Source of the DNA: an uncultured Gammaproteobacteria bacterium
GTDB taxonomy: Bacteria > Pseudomonadota > Gammaproteobacteria > JABDGN01
Direction of reading: 5' to 3'
DNA length: 64,000 nucleotides
Assembly (NCBI GenBank): GCA_963975985.1
Contig: CAXBIY010000003.1
Location: forward strand, 129,539-193,538
In this document: positions 1 through 64,000 of the stretch, one piece after another
Position numbering within the stretch: the first letter of the stretch is position 1
Layout: every line of letters begins with the position of its first letter
The notes under the pieces: generated by a model
What the model was told of the DNA's origin: nothing
The model's input: the letters and a program-made list of their open reading frames with translations, nothing else
Database searches by the model: none
Translations under genes and position numbers: made by a program

Positions 1-9965: not shown

Positions 9966-11351
9966 ATGGGCCCAGTAAGACTTCCTATTAAGGATGCTAT
10001 TGATAAGCATTTGCCTACATTTGCTCAATCTCACCACCCCGCAATAGTAAATGAGCATTTTCTAATTCCTAGCAAACAATGGTTCAGATGGCATCTGCAT
10101 GAATTAGCTTTGTCAGAATGTGATTTGACTACTGAAACACCTACGTTTGAAGAAACACCTGAGATAGGTTCTCGTAGTGAAAAACAATGGACTGACTTCT
10201 TTTCACATTTATTCGCCAGCCAAATATTTTTGCGACAATATAAAGGTGCCTTACCAGACAAAAGCAAACTAAGCGGCAATCCTAACGCTAATCTCCACCA
10301 ATTATTAGAAGCCATTAAACTTGAAGAAACTTACTTAACAAAACCTTTGCCTGGCATTCCTGATGATTGGCCTGCTTATGAAAAGAGAAAACGCGGTAAA
10401 CAAGAGAGAAGCGCTCCTATTATTGAAGAGTTAAGAGCAAACCATTTACTGACTAGCTCACCCTTTCGGCTTATGTTTCAACATCACTTGAGTCAAGCGT
10501 CAGTCATTGCTATTGAAAAAAATACTCGACCTGGTAATCATGACGTGATCTCATTACCTCGCGATCTAGTACAACAACCACCTGGTCATGACGTACTCGA
10601 TGCTGTTAGCGCGCGTAGACAAAAAGAAGCTGATGAAGGAAAAACGCCATACCCTGTGGCACCTGAAAGCTATTTGCCCACAGCACTAGAACAAGACCCA
10701 TTGGTCCACACTCTCAGGCAACAATACATACAACCCACACCACGCTTGCCATTGGTACTAGGTGTCGATAACAAGTACCACCCCGCCTACCGCCGCCATG
10801 ATGTTAGCTTGCTAATGGAATTAGCGCTCTCAAAACCACTCACCTATGAAAGCAAAAAACTTATCATGCTGTGTATAGAGTTAGGCGACCTCAGCGCATT
10901 AATGCTTTATGGCGAATTATTGAAATACCAAACCACTGCTATTCTAACTGTTCTTGATGGCGGTGAAACACTATTGACTTGCCCATGGTATTTAATGCCT
11001 TTATGGCTAAAACTAAACAAGACAGCAAATGCTTCTGCCACAGGAGAAATCGATATACCAGCCATGAAGCAAGAACTACAAACATCTCTCGATCTAACAC
11101 TTGCTATGATTGACAGACACATCGAAACCCAGGCATCTGATAACTATAAAACCTTTCTCAATACGAAGTTTATGCCTAGAATTCATTGGTGGCTTAAATC
11201 GGTTCATCCCAAAAAAGATGACGACAGAAAAAGTAAACTTGGATTCAATGCGGCAATGCCTGATGATGAGCTTTTACGCCAACTCACACCAGAATTTTTA
11301 GATGCATTGCTAGCACGTTTCACATCTAAGGATGGAAAGGTCTACATGTAA
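9966..11351 (+). CDS. Hypothetical protein (461 aa)
   Basis: Long uninterrupted ORF with no signal peptide and no family motifs; follows a MITE. Confidence 0.4.
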   Translation: MGPVRLPIKDAIDKHLPTFAQSHHPAIVNEHFLIPSKQWFRWHLHELALSECDLTTETPTFEETPEIGSRSEKQWTDFFSHLFASQIFLRQYKGALPDKSKLSGNPNANLHQLLEAIKLEETYLTKPLPGIPDDWPAYEKRKRGKQERSAPIIEELRANHLLTSSPFRLMFQHHLSQASVIAIEKNTRPGNHDVISLPRDLVQQPPGHDVLDAVSARRQKEADEGKTPYPVAPESYLPTALEQDPLVHTLRQQYIQPTPRLPLVLGVDNKYHPAYRRHDVSLLMELALSKPLTYESKKLIMLCIELGDLSALMLYGELLKYQTTAILTVLDGGETLLTCPWYLMPLWLKLNKTANASATGEIDIPAMKQELQTSLDLTLAMIDRHIETQASDNYKTFLNTKFMPRIHWWLKSVHPKKDDDRKSKLGFNAAMPDDELLRQLTPEFLDALLARFTSKDGKVYM

Positions 11352-11384
11352 AGTAGTTTTCAAAACATCTTAAGAAACGATGAG

Positions 11385-12035
11385 CTAGCCCTCATGACTA
11401 TAATACTGCACACCAATTTTGATAACAGATCTATCGTTCTTCTTACGCCATTTATTCGTGTCTCGTAATGAATACACACATCCACAATATTCTTGCTGAT
11501 AAAACTTTTCATCTTTCGAAATTTCTATCATGCGGGCAGAACCACCGTGTTTGCGCCAGTTGTAAGTCCAATACGTCATGTCAGGATATTTAGCAGCAGA
11601 TTGTTCGCCGCTCGTATTGATTTGATTCATGTCTTTCCAACGTGAAATACCGAGGCTGCTAGAAATAACAGGGAAACCATGTTCGTGGGCATACAATGCG
11701 GTGCGATCAAAACGCATGTCGAAACACATGCTGCAACGAATGCCGCGTTCGGGTTCGTCTTCCATGCCTTTGGCTCTTGCAAACCAATTGTCGGTATCGT
11801 AATCGGCATCGACGAAGGGGATGTTGTGCTTATCGGCAAATTCGATGTTTTCATCTTTGCGGAGCAAGTATTCTTTTTCGGGGTGAATGTTGGGGTTGTA
11901 GAAAAAGATTGTGTAATCAATTTCGGATTCGATTAAGCGCAGCATCACTTCGCCAGAACATGGGGCACAGCAGGAATGCAATAAGAGCTTATCGGCGCCG
12001 TCAGGGAGTTCTAATTTCGGTATGGGTTTTGACAT
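11385..12035 (-). CDS. queH: Epoxyqueuosine reductase QueH (DUF208)
   Basis: '[11 protein letters not shown]' N-terminal signature and multiple conserved Cys. Confidence 0.75.
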
Positions 12036-12066
12036 GGTCAGTATATTACCAACTTTTCCATCACAG

Positions 12067-12480
12067 TCAACCGAGTATTTTTAAGGTCATGCTCAGAGGG
12101 AAATCTTGTATTTTCCCCCCATTAGTAATCAGCAAGACTTGTGAAACAGTGGTGATTTTACTGACGCTCAAGGTATATTTTAAGATACACGAAGCGTTTG
12201 CGGCTAATTTAGCAGGGCAATTATTAGCAATCGTGGTATCACGAACCAGTGGCGTTATAAAACCGGCAACATCTACCGGTGAAGTGATGGATAAATTATT
12301 TTTGATTAAATATTCGAAGGTATACGTCCTCCCCACATAGCCATCACAACTTAATTGATTCTTGGTTACTGTGCACTCCGCTGGTACTTGATAAAACGAC
12401 ACAACTAAGGGTTCTTTAGCCGCAAATGCAGTCGATAGTACCAATAAATTTAACACAACAACTTTAATAAAACATCGCAT
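12067..12480 (-). CDS. Secreted single-domain protein, paralog of the N-terminal domain of the 736-aa protein
   Basis: Signal peptide ...[10 protein letters not shown]; aligns residue-by-residue with aa 24-135 of the 13992-16202 product (AAKEPLxV..C..YVG..Y..EYL..NNL..TSP....GF.TP.VRD....NNC.A.LAA.A.CILKYT); conserved Cys pair. Confidence 0.5.
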
Positions 12481-12494
12481 TCGGTGTCTCCTAA

Positions 12495-13262
12495 TTAATA
12501 ATGCCCAAAGGTATAAGTAAAGCCGAATAACCAGACATTCGTGGCTAAATGCTGGCCAGGGCCCCTGCCCGTGCTACCGGATGCTGTTTCGGCAGAGCCT
12601 AAATAGGCATCACCTAAATCACTATATTCATAGCCAGTATAAAGTGTCATGAGAGGCGTTACGTGATAATCCAAACCTAAACCCACACGCCATGCAAAAT
12701 TAGCTGTCGTTTTATTAGCATAAACTAAACCTGGCTGCACAATGGGAGCCTTTGGCGTTGCGATATAACCGGAAGCCATGTTTTGACTAAAGCCTAAACC
12801 TGCTGAAATATAAGGCGCTAAACCATGCCATTCGACAATATCGGTTTTCACTGAAGCAAACAATTGCCAACTTTTAATATTGTACTGATAACTGTAATTA
12901 TTGAATTCAGGTAATTGAAATTCTAAGTAGTCATTGCCATTGACATTCGCGTTAGCTTGATTCGCAAAAGTAATGCCCAGGTTTATATAGGGGAACCAGA
13001 AATGTTTCATGCCAATTTGATAGCCTGCACTGAGTTCAGTCTCCAGCACGCCACTGCTAACATGAGCCGCACTGTAGTGATCGGTCTGAAAGCCCGGCAC
13101 AACATTGATATCACCCGCACCCGGCTGTGAGTAATACGCAACACCGACTCCCAGATCAAGATAAAAGCCCGATTGCGGATCAGTCGTGGCATCTGCTGTC
13201 ATAAAACCAATAAGTAACAGCACTAGTGTGCTAAAGCGGACAAGTAAACAACGTTTTTGCAT
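12495..13262 (-). CDS. Outer-membrane beta-barrel (porin-like) protein, paralog B
   Basis: Signal peptide; alternating Gly/Tyr-rich beta-strand pattern; C-terminal 'WLFGFTYTFGHY'; strongly similar to the 16214-17002 product; GGAGA RBS. Confidence 0.55.
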   Translation of the reverse strand: MQKRCLLVRFSTLVLLLIGFMTADATTDPQSGFYLDLGVGVAYYSQPGAGDINVVPGFQTDHYSAAHVSSGVLETELSAGYQIGMKHFWFPYINLGITFANQANANVNGNDYLEFQLPEFNNYSYQYNIKSWQLFASVKTDIVEWHGLAPYISAGLGFSQNMASGYIATPKAPIVQPGLVYANKTTANFAWRVGLGLDYHVTPLMTLYTGYEYSDLGDAYLGSAETASGSTGRGPGQHLATNVWLFGFTYTFGHY

Positions 13263-13350
13263 TAGTATGTCTCCAATACATCGAGCAGGCAATTAACGCG
13301 AACATACCATGGTTAGGCTTAAAAAACTACAGCCCGTACACTCGAGTACC

Positions 13351-13989
13351 TTATCCCAACAACTTTTGTGCAACTGTCAACCAAGCAGGAAAATCCACCG
13401 TGGGATGCCCTTTTCGACTGACAGGAATTGTTAATGGCACCAGCTCTTTCACAATGAATTGTCCTTGCAGCATGTCGGCAAGTTCTAAAAAACTTAGGCT
13501 GCCAGGAATTTTAACGCCAGTTTTGGCTTGCACTAATAAATCGGCATCGCGATCGCAGGTCATGTTAATCCATAAACCGTCATCGACGAGATGCTCATGA
13601 ATCAAACGGGCAAAATGTCGTCGCCCTTCTGCATTTTTAATGGTGTGTGCGCAAGCAATGTCATAGGCGATATCGTACTGCCCTAACTGCTGGTGTTGTT
13701 GCGTAAAGTTTAAGGTTTGAAAATTCACATCGGGGCCGTTAGTTTTCGCTGTGGCAATAGCTGTTGCTGATTCATCACAAGCTAAAATATTTTGGTAACC
13801 TTGTGTGGCCAATGCTTTTGCTTCTACGCCATAACCGCAACCGACTTCCAGTATCTTCGCATCTTTATCGACGATACGCTCGAACAACTGCAACACGGGT
13901 TGATGGGGCTCTGCATGTTTCCACGGTGTGTCGCCTTGCTGGTAATTGTCTTCCCAATCGCGGGTTTGGTTAATAGTTGTATTCATCAT
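13351..13989 (-). CDS. Class I SAM-dependent methyltransferase, TPMT/TehB-like
   Basis: 'W..NYQQGDTPW' TPMT-type N-terminus and 'ILEVGCGYGVEA' SAM motif I. Confidence 0.65.
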   Translation of the reverse strand: MMNTTINQTRDWEDNYQQGDTPWKHAEPHQPVLQLFERIVDKDAKILEVGCGYGVEAKALATQGYQNILACDESATAIATAKTNGPDVNFQTLNFTQQHQQLGQYDIAYDIACAHTIKNAEGRRHFARLIHEHLVDDGLWINMTCDRDADLLVQAKTGVKIPGSLSFLELADMLQGQFIVKELVPLTIPVSRKGHPTVDFPAWLTVAQKLLG

Positions 13990-13991
13990 AT

Positions 13992-16202
13992 TTAAGGTAA
14001 CTCTGAAATCGCTAAACCTTGTGTCGTGTAAATAGCATTTGTAGAAGCGCTACTATAAAGAAAACCATCGCTTGCCCATAGACCTGACGTCCTATTCCCA
14101 ATATTAGAATTACTGCCAGTGTAAACCAGCATTGAAGTAATTTTCCCATCACTGCCTAACGTGCAAACAGCAAATCCTACTTGACTAAATCCAACATACA
14201 AGTAGTCACCTGCTTGTGTCAAACTAGTTATCCCAACGTTATTATAAGGCAGAGCAAATGGTGTTTCAGAAGTAACCGTATCAGTATAAAACAACCATGT
14301 TGAATCAGGTAAATCATCGGCGCCCAAGTGTACCAGACCCAACCCTTTTTCAGTACCCACATACAAATAGTTGCCTATCCGAATCGCTCCATTAACATCA
14401 TAAGCGCTGACCGCTGATGGCCAACCAGTTGTTGTATTATCATATTTTGTCCAATCCTGAGTTACTGCACCCGTATCACTAATCGTGGCTGCATAAAAAC
14501 CCTTATCCCGTGTACCGACATACCACGCATTCCCGGTAATATAATTCACATAAGAATCAATCGAAGCATCAGCTGGAAAATTGAAATCACCGGTGGAGCC
14601 TGAGTTAGCATATAGATTCCAAGATGCATTAACCAAGCCTGTGCCTGAATCAACTGTGGCTGTATTAGCACCACCACCACCATTCCAGGCCTTAGTAATC
14701 GCGATATAATTATTATGTCGCACGACAGTGGTAACTTTCACACCGCTCAATATATTAAAACCACCCGTTGAAGTACCAGCACTATTTGTATATTTACTCC
14801 ACGTTGTTGGCACACCTTCAATCAACGACGTTGTATTAACACCAGCGTCATTTGCGACATATAAATGATCAGACTCATCAATGGTAACACCCTTCACAGA
14901 AGCTGAATTTAAATCACCACCAGTAGTGTCGTAAGTCGTCCAATCACTAGTGACTTCACTAGTTGTCGCATCAACCGGGGCAACAGCTAAACCTGAGTTA
15001 CTCGTTCCCACATACAAATAATCACCATGGCGAGCAACTGTAGTCACAGAAGTATTATTGTCACCTGGTAGCGGATGTGTTCCGTCACCATTTTCGTATA
15101 AGAATTTTTGCAAATCGCTATTAATCACATTAAACTCAGGTTCTACCGTAATAACATCGTTACCATCAACCTCCACACTTGCAGATACAGTTTGACTACC
15201 TGCCGTGCAATCACCTGATGTGCACTGAAACTGCAAACGCAAGTTACAAGTTGCCTCAGATGCCAAACTTCCTGAGGTTGAACAATCACCCGTTTCACCT
15301 GTTTGTTGCGATAACGCTGTCGCGGCAGAAACCGTATAACTCACCGCATCATCACTTGTATTCTGCATTTGATATAGCACTGTTACAGGTGCTGAATCAC
15401 CAGAAATTTGCTGAACGTGTGTCGCCCATCCACCACTCGGTGCCGTAGGTTCTATTGTTAAGGCCAATGGTGAGCTAGTATCAATAGCTTCCAAATCAAT
15501 ATTTTGTGAAAGCGCTTCATCACCGTCTTTCGTAACATCTAAACTCGTTGAAATGGCACCAACTTCAGTTGGTTGATACTGCAAGATTATCGTGCAAGCA
15601 CTACCCGCAGCTAATGAACCATCACAATCATTTTGCGAAATAGTCAAGCCATGTTCTTCACTGCTCAATGATGCTGAGACAATAGCCGCTGAGCCACCAT
15701 CATTGCTAACGGTATACGTAAATTCGTTATCCGTACCCACCTCTACGGTATCGGGCAAAGTTGGTGAGTCCAAAAAACTCAAAGCAGAAGGTGATTGCGA
15801 AAGTGTCATAGTCAGAGGAAATTGCTGCACTCTACCACTGTTACTGATATGCAAAATCTGACTCACGTTTCGTGCACTAGAAGACGTCACTGTATATTTG
15901 AGTATACACTCAGCACCTGCTGCTAATGTTGCTTGACAATTATTAACCACGTTGACATCACGCACCATAGGCGTTGAAAAACCGCTAATCTTAATAGGTG
16001 ATGTTGTAGGCAAATTATTGTGAACCAAATATTCAATGCTATATTCATTACCGACTGTACCGCTACAAGTTGCATTTGCACCACTGGTTGTGCAAGTTGT
16101 TGGTAGGCTTTGATACGTCACTTGCAGGGGCTCTTTCGCTGCAAAGGCGGATGTTGTGACAAACATGCTTAAGATAACCAAGCTATAAAATAAACGTTGC
16201 AT
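13992..16202 (-). CDS. Secreted multidomain protein: three Cys-pair Ig-like/beta-sandwich domains followed by a 7-bladed Reg_prop-like beta-propeller
   Basis: Signal peptide MQRLFYSLVILSMFVTTSAFA; three ~100-aa units with motif C...L.AG..C.(I/L).(Y/F); C-terminal half has 7 repeats of '(D/N)YLYVGT..GL.......W..Y(T/D)' like two-component-regulator propeller repeats; ATG at 16202 with AAGGAGA RBS. Confidence 0.55.
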   Translation of the reverse strand: MQRLFYSLVILSMFVTTSAFAAKEPLQVTYQSLPTTCTTSGANATCSGTVGNEYSIEYLVHNNLPTTSPIKISGFSTPMVRDVNVVNNCQATLAAGAECILKYTVTSSSARNVSQILHISNSGRVQQFPLTMTLSQSPSALSFLDSPTLPDTVEVGTDNEFTYTVSNDGGSAAIVSASLSSEEHGLTISQNDCDGSLAAGSACTIILQYQPTEVGAISTSLDVTKDGDEALSQNIDLEAIDTSSPLALTIEPTAPSGGWATHVQQISGDSAPVTVLYQMQNTSDDAVSYTVSAATALSQQTGETGDCSTSGSLASEATCNLRLQFQCTSGDCTAGSQTVSASVEVDGNDVITVEPEFNVINSDLQKFLYENGDGTHPLPGDNNTSVTTVARHGDYLYVGTSNSGLAVAPVDATTSEVTSDWTTYDTTGGDLNSASVKGVTIDESDHLYVANDAGVNTTSLIEGVPTTWSKYTNSAGTSTGGFNILSGVKVTTVVRHNNYIAITKAWNGGGGANTATVDSGTGLVNASWNLYANSGSTGDFNFPADASIDSYVNYITGNAWYVGTRDKGFYAATISDTGAVTQDWTKYDNTTTGWPSAVSAYDVNGAIRIGNYLYVGTEKGLGLVHLGADDLPDSTWLFYTDTVTSETPFALPYNNVGITSLTQAGDYLYVGFSQVGFAVCTLGSDGKITSMLVYTGSNSNIGNRTSGLWASDGFLYSSASTNAIYTTQGLAISELP

Positions 16203-16213
16203 CGACAATCTCC

Positions 16214-17002
16214 TTATTGACCGTGATTAAAATGTTCATGACCAAGCAAATAACTAAACCCAAACAACCATGTGTTAGTAGCTAAATTAGCTTGCCCAGG
16301 GCCTCTACCCGTTTGCCCACTATCAGTAGCGGCACTATCTAAGTAGGCATTACCCAAACCGGAATATTGATAACCAGCATAAACGGTAAACACTTTATTA
16401 ACATGATAATCTAGCCCCAGACCTAAGCGCCATGCAAAATTAGTCGTTGTGTTATTACCATAGGCTAAACCAGGTTGTACGACAGGTGCTTTAGGTGTTG
16501 AAGCATATCCATTAGCCGTGTTTTGATCAACACCTATACCTGCTTCAACATAAGGTGACAATCCATGCCAGTCAACAATATCGGCTTTCACATTCGCAAA
16601 TAATTGCCAAGTGCTTATGCTGTATTGATAACTGTAATTATTAAAATCTGATGATTGAAATTCAAGATAATCATGCCCTTTAACTGTGGCGCTCAATTGT
16701 TGTGAGTAAAGTAATCCAGCTTGAATCAGAGGAAACCAAAACCGTTTTGTGGCCATTTGATAGCCTGTACCCAGCTGATAATTAAATACACCATGGTTTA
16801 CTTTACCCGCACCAAATGCATCGGTTTCAAAATCTGGCACAACATCGACATTGCCTGCTGCCGGGTTCGCATAAAAAGCTTGGCCAGCACCAAAATCGAC
16901 ATAAATGCCTGATACGTTTTGCTGTGCGGCGTTGGCCATAGTTAATGATGATAATAAGCTGGTTAATAAAAATAAACGTGCAAAAAAATGACGCCCGTGC
17001 AT
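16214..17002 (-). CDS. Outer-membrane beta-barrel (porin-like) protein, paralog A
   Basis: Signal peptide MHGRHFFARLFLLTSLLSSLTMANA; long near-identical blocks with paralog B ('YLEFQ...FNNYSYQY...WQLFA.VK.DIV.WHGL.PY..AG.G..QN.A.GY..TPKAP.VQPGL.Y.N.TT.NFAWR.GLGLDYHV'); AGGAGA RBS. Confidence 0.55.
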   Translation of the reverse strand: MHGRHFFARLFLLTSLLSSLTMANAAQQNVSGIYVDFGAGQAFYANPAAGNVDVVPDFETDAFGAGKVNHGVFNYQLGTGYQMATKRFWFPLIQAGLLYSQQLSATVKGHDYLEFQSSDFNNYSYQYSISTWQLFANVKADIVDWHGLSPYVEAGIGVDQNTANGYASTPKAPVVQPGLAYGNNTTTNFAWRLGLGLDYHVNKVFTVYAGYQYSGLGNAYLDSAATDSGQTGRGPGQANLATNTWLFGFSYLLGHEHFNHGQ

Positions 17003-17069
17003 AGCATGTCTCCTTGAGGTTGAGCCGGCAGAAACATACCATGTTTGCACTTAAAAAACTATACGACAT

Positions 17070-17792
17070 TTACCCCAGCACTTCTGCGAATAGCTGTGCT
17101 GCGTAATTCCAAGTGCGTTCGCAAGCGACTTCGTTATAAACACGGCCCATTTCAGGTGCACCAATCAAAGCCGCATCAGGGTCGGTAAAGGCATGTTTTG
17201 TGTGACCAAAATATAGCATCTGCCAATCGACGTCGGCATCATTCATTTCTTTTTTAAAGTCCGCTAATTGTTCTGCCGATATTTGAGGATCATCATAACC
17301 ATGCAACGCCAACACTTTGGCTGTTATCGTTTCGTTAGGAATGTTTTCCGGTTTCATCAACACACCGTGCGCACTCACCATGGCTTTTATGTCGGCACCA
17401 CTGCGTGCCAAATCTAGACCGCACAAACCACCTAAGCAAAAACCGATAGCGGCCATTTTATTGGCATCAACCACATCTAGTTCACGCGCAGTTTCAAAAC
17501 CTAACATCGCTCGCGCTCTCGTTAACTCCCGATTCTCTAATAAGGGCATTAATGCCGCCATACATTCATCCATCGTGGTGCAATCTTTTCCCTCACCATA
17601 CATATCAACCACAAATGCGGCATAGCCTACTCGCACTAAACATTTAGCATTATCCATCGTCACACGATTCATGCCTTCCATCGCATGAAACAATAAGACG
17701 CAGGGCTGTTTACCATCAACAGCATCATCGTAGAATAATTGCCCAATATAATTCGTCTCACCATCAGAATATTTCACTTCTTGCTGCTGCAT
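17070..17792 (-). CDS. Dienelactone hydrolase family protein
   Basis: 'AIGFCLGG' G-x-C-x-G-G nucleophile motif and DLH-like length; start at MQQQEV (ATG 17792, GGAGG RBS). Confidence 0.65.
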   Translation of the reverse strand: MQQQEVKYSDGETNYIGQLFYDDAVDGKQPCVLLFHAMEGMNRVTMDNAKCLVRVGYAAFVVDMYGEGKDCTTMDECMAALMPLLENRELTRARAMLGFETARELDVVDANKMAAIGFCLGGLCGLDLARSGADIKAMVSAHGVLMKPENIPNETITAKVLALHGYDDPQISAEQLADFKKEMNDADVDWQMLYFGHTKHAFTDPDAALIGAPEMGRVYNEVACERTWNYAAQLFAEVLG

Positions 17793-17829
17793 GTTGCACC
17801 TCCTAGATAATGCGGTATAGTTCAAAGCT

Positions 17830-18861
17830 ATGAGAAAGATTAGCACAGTTATTTTATTAACGTTATCAATTATTGGGCATGCCAATAATTTACCCAACAT
17901 TAAACCTGCACCTTTACACCGAGGCGATGAAGTCGGATTAATCTCCAGCGGTTTTCGTGCCTCAAATATTGATATTACCTATGCTAAGCAACGTTTACAT
18001 GCTTTAGGATTGAAGGTTGTGCTGGGTGATAATATTCATAAACGTGCGGGCTATTTTGCCGGCACCGATTTAGAACGCGCGCATGATATTAATACAATGT
18101 TCGCTAATCCACGCATTAAAGCCATTTTTGAAATACGCGGTGGTTGGGGCAGCCAGCGTGTGCTGCCATTAATTGATTTTGATAATATTAAAAAACACCC
18201 CAAAATATTTGTTGGATTTAGTGATATTACGTCACTGTTACTCGCGATTCACGCCAAAACGGGGTTGATTACCTTTCATGGCCCAATGGGTATTGAACCT
18301 TGGCCGGCTTTTACTGTCGATAATCTAAAGCAAGTGTTGTTTGAAGGTAAAGCGCTTACGTTTAAAAATCCTAAGCCGAAAATAGACAAACAAGTTGATA
18401 ATATTAAAACCGATAGTTATGAAACGCATGTCGTACGATCAGGCACAGCTACTGGCAAATTGTTAGGTGGTAATCTAACGGTGTTAACCGCCCTGCTTTC
18501 AACACAATACCAGCCCGACTGGAAAGAAAGCATTTTATTCGTAGAAGATGTCGGCGTGAGTTATTACCAGATTGATCGCATGTTAGCGCAACTACAATCA
18601 GCCGGTGTGTTAAAACAAATTAAAGGGTTTGTGTTTGGTGAATGCACGGGCTGTCATAAAGCCAATGCGGATGGCTATGATTTGCAGCAAGTGTTAGATG
18701 AGTATATTAAACCACTGCATATTCCCGCTTATTCTGGCGCGACGTTTGGGCATGAGCCGATGAACTTTACGTTGCCTGAGGGAACTAAAGTGAAGCTTAA
18801 TGCAGGTGAGCGGACGATAAAGATGCTGGCGCCAGCTGTTTTATCGCCAGCCTCCTCCTAA
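17830..18861 (+). CDS. ldcA: LD-carboxypeptidase (peptidase S66, LdcA-like), with signal peptide
   Basis: 'VGFSDITSLL' Ser-nucleophile motif; S66 length. Confidence 0.7.
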   Translation: MRKISTVILLTLSIIGHANNLPNIKPAPLHRGDEVGLISSGFRASNIDITYAKQRLHALGLKVVLGDNIHKRAGYFAGTDLERAHDINTMFANPRIKAIFEIRGGWGSQRVLPLIDFDNIKKHPKIFVGFSDITSLLLAIHAKTGLITFHGPMGIEPWPAFTVDNLKQVLFEGKALTFKNPKPKIDKQVDNIKTDSYETHVVRSGTATGKLLGGNLTVLTALLSTQYQPDWKESILFVEDVGVSYYQIDRMLAQLQSAGVLKQIKGFVFGECTGCHKANADGYDLQQVLDEYIKPLHIPAYSGATFGHEPMNFTLPEGTKVKLNAGERTIKMLAPAVLSPASS

Positions 18862-18862
18862 G

Positions 18863-18973
18863 TAGGGTGGATAAAAGTTCGTGCGGCAGCACGGACATAT
18901 CCACCATTCAAACGTTGACTTAACACCGCTGGTGGATATGTCCGGCTTTCAGCCGAACTTTTACCCACCCTAC
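18863..18973. repeat. MITE-like palindromic element (copy 2, complete)
   Basis: 111 bp; TIRs GTAGGGTGGATAAAAGTTCG / CGAACTTTTACCCACCCTAC; internal IR GGACATATCCACCA...GCTGGTGGATATGTCC; sits exactly between convergent ldcA and ABC-F stops. Confidence 0.7.
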
Positions 18974-20550
18974 AAGACATATGCTTGATCGATATTAATG
19001 TTCTCTAAAAACAGCTTATCGTGTGATATCATTATCAACGCACCTTCGTAACAATTTAACACTTGTTCTAATGCTAAAATACTATCTAAATCTAGATGGT
19101 TTGTGGGCTCGTCGAGAATTAATAATTGTGGCGCATGTTTAGAAAGCAATACACAAGCTAAACCAGCTCTTAGTTTCTCACCGCCGCTTAATACACTAAC
19201 TAATTTGTCAGCCGCACGATTACGAAATAAGAACTGTGCTAACGCAGATCGAGTATCATTTTCTGAGGCTTCGGGATTTAAGCGCTTATAGTTCTCAACG
19301 ACTGATTGCTTAACATCGAGTGAACTGACTTGCTGGTCAACATACTGTATGCGATCAGTCCCTAATTCAACTTCACCCTGAGCTTTTAAGCGCCCAAGAA
19401 TAATATTCACTAATGTTGTTTTGCCGGCACCATTGCAGCCAGTGATAGCCAGACGCTGTGGGCCCTGCATAAGCAAGGTAATATTCTTTAGCACATCTTT
19501 TTGCTCATAAGCAAAACTCACATCATTTAATGACAGCATCATCTTTCTGGCTGGTACATGTGTATTTGGCATAACCACCTTAATTTTATCAACCACTTCT
19601 AATTTAGCTGTAGCCTCATCAAGTTGTTCTTGCGTTCTCTCGGTCCGCATGGAGTTTTGTAAGCGCATACGGTGTTGTGTTTTCTCACTACGTCCTTTCA
19701 TACCATCCAATGTTACGGTATCGAGTACTCGGTCACGCCGCATCTGTTTACCCTTCGCCACTTTCTGCTCGTGCATTTCTCTAGCATATTGAATGCTACG
19801 TGCAGTTTTACGTTGTATTTGCTTTGCATCATCTGCTTGTTGCTGTAAAGCTGCTTGCTCAATGGTTTTTTGTTGTCGGTAAAAATCAAAATTACCGCCA
19901 TAGAGCTTCATACCCAAGCTATCAAGTTCGATGAGCGCTGTCATTTGATTGAGCAATTCGCGGTTGTGACTCACCACAACTAAGGCTTTACCCCATTGCT
20001 GGATATTTTTGTAGAGCAGTTGCTTGCTTTGCGCATCCAAATTATTACTGGGCTCATCTAGCAATAATAAATCCGCATCAGACATAAAAGCTCGGCATAA
20101 GAAAATTTTGGTTTGCTCGCCGCCACTAAAATCTTGTAACGGCTTTTGAAAATCAACATCGAGCAAGCCTAATTCAGCTAACGCTAGAGCGTATCGCTGA
20201 TGCACCAACCAATCATCAGCTAAAGTTGTATAGTCTTGCGCATCATCATTGCCCGCCTCAATACGCTGTAATGCTGCTAATTTATTGGTAATACCCAATG
20301 CTCTAGCCACGCTGAATTGTTGATAAGCCGCATAGTTTTGCGAGCAGTAATGCACCATCTTGCGACGCTCAACATTACCCTCAGTTGGCAACAGCTCGCC
20401 AACAATAAGCCGTAGCAGCGTAGTTTTGCCCACACCATTACGCCCAACAATAGCTAACTTGTCAGCTGCGTTAATACTGAAATCGATATCATTTAATAAT
20501 GTTCGATCGTCTAAAGAATAAAATACGTGATGTAACTGAATAATCGCCAT
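18970..20550 (-). CDS. ABC-F family ATPase (two tandem ABC domains, no TMD; Uup/EttA-like)
   Basis: Two Walker A sites ('GRNGVGKTTLL', 'GCNGAGKTTL'), two LSGGE signatures and an inter-domain linker. Confidence 0.85.
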   Translation of the reverse strand: MAIIQLHHVFYSLDDRTLLNDIDFSINAADKLAIVGRNGVGKTTLLRLIVGELLPTEGNVERRKMVHYCSQNYAAYQQFSVARALGITNKLAALQRIEAGNDDAQDYTTLADDWLVHQRYALALAELGLLDVDFQKPLQDFSGGEQTKIFLCRAFMSDADLLLLDEPSNNLDAQSKQLLYKNIQQWGKALVVVSHNRELLNQMTALIELDSLGMKLYGGNFDFYRQQKTIEQAALQQQADDAKQIQRKTARSIQYAREMHEQKVAKGKQMRRDRVLDTVTLDGMKGRSEKTQHRMRLQNSMRTERTQEQLDEATAKLEVVDKIKVVMPNTHVPARKMMLSLNDVSFAYEQKDVLKNITLLMQGPQRLAITGCNGAGKTTLVNIILGRLKAQGEVELGTDRIQYVDQQVSSLDVKQSVVENYKRLNPEASENDTRSALAQFLFRNRAADKLVSVLSGGEKLRAGLACVLLSKHAPQLLILDEPTNHLDLDSILALEQVLNCYEGALIMISHDKLFLENINIDQAYVL

Positions 20551-20742
20551 AACAAAAACCTCTATGCTTGTGGATGTAGAAATAAGCTAAGAAAGTTTTA
20601 GTTGTTCATCGGCGCTCGCTCCTGATTGAGTGAATAGAAATAGTACAGCATAAATAGAAAATGTTCAATAACGCAATAAACCCTATTGCATTTCAGTAAT
20701 ATTTAATTTATATTTCTCCATGCATAATCAAAATAGGAAAAC

Positions 20743-21198
20743 TTGCAAATGAATACAAAGCTGATCAAATCACTGCTTTTCATGACTTCTTTAAGCTTCT
20801 TTCAAGGTGTGGCACATGCAGCACCCGATCTACAACACTACTGCCCTAGCCCTTATGGCTTAACATTTAAATCAACTAAGCAGGATATGGGTAAGGTTGA
20901 TGGCATGGGTGAAACGGCAGCTAAAAATGTACATTTTGAGAACCCGTACATGCGTTCTAAACAACACGATCCTGCTTACGTGCCAGCACCGACATTAGAT
21001 GAGCATGGTTATTTTGAGGAAAGCAAAATAGATGCTGGGCGTACAGCATATTACAACGATGGTAGCTTAACTTGTTATTATCTCTACCCAATCGCCGCTG
21101 ATCGCAGCACGATGGAGCGTTTAATCTTGATATCCGATCATCATGCTTTCCAGCAATGCGAAAATGGTCAAGTCATCGTTCGCACCGAAAATTGTTAA
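20743..21198 (+). CDS. Secreted hypothetical protein
   Basis: Signal peptide ...FFQGVAHA|AP; Cys-containing 151-aa product with no family motif. Confidence 0.4.
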   Translation: MQMNTKLIKSLLFMTSLSFFQGVAHAAPDLQHYCPSPYGLTFKSTKQDMGKVDGMGETAAKNVHFENPYMRSKQHDPAYVPAPTLDEHGYFEESKIDAGRTAYYNDGSLTCYYLYPIAADRSTMERLILISDHHAFQQCENGQVIVRTENC

Positions 21199-21298
21199 AA
21201 TTAAACCATCCCTATCAATCATTGTTTGGTGGGGATTTTATTGCAAAGCACTTATATTTACCCTATCATCGCGCCGCATCTTATATATAAGAGACAAT

Positions 21299-22474
21299 AT
21301 GCGCCAACTATCATTTTTACCCTTTTTACTACTGATTGTAGCGCTTGCGGGCGTGGGGCAAATCACTAATACTATTTATGTGCCTGCGATGCCGGCCATG
21401 GCGCGTTATTTTGTTACGACACCGAGCCATATTCAAACCGTTATGGCGGTTTATTTACTTAGCTACGGCATATCACAGTTTATTTACGGCCCACTTTCAG
21501 ACAGGCTTGGACGACGGCCGGTTGTCTTAATCGGTTTAAGTATTTACCTCACCGCAACAGTCATTGCCATATTTTCAACTAACTTTACTGAAATTGTTGT
21601 TGGCAGTTTTTTACAAGGCTGTGGTACTGGTGTTGGTGGCATGATGGCTCGCACCGCGATGCGTGATCGCTACACGGGTAAGTTGTTACAAAAAGCTAAC
21701 AGCTATGTCAGCATGGCGTTAATATTTTCACCTCTCATTGCACCTTTGTTAGGTGGCTTTTTATATCTGATAGCGGGTTGGCGATTGATCTTTATTTTCT
21801 TGTTGTTACTTGGTGCAGGTGTTTTAGCAGCACAATATTTCTTTTGCCAAGAAACTAATGTATTTAAACGCAGAACCTCTATACGTCGTGTGTTTTACAA
21901 TTACAGTCTTGCTTTGAGCCATCGGCAATTCATTTGCAATACTATAATACTCGTCGCAACGTTTAGTGGCTTCGCTGTATTTGAATCATCAGCCGGTTTG
22001 ATTTTACATCAAGCATTGCATTATACGGCTGGCATGATCAGCCTATTATTTATCGTGCCCATGCCAGCTTATATAGCGGGCTCATTTGTCGCGGCTAAAT
22101 TTAGCAATCGCGATAGCTTCAATGGCTTTATGTTAGTCGGCGTTGCCTGTTTGACAATCGGTAGCTTAAGCATGTTAGTACCCGCATTATTTGGCTACGT
22201 TAGCACCACCGCCATTTTACTACCCATCGCTATTTACATGTTTGCAGCAGGCATGCTATTCCCCACCTCAACCACACAAGCTATTATGCCTTTTCCAAAA
22301 ATGGCCGGCACTGCGGGCGCCATTTTAGGTGGAGCACAAAACATGGGCGCAGGCATATTCGCGTTAATTTCAGCTACGCTGCCACAAACCACTCAACTCC
22401 CTTTAGCGGCCATACTCTGTGCCGTTACACTCATCGTGATTGGCGCCTATTTAAGCCTAAATCGTAACAATTAA
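21299..22474 (+). CDS. MFS transporter (Bcr/CflA subfamily)
   Basis: 12 TM helices; start MRQLSFLPFLLL with AAGAGA RBS. Confidence 0.75.
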   Translation: MRQLSFLPFLLLIVALAGVGQITNTIYVPAMPAMARYFVTTPSHIQTVMAVYLLSYGISQFIYGPLSDRLGRRPVVLIGLSIYLTATVIAIFSTNFTEIVVGSFLQGCGTGVGGMMARTAMRDRYTGKLLQKANSYVSMALIFSPLIAPLLGGFLYLIAGWRLIFIFLLLLGAGVLAAQYFFCQETNVFKRRTSIRRVFYNYSLALSHRQFICNTIILVATFSGFAVFESSAGLILHQALHYTAGMISLLFIVPMPAYIAGSFVAAKFSNRDSFNGFMLVGVACLTIGSLSMLVPALFGYVSTTAILLPIAIYMFAAGMLFPTSTTQAIMPFPKMAGTAGAILGGAQNMGAGIFALISATLPQTTQLPLAAILCAVTLIVIGAYLSLNRNN

Positions 22475-22607
22475 GCCCTCTTTACACGCATTTTACATTC
22501 TATAATCATTCAACTAACATTATTTCGGTTAATATAGCGCCAAATTATTGACTACAACAGTGGTTATTGGATAATGCCACTAGTCAAATCAATGAGAGGA
22601 AGCCTTT

Positions 22608-23474
22608 ATGTCAATCGTGAGAATTGTAATAGCGTTTTTTGCACTATTAAGCTTAACTGCCTGTGTACATCATTTATCAGAATCAGAATGTTTACACACT
22701 AACTGGCAAACTGTCGGTGAGCAAGATGGCACGCAAGGTAAACCCAAGAAAGATTTCTCCGGCTACATTGCTGATTGCGCAAAATACAATTTGACGATTA
22801 ACACACAATCTTATAATCAAGGTTATGCACAGGGTATCAAAGAATACTGTACCCCAACACAGGCATTAGGTTTGCAAGCCGGTCAAGGTGGCGCTCCCGT
22901 TGCCGAGATTCAAGCACGTGAAACAGCTTGTGCTGCCGTACATTTATCACTTAGCTTAAAAGATTTTGATATCGGTTATAACAAAGGCATCACGCAATAT
23001 TGCACTAAAGCTCAAGGGCAGCAAGATGCTATTGCCGGCAAAATCGCCAGCCTTGCTTGTGCAACTAAACATATAACGGCTTATACAGACGGATATAATG
23101 CCGGTGCAGCTCAAGCTTGTAGCAATGTATCAACCGCAACTGAATTAGGTAAAGCCGGCAACGCCTACCCTAATGAATGTGATGTGAGCAAATTTCCACT
23201 ATTTAAAAAAGCTTATGACCACGGCGTTGTCTTGAAGCAAAACATTGATAACATCCAAAATCAATTGGATCAAGTTAACTCTGGCGTTAGCAACATGGAA
23301 AATCAATATCACTTCACACTTTCTCCCAATGGTGGCGTCAATTATGACTCTGGAAAATATCCTTCTGGCGAGACGACAGGAAGCATGCTCAGTTTGATGG
23401 CACAATACCAAGACCTACGTACCCAACAAACTGCTTTACAAAATAAACTTAAAGTAGCGCAAGCTGCGACTTAA
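22608..23474 (+). CDS. Lipoprotein with three internal 'GY..G...YC' repeats (DUF2799-like N-terminus)
   Basis: Lipobox LSLTAC; 'C...NW...G..DG..G' motif followed by three ~50-aa Cys-containing repeats; predicted TTGACT-N16-GATAAT promoter upstream. Confidence 0.45.
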   Translation: MSIVRIVIAFFALLSLTACVHHLSESECLHTNWQTVGEQDGTQGKPKKDFSGYIADCAKYNLTINTQSYNQGYAQGIKEYCTPTQALGLQAGQGGAPVAEIQARETACAAVHLSLSLKDFDIGYNKGITQYCTKAQGQQDAIAGKIASLACATKHITAYTDGYNAGAAQACSNVSTATELGKAGNAYPNECDVSKFPLFKKAYDHGVVLKQNIDNIQNQLDQVNSGVSNMENQYHFTLSPNGGVNYDSGKYPSGETTGSMLSLMAQYQDLRTQQTALQNKLKVAQAAT

Positions 23475-23490
23475 ACTAGGAGAGTTAAAC

Positions 23491-24531
23491 ATGAAAAAAC
23501 TCACAAGTATTTTAATTTTATGTGCCAGCTTAATCATGCTGCCATTTGTCAGCAATGCCGCCCCTCAACCCGTCACGGGCGATACGGGGATGCCAACAAT
23601 TGCGGTCTTGAACTTCACTATCACACATCAAGTAATGCAGATGTATTATCAAAATGTAGAATACAAGGACATGCATGGAAAAAAGAAGCATGGCCAACAC
23701 GGTACTCGTTACAATGAAAGCAACACGGCTAAATACAAACAAGAGTATGATGAAGCTACTAGCTCGATGACTAACAGCATCACGAACTATTTAGTGCAAA
23801 GCCATAAATTCAATGTGGTCGAGCGCAATAAAGTTCAACAAGTGGCTGACGAATTAAATTTTAACGACTCGCAATATGTGTCACCACAAAATGCCGTTAA
23901 AATTGGTCACATGCTTGGCGCTGATTATTTAGTGATGGGTAGCATCGAAAACATTGATGTGCGCCATGAGAAAGACAGCAACCCTTACATGCAAGATGGT
24001 GAGTTAATGTACCACGGTGCGTTAGCCATCAATGTGCAAGTTGTCGATACTAAGAGCGGACAAATCGTTGCTTCATATCCTGTTCAAGTGCAAAAGAAAC
24101 TGTATCCACACAGCGATAAGATTATGAATAAGTCATTGTTCTTGAATCAGCTAAAAGATAAAGCAGCACAACAAGCCACTAACGATATATTACAAGCCAT
24201 CTTCCCGCTGCAAATTATGCAAGTGCAGGGTAAGCAAGTATTTATCAATCGCGGCACAGGTGCTGACTTTAAAGTTGGCAGCATCATGACGGTTTATAAA
24301 ACGGGCAAAGCCTTAGTTGACCCTGACACAGGCAATAGCCTTGGTGTCACTAAAAGCAAAATTGGCACAGTGAAAATCACACAAATCCAAACTAAATATT
24401 CTACCGCTTCAATTTTGACGGGCGATGCAACGCAGATGCAAGGTGCAGTGGTTGAGTTAACGGATAAAAACCCTGATACCAATAAACAACCCATGTCACC
24501 AGGCTCTAGCCCTAAACCGATTCAATGGTAA
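23491..24531 (+). CDS. CsgG/LpoB-fold family lipoprotein with extra C-terminal beta-rich domain
   Basis: 'KFNVVERNKVQQVADELNF...IGHMLGADYLVMGSIENI' matches the CsgG-family core; signal peptide. Confidence 0.5.
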   Translation: MKKLTSILILCASLIMLPFVSNAAPQPVTGDTGMPTIAVLNFTITHQVMQMYYQNVEYKDMHGKKKHGQHGTRYNESNTAKYKQEYDEATSSMTNSITNYLVQSHKFNVVERNKVQQVADELNFNDSQYVSPQNAVKIGHMLGADYLVMGSIENIDVRHEKDSNPYMQDGELMYHGALAINVQVVDTKSGQIVASYPVQVQKKLYPHSDKIMNKSLFLNQLKDKAAQQATNDILQAIFPLQIMQVQGKQVFINRGTGADFKVGSIMTVYKTGKALVDPDTGNSLGVTKSKIGTVKITQIQTKYSTASILTGDATQMQGAVVELTDKNPDTNKQPMSPGSSPKPIQW

Positions 24532-24534
24532 TCC

Positions 24535-25938
24535 ATGTTGAAACAGTTATCGCTTAATCTATTGTCCATCCTGCTAGTGTCTTTACTAGCAGGTTGTTCG
24601 ATGTCGAGCACCTTTAATGCTTACCCCAATCAAGCAAAACCCATGCGCGCGGATATTGCGAAAGGCAAGTTCCAAGATGCGGCTGATCGGGTTAAATCTA
24701 AAACTGATACGAATGATAAAATCTTATACCTAATGGAATACGGTCGGATTGAACAACTTGCAGGCAATTTCACGCAAAGCCGCGACATCTACACGCAAGC
24801 CATTGCTAATGTCGATGCGCTGCAACAAAAAGCTAAAATTACTGCAACAGGTATGTTTGACCAAAGCGCTGCCCTGCTAGTCAACGACAATGCTATTCCT
24901 TACCAGGGCTACCCTTATGAATATATTTTACTACATCAATACCAAGCGCTGAACTATGTTGCTTTAGGTGATGTGTCTGGTGCATTAGTTGAAGTGCGCC
25001 GTGCTGATGAAGAGCAAAGCTATACGCAGCAGCTGAATCAAAAGACCTTAGCCGCAGCTGACGCAAAAGCCAAAAAAGAATCCATTAACAACAACGTTGA
25101 CTTCAACCAAAAACAATTCCAACAAATGAATGCTGCAGCCGCTGCTGTTAAAAATCAATATTTAGATGCTTACAGTTATTATTTTGGTGGCCTGATGTTT
25201 GAAGCAACAGGCAGTAGTAATAATGCTTATGTCGCGTACAAACAAGCCTTGTCGATTTCACCTAGCAACCCTTATCTGCAACAAAATGTTTTACGCTTGG
25301 GCAAACAATTAAGCATGCCGGATTTTACGCGTTACCAAAAAACTTATCCGCAAACGATTATTAACCCTAAACCGAACCAAGGTAAAATTGCCATCATTTT
25401 TGAGCAAGGCTTTATTCCGTTGCGTAAAGCATTCAATTTACCACTACCCATTAATGGTTCTGGCATTGTGCCCATATCCATGCCCTACTATGCTGACCGA
25501 CACTTCCCAACACCTGCATTGCTAGTGAGCCAAGGTAAAGAGACGCTTGGCAAAACATCGGCTATTTTGAATTTACAAAACTTATCGGCCCGAGCCTTGA
25601 AAGATGAGTATCCGGTATTGGTCGTGCGAGCTATTTTACGCTTTGCCGCCAAAGCCACCATGGAACACTCCGCACAAAAGAATGCCGGCGATGTAGGCGG
25701 CATTGTTGCCAACCTTTACACTGTTTTTAGTAGTGGTGCGGATTTGAGAACTTGGTCTACCCTGCCTAATGATGTACAAATCATGCAAGCTTACGTAAAT
25801 GCAGGTGAACAATCGCTCACTTTGTCATATAATGGCAAGCGACAGACCATGCCCGTTAAAGTCACTAAAGGCCAAACGGTGCTAGTTTGGGTGGTGGCTT
25901 ATCCAACCCGTTTGGCAACCAATGTTTTTCCACTATAA
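24535..25938 (+). CDS. Lipoprotein, TPR-like helical (uncharacterised, CsgG-associated type)
   Basis: Lipobox LLAGC; helical repeats; 4-nt gap from the upstream gene. Confidence 0.4.
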   Translation: MLKQLSLNLLSILLVSLLAGCSMSSTFNAYPNQAKPMRADIAKGKFQDAADRVKSKTDTNDKILYLMEYGRIEQLAGNFTQSRDIYTQAIANVDALQQKAKITATGMFDQSAALLVNDNAIPYQGYPYEYILLHQYQALNYVALGDVSGALVEVRRADEEQSYTQQLNQKTLAAADAKAKKESINNNVDFNQKQFQQMNAAAAAVKNQYLDAYSYYFGGLMFEATGSSNNAYVAYKQALSISPSNPYLQQNVLRLGKQLSMPDFTRYQKTYPQTIINPKPNQGKIAIIFEQGFIPLRKAFNLPLPINGSGIVPISMPYYADRHFPTPALLVSQGKETLGKTSAILNLQNLSARALKDEYPVLVVRAILRFAAKATMEHSAQKNAGDVGGIVANLYTVFSSGADLRTWSTLPNDVQIMQAYVNAGEQSLTLSYNGKRQTMPVKVTKGQTVLVWVVAYPTRLATNVFPL

Positions 25939-25947
25939 GGACTGATA

Positions 25948-26337
25948 ATGAAACTGAAATCACTATTATTAACTCTCATGACTATCATACTCGGCAGCTT
26001 TCTGTTGAGCAGCTGTGGTTGTAGCTATTCAGAAGCCAGCATGCCATTAGGGCAAACCGTTGCAAAAATCAATGAAAAAGCTGACTTCACTACCATTACC
26101 GAATTGCGTAGCCGTGAAATTGGCAATGTCCTCAACGCCAGTGCTAGCATCAAAAGCAACAGCGTCGACAACAAAATGCTAAGTTACCGCTTCACATGGT
26201 TCGACAAAGATGGCTTCCAAGTTGGTACACCCGGCCCCTGGACACCGATTTCACTCACCGCTGGTTCTAACACGCAAGTACAAGGTACTGCACCTAACCC
26301 CAGCGCCAAAACTTTTAAACTTAATGTTTGTGCATAG
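25948..26337 (+). CDS. ycfL: YcfL-like lipoprotein (DUF1425)
   Basis: Lipobox LLSSCG; 'YRFTWFDKDGFQV' matches the E. coli YcfL 'YRFYWYDAQG' core; lies directly upstream of lpoB as in E. coli. Confidence 0.6.
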   Translation: MKLKSLLLTLMTIILGSFLLSSCGCSYSEASMPLGQTVAKINEKADFTTITELRSREIGNVLNASASIKSNSVDNKMLSYRFTWFDKDGFQVGTPGPWTPISLTAGSNTQVQGTAPNPSAKTFKLNVCA

Positions 26338-26348
26338 GAGACAACACA

Positions 26349-26927
26349 ATGAAAATCTTTAAAACCCTAACCGCTATCGTGTTTGCTAGTAGCTTGCTTG
26401 TCGCTTGCTCTGGTGGCGTACAATACACAGATCCCGGCGCAGTAGACACAACAGGCTTAGGCTTTGGCTCTACTGACTTACAAACAACCGTGCAAACAAT
26501 GGTGTCAGGTTTATTAACCTTCCCACCGGTTGTGCAGTTAACCAGTAAAGAGCGTCCCATATTATTTGTTGCCGGTGTTAAAAACACGACTAACCAACAA
26601 ATCAATACCGATATGATTAACAACATGATGATGACGCAATTGATTCAATCAGGTAAATTCCGCTTCACCGATATGTCTGTAGTGAAAAAAATGCGTGATC
26701 AGTTAAACTATCAGAGCGACAGCGGTAATGTTGATCCACAAAGTGTTATTAAAATCGGCCAACAAGTCGGTGCTCAATACATGCTATACGGTAGCGTAAG
26801 TGCAATTGAAAAATCTGGCGATGGCAAAACATCCATGTACTTCCTAGTCAGCATGCGTTTAATGAATATTAAAACGGGTATTGTTGAATGGGCGGATCAA
26901 AAACAGATTCGTAAAGTTCAAAGTTAG
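26349..26927 (+). CDS. lpoB: Penicillin-binding protein activator LpoB (copy 1)
   Basis: Lipobox LVACSG; 'SGKFRFTDMSVVKKMRDQLNYQSDSGNVDPQSVIKIGQQVGAQYMLYGSVSA' parallels E. coli LpoB 'NGKFTLVSAQQLSMAKQQLGLSPQDSLGTRSKAIGIARNVGAHYVLYSSASG'. Confidence 0.7.
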   Translation: MKIFKTLTAIVFASSLLVACSGGVQYTDPGAVDTTGLGFGSTDLQTTVQTMVSGLLTFPPVVQLTSKERPILFVAGVKNTTNQQINTDMINNMMMTQLIQSGKFRFTDMSVVKKMRDQLNYQSDSGNVDPQSVIKIGQQVGAQYMLYGSVSAIEKSGDGKTSMYFLVSMRLMNIKTGIVEWADQKQIRKVQS

Positions 26928-26972
26928 TATTAATTCCTTCTCCGTTTGCCGAAGAAGGAATATAATTGAAAT

Positions 26973-27082
26973 GTAGGGTGGATAAAAATTCGTGCGAAGC
27001 ACTGAACTATCCACCAGCGGTCTATCATCAAGCACTGCTGGTGGATATGTCCGGCTTTCAGCCGAACTTTTATCCACCCTAC
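26973..27082. repeat. MITE-like palindromic element (copy 3) between the two lpoB paralogs
   Basis: 110 bp with both TIRs intact; it creates a spurious in-frame N-terminal extension of the next ORF. Confidence 0.7.
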
Positions 27083-27115
27083 TTAGTTGTGAGCATTAAT
27101 TCTAGAGGTTCGATC

Positions 27116-27712
27116 ATGAAATCATTAAAACTATTACTCATCATCCTAACAAGCGCTATCCTAATCAGTGCGTGCTCCAGCAACACCCGCTATACTGACC
27201 CTGGTGCAGTCGATACCACCAGTACTGACTTCAGCTCAACTGACTTACAAACCACCACGAAGAAAATGGTGTCAGGTTTATTAACCTTCCCACCCATTGT
27301 GAAACTCACAGCAAAAGAGCGCCCAATTCTATTTGTCGACCAAATCCAAAACAACACTGATGAACACATTGACACCAATAACTTAAGTAATATGGTGATG
27401 ACCGAACTCACACAGTCTGGCAAATTTCGCTTCGTTGATATGTCGCAAGTAAAAGCGGTACACAACCAACTGAGCTATCAACGTGACAGTGGTTTAGTCG
27501 ATCAAAAAACAGCCATAAAAGTCGGCCACCAACTCGGCGCACAGTTCATGCTATACGGTAGCATCAGCAACATCGTGCAGCGTAACAGCTCACAAAAATC
27601 CGTTTACTTTTTAATTACTATGAAACTATTGAACCTGCAGACCGGCATCGTCGAATGGGCCGATCAAAAGCAGATTCGGAAAGTGCAGAAGCGGGCTACA
27701 TTTGGCTGGTAA
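27116..27712 (+). CDS. lpoB: Penicillin-binding protein activator LpoB (copy 2, tandem paralog)
   Basis: Lipobox LISACSS; collinear with copy 1 along its whole length; AGAGG RBS at the true start 27116. Confidence 0.7.
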   Translation: MKSLKLLLIILTSAILISACSSNTRYTDPGAVDTTSTDFSSTDLQTTTKKMVSGLLTFPPIVKLTAKERPILFVDQIQNNTDEHIDTNNLSNMVMTELTQSGKFRFVDMSQVKAVHNQLSYQRDSGLVDQKTAIKVGHQLGAQFMLYGSISNIVQRNSSQKSVYFLITMKLLNLQTGIVEWADQKQIRKVQKRATFGW

Positions 27713-28597
27713 TCACTGCTGGGAAAAATAGGCTTTCACAGTTTCGATGAAGACTTTCGTTTTCATCGGCAAATATTCACGGTCAGGATACATGGCATAA
27801 AGCGGATGTTCAGCCATGTGGTAATCAGGCAAGCATCGAACCAACTCACCACTCACCAAGTAATCTTCAATCATATAATCTGGCAGCATCATCATATGTG
27901 TACCGCTCAGCACGCTTTGCAAAATCACTTGCGAATCATTAGTGACTAAATTACCGTTGACTTCGACAAGAGTTGGCTTGTCATGTTTGATAAAGATTAA
28001 TTGCTGTAAACGTTTGTTGTTGGTATAGGTGCAACAATTATGTTGCGTTAAATCATCGGGTGTTTTTGGTGTGCCGTGTTTTGCTAAATACCCGGGTGTT
28101 GCAACCAGCGATGTTGTTAGCGAAGTGATTTGTCGAGCAATAAGATTTGAGTCGTTCAAATTGGCGCTGCGAAATGCTAAATCAAAACCTTCATTTACAA
28201 TATCGACTTGTCGTTGCTCGGTTTCAAGTGAAATGGTTAACTCAGGGTGTTCGGCTAGTAGGCTTGTGATAACGGCTGTGAGCTGTCGAGCTAAACCGGG
28301 CGCCATCGTCACACGTAATCGCCCTTTTACTTTACCCTGCATATCAGCCATGGCTTCGTAGGCAGCATTGGCGCCTTCGAGTATGGTTTTGGCATGCTGG
28401 TAGAATAAGGTACCAGCCTCTGTGAGGTTTAAGCTGCGGGTGCTGCGTTGTATTAACTTGACCTTTAGCTCATCTTCTAACTTACTGATTTTCTTACTGA
28501 TAAATGATTTTGATACATTTAGGCGCTCACCAGCCTTGGAAAAGCTACCCGCTTCCACTACTGCTGCAAATATTTCCATTTCATTCATCATTCTCAC
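27713..28597 (-). CDS. LysR-family transcriptional regulator
   Basis: N-terminal HTH 'FAAVVEAGSFSKAGERLNVSKSFISKKISKLE'; divergent from an MFS gene. Confidence 0.8.
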   Translation of the reverse strand: MRMMNEMEIFAAVVEAGSFSKAGERLNVSKSFISKKISKLEDELKVKLIQRSTRSLNLTEAGTLFYQHAKTILEGANAAYEAMADMQGKVKGRLRVTMAPGLARQLTAVITSLLAEHPELTISLETEQRQVDIVNEGFDLAFRSANLNDSNLIARQITSLTTSLVATPGYLAKHGTPKTPDDLTQHNCCTYTNNKRLQQLIFIKHDKPTLVEVNGNLVTNDSQVILQSVLSGTHMMMLPDYMIEDYLVSGELVRCLPDYHMAEHPLYAMYPDREYLPMKTKVFIETVKAYFSQQ

Positions 28598-28751
28598 AGA
28601 ATACCACCATTATTGTTTCCATATGGAAACACATGGTTTAATTATAGCCACTTCTGCTAATAATGAAAGAGGGTTATACTGGCTTTGGAAACTTAGAAGA
28701 TGGTTAGGGATTCCCGCAACACGGGAACCACATTATTAAAAGGAACAAACC

Positions 28752-30290
28752 ATGTCATTAATTACAAACACAAATCGCAAATGGTGGGTACTCATCGGTG
28801 TTAGCCTCGCTAACTTCCTCGGCTGTGTCGATTTCACAATCGTTAACACTGCTCTCCCCGCTATTCAATCAAGCCTACATGCAAGCGTCGATCAGTTGCA
28901 GTGGATCATTAACATCTTTCTATTAGCACTCTGCGCACTGATGGTCATCATGGGCCGCCTCGGCGACATTCATGGCCGACGCAAAGTCTTATACATGGGT
29001 ATGGTAGCCTTTGGCTTATCATCATTAGGTGCTGGGCTTTCGACTAACATTGATATGCTTATCATCTTCCGTTTATTTCAAGGTATCTCCACTGCCATTC
29101 TTTACACGGTTGCTGGTGCACTCGTAGCCCACACATTTGATAAAGCCGAACGCGGTAAAGCCATGGGCATCATGTTTGGTGTTGCAGGCATAGGCTTAGC
29201 CGTTGGCCCTGTGCTCGGCGGTATTTTAGTCGGCGCGTTAAGCTGGCGTTGGGTGTTCTTAGTGAATGTGCCTGTTATTATTTTAAGCTTTGCAATTTGC
29301 ATCCCTAGCGTTCAAGAATCAAAAAACACAGAACATGGATCACGCATTGATTGGTTAGGTTTTGTATTTTTAAGTCTTGGCTTAGGTAGCTTGATTTTAG
29401 GCATGGTAAAAGGCGATGAATGGGGCTGGATATCTGCTACGACCATCGTAACGTTTGCGATTGCTATCGCTAGCTTTATTACCCTTTATTATGTCGAAAA
29501 ACGCACTGACTCACCTATCATTAAGTTTGAGTTATTCACTAACCGTTATTTCATCACCAGTATTCTGGCGACATTTAGCTTAGGCTTCTTTTATTGCTTA
29601 GCCTTTTTCTTAATGCCATTATTCTTACATAACATGCAAGGTTACGATGGCTTCAAACTTGGCTTCATGCTGTTACCGACTACCGCTGTGATGGCAATCT
29701 TATCGCCTTTCGTTGGCCGCGCGACGGATAAATATGGCCCTAAACCTTTATTGATTATTGGCTTCATATTCTTCGTGATTTGCGCAGCCTTGCAACTCGG
29801 CTTCCATGCTAACAGCAGTGTATGGTTCATCGCCCTCACCTTTGCCACCATGGGCGTAGGCTGGGCCGCGATTCTTGGGCCAGCATCAGTCGCAGCCATT
29901 TCAGCCGTGCCTGATAGCGCGACTGGCGTTGCTATGGGTTCCGCTTGGACCTTACATAATGTCGGCGGTGTGATTGGTTTAGCGCTCGGCACAGTGGTCT
30001 ATCACTACCTTGCTAAAAGTGTATTCCCTGCTGCAAGATGGGCTGATAAGGTCGTATCAAACCCTGATAGCGCCATCCAAACACTCACGCAACACTTGCA
30101 CATCAGCGCTAGCAAAGCGACTACCTTGTTACAACACAGCTTCATGGGCGGTTACCACGGTGCTATGGTGTTATTGATGGTGGTATCAGTGATTGCTTTA
30201 CTCGTAATTGGTTTGGCCATGCCAAAACAAAAAGCTGCTGTTCATGTTGACGTAAATGAACTAGGTGAAACGGATATTCATAAGATTTAG
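28752..30290 (+). CDS. MFS transporter, DHA2 (14-TMS, EmrB/QacA-like) drug efflux
   Basis: 512 aa, 14 predicted TM helices, motif 'GRLGDIHGRRK'. Confidence 0.8.
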   Translation: MSLITNTNRKWWVLIGVSLANFLGCVDFTIVNTALPAIQSSLHASVDQLQWIINIFLLALCALMVIMGRLGDIHGRRKVLYMGMVAFGLSSLGAGLSTNIDMLIIFRLFQGISTAILYTVAGALVAHTFDKAERGKAMGIMFGVAGIGLAVGPVLGGILVGALSWRWVFLVNVPVIILSFAICIPSVQESKNTEHGSRIDWLGFVFLSLGLGSLILGMVKGDEWGWISATTIVTFAIAIASFITLYYVEKRTDSPIIKFELFTNRYFITSILATFSLGFFYCLAFFLMPLFLHNMQGYDGFKLGFMLLPTTAVMAILSPFVGRATDKYGPKPLLIIGFIFFVICAALQLGFHANSSVWFIALTFATMGVGWAAILGPASVAAISAVPDSATGVAMGSAWTLHNVGGVIGLALGTVVYHYLAKSVFPAARWADKVVSNPDSAIQTLTQHLHISASKATTLLQHSFMGGYHGAMVLLMVVSVIALLVIGLAMPKQKAAVHVDVNELGETDIHKI

Positions 30291-30337
30291 TCGAAATATA
30301 GTTCGGCAAGTTTTTAAACACATGCTAAAATTGTTGC

Positions 30338-31192
30338 ATGTATCAAGCATTTATCAGCAACCATCAAATCTTACACGGCGCCTTTAATAGCGTCGTGTGT
30401 TTGCTTTTTATTATTTTAGCTAGCTTTACCAGTTATTGGTTTATCCGTAAAAAAACCGATAGCAAGCGTCGCTTAAAACAATACAAGCATCGCGTTGTGT
30501 ACCTTGCCATTTTTATTTATTTGATTTTTTTAGGCCGCATTTGGATTTCAGGCTTTACACATTTAGTCACCATGCTGAGTTTGGTAGCGGCTGGTTTGGT
30601 GGTGGTCAACAAAGAATCCGTCATGAACATGGTGGGGTCACTCATTATTAATTGGCGTAATTTATTTTCTGAAGGCGACTGCATTAAAATTGGCGAGCAA
30701 ATGGGGTATGTTCGGCACCTCGGGCTTTTGTATATTGCCATCGATGAAATCGACAAAGATTTTAATTCATTAATGACAGGGAGAATGATTAAAATTCCAA
30801 ACAGCTTGGTGATTACAACCAGCATTACTAATTATTCCCAAAATTCAAAATTAACTAAAATTAAACTGAGTTTTATTTTTACGCCTGAAAGTAATATTGA
30901 TAAAGCTGAAACTATCATGAAAGATATCGCAAAAAATATCGTCAATGATAATTATCAAATCACCGATGAAAATGACAATTTTATTATCCGTAAAAATAAA
31001 GGCTTAGCTAAGTTGGTCGATGCCAACCCTAATACAGCGCTCAGCTTTCGCAATGAGCCGCCTGTCGGCGTTGAAGTTGTACTCTTCTGTTATTGTTTCA
31101 TGAAAGATCAAATCGCCATCCGCAATGCAATGATCAAAGGTATTGTTGACATGATTACTCAAGCTGATGATATTACTTATATCAGCAAGTAG
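30338..31192 (+). CDS. MscS-family mechanosensitive channel-like protein
   Basis: TM helices followed by 'GDCIKIGEQMGYVRHLGLLYIAIDEID...IPNSLVITTSITNYS', the MscS beta-domain pattern. Confidence 0.55.
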   Translation: MYQAFISNHQILHGAFNSVVCLLFIILASFTSYWFIRKKTDSKRRLKQYKHRVVYLAIFIYLIFLGRIWISGFTHLVTMLSLVAAGLVVVNKESVMNMVGSLIINWRNLFSEGDCIKIGEQMGYVRHLGLLYIAIDEIDKDFNSLMTGRMIKIPNSLVITTSITNYSQNSKLTKIKLSFIFTPESNIDKAETIMKDIAKNIVNDNYQITDENDNFIIRKNKGLAKLVDANPNTALSFRNEPPVGVEVVLFCYCFMKDQIAIRNAMIKGIVDMITQADDITYISK

Positions 31193-32993
31193 CCGCTCTT
31201 TCATCGGCTATCACCGCTAAAAATATTTCACCGTAGCGCTTTATCTTCGCTGCACCGACACCACTGATTTCGGCCATTTGTCCTGGCGTTGTGGGCTTCA
31301 TTTTAGCTAGCTCAATGAGTGTTTTATCATGAAAAATAACATACGGCGGAACATTTTGCTCTTTCGATAATGCTAAACGTGTTGCTCGCAAGGCTTCGAA
31401 TAATGTTTTCTCTGCATCATTTTCTAAATTAGCCATAACCTTGGCTTTACGCTCGCGTGTTGGTTTTGTGGGTTTAACGTATTCACGTAATTCTAATGGT
31501 TGCTTTTGTTGGATGAAAGTTTTGCCTTCGATAGTTATGCTTAATCCACCATGGCCGGTGATATCGACTTGTAATAAGTTATGGGCCACGAGCTGGCGGA
31601 AGATGGTTTGCCACTGGCGCTTGTCGTATTCTTTACCTATACCATAGGTGCTCAGTTGATCATGCTGAAAGTTTTTGATGCGGATGTTGTCGGTGGCGAG
31701 TAGCACATCGATTAAATAGCTAACACCAAAGCGAGAGCCGGTGCGGTAAACGCAGGATAAGGCTTTTTGGGCAGCAATAGTGGCATCGAAGGTTTTGGGC
31801 TTTTCGTCGCAGGTGTCGCAATTACCGCAAGGTTCGCAATGGTCACCAAAGTAATCTAATAATATTTGTCGGCGGCATTTGGTGGCTTCGCATAAACCTA
31901 GTAAGGCGTTTAACTTTTGTTGTTCGATGCGTTTTTGTTTATCGGGTGAATCACCATTTTCGATAAACATACGCTGCATCGCGGCATCGCTTAAGCCATA
32001 TGACATCCAGGCATCTGCTGGCAAGCCATCGCGCCCTGCTCGGCCGGTTTCTTGATAATAAGCTTCGATATTTTTAGGGATATTCATGTGCGCGACAAAT
32101 CGCACATTGGGTTTGTCGATACCCATGCCAAAAGCAATAGTGGCCACCATGATGACATTTTCTTGTTTGATGAATTTATCTTGGTTTTTATTGCGTTGTG
32201 GCGCACTCATGCCCGCATGGTATGGCAAAGCGTTTAAGCCTTCTTTTTTTAGCCATTCGGCGGTGTCGTCAACTTTTTTACGTGATAGACAGTAAACGAT
32301 ACCACTATCGCCATCGTGTTCTGTGTTGATGAACTGTAGGAGCATTTTTTTGCTGTTGCTGCTGGTGGTAATTTGGTAATGGATGTTGGGGCGATCAAAA
32401 CCTGCCACAAAGGTTTTACCATCACTAAGGCATAACCGTTCGATGATATCTTTTCGGGTGGGTGTGTCCGCTGTTGCTGTTAAGGCAATACGCGGAATAT
32501 TAGGAAACTTTTCCGCTAGGATGGATAACTGTGCGTACTCAGGGCGAAAATCATGGCCCCATTGTGATACGCAGTGGGCTTCGTCAATGGCGAATAAAGC
32601 AATGGGGGATTCTGCTAGCAATTCTTGAAAGCTATCCATCAGCAAGCGCTCAGGTGCGACGTAGACGATATCTAATTCACCTTTGCGTAATAATTGCTGG
32701 GCTTCGTTGCTTTCTTGTAGGGTTAGACTTGAATTGATAGCTCGGGCTTTGATGCCGAGTTGTTGTAATGCTACGACTTGATCTTGCATTAAAGCGATCA
32801 ATGGCGACACAATGACACCCACACCGTTTCGACATAGCGATGGAATTTGATAACACAGTGATTTACCGCCACCGGTTGGCATTAATACGAAAGCATTTTT
32901 GCCAGCAACGACATGATCGATAATAGCGGCTTGTTCGCCACGAAAGGTATCATAACCGTAGATGGTTTTTAGGATTTGTTTAGGTGTTTTCAT
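31182..32993 (-). CDS. recQ: ATP-dependent DNA helicase RecQ
   Basis: 'LMPTGGGKSLCYQ', DEAH box 'IDEAHCVSQWGHDFRPEY', zinc-binding Cys cluster, RQC and HRDC regions. Confidence 0.9.
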   Translation of the reverse strand: MKTPKQILKTIYGYDTFRGEQAAIIDHVVAGKNAFVLMPTGGGKSLCYQIPSLCRNGVGVIVSPLIALMQDQVVALQQLGIKARAINSSLTLQESNEAQQLLRKGELDIVYVAPERLLMDSFQELLAESPIALFAIDEAHCVSQWGHDFRPEYAQLSILAEKFPNIPRIALTATADTPTRKDIIERLCLSDGKTFVAGFDRPNIHYQITTSSNSKKMLLQFINTEHDGDSGIVYCLSRKKVDDTAEWLKKEGLNALPYHAGMSAPQRNKNQDKFIKQENVIMVATIAFGMGIDKPNVRFVAHMNIPKNIEAYYQETGRAGRDGLPADAWMSYGLSDAAMQRMFIENGDSPDKQKRIEQQKLNALLGLCEATKCRRQILLDYFGDHCEPCGNCDTCDEKPKTFDATIAAQKALSCVYRTGSRFGVSYLIDVLLATDNIRIKNFQHDQLSTYGIGKEYDKRQWQTIFRQLVAHNLLQVDITGHGGLSITIEGKTFIQQKQPLELREYVKPTKPTRERKAKVMANLENDAEKTLFEALRATRLALSKEQNVPPYVIFHDKTLIELAKMKPTTPGQMAEISGVGAAKIKRYGEIFLAVIADERAATC

Positions 32994-33020
32994 TGTTTCT
33001 TCTCAGTTCCCGATGCTGAT

Positions 33021-33129
33021 GTAGGGTGGATAAAAGATTCACATCGCGAATCATATCTACCACTCAGCCTATATCCAACACCGCTGGTGGATATGTCCGC
33101 GCTGCCGCGTGAACTTTTATCCACCCTAC
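33021..33129. repeat. MITE-like palindromic element (copy 4)
   Basis: 109 bp with TIRs GTAGGGTGGATAAAAG / CTTTTATCCACCCTAC; between recQ and the MFS gene. Confidence 0.7.
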
Positions 33130-33167
33130 TTTAGTACAGCAGTTCATTTGTGTGCGTGTTAAGAAAA

Positions 33168-34343
33168 TTAATTCACCTTCGTGAAAATATAATTTATCAA
33201 AGCCAAAACCGCAACAATCAAAATACAAATAGCATATGACATCGATGATGTGACCGGCCAATGCATCATTATCGTGCCGATAACGGCTGAGATTGTAAAC
33301 TGTGTGCAACCTAATGTAGCAGATGCTGTGCCAGCGATATGACCAAATGGTTCTAATGCGCCTGATGCAGCTGGGCCGACAAAAAAGGCAGCCCCGACAC
33401 AGGCGATGACGGTTGTGACCATGAAGCTAGTAAGACTTAAGCCATAAAGCTGATACCAGGCTAGCATTAAAATACCACCTATGAATATCAATATCAGACC
33501 TATTTTAATTGTGTGCTCGATACCTATCTTCACTACGACCTTACCACTAACAACACTACCCATCGCAATTACAATGCCAAAAATTGCAAAATAATAACCA
33601 AAATGCTCAACCGAGACATGCAGTAACTTAATAATAATAAACGGTGACACGGAGAAGAAACAAAAGAATACGGTGATACCGAAACCAGCAAACAAACCGT
33701 AACGTAAAAATTGTCGGTTAGTGAAAATACCCCAGTAACGTTTGAAAATCGCAAAATCAAATGGCACGCGTTTCTTCATGGGTAATGTTTCAGTAATAGT
33801 CAACTTAGTTAAGATTAAAGCCAAAGCACCTAAACCGACTAAGAACCAAAACACAGCGCTCCAGCCTAACCATACAGCTAAATAACCACCAATAATTGGT
33901 GCGAACGTGGGTGACACCCCAATAGCACCATTTAAAAAACTGTATAGCTGTGCACCTTCATCACCCGAATACATATCACGGATAATGGCAAACGCGACAG
34001 CTAACATGCCGCACGTTCCAAAGGCACACACAACGCGGGCGATCACTAACACGGTAATATTCGGGGCCAATGCACAAGCCGCTGAACCGATAATAAAAAA
34101 GCAGCACGAAAATAACATCGCCCGATAACGACCAATTTGATCAGACAAAGGCCCAACAAACAATTGCCCAACACCAGCGGTTAATAAAAATAAACTTAGG
34201 GTTAATTGAATGTTCGCTTGTGACGTATGAAACAACACTTTCATTTCTGGCACGATAGGCACGTAAATATCTAAACCAAACGCAAAGCTAAATACGAACG
34301 GCGCTAGAATTAAAATTAAGGTTGAAGTTTTGTAATGTTTCAT
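33168..34343 (-). CDS. MFS transporter (Bcr/CflA subfamily)
   Basis: 12 TMS; 'GPLSDQIGRYRAM' motif. Confidence 0.8.
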   Translation of the reverse strand: MKHYKTSTLILILAPFVFSFAFGLDIYVPIVPEMKVLFHTSQANIQLTLSLFLLTAGVGQLFVGPLSDQIGRYRAMLFSCCFFIIGSAACALAPNITVLVIARVVCAFGTCGMLAVAFAIIRDMYSGDEGAQLYSFLNGAIGVSPTFAPIIGGYLAVWLGWSAVFWFLVGLGALALILTKLTITETLPMKKRVPFDFAIFKRYWGIFTNRQFLRYGLFAGFGITVFFCFFSVSPFIIIKLLHVSVEHFGYYFAIFGIVIAMGSVVSGKVVVKIGIEHTIKIGLILIFIGGILMLAWYQLYGLSLTSFMVTTVIACVGAAFFVGPAASGALEPFGHIAGTASATLGCTQFTISAVIGTIMMHWPVTSSMSYAICILIVAVLALINYIFTKVN

Positions 34344-34350
34344 TGGGGCG

Positions 34351-35547
34351 TTATTGTTCTCGTAATTGACATAGCGGATTCTTCCACACTAAAAAGTAAA
34401 AGGCAACAATCGCTGCCAGCGTTAACACAGTTAATGCAAAGGCTAATGGTAATTGTGAATTAACATGGAAATCACTAGCGGCTGAGCTGACGATACCCGA
34501 GCCCATTAACATTAAGCCGCTTTGCAAGGCCCCTGCTGTGCCCGCATGCTTAGGGTATAACATCATACCTGCCGCACCGGCGTTAGTTAAGGCCATACTG
34601 TTGCCCACCATATAAATAGCCATCGGAATAATAATGACATAGGTATTTAACCAAGCACTTAGCGCGAGCATTAATACGCTGCCGGTTAATAACAAGCTTA
34701 ACCCTAGCATGATTAACACTTCAACATTATATTTGTCTGCTAAGCGCGATGAGATAAATGAACCCAGGGCATAGCCGCCAATAATCACGACCGATAACCA
34801 GCCGTACATTTCTGGCGTAATGTGCAACTGACCTTGCAATAAAAAAGGTGCAATAACGGTGTAAAGCATTTCACCCGCAAATGCTAAAACTAAACATATC
34901 ATTAAACCAATGTAGGCTTTGTTATTAAGAATGAAGACGTAGTCTTGCGCCATGTTTTTGGCTGAAAATTTCTTTTCACTACTGTGACGATTAGTTTCTG
35001 GCAAAATGAAAAATAAGCATACAATAATAATAGCCGCGTAAACCAGCATAAAAACAAAATTACCGCGCCAACCGACTAAAGTTTCAATATAGCCACCTAT
35101 TACTTGCGCAATGATGGGCGTGACAGCAACCCCCATACTCATGTAAGCCGAGGCTTTTATAAATGCTTTACCATCAAACGTATCTTTGCTAATGGCTCGC
35201 GCCAAACCTGCGCTGCCCAATCCTAAACCCTGCACCACGCGTGCAAATAGCATGATTGTAATATCTTGCGCAAATAGCGTTATCACAGAGCCGACTAAAA
35301 ATACGCACATGCCGGTGAGTAATATATGTTTACGACCGAATCTATCTGACAGTGGCCCATAGATAAACATGGAGCCACCGTATGCGATGAGAATAAATGT
35401 GTACGTCCATTGCGCATGCAAGGGATCGGTTGCCAACGCCTGTTGCATAGCCGGCAGTGACGGCAAGTAAACAGCACAAGCAAATTGTCCGATCGTGATA
35501 ACGAGAAATGCCATCAGCAAAATCATATAAGGATTTTTATTTGTCAT
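34351..35547 (-). CDS. MFS transporter (Bcr/CflA subfamily), tandem to the previous
   Basis: 12 TMS; 'GPLSDRFGRKHIL' motif. Confidence 0.8.
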   Translation of the reverse strand: MTNKNPYMILLMAFLVITIGQFACAVYLPSLPAMQQALATDPLHAQWTYTFILIAYGGSMFIYGPLSDRFGRKHILLTGMCVFLVGSVITLFAQDITIMLFARVVQGLGLGSAGLARAISKDTFDGKAFIKASAYMSMGVAVTPIIAQVIGGYIETLVGWRGNFVFMLVYAAIIIVCLFFILPETNRHSSEKKFSAKNMAQDYVFILNNKAYIGLMICLVLAFAGEMLYTVIAPFLLQGQLHITPEMYGWLSVVIIGGYALGSFISSRLADKYNVEVLIMLGLSLLLTGSVLMLALSAWLNTYVIIIPMAIYMVGNSMALTNAGAAGMMLYPKHAGTAGALQSGLMLMGSGIVSSAASDFHVNSQLPLAFALTVLTLAAIVAFYFLVWKNPLCQLREQ

Positions 35548-35610
35548 ATTAATCAGTGCTCAGTTATCAGAACGTGACATTGTAACAAATTTTGAACGGA
35601 CAACTGGTGG

Positions 35611-35958
35611 CTAAACCGTAATGAAAGTTTTATTGCGAATCACCCATTCGCCACCCATTTTCACTAACGTGATGTAATCGATAAAATATTGACCAGTTCC
35701 TAACACCTTAGCTTTGACCGATGCGATGTCATGAGTAACATCCATTTCAACAATTTGCTTATCGAACAGCGCACCTTCGCTCGCCTCGGACTCACGGCTG
35801 CAGATGCGCTCAACAAATTGTTCGCGCGTCCAATCGACATACTCACCATGAAACTTACCATTGATATGGCAATCAGGATGAAACGCTCGCTTCAACTTAT
35901 CGGCATTCGCTTCATAAGTTCCTTCAAAATAAAACCCTACAACTTCTTCAATACTCAT
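35611..35958 (-). CDS. NTF2-like/SnoaL-like small protein
   Basis: 115 aa; composition consistent with an alpha+beta cone fold; weak call. Confidence 0.45.
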   Translation of the reverse strand: MSIEEVVGFYFEGTYEANADKLKRAFHPDCHINGKFHGEYVDWTREQFVERICSRESEASEGALFDKQIVEMDVTHDIASVKAKVLGTGQYFIDYITLVKMGGEWVIRNKTFITV

Positions 35959-36088
35959 CTTTTCACCTCTATTTTTCCCTGATGACTGTTTGTGAGGTGT
36001 GCTATTATAGCGTTAACAATGATTGATGCACCCGTAATGACTACGCTGTGGATTAACATGCCAATAACCCAGTAACACCATAATTGCT

Positions 36089-36544
36089 ATGCCAAAATTA
36101 AATTTAAACACCCCTTGCGTAGGCGTCTGCTCTACTGTTTATGGTGATCATGTTTGCCGTGGCTGCAAACGTTTTGCAAAAGAAGTGATCAACTGGAATA
36201 AATATGACACCATCCAGCAACAAGATGTATTTAACCGTTTGGGTGCGTTAATAATTGAGGTGATGCGTGAGCGCGTTAACATCGTTGACGAAAATTTACT
36301 CATTGAGCAAATGGATAAACTCAATTTACGCTATCGTGAAGAGCAACATCCTCTCACCTGGGCTTATTATTTGTTGCGTGCAGGCGCTAATAAAATAAAG
36401 GATATCTCAAAATATGGTCTGCGCTTAATCCCGCCTTATGAAAATACATCGCTGAACAAACTGTTCGATGACCTTGATGATGACTATTATCTTCACGCCC
36501 AACAAGCTTTTAATAAACTGAAAAGTATTACCGCTGCAAGTTAA
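36089..36544 (+). CDS. DUF1289-family Cys-rich protein with C-terminal extension
   Basis: 'PCVGVCSTVYGDHVCRGCKRFAKEVINW' matches the DUF1289 CxGxC...CxGCxR..E...W motif. Confidence 0.6.
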   Translation: MPKLNLNTPCVGVCSTVYGDHVCRGCKRFAKEVINWNKYDTIQQQDVFNRLGALIIEVMRERVNIVDENLLIEQMDKLNLRYREEQHPLTWAYYLLRAGANKIKDISKYGLRLIPPYENTSLNKLFDDLDDDYYLHAQQAFNKLKSITAAS

Positions 36545-36584
36545 GTTTCTGTATAATCATCAATAGCTTGCTAAGGAGAGAGAG

Positions 36585-38561
36585 ATGATACGGAAACTAT
36601 TGCTGACCACTGTATGTATTGCGCTTGTATTTAATGCTAATGCAGCAAAGATGGTTAGAGTCTGGCAACCCGTGAAGCAAAGTAATCTTTTGCAATTATT
36701 TTCTGTTGAAAACTCAGCTCAACTTACCAATGCACTTCCTCAATCTGATCTACTGCCAAGCACGAACCTGAATAACGACTATAGTTTGCGATTAGTTGCA
36801 GCGTCCCCTGCTAAATTAACAGCCTCTTATGCGCGTTATAATATGTTCTATAAGGGTATACTCGTTTGGGGCTTCCAGATTATTTATCATGTCCCCGTTG
36901 AAGCCAAGCACATCAATCCATTTATAACAGGCTCCTATCTTGCCGATTTAGATCAAGACATAAAAACGATCACCCCAACAATCACTAAACAAAAAGCGAT
37001 CTTAATCGCAAAAGCAATGTTTGCTGATAATGTTGCACAACATACTACTGGTTGGAAGCAGCAATACTCTCACCAGCAACTTATCATTTACACACCTCAT
37101 GTTAACCCCAACGAGCAAACCACTCAGGACGTGCAACCCGCATTAGCTTACAGGTTAGTCCTTTCTGCTTATCGCCCGGGTGACTCTGAGTATTACCCTG
37201 ATAGTGAACAATATACTTATGTTATCAATGCGCTGACCGGAGCTGTCATCACCAGCTATTCTTCCTTGCAAACCTTTGCAGAAAATAAACATTTACAAAA
37301 GCGCTCAATGATTACAAGCAAAAATGAGCCTCACGTAACACACACCTCGGTTTCCAGCCCTATGGCGACTCAGGTGACAGGTTCAGGGCCTGGCGGTAAT
37401 TCAAAGGCGGTCCCCGACATGACAAACGCCATGTGGTATGGTGCCGGAACGCCTACTTATACCCCGCTCAACATACCGAATGCCATTAGCTTTCATCAAG
37501 GCAGCCCTGGCATTTGCTACGCTGAACGCGTGTCAGCGCCGGCTTATCGCGTACTAAGAGTGGGAGATACAAAATTACCAGAATGGTATAGCGACAATAT
37601 TAGTACTGAGATTCTCACTAATCAACCTAATTATGCGACACCTGAAGATGCTTGCGACAGCGATAACGCTTATCAAAATAACTTAGACCAGGTGACCATT
37701 GGATCTGACACCACTTTTTCCCCCGTCAATGATGTCGAATTTGGTGCACAAATGACTTATAACTTAATCAAAGCGATTACCTTACCTGATGTGACCGTCG
37801 CACCGTTTGCGAATAAACAAGTAGTGATACTGACCCATATCTATAACACAGACAATGCTTTTGCTGTTCCTGCTTCTAGTGACTCGCCACAGCAATTACA
37901 TTTTGGTAATGGCATCTCACCACCAAATGGTCGATTTATTGTCTTGACGTCACTGGATGTTGTCGCTCATGAGATTGGACATCTAATACTGGATAACAAT
38001 GGTGCTCCTCTCACTTATGCCAATCAAAGTGGTGGTATCAACGAATCATTTGCTGACATGACAGCTAAAGTCGTACAGTCTTATGTTAGCACTCAAAGTG
38101 ATGACGCTTATCAATTTAACCCTGCACAACCTGACCCCTTTTGGACGGTTGGTAAAAATATTGAACAAAGCGCGAATACCGCCTTACGTTATATGTATGA
38201 TCCCCCGCTTGACCAAAGTTCAGGTGGAAAATCAATTCAGAATGCAAATAATTATACGCCTGGCTTAGACGTACATTATTCATCAGGAGTATACAACAAA
38301 GCTTTTTATGTCTTGTCCACTAGTTCGGGTTGGTCAATACAAAAAGCCTATACGGTCTTTCTTTATGCTGATGTTAAATATTGGCGTAATAGTCCAGATC
38401 AAACGTTTGGTACCGCCTGTATTGGTGCAATATCAGCAGCCTACATGCTATATGGCGCAACAGCACAAGCAAAAGTACTCTCGGTTTTAGAAGGTGTGGG
38501 TATCAAATGTAAACTGCCACATCAGTTTAAAGAAACGCTAGCACGGGACGCGCATCAATGA
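36585..38561 (+). CDS. Secreted M4 (thermolysin-like) zinc metalloprotease
   Basis: Signal peptide; 'VVAHEIGHLI' HEXXH and downstream 'GGINESFADM' third-ligand motif; TATAAT and AAGGAGAG upstream. Confidence 0.75.
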   Translation: MIRKLLLTTVCIALVFNANAAKMVRVWQPVKQSNLLQLFSVENSAQLTNALPQSDLLPSTNLNNDYSLRLVAASPAKLTASYARYNMFYKGILVWGFQIIYHVPVEAKHINPFITGSYLADLDQDIKTITPTITKQKAILIAKAMFADNVAQHTTGWKQQYSHQQLIIYTPHVNPNEQTTQDVQPALAYRLVLSAYRPGDSEYYPDSEQYTYVINALTGAVITSYSSLQTFAENKHLQKRSMITSKNEPHVTHTSVSSPMATQVTGSGPGGNSKAVPDMTNAMWYGAGTPTYTPLNIPNAISFHQGSPGICYAERVSAPAYRVLRVGDTKLPEWYSDNISTEILTNQPNYATPEDACDSDNAYQNNLDQVTIGSDTTFSPVNDVEFGAQMTYNLIKAITLPDVTVAPFANKQVVILTHIYNTDNAFAVPASSDSPQQLHFGNGISPPNGRFIVLTSLDVVAHEIGHLILDNNGAPLTYANQSGGINESFADMTAKVVQSYVSTQSDDAYQFNPAQPDPFWTVGKNIEQSANTALRYMYDPPLDQSSGGKSIQNANNYTPGLDVHYSSGVYNKAFYVLSTSSGWSIQKAYTVFLYADVKYWRNSPDQTFGTACIGAISAAYMLYGATAQAKVLSVLEGVGIKCKLPHQFKETLARDAHQ

Positions 38562-39298
38562 AAATTTTTAAACTATTAGTAACTAGCATCCTGCTCAGCA
38601 ATAGCTTAATGGCAATAGCAGATAACACAAACTCTGGGTGGTTTGTTGGTGGCTACGGAACTTATACCGGCACATCAAATAGTGCCACTATTACGCTGGA
38701 TAATCCATGGTTAACACCATCCCATTCCACACAATCACTCACTGCAAATTCTGGTAGCTACGGTTTAGGTATTATAGGAGGTTATCGCGGCGCTATCAGC
38801 AAACGTTTTTACTGGACGACAGAGCTACATTTGACACCTCAAGAATTTAACGGTGGTAACGCAGAATCGTCGGATGGTGTCACAATTAATGCTATATCCA
38901 AACAATTTTATGATACTGAGTTCCATTTAGGTTACACATATTACAGTGACCCTCGTGGATACAAAGGTGACATCTTTCTCGCAACAGGCGTTGCAGTCAA
39001 GCCCATGCAAGAAAAAGTCAGCTTTGCTTCTAGCGCCCAAGGCTCTTTCGTCAACATTGACCCGACCGAAACTAAGAATCAACTTGATCTCGGATATGTA
39101 ATAGGTGCCGGATTAAACTTCTTTATTGGTCATCATAATATGATACGTTTCCAATATAACTATATTGTTTATCCTGGACAAAATTCAGCTGATTTAAACC
39201 AAAGTTTTTACCCGCCTGCCATCATAGGTTCGCTTGGTAATATAAACATCAGCAACACAGACAACCAATTTAGCTTAGCGTACTTATATTTATTTTAA
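38558..39298 (+). CDS. Outer-membrane beta-barrel protein
   Basis: Signal peptide MKIFKLLVTSILLSNSLMAIA; alternating pattern ending 'LAYLYLF' (C-terminal Phe); ATGA-overlapped with the protease gene. Confidence 0.5.
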   Translation: MKIFKLLVTSILLSNSLMAIADNTNSGWFVGGYGTYTGTSNSATITLDNPWLTPSHSTQSLTANSGSYGLGIIGGYRGAISKRFYWTTELHLTPQEFNGGNAESSDGVTINAISKQFYDTEFHLGYTYYSDPRGYKGDIFLATGVAVKPMQEKVSFASSAQGSFVNIDPTETKNQLDLGYVIGAGLNFFIGHHNMIRFQYNYIVYPGQNSADLNQSFYPPAIIGSLGNINISNTDNQFSLAYLYLF

Positions 39299-39585
39299 GC
39301 GTCAGCTTTTATCCATGTTTGCAGCGCTTCAATAATTTTTTCAGCTTGGTCGACGCTGGAAATATTGAATTTTGATTTTGCTTGGTATTGTCCATTACGT
39401 TTCTGGTAACGGCGAATACTGAATTTGGGTGGGCCATATTCTTCTTTGGTACGGTTCCAATCTTGAAATTTATACATAATGGTTGACCATGCACCTTTGG
39501 TTAATACAACTTTATCAAGCTCTTTAACCGTATCAATCCCATCTTCGGTATACGTGATCGTTAATTCATCTACTGTTTCTGCCAT
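39295..39585 (-). CDS. Hypothetical protein (96 aa)
   Basis: ORF only. Confidence 0.3.
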   Translation of the reverse strand: MAETVDELTITYTEDGIDTVKELDKVVLTKGAWSTIMYKFQDWNRTKEEYGPPKFSIRRYQKRNGQYQAKSKFNISSVDQAEKIIEALQTWIKADA

Positions 39586-39634
39586 TTTCTCTCTCCTGTT
39601 TTAAGTTTTAGAGCTTGAAGCTTAGAGTACAATT

Positions 39635-40291
39635 CTAATTTTCCTCAAGCCATTGGGGTAATTTTGATATATCGGCTAAACAAACAACCGGGTTATATTC
39701 AGTTAACGTTTCTTCACATTGCGTGCCACAGGTAACAGCGACCGCGTCTACCTCAGCATTATTTGCCATTTCTAAATCGTAAGTGGAGTCACCAATCATT
39801 AAAGTTTGTGATTTTTCCATGCCGGTTTCAGTCATAATTTCTAACAGCATATTCGGTGAAGGTTTTGATGCGGTTTCATCAGCTGTGCGTGTCATCGTGA
39901 AAAATTGCTCTAAACCAGTTTCAGCTAATACGGCATCTAAACCACGACGGCCTTTGCCTGTCGCCACGGCTAGAACATAGCCTTGCTTATGTAAATTTGC
40001 CAACGTTGCTTTAACATCAGCATACAAATGCTCATCCGTCATTTTTAGCGATAAAAAATGTGCCATATAGTGATCGTGAAAATATTCAAGCACAGACATT
40101 TCTGCATCAGGATACAAACGCTTAAACATCTCCATTAAGTTTAAACCGATTAATTGATGGATAGCTTTATCGTTCGGTTTTGGCAGTTCTAATTGTTCTG
40201 CTGCATGCTGCACACAAGCCACAATATGGCCAAGTGAGTCCATGATTGTACCGTCCCAATCGAATACTAATAAATTGTAGCGCTTACTCAT
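39635..40291 (-). CDS. HAD-superfamily hydrolase (phosphoglycolate-phosphatase-like)
   Basis: 'LLVFDWDGTIMDS' motif I and 'IGDSTYDLEMANNAE' motif IV; immediately downstream of rluC. Confidence 0.7.
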   Translation of the reverse strand: MSKRYNLLVFDWDGTIMDSLGHIVACVQHAAEQLELPKPNDKAIHQLIGLNLMEMFKRLYPDAEMSVLEYFHDHYMAHFLSLKMTDEHLYADVKATLANLHKQGYVLAVATGKGRRGLDAVLAETGLEQFFTMTRTADETASKPSPNMLLEIMTETGMEKSQTLMIGDSTYDLEMANNAEVDAVAVTCGTQCEETLTEYNPVVCLADISKLPQWLEEN

Positions 40292-41222
40292 TTGGTAACC
40301 TATTAATACTTTGTTGCAAATCATCATCAAGCTCTGCGATAACTTCTAATCGCTGACCTGTCGTTGGTGCAATAAAAGCTAAACGCCAAGCGTGTAAAAA
40401 TAATCGCTTAACGCCAAACTGTCGCATCGTTTTATCAAATTCACGATGACCATATTTGCTATCTCCTACCACAGGATGCTTAACAGCAGCTGCATGTACA
40501 CGAATTTGGTGCGTACGACCCGTTTGCAAATCTGCCCGCATTAGCGTGGCATCAGCAAAGTGTTGCAACACATAGAATGTCGTTTGCGAGGGTTTGCCCT
40601 CTCGGTCGACTCTTACCACTCGCTCACCTGATTGTAGATGATTTTTTTCTAATGCCAACTTCACGACCTGTTTTTCACCTCGCCAACGGCCTTTGCACAA
40701 ACATTGGTAGGATTTTTCCATTTCATGCTCACGTAGCATTCTATGCAACTCGCGCAATACACTGCGCTTTTTTGCAACAATGATACAGCCGGAGGTTTCT
40801 CTATCGAGTCGATGCGCTAAATCCATGTGCTTCAATTTGGGGTACATTTGCCGCAAGGCTTCAATCAAGCCTATTTCAACGCCACTGCCGGCATGGACGG
40901 CCAAGCCAGATGGCTTATTAATAATGAACATGCCATCATCTTCATACAATATTCTTTTTAATAGCAGTTTTGTTAAGCCATCGCCCGCTTTACTGGTTTC
41001 GGTCTTTTCTGGCACACGCAAGGGTGGAATACGGATTTTATCGCCTGCTTGCAATTTATACTCAGCCTTGACGCGCTTTTTATCAATTCGTACTTCACCC
41101 TTACGCACAGCCCGATAAATCCGGCTTTTAGGGACCTGACGAAATTGTGCCATCAGATAGTTGTCTACCCGCTGGCCTGCTTCATCACTGGTTATTGTTT
41201 CAAATCTAACGTGCTCGCCCAT
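40284..41222 (-). CDS. rluC: 23S rRNA pseudouridine synthase RluC (RluA family with S4 domain)
   Basis: N-terminal S4 region; 'HRLDRETSGCIIVAKK' catalytic-Asp motif; divergent from rne as in other gamma-proteobacteria. Confidence 0.85.
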   Translation of the reverse strand: MGEHVRFETITSDEAGQRVDNYLMAQFRQVPKSRIYRAVRKGEVRIDKKRVKAEYKLQAGDKIRIPPLRVPEKTETSKAGDGLTKLLLKRILYEDDGMFIINKPSGLAVHAGSGVEIGLIEALRQMYPKLKHMDLAHRLDRETSGCIIVAKKRSVLRELHRMLREHEMEKSYQCLCKGRWRGEKQVVKLALEKNHLQSGERVVRVDREGKPSQTTFYVLQHFADATLMRADLQTGRTHQIRVHAAAVKHPVVGDSKYGHREFDKTMRQFGVKRLFLHAWRLAFIAPTTGQRLEVIAELDDDLQQSINRLPNE

Positions 41223-41566
41223 AATTCTCTTCTGAATCCTAATTTATCTATTTTTGCCACTCAAAATACAACGAATTGCACTGTATAGTAAAAACTGCTA
41301 TGCTTCAATGACCGGCAAAAATTAGCCGCGAGAAACAAATTTTATCGCTTCTGTGGCCAAGATTCACACAAGCTAAATGTAACACAAGCGCTCTATCAGG
41401 ATTACCGAGGCGCAGGACGTGACAACAGAATTTTATAGTAAGAAAAGCTTGCTAACTGATTGAAAAAATTAGGTTTTAAACAACACCAGCCACTGCTGGT
41501 GGATTCTTTGTCCATACCCGTCTCCTCTCTGTTCCTGACATTGCGCCCTAACCCAAGGGTGAAAAT
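41223..41566 (+). promoter_or_regulatory. Long rne leader / divergent rluC-rne promoter region
   Basis: 344-nt non-coding stretch ahead of rne containing hairpins (e.g. ccagccactgctgg); rne 5'UTRs are autoregulatory in E. coli. Confidence 0.4.
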
Positions 41567-44002
41567 ATGAAACGTATGTTAATTAATGCGACACAAGAAG
41601 AAGAGATTCGTGTTGCCATGGTCGATGGTCAATACCTTTATAATCTTGATATCGAAAGCACGGCTAAAGTCTCTACCAAAGCTAATATTTACAAAGGCAA
41701 AATCTCTCGCATCGAACCGAGCCTTGAAGCTGCATTTGTTGAATACGGCGGCGAACGCCACGGTTTTTTACCGTTAAAAGAAATTGCTCCAAGCTACCAC
41801 AAAAGCGAAGCCGAGCCAGGTAAACGTATGAACATTAAAGATCTGGTCAAAGAAGGCCAAGAAATTATTGTTCAAGTCGAAAAAGAAGAGCGTGGCGCAA
41901 AAGGCGCGGCCTTAACCACTTTCATTACATTGGCGGGTTGTTATTTGGTCGTGATGCCTAATAATCCAAAAGCCGGTGGTATTTCACGTCGCATCGAATC
42001 AACCGATCGTGGTGAATTACGTGACATCTTAAACAACCTGAATGCACCTGAAGATATGGGTGTTATCGTGCGCACTGCCGGTGTTGGCAAATCAGGCGAA
42101 GAATTACAGTGGGATTTAGATTCCCTATTAAAACAATGGAATGCGATTCAAAAAGCCAGTGAAGAACGTGGCGCGCCTTTCTTAATCTATCAAGAAAGTG
42201 ACATTATTTCTCGTTGCGTACGTGATAACTTACGTGATGATATCGGCGAATTGGTGATTGATAGCCCTAAAATCTATAACAAAGCCAAAGAGTATATTGA
42301 AGCAGTACGCCCAGAATTTGCTAGCAAGGTTAGCCTTTATAGTGAAAGTGCCCCGCTATTTAACCGTTATCAAATCGAACGCCAAATCGAATCAGCCTTC
42401 CAACGTGAAGTGCAATTACCTTCTGGTGGTTCTATTGTTATTGATAATACTGAAGCCTTAATTTCCATCGATATTAACTCGGCGCGAGCAACTCGAGGCA
42501 GCGATATTGAAGCGACGGCTCTAAACACTAATTTAGAAGCTGCTGATGAAATCGCCCGTCAATTACGTATGCGTGATGCTGGTGGCTTAATCGTTATCGA
42601 TTTTATCGACATGGGCCCTGTCCGCAATCAACGAGAAGTCGAAAATCGTTTGCGTGACGGCGTTGCAAGCGATCGTGCTCGCATTCAAACCAGTCGTATT
42701 TCTCGATTTGGTTTATTAGAAATGTCACGTCAACGTTTACGTCCATCCTTGCGTGAAGGCACGCAACATGTTTGTCCTCGCTGTTCAGGTAACGGTATGA
42801 TTCGCGGCGTTGAATCATTATCATTAGCTATTCTACGCTTAATTGAAGAAGAAGCTGAAAAAGAACTCGGCTGTCATGTGCGTACTTACGTGCCATTAAA
42901 TGTCGCCACTTATTTAATGAATGAGAAGAAAGAACATATTTCGCAAATTGAGCACCGAAATACGGTTAAAGTATATATTCTTCCTAGTATCGAGCTCGAA
43001 ACACCGCATTATAAAATTGAACGCGTTAAAGCGGTAGAAACGAAAAACTTAAAAGAAAAACTCAGCTACGACATTGAATATAAAGCTGAAACGGAAGAGT
43101 CAATTGATGATGTGAATGCTCCTCTCGCCTCACAGAAAATAGAGCAACCTGCTGTCAGCAGGATCTCTCCTGAGGAACGCCCAACAACAAAAGCTGCGAC
43201 TAATAAACCTGGCTTATTTGTCAGATTATATCGAGCGTTATTCGGAACAGGTGACAGCAAGCCTTCAAACTCACGTCATTCACGTCAACGTCAAGGCAAT
43301 AGCAACCAACGCTATCAAAATAATCGCAACCAACAAAACAACAACCGCCGCACTAACAACAATGGTCGCAATCAGAGTAATGATCGCCGACAAACGGGTC
43401 AGCAACGTGATGGCCAACAAACTCGAGGTAATAACCAGCAACGTAATCGTCAGCCGCGTGATGAACAACAACGCACTCCCCGCCAACCGCGTGATGAGCA
43501 GCAACGTAATCGTCAACCACGTGATGATCAACAACGCACTCCTCGCCAACCGCGTAATCGTCAACCACGCGATGAGCAACAAAATACTAAACCACGTGAA
43601 GAGCAGCAACCTAGTAATAATGCTGCGCAGCAGCCCAACACCACTCAACCGCGCAGCGAACAACCGAATCGTGATGACAATGATTCACAACGTAGTCGCC
43701 AACCGCGTGGTAACAACCGTGGTAATAATCGTGGTCGCAATAACCGTAACCGTAGCAACTCGAATTCAAGCTCAACGGTAAAAGAAGTGAATATCACAAG
43801 TGATGCCCCATCGACGCCATCAGCAGCACCTTCTGTCGCAACACCGCCACCCGTCAGCTTTGCTAGTGTCGTGCACGACACGCACCCTCGTCCAGCAAGA
43901 AACGCTCCAGCGACTAAACCAGCAGGTGTATTTCAACAAGATGCTGTCGAAAGAGAACGCCAAATGCAAGCACAGGGTAATACAGCAGCGGATAAAGATT
44001 AA
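41567..44002 (+). CDS. rne: Ribonuclease E
   Basis: N-terminal S1/DNase I-like catalytic domain ('[10 protein letters not shown]...', Zn-link 'CPRCSG'); low-complexity Arg/Gln/Asn-rich C-terminal half. Confidence 0.9.
43440..43590 (+). repeat. In-frame tandem ~33-nt repeats encoding (QPRDEQQR[T/N][P/R]R)x5 in the RNase E C-terminus
   Basis: Direct nucleotide repeats 'cgtcaaccacgtgatga(g/t)ca(g/a)caacg...' visible in the sequence. Confidence 0.6.
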
Positions 44003-44084
44003 TCGCGGCTCTACACGACATTCAAGGCTAGTAGCATTTAACTGCTAGCTTTGGATAAGCTTAATCATAACAATCAAACTATTA

Positions 44085-45503
44085 ATGAGTATAATGCCTA
44101 AACAACCGAAAGCATTGTATGTACTTTTTTGTGCGGAACTTACGATTCGTTTCAGCTATTGGGGGCTGCAATCTTTATTGGTTCTGCTTCTGACTCAACG
44201 TTTCCATCATACTGCAACCTTTGCTTATCATACCTATGGCGCATTTACCGCATTAGCTTTTTTATTTTCAATCATGGGTGGGTTTCTTGCGGATAGATTT
44301 TTAGGTTTTAGTAAAACAGCATTGCTTGGTATCAGTGCTTGTCTGCTCGGTAACTTGTTTCTCGCACTTCAATTGCCGATAGGTTATATGTTCAGCCTAG
44401 CCATGATTGCCTTGGGAACTGGCTTGTTCTTCCCCAATAATTCGAATTGGTTAGGCCAACAATACGGCGAGCAAGATCGACGTCGTAGCAAAGGTTTCAC
44501 TCTTTATTATATGGGTACAAACTTAGGTGCACTACTGGGCCCAATTGTTTACGGCTCGATTAACCACAACTCGCCACACCAGACTCAGTGGGTATTCTTC
44601 TGCAGTGTTGGACTCATGCTCTTGTGGGGATTGCTGTTTAGCTTAACGCATCGTTGTTTCAAACTGACAACGGAAGCCCCTCGATTTTCCCGAAGCCATT
44701 ACGTTTGGATTGCAATCCTCTTGCTTGGCGCATTAAGTTTCGCTTACTATTTGTTGTTGCAATACACCCTTCTCGGCATAGTATTAACGCTCATTTTTGG
44801 AATGAGTGTTGTTTATGTCATTCAACAATCGTATCGGCTGCAATTACGTTTACAGAGCAGCTTAAAATTAATTGGATTAATTGTATTTCCCTTAATATTT
44901 TTCACCCTAGCTTTCCAAGTCGGAGATTCACTCATCATCTTTGCGCAACATCATGTCGCGCGCACGGTATTTAACCATGTGATCCCCGCGCCATTCTTTG
45001 CTTCATTTGAACCTATTTTTATTGTACTCATGGCCCCAATCTTGATCATGATTTGGAAAAAACTCGAAAATAGCCAACTTTATATTAGCGAAACTGCTAA
45101 AATAAGTGCTGGATTTTTGTTCACATCAATAGCATTTTTATGCTATTATTTGTGCACATTAGAAGCAATGGATAACCAGCAAGCTTCGCTGTTACTATTT
45201 ACGACGGCCTATCTCTTTTTAGCGATAGGTGAGTTATGCATCATGCCACCCGTGATATCCATGGTCAGCGAGCATGCGCCAGCAAAACTGAAAGGCATGC
45301 TGATGGGGTTATTATTTATGTCGCTATCGTTTTCATCTTATCTGTCAGCGATAGTAGCAAACTTAACGAATGATGCTCAAGAACACAGCAATATAGTCAA
45401 TTTTAGTATGACTTATGGACGAATAGCTGGCTTCGCATTCATCGTCAGTATAATAACAATAGCTGCTCGTCAATATTACGTTCAGCACAGCAGGACACCA
45501 TAA
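44085..45503 (+). CDS. POT/PTR2-family proton-dependent oligopeptide transporter
   Basis: 'AELTIRFSYWGLQSLLVLLL' PTR2 signature region; ~12-14 TMS. Confidence 0.7.
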   Translation: MSIMPKQPKALYVLFCAELTIRFSYWGLQSLLVLLLTQRFHHTATFAYHTYGAFTALAFLFSIMGGFLADRFLGFSKTALLGISACLLGNLFLALQLPIGYMFSLAMIALGTGLFFPNNSNWLGQQYGEQDRRRSKGFTLYYMGTNLGALLGPIVYGSINHNSPHQTQWVFFCSVGLMLLWGLLFSLTHRCFKLTTEAPRFSRSHYVWIAILLLGALSFAYYLLLQYTLLGIVLTLIFGMSVVYVIQQSYRLQLRLQSSLKLIGLIVFPLIFFTLAFQVGDSLIIFAQHHVARTVFNHVIPAPFFASFEPIFIVLMAPILIMIWKKLENSQLYISETAKISAGFLFTSIAFLCYYLCTLEAMDNQQASLLLFTTAYLFLAIGELCIMPPVISMVSEHAPAKLKGMLMGLLFMSLSFSSYLSAIVANLTNDAQEHSNIVNFSMTYGRIAGFAFIVSIITIAARQYYVQHSRTP

Positions 45504-46171
45504 TGAATAACAAAAAAGACATCGATAGTTTATTAGCTGAAGTAAAAGTTAATATGTATATTAACGAGCTTAATATTAAACTTTACCGTGCTGTTGAGGA
45601 AAATAATGCCGATGACATTATCCGCAACATTCGTGATGGGGCTAATGTTCACCGCTCAGAAGGTATTGAACTACGACAGTTTAATGCAGAAGAAAACACC
45701 CCGCTCCATATTGCCGCAACACTTGGCCACACCGATGCGACTGAAGCGCTGGTTTTATTTCATGCGAAAGTTGAAGCGCGCAATCGCAATCAGCAAACAC
45801 CCTTGCATTGGGCAGCCAATGGCAGTCATTGTCAAATCATCGATTACCTAATGGAATACGGTGCACATTTAAATGTGAAAGATGCTGATGGTGATGCACC
45901 TTTAGCTTGGGCCGCTAATGTCGGGCAATTAGTTGGAGTGAAAAAATTTATTGCCTTAGGTGCAAACCCAATGGCAAAAAATAGTATTGGTAATACAGCA
46001 TTACATTGGGCTGCCACCCATGGTCATTTAGATGTTGTGAAATATTTAGTTGAATTAGGCATGGCTATTGATGACACTAATGAAGTTGGGGAAACACCGC
46101 TTGAATGCGCGATGCATCACTCGCATGTTGATACGGTGATGTATTTAGCTAGGCTAGCTAAAGCGTGCTAA
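45503..46171 (+). CDS. Ankyrin-repeat protein
   Basis: Five or more ANK repeats ('TPLHIAATLGHTDATEALV', 'TPLHWAANGSHCQIIDYLMEYGAHLN', 'NTALHWAATHGHLDVVKYLV'); start ATG overlaps the POT stop (TAATG). Confidence 0.75.
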   Translation: MNNKKDIDSLLAEVKVNMYINELNIKLYRAVEENNADDIIRNIRDGANVHRSEGIELRQFNAEENTPLHIAATLGHTDATEALVLFHAKVEARNRNQQTPLHWAANGSHCQIIDYLMEYGAHLNVKDADGDAPLAWAANVGQLVGVKKFIALGANPMAKNSIGNTALHWAATHGHLDVVKYLVELGMAIDDTNEVGETPLECAMHHSHVDTVMYLARLAKAC

Positions 46172-47456
46172 CAACCGATGGTATTTCGGCAAGCTCTGCA
46201 AATCTTGCTTTTACCCAAGGAGCATTGCCATCCCAAATAAGCGTCGCCAATGCTATTTCGGATAAATCTCTACTTGCATGAGCGAGCACCTGCCCTTGCT
46301 TAATTTTCCACTCATCAACACGACTTCCACTAACCTGCTGCCAAGGGAGAGAAACACTTGATACCCTACCTTTTTCATAAGGGAAAAGTGCCCAAAAAGC
46401 ATGAAGTCGTCGTATTGGCTTCTGTGTAATCGCTTTACCTACCTGCACACAAAAATCAGCGTATAACATATCAAAACCATACTGTTTTTTATAAGATGCA
46501 ATAGCTAAACCACCGGGACATCGAGCTGCAACTTCTAAGAAAGTTAATTTATTCGTATAAGGGTCACGAAAAATCTCCATGTGTGATGCACCATCAGGCA
46601 TACCTAGTTTCCTCAAGATATCATGAGCGAACGCCTGGATTTTTACCGAGACGATATCATCATCAGGTAATGTCAAACTACCAATAGCTGTGCCTTGAAG
46701 AAATTCACCCATCGGCCGATTATATTCAGCAACCACAGAAAATATAATCTTTCCCTTATTCACAACACTATCACAATGATAAAGTGTGCCATCAACGTAC
46801 GACTCGACTTCATAATTATCTAACGGTAAAGAACTTTTAGTTTCTAAATTTTGAAAGTCACTTATATTATGACAGATGACTAAGCCACGACTGGAGGCAG
46901 CGTTAAAAGGCTTAAGTATTAATTTGGGCCCAAAACGACGCACTAATTGATTATAATATCCCATCCAGGATGCTTTAAACTGGTTCAAAGAAAAACGCGT
47001 AAAAGCAGGTACATTTACACCCGCTGTGCGTAGTAAATGCTTGTTCGCTAGTTTGTCACTGAATAATTGTGCCTGTCGACAGGTTAAACCGCGATCAGCC
47101 AGATAACGATAATTGCTGCGTAATTCTGCGGCCAATTGCATATTCACATCATCATTACAAATAATAGTTAGCTTTGAAGCATGGCTGACTATTTTAAAAA
47201 TTGCGGACTTAACAGCGTCTGCTTGTAAAACCCCAGGGATTAAAGGTGAGGCTGCTGGCGCCACATGAATCTGCTTGAAATAATGTTCCTGCTTTGCAGC
47301 AATGATTTGCTGCTTTTGTTCCTGTAGCACAATGGCATAAAAAACAAATCTGTCACTTAACTTTTTTAATTGCTTAAAATTGTAGGATGAAAAAAATCGA
47401 TTGGTAACAAACACAACCGCCCATGCCTGCAATGGTTGTAATGGTTCACCACGCAT
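46158..47456 (-). CDS. ATP-grasp ligase (L-amino-acid-ligase/ATP-grasp_4-like)
   Basis: 'LILKPFNAASSRGLVI', 'ESYVDGTLYHCD' and 'HMEIFRDPYTNKLTFLEVAARCPGG' ATP-grasp motifs; start could instead be 47540. Confidence 0.55.
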   Translation of the reverse strand: MRGEPLQPLQAWAVVFVTNRFFSSYNFKQLKKLSDRFVFYAIVLQEQKQQIIAAKQEHYFKQIHVAPAASPLIPGVLQADAVKSAIFKIVSHASKLTIICNDDVNMQLAAELRSNYRYLADRGLTCRQAQLFSDKLANKHLLRTAGVNVPAFTRFSLNQFKASWMGYYNQLVRRFGPKLILKPFNAASSRGLVICHNISDFQNLETKSSLPLDNYEVESYVDGTLYHCDSVVNKGKIIFSVVAEYNRPMGEFLQGTAIGSLTLPDDDIVSVKIQAFAHDILRKLGMPDGASHMEIFRDPYTNKLTFLEVAARCPGGLAIASYKKQYGFDMLYADFCVQVGKAITQKPIRRLHAFWALFPYEKGRVSSVSLPWQQVSGSRVDEWKIKQGQVLAHASRDLSEIALATLIWDGNAPWVKARFAELAEIPSVVSTL

Positions 47457-47461
47457 TCTGT

Positions 47462-48232
47462 TTAGACCACGGAACACGTTATGGATGGAGATACGGCGTA
47501 GCACTGTCTCATCACTTGATCTAACGTTTGATGATAACAATCAATAAACGTTTCGGTCATCTCTTCACTCTGTTCCGGATCTAGATCCTTCCCGTACTGC
47601 GCAACAATTTTATCGACCAAGACAATATGTTGCTCATCACTTTCATCACCTTCGGTTAAGCCATGCTCATACAAATAATTACGCTTCACAGAGTGGCTAC
47701 TACGCCCAGTATAAACTTGCCATTGGGCCACAAAATCCTCAATACCACGGATCATCGAAGGTGCAGTGGTTTCGATTAACTCCGCCATCGCAATCGCTTG
47801 TGATAAACTTGCATGTTGTACCTGCGTTTTCGCCATGAATTGACGAACATAAGTTTGGTTATGGTGAATCGTGCAGTCATCCAGCAAAGAGGCAATCATC
47901 AATTTGTATTGTTCAGGATGTGGGATGTTGTCATAACGAGTCCCTTTTATGATCGGATGTAATCCGACTTCCGTTTCGTGAATTAACGTCGCTAGCTCGC
48001 TGGGCTCACCGTCGGTTAAATCCGCCATACGTTTAAAGACACAGGTTGACATCACCGGTAGTACATAAAAAGCATCGACCACCTGTGTTAAAAATTTAAC
48101 TTGCTCCGCATGGCTAGCTTCAGCGATACGCATCAAACCTTCATTTGGCTTTGGCATAATCGTAAAAAACTGATGCCAGAAAGCATGATCCAGCAAACGA
48201 TTGCGTTGAACGTCAGAAATTAAATTCGCCAC
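47462..48232 (-). CDS. Hypothetical all-helical protein, possibly heme-oxygenase-like/iron-containing redox family
   Basis: Helical composition with E/H-rich motifs ('HETEVGLH', 'DESDEQH'); weak call. Confidence 0.3.
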   Translation of the reverse strand: MANLISDVQRNRLLDHAFWHQFFTIMPKPNEGLMRIAEASHAEQVKFLTQVVDAFYVLPVMSTCVFKRMADLTDGEPSELATLIHETEVGLHPIIKGTRYDNIPHPEQYKLMIASLLDDCTIHHNQTYVRQFMAKTQVQHASLSQAIAMAELIETTAPSMIRGIEDFVAQWQVYTGRSSHSVKRNYLYEHGLTEGDESDEQHIVLVDKIVAQYGKDLDPEQSEEMTETFIDCYHQTLDQVMRQCYAVSPSITCSVV

Positions 48233-48359
48233 TGTTTAAGCCTCAATTTTGTATTATTGTCTTGGTGATTATTCGTTGTGCATATTATATACCATGTTGG
48301 AGATGGATGCAGCGTGGATGACAGTAATACATGAAATTATTGTTGTTATTTCATCACGA

Positions 48360-49415
48360 CTATTTACGAATGAGGAATAGCTTGAGTTTTCGTGTTTTAA
48401 AAGGATAAAGCTTAGCCAAAGCAGCTCCCATTGGATCAGATAGTTCATGGCCAGTATCCTCTAACGTTGATATCTCAGCCCTTTCATCTTGCTCATAGTC
48501 TAAGCCCATCCTCAACTCACTACGACCCAGATCCGTATCAAGCCCAATCCATGTTGCTTCATTTTTTGATTTGATTTCGCCTACATGCCCATAAACATTA
48601 ATAAAGGATCGCGGTATATCCCCTCTGTGTTCATGTCGATCCCAAATGAAATTATAAATCAATTGGTTATCCGTACAACTCTGCAAGTTTTTTGAAAAAC
48701 TTTCGTTACAAACATGAACAGCTTTATCTATTGTTGAGACATCATCCATCTGCTCTCGCATCAACACAGCAAGATTAATCAAGGTTTTATCATCACAAGG
48801 GGCATGCGTTAACAAGAATGGCTGAAGGCTATTGTTCGTGTTCGGTAAATATTCAAGTAATTTCAATCGAGGCAGATATATGTTTTTAAAAATATTTTTC
48901 ACATGTCGCTTTTTTGTCGCATCAATCACTCGATAATCAAAAGAAATACTTTGATCTTGGCTAATACCTACGCCTCGTGATGGTAAGTTAAAACCATTAA
49001 GTCCATAGCGCACAAACTCTCTATCGTGGTTGGAAAAAATAATACTGAAATCTACTCCTTGCATTGACATCCATTCATAAACTAACAGTGTCATATAGTC
49101 TGAGTTACCACGGTCACACAAGGTATCACCAATCAATATTAATTTTCGATTTTTTCTTGCCGATGTGCACTTAAGTCTACGTAATAAAGACAAAAAGATA
49201 TCATAATTAACTTCATGGTACGCTTGGCACAGTTGTGTATATATCTCTTGTGAAATTTTTAGGAGACGCGATGTTAATAAACAAAAGATCAGCTTCATTG
49301 CATTACCATGCAAATCACCAATGACACAGGTTGTCACATCATCCGGAATCAGTTGATCGTTTCGTGGAATAATACGCAAATTAAAATAGCCGGTAAAAAC
49401 CGTTGCTCGAGTCAT
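48360..49415 (-). CDS. PPP-family (calcineurin-like) Ser/Thr-phosphatase-type metallophosphoesterase
   Basis: 'VIGDLHGN' (GDxHG), 'LIGDTLCDRGNSD' (GDxxDRG) and 'SNHDREF' (GNHE-like) motifs. Confidence 0.65.
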   Translation of the reverse strand: MTRATVFTGYFNLRIIPRNDQLIPDDVTTCVIGDLHGNAMKLIFCLLTSRLLKISQEIYTQLCQAYHEVNYDIFLSLLRRLKCTSARKNRKLILIGDTLCDRGNSDYMTLLVYEWMSMQGVDFSIIFSNHDREFVRYGLNGFNLPSRGVGISQDQSISFDYRVIDATKKRHVKNIFKNIYLPRLKLLEYLPNTNNSLQPFLLTHAPCDDKTLINLAVLMREQMDDVSTIDKAVHVCNESFSKNLQSCTDNQLIYNFIWDRHEHRGDIPRSFINVYGHVGEIKSKNEATWIGLDTDLGRSELRMGLDYEQDERAEISTLEDTGHELSDPMGAALAKLYPFKTRKLKLFLIRK

Positions 49416-49453
49416 ATTTTTTTCTTATTTTTATTATATTCAAAACGACTGAT

Positions 49454-50218
49454 TTAACTATCAAACCAATCGCGCACTTTTTCTAAATCTTCTTGTGTAT
49501 TCACATCAAACATCGAACGTTCTTTCGCATCCGCGACATGAATTTTTTCACCGTGCCAAAGCACGCGTAATTGTTCTAAACGTTCTAAATCCTCGAGGGG
49601 CGATTCAGGCCAGCTGACAAATTTTTTCAAAAAACTCACGCGATAAGCATAAATACCGATATGCCAGCGATAAAAACTTAAATCGACATGCTCACCGTCG
49701 GGACATTCGATAAAAGCATCACGACTCCAAGGCACTGTCGCGCGACTAAAATATAAAGCGTTGTTATCTTTGTCACGTACCACTTTCACCACATTGCGAT
49801 TAAACAAATCATCTTTATCGCGTAGGGCTGAGCATAAGGTCGTCATACCGATATCAGCATGGTCATGTAATGCCTGGGCCACTTGTTGAATGGATGCCAC
49901 GGGCACCATGGGTTCATCGCCTTGCACATTGACAATAATATCATCATCAGCTAATTGCAATGTTTCCACAGCTTCAGCAAGGCGGTCCGTTCCTGATGTG
50001 TGATCGGCTCGCGTCATCACAACCTTAGCCCCAAAATTTGTGGCAGCGGCTTCAATGCGTTTATCATCTGTCGCAATCACAACGGAGGTCGCGTCAGCTT
50101 GTACTGCACGTTCATAGACGCGCTCAACTAAACTTTTGCCAGCAATATCAAGCAAGGCTTTGCCAGGCAAACGCGCAGAATCATAACGTGCTGGAATAAT
50201 AATGTGGAATTTCATCAA
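49454..50218 (-). CDS. kdsB: 3-deoxy-manno-octulosonate cytidylyltransferase (CMP-Kdo synthetase) KdsB
   Basis: 'IIPARYDSARLPGKAL' N-terminal motif; 254 aa. Confidence 0.85.
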   Translation of the reverse strand: MMKFHIIIPARYDSARLPGKALLDIAGKSLVERVYERAVQADATSVVIATDDKRIEAAATNFGAKVVMTRADHTSGTDRLAEAVETLQLADDDIIVNVQGDEPMVPVASIQQVAQALHDHADIGMTTLCSALRDKDDLFNRNVVKVVRDKDNNALYFSRATVPWSRDAFIECPDGEHVDLSFYRWHIGIYAYRVSFLKKFVSWPESPLEDLERLEQLRVLWHGEKIHVADAKERSMFDVNTQEDLEKVRDWFDS

Positions 50219-50279
50219 GGACCTCTTTCGATAATCTCGCGCCTGTATTTTAACTGATAAACATGATAGTTTATATGTT

Positions 50280-50996
50280 ATGTCTTATTTATGTCTTAAA
50301 AATGTTCACCCCAGCTGGCAACCTCTGATTGAAACTGCGCTCGAACAGGTTGATGAAAGCTATCTAACAGAATTGCAACGCTCAGATTGGCTACCCGGGC
50401 CCAGCAATATTTTCAACGCCTTTTCATTACCCTTAGAAAACACGCGGTATATTTTATTCGGTGAGTCACCCTATCCTCGCGCACAATCGGCTAATGGCTA
50501 CGCTTTTTGGGATGCAGCCGTCACTGATTTATGGTCAAAGACAGGCTTATCCAAGCCCGTGAATCGTGCGACATCACTGCGTAACATCATGAAAGCGCTA
50601 TTAATCGCGAATGGCAATTTGAGCAAGGCTGATACCAGCCAACCAGCTATTGCGCAATTAGATAAATCTGACATGATTGTTGGCATCAACGAGTTGTTTG
50701 CAAATTTGTTATCGAAAGGTTTTTTGCTGCTTAACGCCTCCCCTGTCTTCCGTTCAGCCAAATTGGTCAAAGCTGACGGCAAAGCCTGGCTTAGGTTTAT
50801 ACAAGCCTTATTAGAGCAATTGCGTGACGAACCCATTCAATTAGTCTTATGGGGCAAAATCGCGCAAGTGATCGAAAAACTGCCCATTAGTCAGCATTTT
50901 TCATCAATTGTGGCTGAGCACCCGTATAATCTATCTTTTGTCACAAATCCTAAGATTTTAAATTTTCTTAACCCATTGAATTTATTAGAAAAATAA
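50280..50996 (+). CDS. Uracil-DNA glycosylase-superfamily protein with divergent UNG-like motifs
   Basis: 'ILFGESPYP' (cf. UNG GQDPYH), 'FLLLNASPV' (cf. UNG LLLNAVLTV), 'AEHPYNLSF' (cf. HPSPLS); the catalytic Asp/His positions are substituted. Confidence 0.45.
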   Translation: MSYLCLKNVHPSWQPLIETALEQVDESYLTELQRSDWLPGPSNIFNAFSLPLENTRYILFGESPYPRAQSANGYAFWDAAVTDLWSKTGLSKPVNRATSLRNIMKALLIANGNLSKADTSQPAIAQLDKSDMIVGINELFANLLSKGFLLLNASPVFRSAKLVKADGKAWLRFIQALLEQLRDEPIQLVLWGKIAQVIEKLPISQHFSSIVAEHPYNLSFVTNPKILNFLNPLNLLEK

Positions 50997-51014
50997 ATTA
51001 GTTTGCGTTTAAAC

Positions 51015-51042
51015 CTTAAGATTTCCTTAACATTTTATTAAC
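51015..51042 (+). promoter_or_regulatory. Three direct repeats CTTAAG / CTTAAC / ATTAAC at 11-bp spacing (candidate OmpR/PmrA-family response-regulator box)
   Basis: Hexamers at 51015, 51026 and 51037 upstream of the two-component operon; resembles PmrA/BasR-type YTTAAK-N5-YTTAAK sites. Confidence 0.4.
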
Positions 51043-51119
51043 AGTCTACAATTATAAGTAACAATATTGATGCAATCTATGGTTATTTATTGTACAGTGC
51101 TGTTTAAGAGGATAATGTT

Positions 51120-51830
51120 ATGAGAGTATTACTAGCAGAAGACGACCAATTATTGGGTGATGGCATCCAGAAAGGTTTAGGTGAGTTTCACCACGCAATC
51201 GATTGGGTGAAAGATGGCTTAGCGGCCAAGCAAGCCTTAGAGATGGAAAAGTTTGATCTCGTCATCCTGGATCTAGGTTTACCTAAAATGTCAGGCATGG
51301 AAGTGCTAAGAAGTATACGTAAAGCGGGCAACGAAATCCCCATTCTCATATTAACGGCTCGCGACAGTGTCGACGACCGTGTACAAGGCTTAGATGCCGG
51401 TGCCGATGACTATTTAGTCAAACCTTTTGATTTAGACGAATTAGCGGCTCGTGTTCGCGCCCTACACCGCCGACGTGCAGGAACGGTATCGAATGAAATT
51501 GCCCATAAAGGCATCACATTAAATCCAGCATCACACCAAGTAACATTGGATAAAGCGCCCGTTAGCTTGCCAAGACGCGAGTTTTCATTACTGCAAAAAC
51601 TATTGGAAAACCGTGGCCGCGTTGTATCACGCGATACCTTATTACAATCCCTCTATGGCTGGGAAGATGAGATTGACAGTAATACCCTAGAAGTCCATAT
51701 CCATAATTTACGCAAAAAATTTGGTACTGACTTAATTCGCACCATCCGTGGTGTTGGCTACATGATTGAGAAAGACGAAAACAAAGACGAAAACATTGAT
51801 ACAAGCGACGAAAACAACGATAATGGCTAG
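51120..51830 (+). CDS. OmpR-family response regulator (QseB/PmrA-like) with acidic C-terminal tail
   Basis: REC domain 'LLAEDDQLL...DLVILDLGLPKMSG', winged-helix C-terminus, extra 'EKDENKDENIDTSDENNDNG' tail. Confidence 0.85.
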   Translation: MRVLLAEDDQLLGDGIQKGLGEFHHAIDWVKDGLAAKQALEMEKFDLVILDLGLPKMSGMEVLRSIRKAGNEIPILILTARDSVDDRVQGLDAGADDYLVKPFDLDELAARVRALHRRRAGTVSNEIAHKGITLNPASHQVTLDKAPVSLPRREFSLLQKLLENRGRVVSRDTLLQSLYGWEDEIDSNTLEVHIHNLRKKFGTDLIRTIRGVGYMIEKDENKDENIDTSDENNDNG

Positions 51831-51832
51831 CT

Positions 51833-55266
<3,434 letters not shown>

Positions 55267-55278
55267 GGAATTTTTAAC

Positions 55279-56475
55279 ATGATGATTAAACCAAAAGTCC
55301 GTGGATTTATATGTACAACAGCTCACCCGGAAGGTTGCGCGACACATGTACAACAGCAAATTGATTATATGAAGCAGCATCCCATTTCAGAAGCTGGGCC
55401 TAAAAAGGTCTTAGTGATTGGTGCATCAACTGGTTACGGGCTTGCTAGCCGCATTACAGCCGCATTTGGCTATGGAGCACAAACCATCGGGGTATTCTTT
55501 GAGCGTGAAGCTTCAGACAAGCGTACGGCGACTGCTGGATGGTACAACACCGTTGCATTTGAGAACGCAGCTCATACCGAAGGACTTTATGCCAAGAGCA
55601 TTAATGGCGATGCTTTTTCTGACGAAATCAAACAACAAACTATCGACATGATTAAAACTGATTGGCAAGGCGAAGTCGACTTAGTGATTTACAGTCTAGC
55701 GTCGCCTCGCCGCACACATCCTAAAACTGGTGAAGTGTTTAACGCCGTATTAAAAACCATTGGCGAACCGTTCAGCGATAAAAATGTAAATGTGTTTTCA
55801 GGTGAAGTGAGCGACATTAACATTGGCCCTGCCAATGAAGAAGAGATTGCGAACACTGTTGCTGTGATGGGTGGCGAAGATTGGAAAATGTGGATTGATG
55901 CCTTAAGTGATGCCGGTGTGCTTGCCGATGGCGTAAAAACTGTAGCTTATAACTACATTGGTCCTGAAGTCACTTACCCCATTTACCACCAAGGTACGAT
56001 TGGTAATGCCAAAACTGATTTAGAAAACACGGCTAATAAGCTCGATAAGCAATTACAAGCTATGAATGGTCATGCTTATATTTCTGTGAATAAAGCCTTG
56101 GTCACACAAGCGAGCTCAGCTATTCCCGTTGTGCCACTTTATATTTCATTACTTTACAAAGTCATGAAAGAGAAAAAGATTCATGAAGGTTGTATTGAAC
56201 AAATGTGGCGTTTATTTAGCGATCGTTTGTATCACGGCGATCATGTCCCGGTTGACGACAAAGGCTTCATTCGCGTTGATGATTGGGAAATGCGTGATGA
56301 TGTGCAAGAAGCCGTTAAACAATTATGGCAGCAAGCAAACACTGACAACCTCATGTCAATATCCGATCTTGAAGGCTATCGTCACGAGTTTTATCGTTTG
56401 TTTGGTTTTGATTTAGATGGCATTGACTATGATGCTGATGTGGAACCTAACTTAGCGATAGCCTCTATCAAATAA
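55279..56475 (+). CDS. fabV: Trans-2-enoyl-CoA/ACP reductase FabV
   Basis: 'IKPKVRGFICTTAHPEGCATHVQQQIDY' FabV N-terminal signature. Confidence 0.85.
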   Translation: MMIKPKVRGFICTTAHPEGCATHVQQQIDYMKQHPISEAGPKKVLVIGASTGYGLASRITAAFGYGAQTIGVFFEREASDKRTATAGWYNTVAFENAAHTEGLYAKSINGDAFSDEIKQQTIDMIKTDWQGEVDLVIYSLASPRRTHPKTGEVFNAVLKTIGEPFSDKNVNVFSGEVSDINIGPANEEEIANTVAVMGGEDWKMWIDALSDAGVLADGVKTVAYNYIGPEVTYPIYHQGTIGNAKTDLENTANKLDKQLQAMNGHAYISVNKALVTQASSAIPVVPLYISLLYKVMKEKKIHEGCIEQMWRLFSDRLYHGDHVPVDDKGFIRVDDWEMRDDVQEAVKQLWQQANTDNLMSISDLEGYRHEFYRLFGFDLDGIDYDADVEPNLAIASIK

Positions 56476-56480
56476 CAGAC

Positions 56481-57377
56481 TTAAACCTTTTGCTTAGCGC
56501 GGTTCACAAGTACCGCGCCGACTAGCGCAATCAAACCACCCAACAATGCTATACCATGAGGCATTTCACCCATGATGATATAAGCCATGATAGTTGCAAT
56601 AATCGGTGAGGCATAAAGAAAACTACCTGCCTTGGCTGCAGGCATTTTAGAAAACCCATAACACCAACCCGCATAGGCTAATGCACCAGGGAAAATACCC
56701 ATATAAACTACAAACACATTCGTGCGCCAATGTGCATGGGGGATTTGGTGTAGCATTGATGGCCAGTAGAAAAACAAGGCTAACGTGCCGCCCCAAATAG
56801 CAAAGGTTGTGAATTCAATGGGGCTAAAACGTTTAAGCAAAGGCTTTTGTAACAATGCATAGCAAGCCCCCGCTATCGTGGCAATAATGGTGTATAGCAC
56901 ACCCATATCAAAATGCCCTTTATCACTTTCGCCCATCGCAATTAAGATAATACCGACTAGACTAATGACAAAACCGACATAGGCCATTTTACTTAAGTGC
57001 TCTTTGAAAATAAAAATAGCAGCAATAGCAATTAAAATAGGCATTTGCCCAACAATGAATCCGGCAATACCCGCCGTCACGGTTTGCTCGCCATAACCCA
57101 ATGCAATATTATAAATCGTAAAGCCTATCACCCCGCACAGCATCATCGAAATAAGCTCTCTCAATTTAGGTACTGTTTTATTTGGCACCCGCAAATAAAA
57201 CAGTAGCATCACCACCGAGGCAATCAAATAACGAAACAATGCCAAATCACCTGGAGCATAGTCACGTAAACAATAGCGGATCCCCACAAAGGCGGAGGCC
57301 CAAAATATAATGGTTAAAGTTAGAGCGGTGTAAGCTTTTCTATTAATTGTCATGCCCGCATCATACTGAATTTTCAC
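56481..57377 (-). CDS. DMT-superfamily (EamA-like) transporter
   Basis: 10 TMS in two EamA-like halves. Confidence 0.7.
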   Translation of the reverse strand: MKIQYDAGMTINRKAYTALTLTIIFWASAFVGIRYCLRDYAPGDLALFRYLIASVVMLLFYLRVPNKTVPKLRELISMMLCGVIGFTIYNIALGYGEQTVTAGIAGFIVGQMPILIAIAAIFIFKEHLSKMAYVGFVISLVGIILIAMGESDKGHFDMGVLYTIIATIAGACYALLQKPLLKRFSPIEFTTFAIWGGTLALFFYWPSMLHQIPHAHWRTNVFVVYMGIFPGALAYAGWCYGFSKMPAAKAGSFLYASPIIATIMAYIIMGEMPHGIALLGGLIALVGAVLVNRAKQKV

Positions 57378-57411
57378 TGAACAATCAGCTACTTTATGTT
57401 AAATTATCACC

Positions 57412-58833
57412 ATGAATCATTTAGTTTGGCTGCGAGAAGACTTGCGCACGGAAGATAACCACGCTTTACACCACGCCAGTCAACAAGGCCATGCTGTTAT
57501 TGCCGCCTACGTCATTGACACGAAGATGTGGCAAAAGCATCATATAGCGGCTTGTCAGGTTGAATTTATTTTACGTGCTTTGAAGAATCTATCGGTTGAC
57601 CTAGAGCGACTGAACATCTCATTGAAAATTATTCAGGCAAAAGGTACTCAGGCCGCTGCAAATGCTCTGCATCAATTAGCGACACAACATGACTGCACGC
57701 AATTATTTTTTAACAAGCAATATGAAGTTAATGAAAAAAAACGTGATGCTGTGATTACGGATTATTTTCAACAGCGACATATCAGCGTTAACAGTTATGA
57801 TGACCAAGTCATATTTTCACCTGGAACCATACTCACCAACAACAACACGCCTTATACCGTTTTTACGCCTTTCAAGAAAAAGTGGTACGAAGCTTACCGT
57901 AATACTAAAATCAGCCTGTTACCCCAGCCTAACAAGCAGAAAACATTAGTCGCTGCGCCTGATGATGTGCCGGATAGTATTGCTGGATTTCACTCCACTA
58001 TCGATCAAAATAATTGGCCTGCTTCAGAGGCTCAAGCGCTGGGATCACTAGATGAATTCATCGAGCAAAAAATCACAGCATATAAAGAAGATCGTGACAT
58101 TCCTTCTGTTAATGGCACTAGTCGTATTTCAGTTTATCTTGCAACGGGATTGCTGTCGGCTCATCAATGTATTAAGAGAGCCTTATCGGTCAACAAGCAT
58201 CAGCTAGATAGCGGCAATCCGGGTATTACAACTTGGATAAGTGAGATCATTTGGCGCGAGTTTTACAAGCATATCCTTTACCATTTTCCGCGTGTAAGCC
58301 AACATCAACCGTTTCAATTAAAAACAAAAAGATTACAATGGATGCAAAACGAGGTTCACTTTCAAGCCTGGTGCAAAGGACAAACAGGCATACCGATTGT
58401 AGATGCTGCCATGCGCCAACTGAATCAAACCGGCTGGATGCATAATCGTTGCCGCATGATTGTCGCCATGTTTTTAACTAAGAACCTATTCCTCGACTGG
58501 CGTTTGGGTGAACAATATTTTATGCAGCATTTGATTGATGGCGATTTAGCAGCAAATAACGGCGGCTGGCAATGGAGCGCTTCCACTGGTACTGACGCTG
58601 CACCCTACTTCCGTATATTTAACCCCGTTTCACAAAGCGAGCGCTTTGACCCTGATGGTGACTATATCCGTCAATACTGCCCAGAATTGGCTGATATCGA
58701 TAACAAATCTATCCATGATCCACATAACCGCCTGCCTGATTTACTGGCTGGCATGCTTGATTATCCTAAACCTATTGTCGATTTAAAAACAACCCGAAAA
58801 GCTGCTATCGAAGCCTTTAAAGAATTAGGGTAA
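57412..58833 (+). CDS. phrB: Deoxyribodipyrimidine photolyase
   Basis: 'LVWLREDLRTEDNHAL' N-terminus and the C-terminal FAD-binding 'WREFY...GWMHNRCRM...DGDLAANNGGWQW' block. Confidence 0.85.
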   Translation: MNHLVWLREDLRTEDNHALHHASQQGHAVIAAYVIDTKMWQKHHIAACQVEFILRALKNLSVDLERLNISLKIIQAKGTQAAANALHQLATQHDCTQLFFNKQYEVNEKKRDAVITDYFQQRHISVNSYDDQVIFSPGTILTNNNTPYTVFTPFKKKWYEAYRNTKISLLPQPNKQKTLVAAPDDVPDSIAGFHSTIDQNNWPASEAQALGSLDEFIEQKITAYKEDRDIPSVNGTSRISVYLATGLLSAHQCIKRALSVNKHQLDSGNPGITTWISEIIWREFYKHILYHFPRVSQHQPFQLKTKRLQWMQNEVHFQAWCKGQTGIPIVDAAMRQLNQTGWMHNRCRMIVAMFLTKNLFLDWRLGEQYFMQHLIDGDLAANNGGWQWSASTGTDAAPYFRIFNPVSQSERFDPDGDYIRQYCPELADIDNKSIHDPHNRLPDLLAGMLDYPKPIVDLKTTRKAAIEAFKELG

Positions 58834-58843
58834 AATATCGCCC

Positions 58844-59854
58844 ATGCGAAATATATCTCCCTCAGAACACGACCTAAAGCAAGATGGCAAAACCGCTATT
58901 TTATTGACCAACCTTGGCACGCCTAGCGCACCCACACATAAAGCGTTGCGAAAATATTTAAAACAATTTTTATGGGATAAGCGTGTGGTTGAAGTACCAC
59001 GCCCGATTTGGTGGATGATTCTAAATCTTTTCATTTTGCCTCTACGCCCGTTTATCATCGCTAAAAAATATCGTGATATTTGGACTGAACAAGGCTCTCC
59101 CTTATTGCTTCACACCCAAACTCAAGCTAAAAAATTACAGGCATTAATGGGATCTGATCAGGTGATCATCGAATACGCTATGCGTTATGGCGAACCATCC
59201 ATTGATTCAGCCATGGAACGTTTGCGTAAACAATCTATCCGCAAATTGATTGTATTACCGCTATATCCTCAATACGCCGCATCAACCATCGCCTCAACAT
59301 TTGATGCTGTAGCAAAAGAATTAAACCAATGGCGCTTTTTGCCTCAGATAACATTTATTTCAGGGTACACGGATTTTCCTCCCTATATTGAAGCCATCGC
59401 CAATAGCATTCAACAACATTGGCAAGAACATGGAAAAGCTGAAAAGCTATTATTATCATTCCATGGTTTACCCAAACGTAATTTAGAACTGGGTGACCCT
59501 TACTATTGCTTTTGCCATAAAACATCGAGATTGATCGCTGAAAAACTCGAACTCAATCAAAATGATTGGGAAATGGTATTTCAATCACGCTTTGGCAAAG
59601 CCGAGTGGCTACAACCTTATTGTGAACAAACGCTCATTGAGTTTGCAGAAACTGGCATCAAAACAGTTGACGTTATTTGCCCTGGATTTGCAGCAGATTG
59701 TTTAGAAACACTAGAAGAAATATCTGAAACATATGCTGAGGTTTTTCGTCAACATGGTGGCGTCAAACTACGCTATATTCCCGCATTAAATGCTAGCGAT
59801 GAACATATTGCTATGCTACAACAACTATTACAACAACACATGGAAACATTATGA
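58844..59854 (+). CDS. hemH: Ferrochelatase HemH
   Basis: 'AILLTNLGTPSAPT' N-terminal motif and full-length collinearity. Confidence 0.85.
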   Translation: MRNISPSEHDLKQDGKTAILLTNLGTPSAPTHKALRKYLKQFLWDKRVVEVPRPIWWMILNLFILPLRPFIIAKKYRDIWTEQGSPLLLHTQTQAKKLQALMGSDQVIIEYAMRYGEPSIDSAMERLRKQSIRKLIVLPLYPQYAASTIASTFDAVAKELNQWRFLPQITFISGYTDFPPYIEAIANSIQQHWQEHGKAEKLLLSFHGLPKRNLELGDPYYCFCHKTSRLIAEKLELNQNDWEMVFQSRFGKAEWLQPYCEQTLIEFAETGIKTVDVICPGFAADCLETLEEISETYAEVFRQHGGVKLRYIPALNASDEHIAMLQQLLQQHMETL

Positions 59855-60279
59855 TTTTAAATGGCCAGAAAGTATCGATTCGCTATACCATCAAAGATGA
59901 AGAAGGTTATATCGCCGCTAACAATCTTGATGACAAAGATCCGCAAGATTTTTATATGGGCCGTGGGCAAATGTTAGAAGCCGTCGAAGAAGCCATTCGC
60001 GAAATGGAAGTCGGTGAAGAAAAACTCATTCATCTTGATGTGGAGCAAGCCTTTGGCCCCGTCGATGCTGATTTACTTAAATCAGGATTGCTGCATAAAA
60101 TCCCTGAAAAACACCGTAAAATCGGTAATATTGTGGATATGGAAGATCATGAAAACAATGTCATTAGCGCACGTATTCATGACATTCAAGATTCACATGT
60201 GTTTTTAGATTTTAACCATCCACTGGCTGGTCAAAAAATTTCGTTTGATATTAAATTAATAGCCATTACTGACGACTAA
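59851..60279 (+). CDS. FKBP-type peptidyl-prolyl isomerase (SlpA/SlyD-like)
   Basis: 'KVSIRYTIKDEEGYI...FYMGRGQMLEAVEEAI' matches the SlyD-like FKBP pattern; start overlaps the hemH stop. Confidence 0.6.
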   Translation: MILNGQKVSIRYTIKDEEGYIAANNLDDKDPQDFYMGRGQMLEAVEEAIREMEVGEEKLIHLDVEQAFGPVDADLLKSGLLHKIPEKHRKIGNIVDMEDHENNVISARIHDIQDSHVFLDFNHPLAGQKISFDIKLIAITDD

Positions 60280-60284
60280 CATTC

Positions 60285-60917
60285 ATGGAATTAACGTACT
60301 TATTATTAAAAGCCTTTCTTGTTGGCTTTATCATTGCTGTGCCTATCGGTTCAGTTGGTATTTTATGTATTAACCGTGCATTACACCATGGGTTTAAACC
60401 CGCATTCATTACTGGACTGGGTGCTGCTATTGGCGACACACTATTTGGCGCCCTAGCCGCATTCGGTTTAACCACTGTCGCCCAAGTGATTACGACTGAA
60501 CAAATCTGGATACGAGTTGTCGGTGGATTAATTATTATTTACGCTGGATATAAAACTTTTAATCAAAAATCACTACACCGTCGCCCTCATATGCCGCATA
60601 ACCGCTATACCAGCAATCTATTAAGCAGTATCGCCATGACCATCACCAATCCGATTACTATTTTTGCATTCATTGCTATTTTTGCAGCCGTCGGTTTAGG
60701 TTCGCAAAAACTCAGCTACGACACGACTGCTTTTATCGTCCTCGCTATCTTTACTGGCTCACTGACCTGGTGGTTTAGCTTGAGTTTTGGTATGAGTTTC
60801 TTGCGCGGCAAATTCACTAACAACACCTTAGTATGGATCAACAAAATTTCCGCCATCATATTACTGCTGTTTGGTTTGGTTGCCATCGTTGCAGGCTTAC
60901 AAAAACTTTGGGGCTAG
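60285..60917 (+). CDS. LysE/RhtB-family amino-acid exporter
   Basis: 6 TMS; 'GFIIAVPIGSVGILCINRAL' N-terminal LysE motif. Confidence 0.75.
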   Translation: MELTYLLLKAFLVGFIIAVPIGSVGILCINRALHHGFKPAFITGLGAAIGDTLFGALAAFGLTTVAQVITTEQIWIRVVGGLIIIYAGYKTFNQKSLHRRPHMPHNRYTSNLLSSIAMTITNPITIFAFIAIFAAVGLGSQKLSYDTTAFIVLAIFTGSLTWWFSLSFGMSFLRGKFTNNTLVWINKISAIILLLFGLVAIVAGLQKLWG

Positions 60918-61327
60918 CCTTTGTAACCAGCGGATAATTGACCGAGACATTGCCGGGCATTCACCACTTCTAGCCAATAAAGGATAAACAATATCAGCGC
61001 CACAATGCCGATGAAGAATCCCATTTTGCCAAAAAATGCTGCTAGCGTCACGATAATCACATAAGCCAATCCAATAGCGAATAATTTATTAGCCGAACGC
61101 AACGCAGCACTATTCTGAGGTAAATGATGTTTGATGGCGTTAGGTATACCAAATGGCAACATCATCCATTCAAATACTAATCCCAATACAGGTATCAAAA
61201 TTAACCAAGCAAACCAACTGGGAAAAACATGGCTACGCTTAGGAATCAGCGCTAAGGTTTTGCTCAGCGATGAACAAAAGAAAATATTGACAACTAAAAC
61301 ACCAAGTAATATAAAAATAGCGAGCAT
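60914..61327 (-). CDS. Hypothetical integral membrane protein (137 aa, 4 TM)
   Basis: Hydrophobic helices only. Confidence 0.4.
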   Translation of the reverse strand: MLAIFILLGVLVVNIFFCSSLSKTLALIPKRSHVFPSWFAWLILIPVLGLVFEWMMLPFGIPNAIKHHLPQNSAALRSANKLFAIGLAYVIIVTLAAFFGKMGFFIGIVALILFILYWLEVVNARQCLGQLSAGYKG

Positions 61328-61412
61328 ATGTGCATCTCCTCATAAGCGCGATTACGTTAGCATAATTAATATAGCTGGCGCAAGTGCCCACTTGAGTCAT
61401 CATATTGCCCAT

Positions 61413-61442
61413 AAAAAAACCGCTTGGTGGGATACCAAGCGG
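61413..61442 (-). terminator. Rho-independent terminator (stem ccgcttggt/accaagcgg plus U7 on the minus strand)
   Basis: Perfect 9-bp stem with 5-nt loop followed by T7 on the minus strand, downstream of the lexA transcription unit. Confidence 0.55.
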
Positions 61443-61575
61443 TTATGGAATAGAAACTGCCTAACCTTCGGGATTAAACACACACATAACTATGCACAGA
61501 ATGAAGGAGACTAGTACATAATTTCCCGAAGGCGGCAGCTAGAGAGAGACGGTTTTTAATTCGGTCTTACTTGCG

Positions 61576-61698
61576 GCTAGCCATCGCTGCAGTTTTCGCT
61601 AATCGTAATACAGATTGCATCATCATATGCGTATTGTCGATAGCAGTTTTGTCCAACGCATTTTTGCGTGCTTTTAAGTTTGCGTAACGTGCGGTCAT
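61576..61698 (-). CDS. Candidate small ORF (40 aa) 15 nt downstream of lexA
   Basis: GGAGAG RBS 6 nt before the ATG; product MTARYANLKARKNALDKTAIDNTHMMDAICLTISENCSDG; speculative. Confidence 0.25.
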
Positions 61699-61713
61699 AG
61701 GTCTCTCCTTTTT

Positions 61714-62352
61714 TTACGCGGCTTGCGCGGCTTGGCGTAAATTGCCCAAGCGTAACAAACCAAGATAAACACCTTGAATTTCGACATTAGCAGCGTCGTA
61801 TTCTTGAGGTGCATGGCTTGGGTTAGATGGAATCAAGATAACTTTACCGTTTTCCGTATCCCTCATCACCCGTTTCAAAGTCGCTTCATCGCGATTAACG
61901 ATAACAACAGCAATTTGCCCTCTTTTCGCATCATGTGTGCGTTGGCAAACCACTAAATCTCCATCGCAGATATTGTCGCCCAGCATAGAGTCACCTTTGA
62001 CTTCTAGCATGTAGCGATCTTGTCCGCTTAAAATATCATTCACATTAACGTGCTCTTGTTCACGTTGAGCAATCGTTTCAATCGGCTGACCTGCAGCAAT
62101 GCGACCCACGAGTGGTAACAATTCATCTTCAAAGGTTTCATTCAAACGAATGTTACGACGCCGGTTAGGTAAAAGGCTGATTAAACCTTCAGTCGAAATA
62201 GCTTGTAAATTACGGTGAACAGCACTACGTGATTTTAAACCCAAGCCTTTTGTGATTTCAGCAGTCGTCGGAGCGTAGCCTTCATCTTTAATAAAGTGCT
62301 TAATAAAATCGTACGTTTGATATTGGCTTTCCGTTAAATTGACCGTGGTCAT
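61714..62352 (-). CDS. lexA: LexA repressor (S24 peptidase)
   Basis: N-terminal wHTH, cleavage-site region 'VGRIAAGQPI', Ser-Lys dyad 'GDSM ... KRV'. Confidence 0.85.
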   Translation of the reverse strand: MTTVNLTESQYQTYDFIKHFIKDEGYAPTTAEITKGLGLKSRSAVHRNLQAISTEGLISLLPNRRRNIRLNETFEDELLPLVGRIAAGQPIETIAQREQEHVNVNDILSGQDRYMLEVKGDSMLGDNICDGDLVVCQRTHDAKRGQIAVVIVNRDEATLKRVMRDTENGKVILIPSNPSHAPQEYDAANVEIQGVYLGLLRLGNLRQAAQAA

Positions 62353-62531
62353 CGGTGCGTTCCCTTTTTGTCCCTACTTGCAATCAGTATAGGGCACAAA
62401 CTGCGAACAGTCAACCCCTAGTATTCATGGGGCTTTTGGAAGCTTTGTTCCCCTTATGTTTCTTTTGTCGCAGTTTGTCCCCCTGCCTGAATGCTGTTAT
62501 ACTGTTTGCTCTCATAGGGACACACACAAAC

Positions 62532-63188
62532 ATGATGCACTTCAATTTAATCCAACGTATTATTCTCTGGGCTATTCCTGTTATCTTTGCCGTTACGGTC
62601 CATGAAGTGGCTCACGGCTGGGTAGCGAATAAGCTAGGGGATCCAACAGCTAAGATGCTTGGTCGATTGACCTTAAATCCCATCAAGCATATTGACCCGC
62701 TCGGCACGATTATTATTCCTGCCCTGATGCTCGCCATGACGAGCTTTGTATTTGGTTGGGCCAAACCCGTCCCCATTACTTATCGCAACCTTCGCAACCC
62801 GCGTCGAGATATGGCATTAGTTGCCCTCGCTGGGCCTGTGTCAAATTTGATCATGGCATTAATCTGGGCAGCTATTGCTAAAGCAGGTGTTTTGCTTGGC
62901 GGCACCAGCACCACAAGCGTCGCCATCTACTATATGGGCTTTGCTGGCATCCTAATTAATCTGATGCTAATGGTCTTGAACCTTATCCCCATTCCTCCAT
63001 TAGATGGCAGCCGAGTCGTCGCCAGTTTTCTCAAAGGGAAAGCCGCTTACACCTATAGCCGTATCGAGCCATTTGGTTTCTTCATTCTATTGGGTTTATT
63101 AGCCTTAGGCGCAATAGGCGGTATTATGCAACCCATCATCGGTGGCTTGCTGCGCATGATTGCTAACTTATTTGGATTAGGCATATGA
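62532..63188 (+). CDS. Site-2-protease-family (M50-like) membrane zinc metalloprotease
   Basis: 'VHEVAHGW' HExxH in the first TM region; multi-TM; start taken at MMHFNL (ORF track 62355 seems too far upstream). Confidence 0.65.
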   Translation: MMHFNLIQRIILWAIPVIFAVTVHEVAHGWVANKLGDPTAKMLGRLTLNPIKHIDPLGTIIIPALMLAMTSFVFGWAKPVPITYRNLRNPRRDMALVALAGPVSNLIMALIWAAIAKAGVLLGGTSTTSVAIYYMGFAGILINLMLMVLNLIPIPPLDGSRVVASFLKGKAAYTYSRIEPFGFFILLGLLALGAIGGIMQPIIGGLLRMIANLFGLGI

Positions 63189-64000
63189 GCATTATCATTT
63201 CTGCAATTATCATATCTATTATTATAATTGGCTCAACCCTTTTGATATTGAGACGTATTAATGAGAATAGCAGCGATCGTCCAAATTTTGACAAATATGC
63301 CATTCAGACCGATGAGCGTTTACGCTTCATGCAAGACAACGTAGCCAAGCTACAACCTGCCCTCACTGAACATTTGATGAAGTCATTTGATACGTTGCGC
63401 GGGCAAGTCACTGAAACATTAAAAGAAAATGCCAAGCTGATTGACAAGCAAGTCTCACAGCTCACCCAACAAACCGATCAACGCTTAAAAGAAATCAGCG
63501 GCCAAGTTGAAAAACGCCTCGCCGAAGGCTTTGAAAAAACCACTGCCACCTTCCAAGATGTCTTGAAACGCCTGGCTCTCATCGATGAAGCCCAAAAGAA
63601 AATCACTGAATTATCAGGCAATGTCGTCAGCCTGCAAGAAGTGCTGGCCGACAAACGCTCGCGCGGCGCCTTTGGCGAAGTCCAGCTCTCCGCCCTCGTT
63701 CGCAACGTCATGCCAGAGAACACTTTTGCCTTTCAACACACTTTCTCAACCGGTACCCGTGCAGATTGTGTATTATTTTTACCCGCCCCAACTGGTAATG
63801 TGGCTATCGATTCTAAATTTCCGCTGGAAAGCTACCGCACCATGACTGATATCAACATCAGCGAGATCGAGCGCCAAACCGCCACCCGTCAATTCAAAAT
63901 TGACATCAAAAAACACATTCAAGATATTGAATCAAAATATATTATTACCAATGAAACGGCAGAAGGTGCAATGATGTTCATCCCTGCTGAAGCCGTCTTC
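63186..64000 (+). CDS. rmuC: DNA recombination protein RmuC, 3'-partial (runs off window; absent from the ORF track)
   Basis: Manual translation from ATG 63186: N-terminal TM 'MSIIISAIIISIIIIGS', coiled-coil, then 'SRGAFGEVQLSALVRNVMPE...DCVLFLPAPTGNVAIDSKFPLESY' matching the RmuC core. Confidence 0.75.

Follow-up and report, generated by a model that had tools for sequence, protein, structure and literature searches.

A small outer-membrane barrel gene paired with a gene for an exported protein with Ig-like domains and a predicted beta-propeller

What does a freely exported propeller protein do next to an outer-membrane barrel? The question is raised by a 736-aa open reading frame in the stretch of DNA analyzed here (64,000 nucleotides, referred to below as the window). 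The original prediction described this frame as a secreted protein with three Cys-pair Ig-like domains and a Reg_prop-type seven-bladed propeller, encoded with a porin partner and probably acting as a surface receptor or adhesin. It proposed profile searches for ASH and Y_Y_Y, structure prediction, and a check for a C-terminal sorting signal, all of which were run.

Results

The gene and its exported product

The reading frame proved real at positions 13992 to 16202, where it lies on the minus strand; the same coordinates read on the plus strand gave stop codons only and were rejected. It begins 11 nt past the end of a barrel gene (OMP1), it is preceded by a Shine-Dalgarno (SD) sequence, and its product is identical to a protein in the public collection (P0001). 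The features of this gene, called the target below, are as follows.

16202..13992, minus strand: target coding sequence, 736 aa plus stop, with the ATG at 16202 and the stop at 13994-13992
16210..16215, minus strand: AAGGAG Shine-Dalgarno, read from the sequence; it overlaps the stop codon of OMP1 and lies 7 nt ahead of the target ATG
16140..16202, minus strand: Sec (SPase I type) signal peptide, residues 1-21, with AFA/AKE cleavage and without a lipobox, read from the translation; a 137-aa paralogue shares the AFA/AKEPL junction
15798..16139, minus strand: Ig-like domain 1, residues 22-135, Cys pairs C37/C46 and C89/C99, with 50% identity to the 137-aa paralogue (E 2e-43)
15468..15797, minus strand: Ig-like domain 2, residues 136-245, ASH/choice-of-anchor-D type (PF15780), Cys pair C193/C203
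15129..15467, minus strand: Ig-like domain 3, residues 246-358, Cys C307/C319 and C327/C332, collinear with the last Ig domain of the homologue P0020
15066..15128, minus strand: linker, residues 359-379, a short predicted helix (AlphaFold secondary structure), 31% identical to P0020
14091..15065, minus strand: six predicted beta-propeller blades, residues 380-704, ~53 aa each (repeat statistics, P0020 blade HMM, AlphaFold, and Foldseek)
13995..14090, minus strand: C-terminal 32 residues (705-736, ending ...QGLAISELP), without repeat similarity, pLDDT <50

The signal peptide (MQRLFYSLVILSMFVTTSAFA, followed by AKE) has no lipobox Cys. On this basis, the target is an exported non-lipoprotein, in line with the claim that it is secreted. 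The mature protein has 715 aa, a pI of 4.08, 24.6% T+S, and 3.1% K+R. Its acidity and low K+R content, its paired cysteines, and the lack of any further hydrophobic segment along the protein beyond the signal peptide fit a location outside the cytoplasm.

No recognizable sorting signal was found at the C terminus by Pfam, NCBIfam, or tail composition. The last 60 residues are without a hydrophobic or basic tail, and neither Pfam nor NCBIfam gave a match to a sorting anchor (PEP-CTERM, T9SS CTD, LPXTG, or GlyGly-CTERM), including the T9SS CTD of type A or type B (Por_Secre_tail). To our knowledge, a T9SS is not expected in a proteobacterium. The end of the propeller is the end of the protein: Pfam gave 0 matches to Y_Y_Y, HisKA, and HATPase in the target, and no catalytic family was matched in Pfam or NCBIfam. 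A terminal Y..QG..LP is common to the target and P0020.

The GC content is flat across the target region (0.40-0.46), and promoter and terminator consensus scans did not rise above shuffles. With tblastn, 50,697 phage records gave 0 matches, and a phage origin was rejected. Nor is an origin from a plasmid or island supported, as the GC content is flat and the sole plasmid match was to a generic choice-of-anchor-D domain.

Three Ig-like units precede the repeat domain

Of the three Cys-pair Ig-like domains that had been predicted, all three units are real, but the strict signature as originally written fits unit 1 alone. A looser signature, C..L(A)..C.[IL]..[YF], occurs in three copies, at C89, C193, and C307, compared to a shuffle mean of 0.001. 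Similarity was significant between units 1 and 2 (z = 6.2) and between units 2 and 3 (z = 6.8) and not significant between units 1 and 3. The clearest family match was found in domain 2, where the ASH profile (PF15780) scored 35.2 bits at residues 152-227, above its gathering score of 27. When the N-terminal half of the target was searched alone, PF15780 reached 38.4 bits over two stretches. The choice_anch_D model (NF012200) gave 36.8 bits on the target, under its cutoff of 45. Matches in the other two domains were sub-threshold (Ig_CFAP74_1st in domain 1, E 0.0019; weak midcut_by_XrtH and fn3_5 matches in domain 3), and BLASTP showed domain 3 to be collinear with residues 470-585 of P0020. 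Distant database relatives of the full-length target were all choice-of-anchor-D proteins. Ig domains of the choice-of-anchor-D/ASH kind are typical of extracellular or surface proteins.

A predicted propeller with six clear blades

The blade motif of the repeat domain consists of V..i, g.YLYVGT, GL.v, and W..Y in succession. Seven repeats of DYLYVGT..GL followed by W..Y had been claimed; six of these are statistically solid, whereas the seventh was not detected. YLYVG occurs three times (395, 612, and 667), with degenerate versions at 446, 499, and 560, and W..Y occurs five times (421, 468, 528, 584, and 636), the sixth unit having LVY instead. Pairwise Smith-Waterman z scores among units 1 to 6 were as high as 11, and when one half of the repeat domain was compared with the other half, the score was reached by 0 of 300 shuffles. 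An HMM made from the P0020 blades alone found exactly six units in the target. When the propellers of the target and P0020 were compared, conservation was highest in blade 5 and in the TGWP loop that joins it to blade 4. The proposed seventh unit (residues 705-736) showed no similarity to the other units by repeat statistics or by the P0020 blade HMM and was of low confidence in the structural model.

An AlphaFold model from a two-sequence alignment predicted, with moderate confidence, a propeller of six four-stranded sheets (pTM 0.63, mean pLDDT 58.5). A model of the whole protein from a single sequence was discarded (pLDDT 38.6). Foldseek with the propeller model gave 430 matches at E<=1e-3 and, among the matches listed, all were beta-propellers. 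The top matches were to BT4663 (4A2L/4A2M; E 7e-8), and BT4673 (3OTT) was also matched. BamB propellers were among the best matches (E 3e-7, TMq 0.44-0.47), and lactonase-like seven-bladed propellers were matched as well (4qrj). A blade profile searched against the PDB likewise found 4a2l_A (BT4663) as its best match (E 0.0015). The repeats, the model, and Foldseek agree on a predicted beta-propeller in which six blades are clear and a seventh is possible; the earlier claim holds as to the fold, but its seventh blade is unproven. Residues 705-736 may be a divergent seventh blade or a closure segment, and the linker could supply the closing strand of the propeller.

The repeats fall outside the Pfam repeat models

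The label "Reg_prop-type" did not survive the family test. PF07494 gave no match for the full protein (E<=0.01), its C-terminal half (E<=10), or P0020 (E<=1) and none for the tandem blade consensus or for 11 single blades; BT4663 is the closest solved relative only. The nearest Pfam repeat was LVIVD (PF08309), at residues 389-407 (..GDYLYVGTSNSGLAV), with 18.0-18.6 bits against a cutoff of 20.2. Two of the 11 single blades matched LVIVD, below threshold. The tandem blade consensus raised the LVIVD score to 44.9 bits, which was rejected because it was inflated by repetition; obviously spurious families also matched. The similarity to LVIVD is confined to the strand-turn-strand core, and the target blades are ~53 aa long compared to the 42 positions of the LVIVD model. 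The target propeller represents a new repeat family; among solved structures, it lies nearest to the Reg_prop propellers with which Bacteroides hybrid two-component sensors sense glycans. As a two-member family outside every Pfam repeat model, it offers a data point on the kinship of Reg_prop- and LVIVD-like propellers.

The barrel partner and a second gene pair

The genes and elements around the target are as follows.

17033..17061, minus strand: 29-nt element TAGTTTTTTAAG-N5-AACATGGTATGTT before OMP1, conserved
16214..17002, minus strand: OMP1, outer-membrane beta-barrel of 262 aa with signal peptide MHGRHFFARLFLLTSLLSSLTMANA (PF13505 OMP_b-brl, 53.3 bits versus a gathering score of 28.7)
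13351..13989, minus strand: 212-aa SAM-dependent methyltransferase, whose gene begins 2 nt past the stop of the target (Pfam TPMT and Methyltransf_25)
13301..13329, minus strand: second copy of the 29-nt element, before OMP2, matching the first copy
12495..13262, minus strand: OMP2, 255 aa, OMP1 paralogue (PF13505, 52.2 bits)
12067..12480, minus strand: exported protein of 137 aa in which the signal peptide is followed by a copy of Ig domain 1 and nothing else, with its own SD and a start 14 nt past the OMP2 stop

OMP2 and the 137-aa protein form a second pair in the same window, 700 bp downstream of the target pair. OMP1 is 57% identical to OMP2 (E 7e-110), and this divergence is of a similar degree to that of the Ig partners, at 50% identity. 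The 137-aa protein itself had a weak choice_anch_D match. With the barrel encoded upstream of P0020 (the L004 barrel), OMP1 shares 25% identity (E 3e-13); the L004 barrel itself matched PF13505 with 43.8 bits (gathering score, 28.7). The 29-nt element occurs in exactly two copies in the window, one per barrel gene, and in 0 of 100 shuffles; its letters suggest a candidate extended -10 promoter (TGgTATGTT). The methyltransferase is probably co-transcribed with the target. It was rejected as a member of the module, since P0020 has no such gene at its side and is followed by an MFS transporter gene.

OMP1, OMP2, and the L004 barrel each have a signal peptide. In keeping with the terminal aromatic beta-signal of such barrels, the C-terminal residue is F in the L004 barrel and Y in OMP2; OMP1 has a 9-residue His-rich extension past its last strand. 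In the barrel alignment, eight amphipathic strands were counted, a number inferred from sequence, along with four long loops; as read, the loops point outward and the periplasmic turns are very short. Weak matches were found to Rick_Adr and Surface_Ag_2 for OMP1 and to the Opacity, OmpA_membrane, PagL, and Adr families for the partner barrels. OMP_b-brl, Opacity, OmpA_membrane, PagL, and Adr are all families of eight-stranded barrels. The partner had no match to Porin_1, Porin_4, or OprD-type families, and its mature form has ~240 aa compared to ~330-400 aa and 16-18 strands for a general porin. "Porin" was therefore an over-call, and the partner most likely belongs to the small OmpA/Opa/OmpX-like barrels (PF13505), with eight strands and four long loops. 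It resembles the OmpA-TM, OmpX, Opa, and Rickettsia Adr barrels in matching PF13505 above threshold, in its alternating strand pattern, and in its four long loops. For none of these barrel families do we know of a described pairing with an exported Ig protein encoded downstream.

The pairing recurs in a single distant homologue

P0020 was the sole propeller homologue found in an exhaustive phmmer search of 1.84 billion cluster representatives, which stand for ~15 billion public proteins. It has the same order of signal peptide, Ig repeats, and propeller as the target, and its gene starts 9 nt past the end of a homologous barrel gene, with the same stop-SD-ATG arrangement, which is also found at the OMP2/137-aa junction. 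Otherwise the P0020 neighborhood, with an MFS transporter and riboflavin genes, is unrelated. In all three pairs (3 out of 3), drawn from two genomes, a barrel gene comes first and the gene for an Ig protein follows after 9-14 nt. The barrel family has a fourth member (L005), which lacks an Ig-protein neighbor. As had been claimed, the target is encoded with an outer-membrane partner: its genetic coupling to a barrel (PF13505) is real and is kept in its only homologue.

Because it did not resemble the domain with which P0020 begins, Ig domain 1 was rejected as a universally conserved docking domain. A common docking domain is undefined because Ig domain 1 was co-duplicated with the barrel but is not recognizably kept in P0020.

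Further searches returned little. A word-index search of 5.8 billion clusters with the barrel found the in-genome paralogue only, and nothing scored when a two-propeller profile was run against this word-indexed 5.8-billion collection. Negatives from it are weak since the index missed both the 137-aa paralogue and P0020, and the propeller census was taken from the exhaustive phmmer run only. The target had no match among GTDB species representatives, and the propeller alignment had none in JGI metagenomes. The neighboring ABC-F protein had 25-29% matches only among GTDB species representatives, in unrelated phyla. RNase E scored 886 bits to PRK10811, giving the host a gammaproteobacterial look. 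In our best reading, the module is confined to a gammaproteobacterium-like marine lineage that has rarely been sampled. A Legionella ProA-like metalloprotease is also encoded in the window. The nearest histidine kinase is located ~36 kb from the target, with no adjacent two-component genes.

Discussion

We favor, with the chances about evenly divided, the reading that the target represents the larger of two copies of a lineage-restricted envelope module of two genes, in which a barrel and an Ig-stalk/propeller protein act as a pair in adhesion or as a receptor. The small barrel and the exported soluble protein would be translated from one transcript. The Ig domains would serve as a spacer or stalk and the propeller as a ligand-binding head, perhaps for carbohydrate, a ligand type extrapolated from a very distant resemblance. 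The Ig-propeller protein would work with its cognate barrel, most likely through non-covalent docking at the cell envelope, as an adhesin or receptor. The target may reasonably be taken for a surface receptor or adhesin, as originally proposed. However, it could also be periplasmic because no outer-membrane secretion route is evident and an eight-stranded barrel cannot pass a folded 75-kDa protein.

A soluble periplasmic scaffold or binding protein like TolB or BamB is the somewhat unlikely alternative that follows from this point. The link to the barrel would then reflect shared envelope function, co-regulation, or binding at the periplasmic face, with no surface display. The target has a Sec signal only, with no recognizable signal for outer-membrane translocation or sorting; as a small eight-stranded outer-membrane barrel, OMP1 would be unable to export it; and BamB propellers were among the best Foldseek matches. 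These points are opposed by the ASH/choice-of-anchor-D Ig domains, which are typical of extracellular or surface proteins, by the extreme acidity, low Lys/Arg, and Thr/Ser richness, which fit secreted proteins, and by the barrel itself, whose long loops face outward and whose periplasmic turns are very short. Furthermore, BamB and TolB have no Ig stalks, and BamB is a lipoprotein. A position outside the cell altogether, with the barrel functionally unrelated, appears quite unlikely to us. The target would in this case be a freely released exoprotein, for example, a T2SS substrate that binds polysaccharide or matrix, or a propeller enzyme. ProA is a classic T2SS cargo and the window encodes a ProA-like metalloprotease, lactonase-like seven-bladed propellers (4qrj) were among the fold matches, and one barrel family member occurs without an Ig partner. 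Secreted propeller adhesins are also known in gammaproteobacteria (Bap1/RbmC, PMC10102183). However, no catalytic family was matched, and the barrel-then-Ig order was found in 3 of 3 pairs, across two very divergent genomes and an in-genome duplication. Its recurrence in all three pairs, with gaps of 9-14 nt, would be difficult to account for if the genes were not functionally coupled.

The resemblance to Bacteroides sensors raises another possibility, that the target is a true but highly diverged Reg_prop member, i.e., a sensor ectodomain minus its kinase, which might signal via a separately encoded partner. In the PDB, BT4663 was matched best both with the sequence profile and by fold, BT4673 was also a fold match, and the blade motif g.YLYVGT..GL resembles what we take to be the Reg_prop core. 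We nevertheless consider this very improbable: no search with PF07494 gave a match, and the Pfam repeat that comes nearest is LVIVD. The target has a single propeller, compared to two in HTCS sensors, and it is without Y_Y_Y, a transmembrane helix, or a kinase. Two-component genes are not adjacent, the nearest histidine kinase being ~36 kb off.

The consequences differ with the reading. If the barrel anchors or partners the target, two genes would give a Gram-negative cell a simple means of displaying a binding module that needs neither a lipid anchor nor a C-terminal sorting tag nor an autotransporter. If the pairing means co-regulation only, the target would be an ordinary lineage-specific surface or periplasmic protein, valuable mainly for the annotation of an under-sampled marine lineage. 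A more far-reaching version of the envelope module, which we think unlikely, is an undescribed modular surface-display pair, which the small barrel would form with the Cys-pair Ig protein in a proteobacterium without T9SS-type sorting. Docking would be non-covalent, the 137-aa paralogue would be the minimal version with the propeller as an optional head, and the propeller would be the founder of a new repeat family that links the Reg_prop type to the LVIVD type.

Several known systems share parts of this design. Choice-of-anchor D (NF012200), ASH (PF15780), and HYDIN/VesB-like surface proteins have the Cys...L.AG..C signature and Ig-like domains that are also found in the target, but choice-of-anchor-D proteins usually have a C-terminal anchor (PEP-CTERM, T9SS CTD, LPXTG, or GlyGly-CTERM) and the target has none. 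The Reg_prop sensors BT4663 (PDB 4A2L/4A2M) and BT4673 (PDB 3OTT) have a similar repeat core (hydrophobic-Y/W-I/V-G-T..GL), and, in a further likeness to the target, the Bacteroides Reg_prop sensors are ligand-binding propellers outside the cytoplasm. Unlike these sensors, the target has one propeller rather than two; it lacks Y_Y_Y, a membrane helix, and kinase and regulator domains; and it has three N-terminal Ig domains and an outer-membrane barrel partner. In addition, the hosts of the sensors are Bacteroidetes, whereas the target host looks gammaproteobacterial.

Bap1 and RbmC are free secreted propeller adhesins that bind polysaccharide in the gammaproteobacterium Vibrio cholerae (PMC10102183). 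Like the target, they are Sec-exported, non-anchored, and gammaproteobacterial; their propeller binds polysaccharide while other modules face the environment. However, they belong to a different propeller family, have beta-prism/lectin modules in place of an ASH Ig stalk, and have no barrel partner, and none of the searches revealed a sequence relationship to the target. For the proposed anchoring on a barrel, the nearest precedent is that of PorP/SprF-like systems, where secreted cargo with a type-B CTD is held on an adjacent cognate outer-membrane barrel (PMC9143113). A good example of this is T9SS cargo such as PG1035-PorP and SprB-SprF, in which, as with the target, the gene for the secreted protein lies beside that for its cognate barrel, and the barrel keeps the cargo on the surface non-covalently (PMC9143113). 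The target pair differs in that its barrel is of the OMP_b-brl type rather than PorP/SprF and the target has no CTD, and docking here is a proposal. If it is true, the logic would be comparable to the PorP-type anchoring of T9SS cargo, in another phylum and with another barrel.

An exported, very acidic protein with three Ig-like units

The 736-aa protein under study is exported, very acidic, and cysteine paired, and it combines a stalk of Ig units with a propeller as the head. Its reading frame was found at 13992 to 16202, as originally predicted, on the minus strand (stop codon 13994-13992), the plus strand of this interval containing many stop codons. The candidate starts are TTG at 16208 and ATG at 16202. 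The ATG is the likely start because an AAGGAG Shine-Dalgarno sequence, which shares bases with the upstream gene's stop codon, sits 7 nt before it and because an identical 736-aa protein (P0001), encoded on a 323-kb contig, exists in a public collection (NCBI, ENA, Logan, and Tara sources). The N terminus, MQRLFYSLVILSMFVTTSAFA followed by AKE, is a classical Sec signal peptide without a lipobox cysteine, and the protein has no second hydrophobic segment (the top 19-residue Kyte-Doolittle window beyond the signal peptide is 1.16) and carries no kind of sorting tag. The mature protein has 715 aa, a pI of 4.08, and 24.6% Thr+Ser, with just 3.1% Lys+Arg.

The three Cys-pair Ig-like units that had been proposed were confirmed. 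A loose version of the proposed signature, C...L.AG..C.(I/L).(Y/F), occurs in all three (C89, C193, and C307; mean of 0.001 in shuffles), whereas the strict form fits unit 1 only. Units 1 and 2 (z = 6.2) and units 2 and 3 (z = 6.8) are significantly similar, and the Pfam ASH profile (PF15780), one of the checks suggested at the outset, matched unit 2 at 35.2 bits compared to a gathering score of 27. The HYDIN_VesB_CFA65-like_Ig and NCBIfam choice_anch_D models scored slightly under their cutoffs, and units 1 and 3 gave weak Ig-type matches and nothing stronger. The distant full-length matches were all choice-of-anchor-D proteins, with 17 to 38% query coverage.

The C-terminal domain is a propeller resembling Reg_prop sensors

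Several lines of evidence make the assignment of the C-terminal domain as a propeller well supported. First, residues 380 to 704 consist of six repeats of ∼53 residues each, with pairwise Smith-Waterman scores of up to z = 11, and the score of one half-domain against the other was reached by 0 of 300 shuffles. Second, a blade HMM built solely from the repeats of the homologue P0020 (see below) picked out exactly six units (392-431, 445-479, 514-535, 557-596, 609-649, and 657-691). Third, AlphaFold2 gave a model of moderate confidence. The full-length sequence alone was of no use as input (pLDDT 38.6), but a two-sequence alignment limited to the C-terminal domains (pLDDT 58.5, pTM 0.63) yielded six four-stranded sheets of regular form, followed by a tail of low confidence. 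Finally, Foldseek returned 430 PDB matches to this model at E ≤ 1e-3, beta-propellers throughout among the matches listed. Six of the seven blades originally predicted were thus borne out, whereas the last 32 residues, taken as the seventh, showed no detectable similarity to the other repeats by repeat comparison or the blade HMM. A seventh blade formed by this C-terminal tail, perhaps with the N-terminal linker, is possible.

The description of the propeller as "Reg_prop-type" held only as a resemblance. The best Foldseek match was the Bacteroides Reg_prop sensor BT4663 (E = 7e-8), with BamB, lactonase-like, and WD40 propellers and BT4673 ranking behind it, and an 11-blade profile against PDB sequences concurred, BT4663 being its sole match with E < 0.01 (E = 0.0015). 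However, Pfam Reg_prop matched neither the whole protein, its C-terminal half (E ≤ 10), the homologue, any of 11 single blades, nor an artificial blade consensus, and Y_Y_Y, also proposed for checking, was likewise not found in the protein. The nearest Pfam repeat was LVIVD (18 to 18.6 bits compared to a cutoff of 20.2). We conclude that, among solved structures, the nearest relatives of this propeller are the Reg_prop sensors but that family membership is not demonstrable.

The propeller is also rare. When residues 354 to 736 were run exhaustively with phmmer against 1.84 billion cluster representatives, P0020 (957 aa, 29% identity, E = 2.6e-20) was the single relative recovered apart from the query. 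P0020 is built to the same design: a signal peptide comes first, then Cys-pair Ig units in larger number, then this propeller. The two proteins align collinearly over the stretch between Ig unit 3 and the C terminus; blade 5 is the most conserved (42% identity, compared to 17 to 25% for the other blades). Scans of GTDB representatives, JGI metagenomes, and a word-indexed collection (with a profile of the two propellers) found no further members. The word-indexed negatives are weak for this Thr/Ser-rich protein because the search missed P0020 and a 137-aa in-genome paralogue (50% identity); with a two-sequence profile, even the query was not returned.

A small outer-membrane barrel precedes the gene, and the module is duplicated

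The product of the upstream gene, OMP1 (17002 to 16214, minus), is 262 aa long and has a signal peptide and an OMP_b-brl match (PF13505, 53 bits). Because the target gene starts so soon after OMP1, translation of both from a single transcript is almost certain. OMP1 had been called a porin, a label that did not survive: the mature protein is only ∼240 aa, and its family matches OMP_b-brl, Opacity, OmpA_membrane, PagL, and Adr, which are eight-stranded families. A three-barrel alignment, read by eye and not a structure, likewise shows eight amphipathic strands, four loops of 20 to 25 residues, and very short turns. Judged on these sequence features, OMP1 is not what is usually meant by a porin.

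After the target, the gene order is a methyltransferase, a second barrel, and a 137-aa protein. The features of this region, of which the second module was absent from the original prediction, are as follows.

12067-13329, minus: second, smaller module copy (29-nt element, OMP2, and 137-aa protein)
13351-13994, minus: TPMT-like SAM methyltransferase, starting 2 nt past the target stop (TAA-AT-ATG)
17033-17061 and 13301-13329, minus: 29-nt element, TAGTTTTTTAAG-N5-A[AC]CATGGTATGTT, including TGgTATGTT

OMP2 (13262 to 12495, minus) is 57% identical to OMP1, and the exported 137-aa protein (12480 to 12067, minus), which begins 14 nt after it, is a copy of the target signal peptide and Ig unit 1 only (50% identity, E = 2e-43). 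The 29-nt element has two matches in the window, one located 30 to 38 nt upstream of the start codon of each barrel gene, and none in shuffles; possible identities are an extended -10 promoter and an operator brought along by the duplication. The methyltransferase, cytoplasmic by sequence, sits between the two modules and is not conserved beside P0020.

The P0020 gene, on an 8-kb ENA metagenome contig, follows a homologous barrel gene (25% identity to OMP1, E = 3e-13) after a gap of 9 nt that again contains a Shine-Dalgarno sequence; its other neighbors, riboflavin genes and an MFS transporter, are unlike those in the window. The tight barrel-then-Ig-protein order is therefore seen in three pairs (OMP1/target, OMP2/137-aa protein, and metagenome barrel/P0020). 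A fourth barrel-family member (247 aa, common motif EFNNYSYQY; JGI contig Ga0214917_10001505, region 4166-6747) has no Ig/propeller gene downstream, so the family is not strictly tied to an Ig partner. This barrel adjoins a divergently oriented 600-aa ORF ending in IGVYF, which has the appearance of a large outer-membrane protein.

Genomic context

The neighborhood consists of ordinary chromosomal genes (QueH, MurB, LD-carboxypeptidase, ABC-F, RNase E, RecQ, and photolyase), GC content is flat over the region, no phage homology was found, and no Rfam family reached threshold across the 64 kb. RNase E reached 886 bits with the enterobacterial-type model, and a 658-aa protein (36585 to 38561, plus) partly resembles ProA, a Legionella zinc metalloprotease (135 bits, far under the equivalog cutoff). 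Together these suggest a gammaproteobacterial host, and the ProA-like protein is a hint of a secretome of Legionellales-like or related type. When two proteins were used for peptide-pattern scans, no close relatives turned up among 185,579 GTDB species representatives, and the local proteins are mostly singleton 90% clusters. For example, a 461-aa ORF (9966 to 11351, plus) is a singleton in a 15-billion-protein collection and has no Pfam or NCBIfam match. An envelope gene run at 22608 to 27712 (plus) encodes DUF2799, CsgG-like (346 aa), DUF1425 (YcfL-like), and LpoB-like proteins and a 467-aa ORF that also lacks Pfam and NCBIfam matches.

Proposed function and comparison with known systems

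The original prediction was largely right in observation and right in part in interpretation, and a surface receptor or adhesin is a reasonable proposal. The propeller would serve as a binding head and the Ig units as a spacer, and the protein would work with its barrel, most plausibly docked onto it. Precedents exist for both aspects: neighboring PorP/SprF-type barrels hold T9SS type-B cargo (PMC9143113), and in Vibrio the adhesins Bap1 and RbmC, secreted in free form, bind exopolysaccharide through their propeller (PMC10102183). A weakness of the docking proposal is that Ig unit 1 was co-duplicated with the barrel in the window yet is not recognizably conserved in P0020. A periplasmic location is a serious rival because no path through the outer membrane is apparent for the protein.

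Reg_prop sensors carry a second propeller, a Y_Y_Y domain, a membrane helix, and a kinase, all four of which the target lacks. Its general design, an envelope-located Ig stalk and propeller, is a familiar one. What appears uncommon is a propeller repeat family of two detected members outside all Pfam models, on a protein without a sorting tag, in a conserved and duplicated pairing with a small barrel.

Follow-up and report, generated by a model that had tools for sequence, protein, structure and literature searches.

Intergenic palindromes of an uncultured marine gammaproteobacterium are very probably GTAG-tagged REPs arranged as inverted doublets

REPs are palindromic units of 20-50 nt that are preceded by a conserved tetranucleotide, usually GTAG, and a tnpAREP/RAYT gene flanked by its REPs is termed a REPtron, the gene itself normally being present in single copy (PMC8266576). 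In E. coli, the REP/BIME elements and TnpAREP (YafM; PDB 4ER8) constitute a group 2 REPtron, in which a 5' GTAG is followed by a long imperfect palindrome with an irregular zone; this group is recognised by long REPs whose stem contains a bulge or irregular zone (PMC8266576). The active site of TnpAREP is composed of H59/H61, Y115, N119 and H123 (PMC3479197) and the E. coli enzyme cleaves at a CT dinucleotide (PMC8266576). A super-family of GTAG REPs has also been described (Di Nocera et al. 2013), in which the tag is found in >90% of units and sub-families carry complementary stem changes and G-T pairs. Its members form HH dimers 20-100 bp apart, flank RAYT genes and favour the spaces that separate unidirectional or convergent ORFs, at no more than 20 bp from 3' ends, and the GTAG can donate a TAG stop (PMC3733652). 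In P. fluorescens SBW25, inverted REP doublets together with their spacer form REPINs, which act as one replicating unit (Bertels and Rainey 2011, PMC3116915).

Elements comparable to these systems are found in a 64-kb stretch of DNA from an uncultured marine gammaproteobacterium (the window, by which the whole stretch that was analysed is meant). A preliminary description had placed four copies of a MITE-like palindrome in this DNA, and their positions were right to within one base, the copy said to begin at 18863 actually beginning 1 nt earlier. The elements, together with the two genes that adjoin one of them, are as follows.

18862 to 18973: complete REP doublet with its GTAG ends outward, filling the entire gap between the convergent ldcA-like and ABC-F genes.
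17830 to 18861: ldcA-like gene, whose TAA stop at 18859-18861 adjoins the doublet 18862-18973.
18970 to 20550, minus strand: ABC-F gene, whose TAG stop at 18970-18972 lies within the GTAG of the same doublet.
18862 to 18909, plus strand: REP unit composed of GTAG, the GGTGGATA foot, the upper stem TTCGTGC/GCACGGA and TATCCACC.
18926 to 18973, minus strand: inverted REP unit (67.6 bits), whose GTAG gives the TAG stop of the ABC-F gene.
9818 to 9917: REP doublet between the divergent murB (8779-9777, minus strand) and a gene at 9966-11351.
26973 to 27082: REP doublet between the tandem lpoB paralogues 26328-26927 and 27116-27712, with units of 61.1 and 71.8 bits.
33021 to 33129: REP doublet with units of 44.8 and 67.0 bits, placed between recQ (31182-32993) and an MFS efflux gene (33168-34343), which are in tandem on the minus strand.
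6512 to 6536, minus strand: orphan REP head (GTAGGGTGGATAAACA...) without a 3' arm, the head proper lying at 6521-6536.

The elements are 100-112 bp in length and all window copies are extragenic, as the preliminary description had held, including the copy that exactly occupies the space between two convergent stops. Three of the four are also complete, as had been proposed; the doublet at 9818-9917 alone is truncated, its left unit scoring 61.3 bits with the covariance model and its degenerate right unit (9877-9917) only 11.9 bits. The unit at 18862-18909 scores 68.5 bits (E 1.4e-18) and has a local hairpin z of -6.0, whilst the left unit of the doublet 26973-27082 bears a variant head, AAAAA...GGA(T/A); this doublet is present, in identical form, in an independent ENA contig (L080). 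When up to three mismatches are allowed, the 16-mer GTAGGGTGGATAAAAG occurs at nine sites in the window compared with 0.32 expected, nine being reached by 0 of 100 shuffles, and eight of these sites are the outer ends of the four elements, the ninth being the orphan head at 6521-6536. A covariance-model scan of the whole 64 kb with filters off returned seven full units, one truncated unit and no others, and an Rfam search of the window produced no matches at gathering score. The genes around the elements are ordinary chromosomal ones, comprising murB, the ldcA-like gene, the ABC-F gene, two lpoB genes, recQ and MFS pumps.

Each element consists of two inverted copies of a ~48-nt unit, as is evident when the halves are compared in one orientation. 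The centre of a unit is made up of an 8-nt arm and its complement with a 3-4-nt loop between them; GTAG, GGTGGATA and AAA precede it, in this order, and one base, TATCCACC and AGCGG(T) follow. An alignment of 54 units, 50 of them distinct, taken from the window and from related loci, defines a core of about 44 nt plus tail, which contains two 8-bp helices. Positions G1, T2, A3 and G5 are invariant across these 54 units and G4 is at least 90% conserved. The foot helix (GGTGGATA/TATCCACC) is invariant in sequence and 98% paired. The upper helix changes freely yet pairs in 92% of cases, and both partners have changed at 8/8 pairs; its covariation score is 0.349 compared with 0.133 in shuffles, none of 500 of which reaches this value, and its pairing is 29-43% in a control in which the partner is slid by 1-3 columns. 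An asymmetric internal loop (AAA versus 1 nt) separates the two helices in all units.

The preliminary description had envisaged one long hairpin, bounded by 16-bp TIRs and enclosing a nested internal inverted repeat. The nested repeat (GGACATATCCACCAGCGG...) is present and each whole element, as ssDNA, does fold into a long hairpin (dG -20 to -42 kcal/mol, z -4.4 to -11.3). However, upper-stem pairing within doublets is 92% inside a unit compared with 61% across the two units, so the conserved structure is a pair of local hairpins and not a single long one, and the long hairpin is a by-product of two similar palindromes set head to head. Similarly, the inverted ends exist, as the eight outer GTAGGGTGGATAAAAG sites, but are in fact the GTAG-plus-foot heads of two separate REP hairpins.

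A classical MITE would be a deletion derivative of an IS encoding a DDE transposase, mobilised by cut-and-paste through its TIRs and leaving TSDs. In well-known examples, including the Correia elements of Neisseria and ERIC/IRU, the TIRs are read by DDE-type enzymes and the target is duplicated (TA for Correia). The window family resembles Correia and ERIC/IRU elements in its size range (100-150 bp), inverted ends, intergenic position and capacity to form a long RNA hairpin, and its ~110 bp length, 16-bp inverted ends and many dispersed copies are what such an origin would produce. Unlike these elements, it has a modular two-hairpin build, an HUH transposase and no TSD: the target-site duplication that had been suggested as a check was sought at the element flanks and none of fixed length was found, the direct repeats of 0-4 nt having no preferred length and resembling those of randomly re-paired flanks. 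Moreover, the ends belong to self-contained hairpins that also occur singly, and the internal stems covary inside units, not between the ends. The window and ~290 kb of related loci (~350 kb together) yielded no IS with a DDE transposase and these ends, the sole transposase-like gene found with these ends being an HUH/Y1 RAYT. Descent from a classical MITE is thus very improbable. The term MITE-like remains apt in so far as the elements are dispersed, palindromic, probably non-autonomous and present in many copies, but not with respect to the missing TSD, the HUH/Y1 RAYT and the two-hairpin units.

The elements are instead, with high confidence, a family of GTAG-tagged REPs occurring as inverted doublets with GTAG outward (HH dimer / BIME / REPIN). 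The features that define REPs are present here, namely a GTAG-led palindrome, compensatory changes, dispersed extragenic copies, inverse pairs with a linker and, in the same metagenome assemblies, a REP-flanked RAYT. All of the reported hallmarks of the GTAG super-family are likewise found in the window family, a comparison made on the described traits of the super-family, of which 24 families are listed (PMC3733652). The traits found are all already published for GTAG REPs and no new principle is added.

In common with the E. coli system, the family combines a 5' GTAG with a long imperfect palindrome and an irregular zone. It also has two unit subtypes joined by a linker into inverted pairs, which are extragenic, located at gene 3' ends and without TSDs, and a single tnpAREP flanked by REPs, the two proteins being ~49% identical with their catalytic residues kept. 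The heads are related (GTAGGCCGGATAAGG in E. coli REPs compared with GTAGGGTGGATAAAAG in the window family). In contrast, the foot is GGTGGATA here and GCCGGATA in E. coli, the linker differs, the window family has an upper stem of 8 bp with high variability, and the host is an uncultured marine gammaproteobacterium. No linker of the BIME-1 type with an IHF site was noticed among the doublets. The long bulged stem that characterises group 2 is found in the window family; the group of its RAYT (2 or 3) is nevertheless uncertain, since homologues of 56-63% identity are flanked by short near-perfect palindromes and only pairwise similarity to the E. coli protein was measured.

Altogether 21 doublets align end to end with the linker included, 17 of them being 109-112 nt in length. 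A linker of ~20 nt, AGCGGTCTATCA..AACCACTGCT, is conserved in the doublets, the GTAG ends point outward, and many doublets pair two unit subtypes, AAAAG...GGACATATCC and AAAAA...GGATATATCC. The doublets thus behave as one inherited unit, and single REP units also occur. As in SBW25, the whole ~110 nt is conserved between loci, spacer included, the singlets look like remnants and the RAYT is single copy. Unlike SBW25, where the REPs, as in Pseudomonas generally, belong to group 3 and are short and, for the most part, perfect palindromes (PMC8266576), the units here are long and bulged, and a dominant master sequence was not seen within the ~350 kb sampled.

The RAYT was identified on a 2.9-kb Tara contig (L089), in which a 172-aa ORF occupies 363-881 on the minus strand. 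Its product matches Pfam Y1_Tnp (E 3.3e-10) and E. coli TnpAREP (PDB 4ER8; E 5.6e-45 over residues 1-162, ~49% identity), and retains the HUH histidines (H59/H61 equivalents) as well as the equivalents of Y115, N119 and H123. The gene has REPs of the window's family both before and after it. This glpD-RAYT locus is also present in a second assembly (L106), where clusters of REPs in alternating orientation lie either side of the RAYT, one REP overlapping the stop codon of the neighbouring glpD. The glpD-RAYT locus, with REPs on both sides, is a REPtron. The cluster contains one full unit in L089 compared with five alternating units of 145-bp period in L106, a difference due either to varying copy number or to the collapse of a tandem BIME array during assembly. 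The RAYT is on record at this one locus only, on three contigs, and none was found in the window by an HUH...Y motif regex or by tblastn with an approximate YafM query. ENA assembly ERZ3422065 holds both the RAYT and a 2-kb contig that is 100% identical to window positions 26715-28768, each at ~2x coverage. It is therefore likely, judging from their co-occurrence, their comparable coverage and the two repeat families that they have in common, and not from contiguity, that the RAYT and the window derive from one genome.

One of the ways in which the preliminary description could have failed was the confinement of the copies to this region, and this is not the case. JGI/Tara metagenome contigs were scanned with the exact pattern GTAGGGTGGATAAAAGN{14,26}TATCCACC (24 fixed bases), which identified 25 loci, of which 24 come from a single Tara Oceans assembly, on 15 scaffolds that total 812 kb. 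These 24 loci share with the window only the elements themselves; they contain 31 exact matches to the pattern, and the covariance model finds 49 units in them. Of the seven full window units, four are found with the exact pattern; on this basis, the 31 exact matches suggest a density of ~1 unit per 15 kb on the Tara scaffolds compared with 1 per 7-9 kb in the window, and hundreds of units per genome is a fair extrapolation from these two densities. A match from a different metagenome (L099) was rejected, being a simple, unrelated perfect hairpin and not a member of the REP family. One Tara locus (L087) carries, at 2936-9284, a tandem array of ~200-aa genes that are similar in size, five of which each have one GTAG REP 9-17 nt past the stop. 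The 3' flank of these five REPs is identical (AAGATAA), as if genes and REPs had been duplicated together as modules.

The divergence of the copies bears on a further explanation, in which the REPs are fossil or domesticated, having spread long ago and being now immobile, with their hairpins kept for a host role as 3'-end protectors, attenuators or protein-binding sites and a RAYT that no longer moves them. No two doublets are identical, their pairwise identity having a median of 68% and a maximum of 91%, so recent activity is unproven. The decayed copies at 9877-9917 and 6512-6536 and the strong bias of placement towards gene 3' ends are also in keeping with immobility, and TnpAREP itself is regarded as domesticated, single-copy and without demonstrated in vivo REP mobility (PMC8266576). 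Against this, more than 50 units share an almost unchanging GTAG and 8-bp foot and have upper stems that drift, a pattern predicted by continued sequence-specific protein recognition and not by generic RNA hairpin function. In addition, the RAYT retains all of its catalytic residues, and identical unit variants recur at unlinked loci, in up to four copies each. Wholly fossil elements are on balance an unlikely explanation, albeit one of some weight. The ~55 units, whose foot is constant and whose upper stem is hypervariable, constitute together with their cognate RAYT a clean natural mutagenesis series for the reading of substrates by TnpAREP.

Placement of the elements relative to genes is strongly biased. 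Among 30 classifiable elements, 28 have tandem or convergent genes as their neighbours, the other two being placed between divergent ones. Many GTAG heads start 1-18 nt past the stop of a gene reading toward them, and seven heads provide, with their TAG, the stop codon itself, as they do for the window ABC-F gene (18970) and for the MFS gene at 6533-7738 (minus strand), whose stop lies in the orphan head 6512-6536. The elements mark operon ends in a poorly known marine gammaproteobacterium. Upstream of the tag, the four bases 5' of GTAG hardly ever include G, and CT occurs within 8 nt 5' of it at 36 of 61 heads compared with 30% of random 8-mers. This enrichment is at most suggestive of a RAYT cleavage site, by analogy with the E. 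coli enzyme.

Such placement is also what would be expected of plain intrinsic terminators that had come to look alike through convergent selection, since the elements lie mostly behind genes. In the iREP direction, the GC-rich upper stem is followed by AACTTTTATC (4 T), which passes a lax terminator scan at four units (18893-18880, 27052-27064, 33098-33111 and 33052-33036). However, the T-run is short and interrupted, and one copy lies between divergent genes, where no terminator is needed. The total of terminator-like sites is not clearly above shuffles, with 10 at 6000-20000 compared with 12.3 (sd 3.9) in shuffles and 25 at 20001-35000 compared with 15.1 (sd 4.4). Furthermore, a 16-nt head with at most two mismatches, together with a conserved linker, cannot arise by convergence over dozens of loci. 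Convergent terminators can hence be set aside as extremely improbable.

For the GTAG-tagged REP doublets favoured here, a mode of spread can be proposed by analogy with the E. coli and Pseudomonas systems, in which case the doublets would be mobilised by the RAYT. The single-copy enzyme (HUH/Y1) would bind a folded single-stranded REP through GTAG and the foot, cut near the REP, at a site that in E. coli is CT, and then join the strand elsewhere, a reaction that could spread doublets without target duplication. A doublet inserted behind a gene would be transcribed as a 3' hairpin. Given that the GTAG ends point outward, a transcript arriving from either side ends on an iREP-reading unit, and from either transcription direction the second unit would read a GC-rich stem followed by AACUUUUAUC. 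The doublet could thereby attenuate transcription weakly in both directions and stabilise 3' ends, and it could also affect translation termination where it lies against a stop codon. Effects as terminators or on RNA stability, which the preliminary description had mentioned for such elements, are plausible; terminator activity is nevertheless doubtful, as only four U's follow the upper stem, and effects of the doublets on termination, stability or translation are proposed by analogy with the same two systems.

Related REPs accompany RAYT homologues in other lineages. Proteins of 56-63% identity to the RAYT are found in a Gallionellaceae MAG (L108/L109), a Brocadiaceae MAG (L110) and Oceanicoccus sagamiensis CP019343 (L111). 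The REPs flanking these genes share with the window family a GTAGGGTGGA head and a ...TCCACC 3' arm, common to all. Unlike the window units, which have an extra 8-bp variable upper helix and a bulge, they are 22-34 nt in length and have little or no second helix. Among the matches listed in a 16-mer scan, most of them due to chance, related REPs occur in Gallionella, beta-proteobacterial, Opitutia and delta-proteobacterial MAGs and in Cedecea. The GTAGGGTGGA head is conserved across phyla and therefore seems to serve a widespread clade of RAYTs as a recognition module. It is conceivable, if rather doubtful, that one such clade kept GTAG+GGTGGA...TCCACC across Gammaproteobacteria, Betaproteobacteria (Gallionellaceae), Planctomycetota (Brocadiaceae) and probably others, and that the window lineage added a free-evolving second helix. 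Should this sharing reflect horizontal spread of RAYT and REPs, it would qualify the view of almost purely vertical inheritance.

The elements also affect gene annotation, in which they are best masked as REP/BIME instead of being called as genes. The longest ORF for the second lpoB gene (26966-27712, plus strand) has a TTG start at the REP doublet and reads through it (MKCRVDKNSCEALNYPPAV...), and a Tara gene call (P0121) of 244 aa (735 bp) compared with 198 aa contains the same 46-codon lpoB extension through the doublet. In L089, a spurious 124-aa ORF arises from pseudo-peptides encoded by REPs, for example CRVDK...YPPAV. The tandem lpoB paralogues that lie either side of the doublet (26328-26927 and 27116-27712) are themselves ~60% identical (P0004 versus the query). 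The closest LpoB proteins besides the identical sequence (P0001) share 61-63% identity, the nearest named ones being those of Piscirickettsia, Fangia, Facilibium and gammaproteobacterial MAGs; the source organism therefore has no closely related sequenced genome. Exact-protein look-ups gave no record for the ABC-F and RecQ proteins of the window, and for the second LpoB protein only the 2-kb ENA contig.

A second palindromic family, unrelated to the GTAG family, is present in the window at 3888-3915 (minus), 3945-3972 (plus), 6413-6440 (minus) and 6458-6485 (plus). On one strand it reads CGTC-ATCCCGCGG-CTTGA-CCGCGGGAT, a CGTC-tagged REP-like hairpin found mostly as inverted doublets. Besides these four window copies, there are 17 in the Tara loci (L082, L084, L085, L095, L096, L097, L098, L101, L102 and L104). 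CGTC REPs are a class recorded chiefly in alphaproteobacteria, for which no transposase is known (PMC3733652). A genome that carries both GTAG and CGTC families could accordingly be a place to ask whether one RAYT serves both.

The window contains further repeats of other kinds. A 291-nt direct repeat of 73% identity (12661-12951 and 16401-16691, 3.7 kb apart) lies in the minus-strand ORFs 12495-13292 and 16214-17050, which are probably paralogous genes. Finally, degenerate tandem coding repeats of 27-63 nt, comprising approximately six or seven copies of CGTCAACCACGTGATGA.CAACAA, are found at 43384-43726 within an ORF of 811 aa (41567-44002).

Follow-up and report, generated by a model that had tools for sequence, protein, structure and literature searches.

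Within the window, the 64,000-nucleotide stretch of gammaproteobacterial DNA analysed here, six open reading frames, all on the forward strand, occupy positions 22608–27712. Their spacing is 16, 3, 9 and 11 nucleotides, followed by 188 nucleotides preceding the last gene. The most likely starts of P5 and P6 are internal ATGs (26349 and 27116), both of which yield good lipoprotein signals and fit the genes called in databases (192 and 198 aa). The promoter listed upstream of P1 is a candidate only, because such sites are no commoner in the region than in shuffled sequence. The palindrome between the two lpoB-family genes recurs as two more full copies at ~18862–18973 and 33020–33129, and as a partial copy at 6517.

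Table 1. Genes and non-coding features of the locus
Feature	Position	Strand	Basis or remark
Candidate sigma-70-like promoter, TTGACT-16-GATAAT	22548..22575	+	top match 5' of P1; 10/12 positions
P1, DUF2799 lipoprotein	22608..23474	+	three Cys-containing repeats, lipobox
P2, predicted FlgT-like Sec-secreted periplasmic protein	23491..24531	+	Pfam, structural match, signal type
P3, COG3014-family lipoprotein	24535..25938	+	names of relatives, structure model
P4, YcfL/DUF1425 lipoprotein	25948..26337	+	DUF1425 73.8 bits, lipobox
P5, LpoB-1, derived LpoB-family lipoprotein	26349..26927	+	TIGR02722 185 bits, lipobox
Short hairpin, 12-nt arms	26933..26961	+	immediately 3' of LpoB-1 stop codon
110-nt imperfect palindrome, REP/MITE-like repeat	26973..27082		between the lpoB-family genes
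P6, LpoB-2, canonical module-type LpoB-family lipoprotein	27116..27712	+	TIGR02722 204 bits, lipobox

The initial annotation described a six-gene cluster, and both this arrangement and its family-level gene identities agree with the open reading frames and with the Pfam/NCBIfam assignments. It further credited all six products with lipoboxes; canonical ones are present in P1 (LTAC), P3 (LAGC), P4 (LSSC), P5 (LVAC) and P6 (ISAC), whereas P2 carries a signal-peptidase-I type signal.

Proteins encoded by P1–P4

P1 contains three DUF2799 stretches with Cys and a coiled-coil-like C-terminus, and is a distant relative of YfiL/PRK11443. P2 matches the Pfam families CsgG (59 bits, threshold 20.8), LpoB (48 bits) and FlgT_M, with FlgT_C found in some of its homologues. 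Its TolB-N/CsgG/LpoB-fold domain is followed by a FlgT_C-like beta domain and then by a disordered tail, which terminates in a conserved PGSSxKPxxW motif common to homologues. The previous designation of P2 as a CsgG-like lipoprotein does not hold: its signal reads …VSNA/AP, homologues do not conserve the Cys within its hydrophobic core, and a lipobox is absent from 22 of the 24 locus homologues and from most aligned database homologues. The structure model of P2 (pLDDT 74) has FlgT 3w1e (E 1.4e-14) and the LPHT ring 8z5n as its top PDB matches; CsgG, at ~1e-6, was rejected as the closest structure. Judged from its signal and modelled fold, P2 is predicted to be a Sec-secreted, FlgT-like periplasmic protein.

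No Pfam family matches P3 above threshold, and its relatives go by the name “COG3014 family protein”; GTDB species genomes contain at least 504 matches confirmed by tblastn. The P3 model (pLDDT 89, pTM 0.89) comprises an N-terminal TPR-like superhelix, approximately residues 30–270, and a C-terminal beta-rich domain of 11 strands with a 50-residue helix. Comparison with the PDB returned generic TPR matches only, with neither a counterpart nor a porin match for the C-terminal domain. P4 and E. coli YcfL share 23% identity (E 3e-5), and 3o0l is a solved relative.

A conserved module and its reduced form in E. coli

We searched 80 genome loci with all six proteins using tblastn. The loci belong to the Gammaproteobacteria, Desulfuromonadales/Geobacter, Omnitrophota and Brocadia, and carriers of the module include free-living marine and sediment bacteria. 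In all 80, the order is COG3014, then YcfL/DUF1425, then one LpoB-family gene, apart from gaps: an LpoB-family match is present in 76 of the 80 loci, and YcfL is missing from the Shewanella loci. The cluster is thus not a fusion of unrelated neighbourhoods, a possibility raised at the outset. Homologues of P2 adjoin the module in gammaproteobacterial, Geobacter and Desulfuromonadales loci; no further neighbour family recurs across taxa near the module in the 80 loci. The core of the module consists of P2, P3, P4 and P6. P1 is a clade-specific addition; one relative of the window, L085, carries a P1 homologue at the same position (34% identity), whereas searches of the 80 more distant loci gave no P1 homologue within 10 kb of the module.

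The adjacency of ycfL and lpoB that the initial annotation had matched to E. coli is borne out in K-12, where the order is hinT-ycfL-lpoB-thiK-nagZ-ycfP-ndh. Motilimonas bridges the two arrangements with hinT–COG3014–ycfL–lpoB–ycfP–ndh, its COG3014 protein matching at 33% identity (E 1e-73). Because Motilimonas keeps the hinT and ycfP–ndh flanks together with COG3014, ycfL-lpoB of E. coli is the module's positional orthologue, minus COG3014, and appears to derive from it. The upstream CsgG-like and TPR-like genes, earlier noted as a departure from E. coli, are therefore no peculiarity of this genome but belong to the widespread state, and E. coli represents the reduced one. The module is widespread across phyla yet uncharacterised.

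The LpoB-family duplication

Both LpoB-family copies pass the 110.6-bit cut-off of TIGR02722, the NCBI “equivalog” model for LpoB, against which E. coli LpoB scores 218 bits. The two copies are 63% identical and align without gaps (dN 0.27, dS saturated), and among 5.8 billion proteins the closest relative of LpoB-1 is LpoB-2. LpoB-2 possesses a short N-terminal segment, the loop NNTDEHID and the tail KRATFGW; in LpoB-1 the 9-residue C-terminal tail is gone, and the loop reads NTTNQQIN in place of NxTxEHID. In each of the 76 loci with an LpoB-family match, the single orthologue is matched better by LpoB-2 than by LpoB-1.

The tandem pair is unusual, as was first noted: it is restricted to the clade of the window (three genomes) and occurs in none of the 80 loci. 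The other two genomes, L083 and L085, encode COG3014 proteins 40–49% identical to that of the window, and likewise pair an upstream copy without the tail with a downstream copy that has it; the upstream copy lacks the tail and the loop histidine in all three. NJ trees of the three tandem pairs did not separate one duplication from three. Of the 76 COG3014-linked genes, 75 keep the tail, as do 109 of the 120 best matches. Tail and loop His travel together (78 members with both, 27 with neither, as family-wide counts that ignore kinship), and every long-linker member, E. coli LpoB included, has neither. This is an old, asymmetric duplication that three divergent genomes have kept, and P5 is a clade-specific second LpoB-family paralogue.

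Proposed function, alternatives and known systems

Taken together, a model for the locus emerges that we consider, as a whole, to be somewhat probable: the six genes would form a single operon for a widespread envelope module in its complete form, and the products an outer-membrane-anchored scaffold that acts at the peptidoglycan layer, one LpoB-family paralogue having subfunctionalised. Outer-membrane anchoring of the lipoproteins P1 and P3–P6 is suggested by Ser or Gly at +2. The TPR lipoprotein P3 may scaffold the TolB-N/CsgG-fold subunits P2 and P6, probably via their conserved extreme C-terminal motifs, which lie behind disordered segments; conservation and co-occurrence point to this arrangement. 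By analogy, the complex would work at the peptidoglycan/outer-membrane interface and regulate peptidoglycan enzymes. We propose a peptidoglycan role because the only demonstrated activities in the family are those of LpoB on PBP1b in E. coli and V. cholerae, and the association of HP0018 with AmiA and MltD. The tail-less P5 could be freed from the scaffold and have acquired a different or altered partner, or might modulate P6. That the CsgG-like and TPR-like genes contribute to one envelope complex, as initially suggested, remains plausible, since many phyla have them together with YcfL and LpoB. Against the scaffold, its function is extrapolated from distant relatives, with only 25–28% identity to E. 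coli LpoB and, for Cj0089/HP0018, a link through the literature.

The original proposal of two cognate PBPs or a decoy presumes the E. coli mechanism. In its full form, both copies would be UB2H-docking PBP1b activators for different synthases, or one a decoy, and the other genes bystanders. The TIGR02722 scores, the positional orthology with E. coli ycfL-lpoB, the conserved interface positions N110, T112, A164 (Val in LpoB-1) and Y178, and the synthetic lethality of V. cholerae lpoB with mrcA/lpoA, which links it genetically to PBP1b (PMC4063736), are consistent with this proposal. However, two cognate PBP1b enzymes are unsupported because both copies lack the ~57-residue Pro-rich linker and E201. 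The E. coli linker is described as 145 Å long and required to reach PBP1b (PMC6220978); the window proteins have a ~20-residue conserved YTDPGAVDTT segment there, and ~22 residues separate the lipidated Cys from the domain, compared with 58 in E. coli LpoB. The E201R substitution abolishes PBP1b binding in E. coli (PMC12279963), and both copies have Ile at this position; Ser replaces D156, Gly replaces S157 and, in LpoB-1, Ala replaces D106. LpoB-2 thus lacks some residues of the PBP1b-binding face. E. coli LpoB also has no C-terminal tail and no EH in loop 1. No PBP gene is present in the window or adjoins the module in the 80 loci. At the cut-offs of Typas et al., LpoB and UB2H were restricted to enterobacteria (PMC3060616), whereas carriers of the module include Geobacter, Omnitrophota and Brocadia and, according to published work, Campylobacter/Helicobacter. 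The four partner genes are not bystanders because they are conserved with the LpoB-family gene. We consider such paired PBP1b activation unlikely.

An outer-membrane export or ring device, in which LpoB/CsgG-fold rings and a TPR partner move a polymer or protein as in CsgG or PelC–PelB, would account for the CsgG score of P2, for the ring formers FlgT and CsgG among its modelled structural matches, and for the neighbouring TPR gene. It is nonetheless a doubtful reading: P2 is non-lipidated and closer to FlgT than to CsgG, the surroundings of the module in the 80 loci have no conserved substrate, polymerase, glycosyltransferase or csgE/F-like gene, and no beta-barrel porin is encoded, the strands and long helix of the P3 C-terminal domain having no porin match. 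We regard as more improbable still that the proteins are surface-exposed adhesins or antigens whose duplication provides antigenic or adhesive variety. [quoted passage not shown] The least credible reading is that LpoB-1 is a decaying duplicate heading for loss and the duplication functionally meaningless. Although LpoB-1 evolves faster, scores lower against every orthologue and has lost the tail and loop His, it retains an intact reading frame, lipobox and core motifs, its alignment with LpoB-2 has no indels while synonymous sites are saturated, and the tail-less copy is also kept in the two divergent genomes.

Among known systems, the Vibrio flagellar H/T-ring protein FlgT is the best structural match to P2 (~310 aligned columns in 3w1e and 8z5n) and, like P2, is Sec-secreted, periplasmic and not a lipoprotein. 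The two differ in sequence (15% identity) and have low TM-scores (0.35) with a P2 model of limited pLDDT, and the C-terminal PGSSxKPxxW is P2’s own. FlgT is itself a ring-forming protein. No flagellar genes occur in the window or among the recurring neighbours of the 80 loci. The CsgG curli channel shares its fold with P2 (4uv2), but P2 has the extra C-terminal beta domain, and the window module has no csgE, csgF or csgA neighbours. LpoA, an outer-membrane PBP1a activator, and NlpI, which scaffolds peptidoglycan hydrolases (PMC8536351, PMC7049810), are TPR-like outer-membrane lipoproteins, as P3 is predicted to be; the likeness is by analogy, with no sequence or specific structural resemblance past generic TPR, and P3 is encoded alongside an LpoB-family gene.

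Compared by description, Campylobacter jejuni cj0089-cj0090-cj0091 (a TPR lipoprotein, a small lipoprotein and an LpoB-family lipoprotein) matches the module in order and sizes (~450, ~120 and ~200 aa), with no FlgT-like gene, DUF2799 gene or second LpoB copy reported. Cj0089 is similar to Shewanella TPR proteins (PMC3100323), which are here the COG3014 proteins adjoining an LpoB-family gene. Its H. pylori homologue HP0018 co-immunoprecipitates with AmiA and MltD and has an envelope phenotype of vesiculation and cell shape; HP1457 was termed an LpoB homologue (PMC11394524). Function is unsettled there as well: Cj0091 has been linked to adhesion, and HP0018 to vesiculation, cell shape and an association with AmiA/MltD; neither the fractionation of Cj0089 with the inner membrane nor the report of Cj0091 as an adhesin (PMC3100323) fits a simple outer-membrane scaffold. 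The E. coli ycfL-lpoB locus, without COG3014 and FlgT-like genes, shares with the window the order of YcfL/DUF1425 then LpoB-family lipoprotein and, via Motilimonas, its flanks; E. coli LpoB shares its Pfam and NCBIfam family with P5 and P6, and despite the low identity its globular domain is homologous to theirs (E 3e-9 to 4e-12).

The lipoprotein cluster and its surroundings

The cluster comprises six head-to-tail open reading frames (ORFs) encoding products P1 to P6, separated in order by intergenic gaps of 16, 3, 9, 11 and 188 nt, and flanked 5′ by a co-directional MFS transporter gene and 3′ by a convergent LysR-family regulator gene. The immediate neighbours in the window are MFS transporters, the LysR-family regulator and a mechanosensitive-channel protein. 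Family searches confirmed the gene content of the initial annotation; its statement that all six products carry lipoboxes held for P1 (LTAC), P3 (LAGC), P4 (LSSC), P5 (LVAC) and P6 (ISAC), and failed for P2, which bears a signal-peptidase-I type signal. No Rfam match was detected across the whole window, and promoter and terminator scans of the region returned counts not above the shuffled expectation. Further upstream, a 151-aa ORF with a signal peptide (…GVAHA/AP) and several Cys residues sits 5′ of the cluster-flanking MFS transporter gene, and a 738-aa ORF whose sole Pfam match is an ASH (Ig-like) domain belongs to a run of reverse-strand genes.

Positions of the cluster genes and of other features of the window
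Feature	Position	Strand	Length	Description
Six-gene cluster	22608-27712	+		P1 to P6
P1	22608-23474	+	288 aa	three DUF2799 stretches
P2	23491-24531	+	346 aa	CsgG 59 bits, LpoB 48 bits, FlgT_M sub-threshold
Insertion in P2	23635-23715	+	about 27 residues	residues 49-75
P3	24535-25938	+	467 aa	Pfam/NCBIfam: none above threshold
P4	25948-26337	+	129 aa	DUF1425 (YcfL)
P5 (LpoB-1)	26349-26927	+	192 aa	LpoB, TIGR02722 185 bits
P6 (LpoB-2)	27116-27712	+	198 aa	LpoB, TIGR02722 204 bits
ORF antisense to LpoB region	26859-27077			antisense ORF
REP/MITE-like element	26973-27082		about 110 nt	imperfect palindrome
REP/MITE-like element	about 18862-18973		about 110 nt	imperfect palindrome
REP/MITE-like element	about 33020-33129		about 110 nt	imperfect palindrome
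REP/MITE-like element	6517-6536			partial
ORF 5′ of MFS transporter gene	20743-21198		151 aa	no Pfam match
ORF with ASH domain	13992-16208	-	738 aa	ASH (Ig-like)
Reverse-strand gene run	about 12495-17900	-		includes the ASH ORF

The two lpoB-family genes are separated by a 188-nt spacer, most of which is one copy of a REP/MITE-like element whose family has the conserved ends GTAGGGTGGATAAAA…TTTTATCCACCCTAC; matches to the element arm numbered 6, against 0 expected by chance. The symmetry of the palindrome accounts for a spurious N-terminal ORF extension of LpoB-2 and for the antisense ORF.

P1 is a lipoprotein that matches Pfam PF10973 (DUF2799) with 111 bits over its three stretches, and PRK11443 weakly (38.9 bits, cut-off 124). 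P3 aligns with a Shewanella ‘COG3014 family protein’ over 93% of its length (E 1e-86, 37% identity), its nearest named relative is from Piscirickettsia (40% identity), and G20-C21 is invariant. The high-confidence P3 model (pLDDT 89, pTM 0.89) combines a TPR-like superhelix, spanning roughly residues 30-270, with a beta-rich domain that includes a 53-residue helix; searches of the PDB by fold and by profile returned generic TPR proteins only. P4, encoded directly 5′ of the first lpoB-family gene, matches PF07233 (DUF1425) with 73.8 bits (cut-off 28.3) and E. coli YcfL with E 3e-5, and has one solved relative, the uncharacterised 3o0l. We found no functional study of COG3014 or YcfL/DUF1425 proteins in the literature. 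On the identical ENA contig (loci L001/L086, 3557-3853) the YcfL homologue is given in the public annotation as 98 aa long, without the signal peptide and lipobox, both of which are present in the 129-aa reading from the upstream ATG; the database call is probably a start-codon miscall.

The N-terminus of P2 is a signal-peptidase-I substrate (…VSNA/AP). In its aligned relatives the mature sequence ‘A-x-PTIAVLDF’ follows an AxA-type site and Cys is absent, and 22 of the 24 P2 homologues from the genome loci lack a lipobox, the exceptions being two Piscirickettsia salmonis loci only. In a moderate-confidence AlphaFold model (pLDDT 74), residues 36-237 of P2 form an alpha/beta domain bearing long hairpins and residues 240-323 a beta domain, and residues 326-346, at the C-terminus, are disordered; the family C-terminus carries ‘TPGSS[DE]KPxxW’, conserved from gammaproteobacteria to Desulfuromonadales. 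The best PDB matches found by Foldseek were FlgT (3w1e, E 1.4e-14) and the FlgT chain of the LPHT ring (8z5n_0, 4.9e-14), followed by weaker matches to CsgG, TolB-N, LptE, GNA1162 and LpoB; some P2 homologues carry PF16538 (FlgT_C). The Lys/His/Tyr-rich insertion of P2 is absent from all aligned homologues and is predicted to be disordered (pLDDT <50).

A module recurring across genomes

In a scan of one genome per GTDB species, with an alignment of P3 relatives as the query, at least 504 matches were confirmed by tblastn; 80 loci, each with flanks of 10 kb, were kept and compared by tblastn of the six window proteins and by clustering of all ORFs. The loci come from Gammaproteobacteria, Desulfuromonadales/Geobacter, Omnitrophota and one Brocadia MAG. 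In 76 of the 80, a single LpoB-family gene comes after the COG3014 gene. A DUF1425 gene lies between the two in 38 loci, none of them from Shewanella, and a P2 homologue is present in 24, positioned 5′ of COG3014 in Piscirickettsia, Ectothiorhodospiraceae and some Moraxellaceae MAGs. In Geobacter and Desulfuromonadales it lies between COG3014 and ycfL. Across taxa, the 80 loci have no further recurring neighbour family in common, and PBP, thiK and nagZ are not among the module's recurrent neighbours there. Conservation in relatives, which had been proposed as a check, is thus borne out: the cluster is a conserved four-part module (COG3014, YcfL, LpoB-family and FlgT-like) rather than a local oddity. 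DUF2799 was not detected within 10 kb of the module in the 80 loci (tblastn, phmmer); P1 is therefore clade-specific, and DUF2799 was rejected as a general module member.

Genes that recur near the module in Shewanella or Geobacter only are unrelated to it or have housekeeping roles; aminopeptidase N, peptide deformylase, FKBP, SlyX, a WD40 protein and Lcl_C were rejected as functional clues, reflecting lineage synteny only. The Lcl_C (DUF1566) gene lies directly 3′ of the LpoB-family gene in about 20 Geobacter/Desulfuromonadales loci (e.g. L046, 13518-14129), and its product may be an additional module component peculiar to that lineage. A rearranged module occurs in a Fangia hongkongensis-like, Francisellaceae-type genome (L087, 4127-9127), in the order MlaA-LpoB-(alcohol dehydrogenase)-P2-like-COG3014; no gene there was called as DUF1425. 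MlaA maintains outer-membrane lipid asymmetry; the adjacency of mlaA at this locus may be a coincidence.

The module can be connected to the E. coli K-12 locus, hinT-ycfL-lpoB-thiK-nagZ-ycfP-ndh, through Motilimonas pumila, where the order is HIT(hinT)-[472 aa]-DUF1425-LpoB-UPF0227(ycfP)-Pyr_redox_2 (ndh-like) and the protein of 472 aa, of the COG3014 family, is homologous to P3 (33% identity, E 1e-73). This arrangement identifies E. coli ycfL-lpoB as the same locus minus COG3014. The proposed ycfL-lpoB synteny with E. coli is upheld, the window order matching and Motilimonas bridging the loci; the TPR and CsgG-like genes, on the other hand, had been taken as departures from the E. coli pattern, and the reverse holds, E. 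coli carrying the reduced version. The ycfL-lpoB pair is a remnant of a larger, phylum-spanning module.

The tandem pair and two types of LpoB-family protein

Both duplicates are clear family members: P5 scores 147.8 bits on PF13036 and 185.5 on TIGR02722, and P6 160.3 and 204.2 (cut-offs 22.3 and 110.55 bits). Their signals, read from the sequence, are LVAC/SG and ISAC/SS, with Asp at +2 in neither. LpoB-1 and LpoB-2 share 63% identity over 176 residues without gaps (67% in DNA); a dN of 0.27 with saturated synonymous sites indicates an old duplication with both copies constrained. In a search of 5.8 billion proteins LpoB-2 was the closest relative of LpoB-1, and in every locus with an LpoB-family match the single orthologue is closer to LpoB-2 than to LpoB-1.

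Tandem pairs were found in two other genomes: L083, a JGI/NCBI contig with a COG3014 fragment 49% identical to P3 (…COG3014-DUF1425-LpoB-LpoB), and L085, a Logan contig with a COG3014 protein 40% identical (DUF2799-COG3014-DUF1425-LpoB-LpoB). The upstream copies in all three genomes stop right after the QKQIRK motif (VQS, VNNS, TQK), whereas the downstream copies keep a 9-residue C-terminal tail (KRATFGW, TRATFGW, KRALLGL). Of 76 COG3014-linked genes, 75 encode a tail ending in [FL]G[LMWF], the remaining one appearing frameshifted, and such a tail is found in 109 of the 120 best database matches; the three upstream copies are the only short-tailed sequences among those 120. The upstream copies also lack the His of the family loop NxTxEHI[DN], which aligns with loop 1 (110-117) of E. 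coli LpoB, reading NTTNQQIN, NETSQQIN and NQTNESIN instead. Bootstrapped NJ trees left deep nodes unsupported (4-38%), and within-genome pairs tended to cluster (L083, 67-83%), so that the trees appear to fit a single ancestral duplication followed by gene conversion as well as they fit three independent ones. A single event is favoured because the losses are shared by the three upstream copies; on either history, the asymmetric tail-less/tailed pair is maintained. An apparent case of two LpoB paralogues in Shewanella was rejected, the ‘pairs’ being one gene with alternative start codons.

A survey of 138 LpoB-family representatives, clustered at 50% identity, places the pair in a wider frame. 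Most have a short Cys-to-domain spacing (commonest 22 residues), the tail occurs in 81 and the His in 92, and every representative with a linker of at least 42 residues, E. coli included, is without tail and His. Judged by these sequence features, the family consists of two types: a module type, with a short segment, EH in the loop, a tail and linkage to COG3014, and an E. coli type, with a long linker, no tail and no His, the E. coli locus being without COG3014. P6 has the short conserved N-terminal segment, the NxTxEHI[DN] loop, QKQIRK and the tail, and is a typical module-type protein; P5 is missing the loop His and the tail, and thus has shed two of three module-type features with no linker gained.

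Function, origin and relation to known systems

What the genomes present is a conserved four-part module and a retained asymmetric duplication of one part. The +2 residue of the lipoproteins is Ser, Gly or Val and never Asp, from which we infer that most products are anchored in the outer membrane, by the sorting rule known from E. coli, from which this host may deviate. The P2 ‘TPGSS[DE]KPxxW’ and LpoB-family ‘[KR][RS]xx[FL]G[LMWF]’ ends are mutually unrelated motifs that recur across phyla; each comes after a flexible segment and resembles a docking peptide. Terminal peptides are common ligands of TPR domains, and P2 and P6, both with such an end, have a TPR protein as their conserved partner; we therefore propose that P3 could scaffold P2 and P6 via their C-terminal tails, with YcfL as a further subunit. 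P3 may give the reach that E. coli LpoB gets from its linker, and LpoB-1, lacking the tail, would not be held by the scaffold and may have a partner of its own or compete with LpoB-2.

A related arrangement has been studied in Campylobacter and Helicobacter. The C. jejuni cj0089-cj0090-cj0091 operon encodes lipoproteins of 453, 122 and 207 aa; Cj0089, recovered in the inner-membrane fraction, was reported to match Shewanella TPR proteins by BLAST, and Cj0091, which carries the old COG3417 ‘SpaP’ domain label, is an outer-membrane protein with effects on adherence and early colonisation (PMC3100323). Deletion of the H. pylori homologue of Cj0089, HP0018, produces chains of outer-membrane vesicles and less helical cells, and AmiA and MltD co-precipitate with HP0018; in enterohepatic Helicobacter the HP0018 homologue lies 5′ of a homologue of HP1457, called an LpoB homologue there (PMC11394524). 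The likeness of this operon type to the window module rests on the literature and on matching operon architecture. Class A PBP activation is the only biochemical activity known in the LpoB family, and together with the hydrolase interaction of HP0018, the only one reported for a COG3014 homologue, it makes regulation of peptidoglycan enzymes from the outer-membrane side the most likely role of the putative complex. By our estimate the structural and evolutionary part of this explanation is highly probable, the peptidoglycan part is tentative and falls somewhat short of an even chance, and the two combined are slightly favoured.

LpoB is a textbook case of the outer membrane controlling cell-wall synthesis, and the pair had at the outset been ascribed to two E. 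coli-type LpoB proteins serving two PBP1b enzymes, or to one of them being a decoy. We consider this unlikely. In its favour, both copies pass the curated ‘equivalog’ model TIGR02722, with E. coli LpoB itself reaching 218 bits, their locus is the orthologue of E. coli ycfL-lpoB, and lpoB of V. cholerae is synthetically lethal with mrcA and lpoA (PMC4063736). The PBP1b interface of E. coli LpoB comprises loop 1 (110-117), S157, A164, Y178, S180 and E201 (PMC12279963); N110, T112, Y178 and S180 are kept in both copies, and A164 in LpoB-2 (Val in LpoB-1). However, identity to E. coli LpoB is only 25-28%, in the globular domain only, and loop 1 is otherwise different, with R111 replaced by Thr or Asn; S157 is Gly and D156 Ser in both copies, and D106 is Ala in LpoB-1. 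The main objection lies in the long linker and E201. E. coli LpoB has about 57 Pro-rich residues between lipid anchor and domain, a 145 Å disordered stretch that lets it reach UB2H across the periplasm (PMC6220978), whereas the Cys-to-domain spacing is 22 residues in both window copies versus 58 in E. coli, and the linker position holds about 20 residues with a conserved ‘Y-T-D-P-G-A-V-D-T-T’ that is not Pro-rich. E201 is Ile in both copies and the position is hydrophobic in all 27 relatives aligned; E201R in E. coli LpoB abolishes PBP1b binding and complementation (PMC12279963), and the loss here may be matched by a co-evolved partner. Typas et al. found LpoB and UB2H in enterobacteria only, at their thresholds (PMC3060616), and the module reaches far beyond enterobacteria across the 80 loci. 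No PBP is encoded among the ORFs of at least 600 aa in the 64 kb.

A CsgG- or PelC-like export ring is very unlikely: P2 passes the CsgG model PF03783 (59 bits versus 20.8, residues 78-235), but it lacks the lipoprotein anchor of CsgG, csgE, csgF, csgA and csgB were not found beside the cluster, the loci show no curli-related recurrent neighbour family, and there are neither substrate genes nor a porin. Surface adhesins are less probable still, as the sequences are conserved and free-living hosts carry the module. That LpoB-1 is a decaying duplicate is barely tenable, given that it is intact, constrained and kept in three genomes.

A broader evolutionary reading, to which we would assign little probability, is that the earliest members of the LpoB family were tail-docked subunits of an ancient COG3014/FlgT-like/YcfL outer-membrane module and not PBP1b activators, with enterobacterial LpoB as an exaptation and LpoB-1 as a partial replay. 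On the way to enterobacterial LpoB, COG3014, the tail and the loop His would then have disappeared and the long linker would have arisen, and the tail-less, His-less LpoB-1 would be an independent partial ‘liberation’, between module-bound and free activator forms; comparing LpoB-1 with LpoB-2 in one cell would show how an outer-membrane cell-wall regulator evolves.

The gene families and the cj0089-type operon were already known, their function being unsettled. Our literature searches found nothing on ycfL-lpoB as a module remnant, on a module-type/E. coli-type split by tail, His and linker, or on a conserved tail-less/tailed pair, and these three are new observations of this analysis, drawn from sequence comparison only. 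They should be useful to cell-envelope specialists and do not amount to a new kind of system. In relation to FlgT, P2 is predicted to have the same two-domain fold (M and C domains), and flagellar context was not found for it among the scanned window ORFs or the conserved flanks of the loci. In relation to LpoB, proteins that lack the E. coli linker and a binding-critical residue are among those automatically labelled ‘penicillin-binding protein activator LpoB’. The tail, the loop His and the loss of COG3014 offer handles on module function and LpoB recruitment, and the window holds a natural paralogue pair that differs in exactly the features separating module-type from E. coli-type LpoB.
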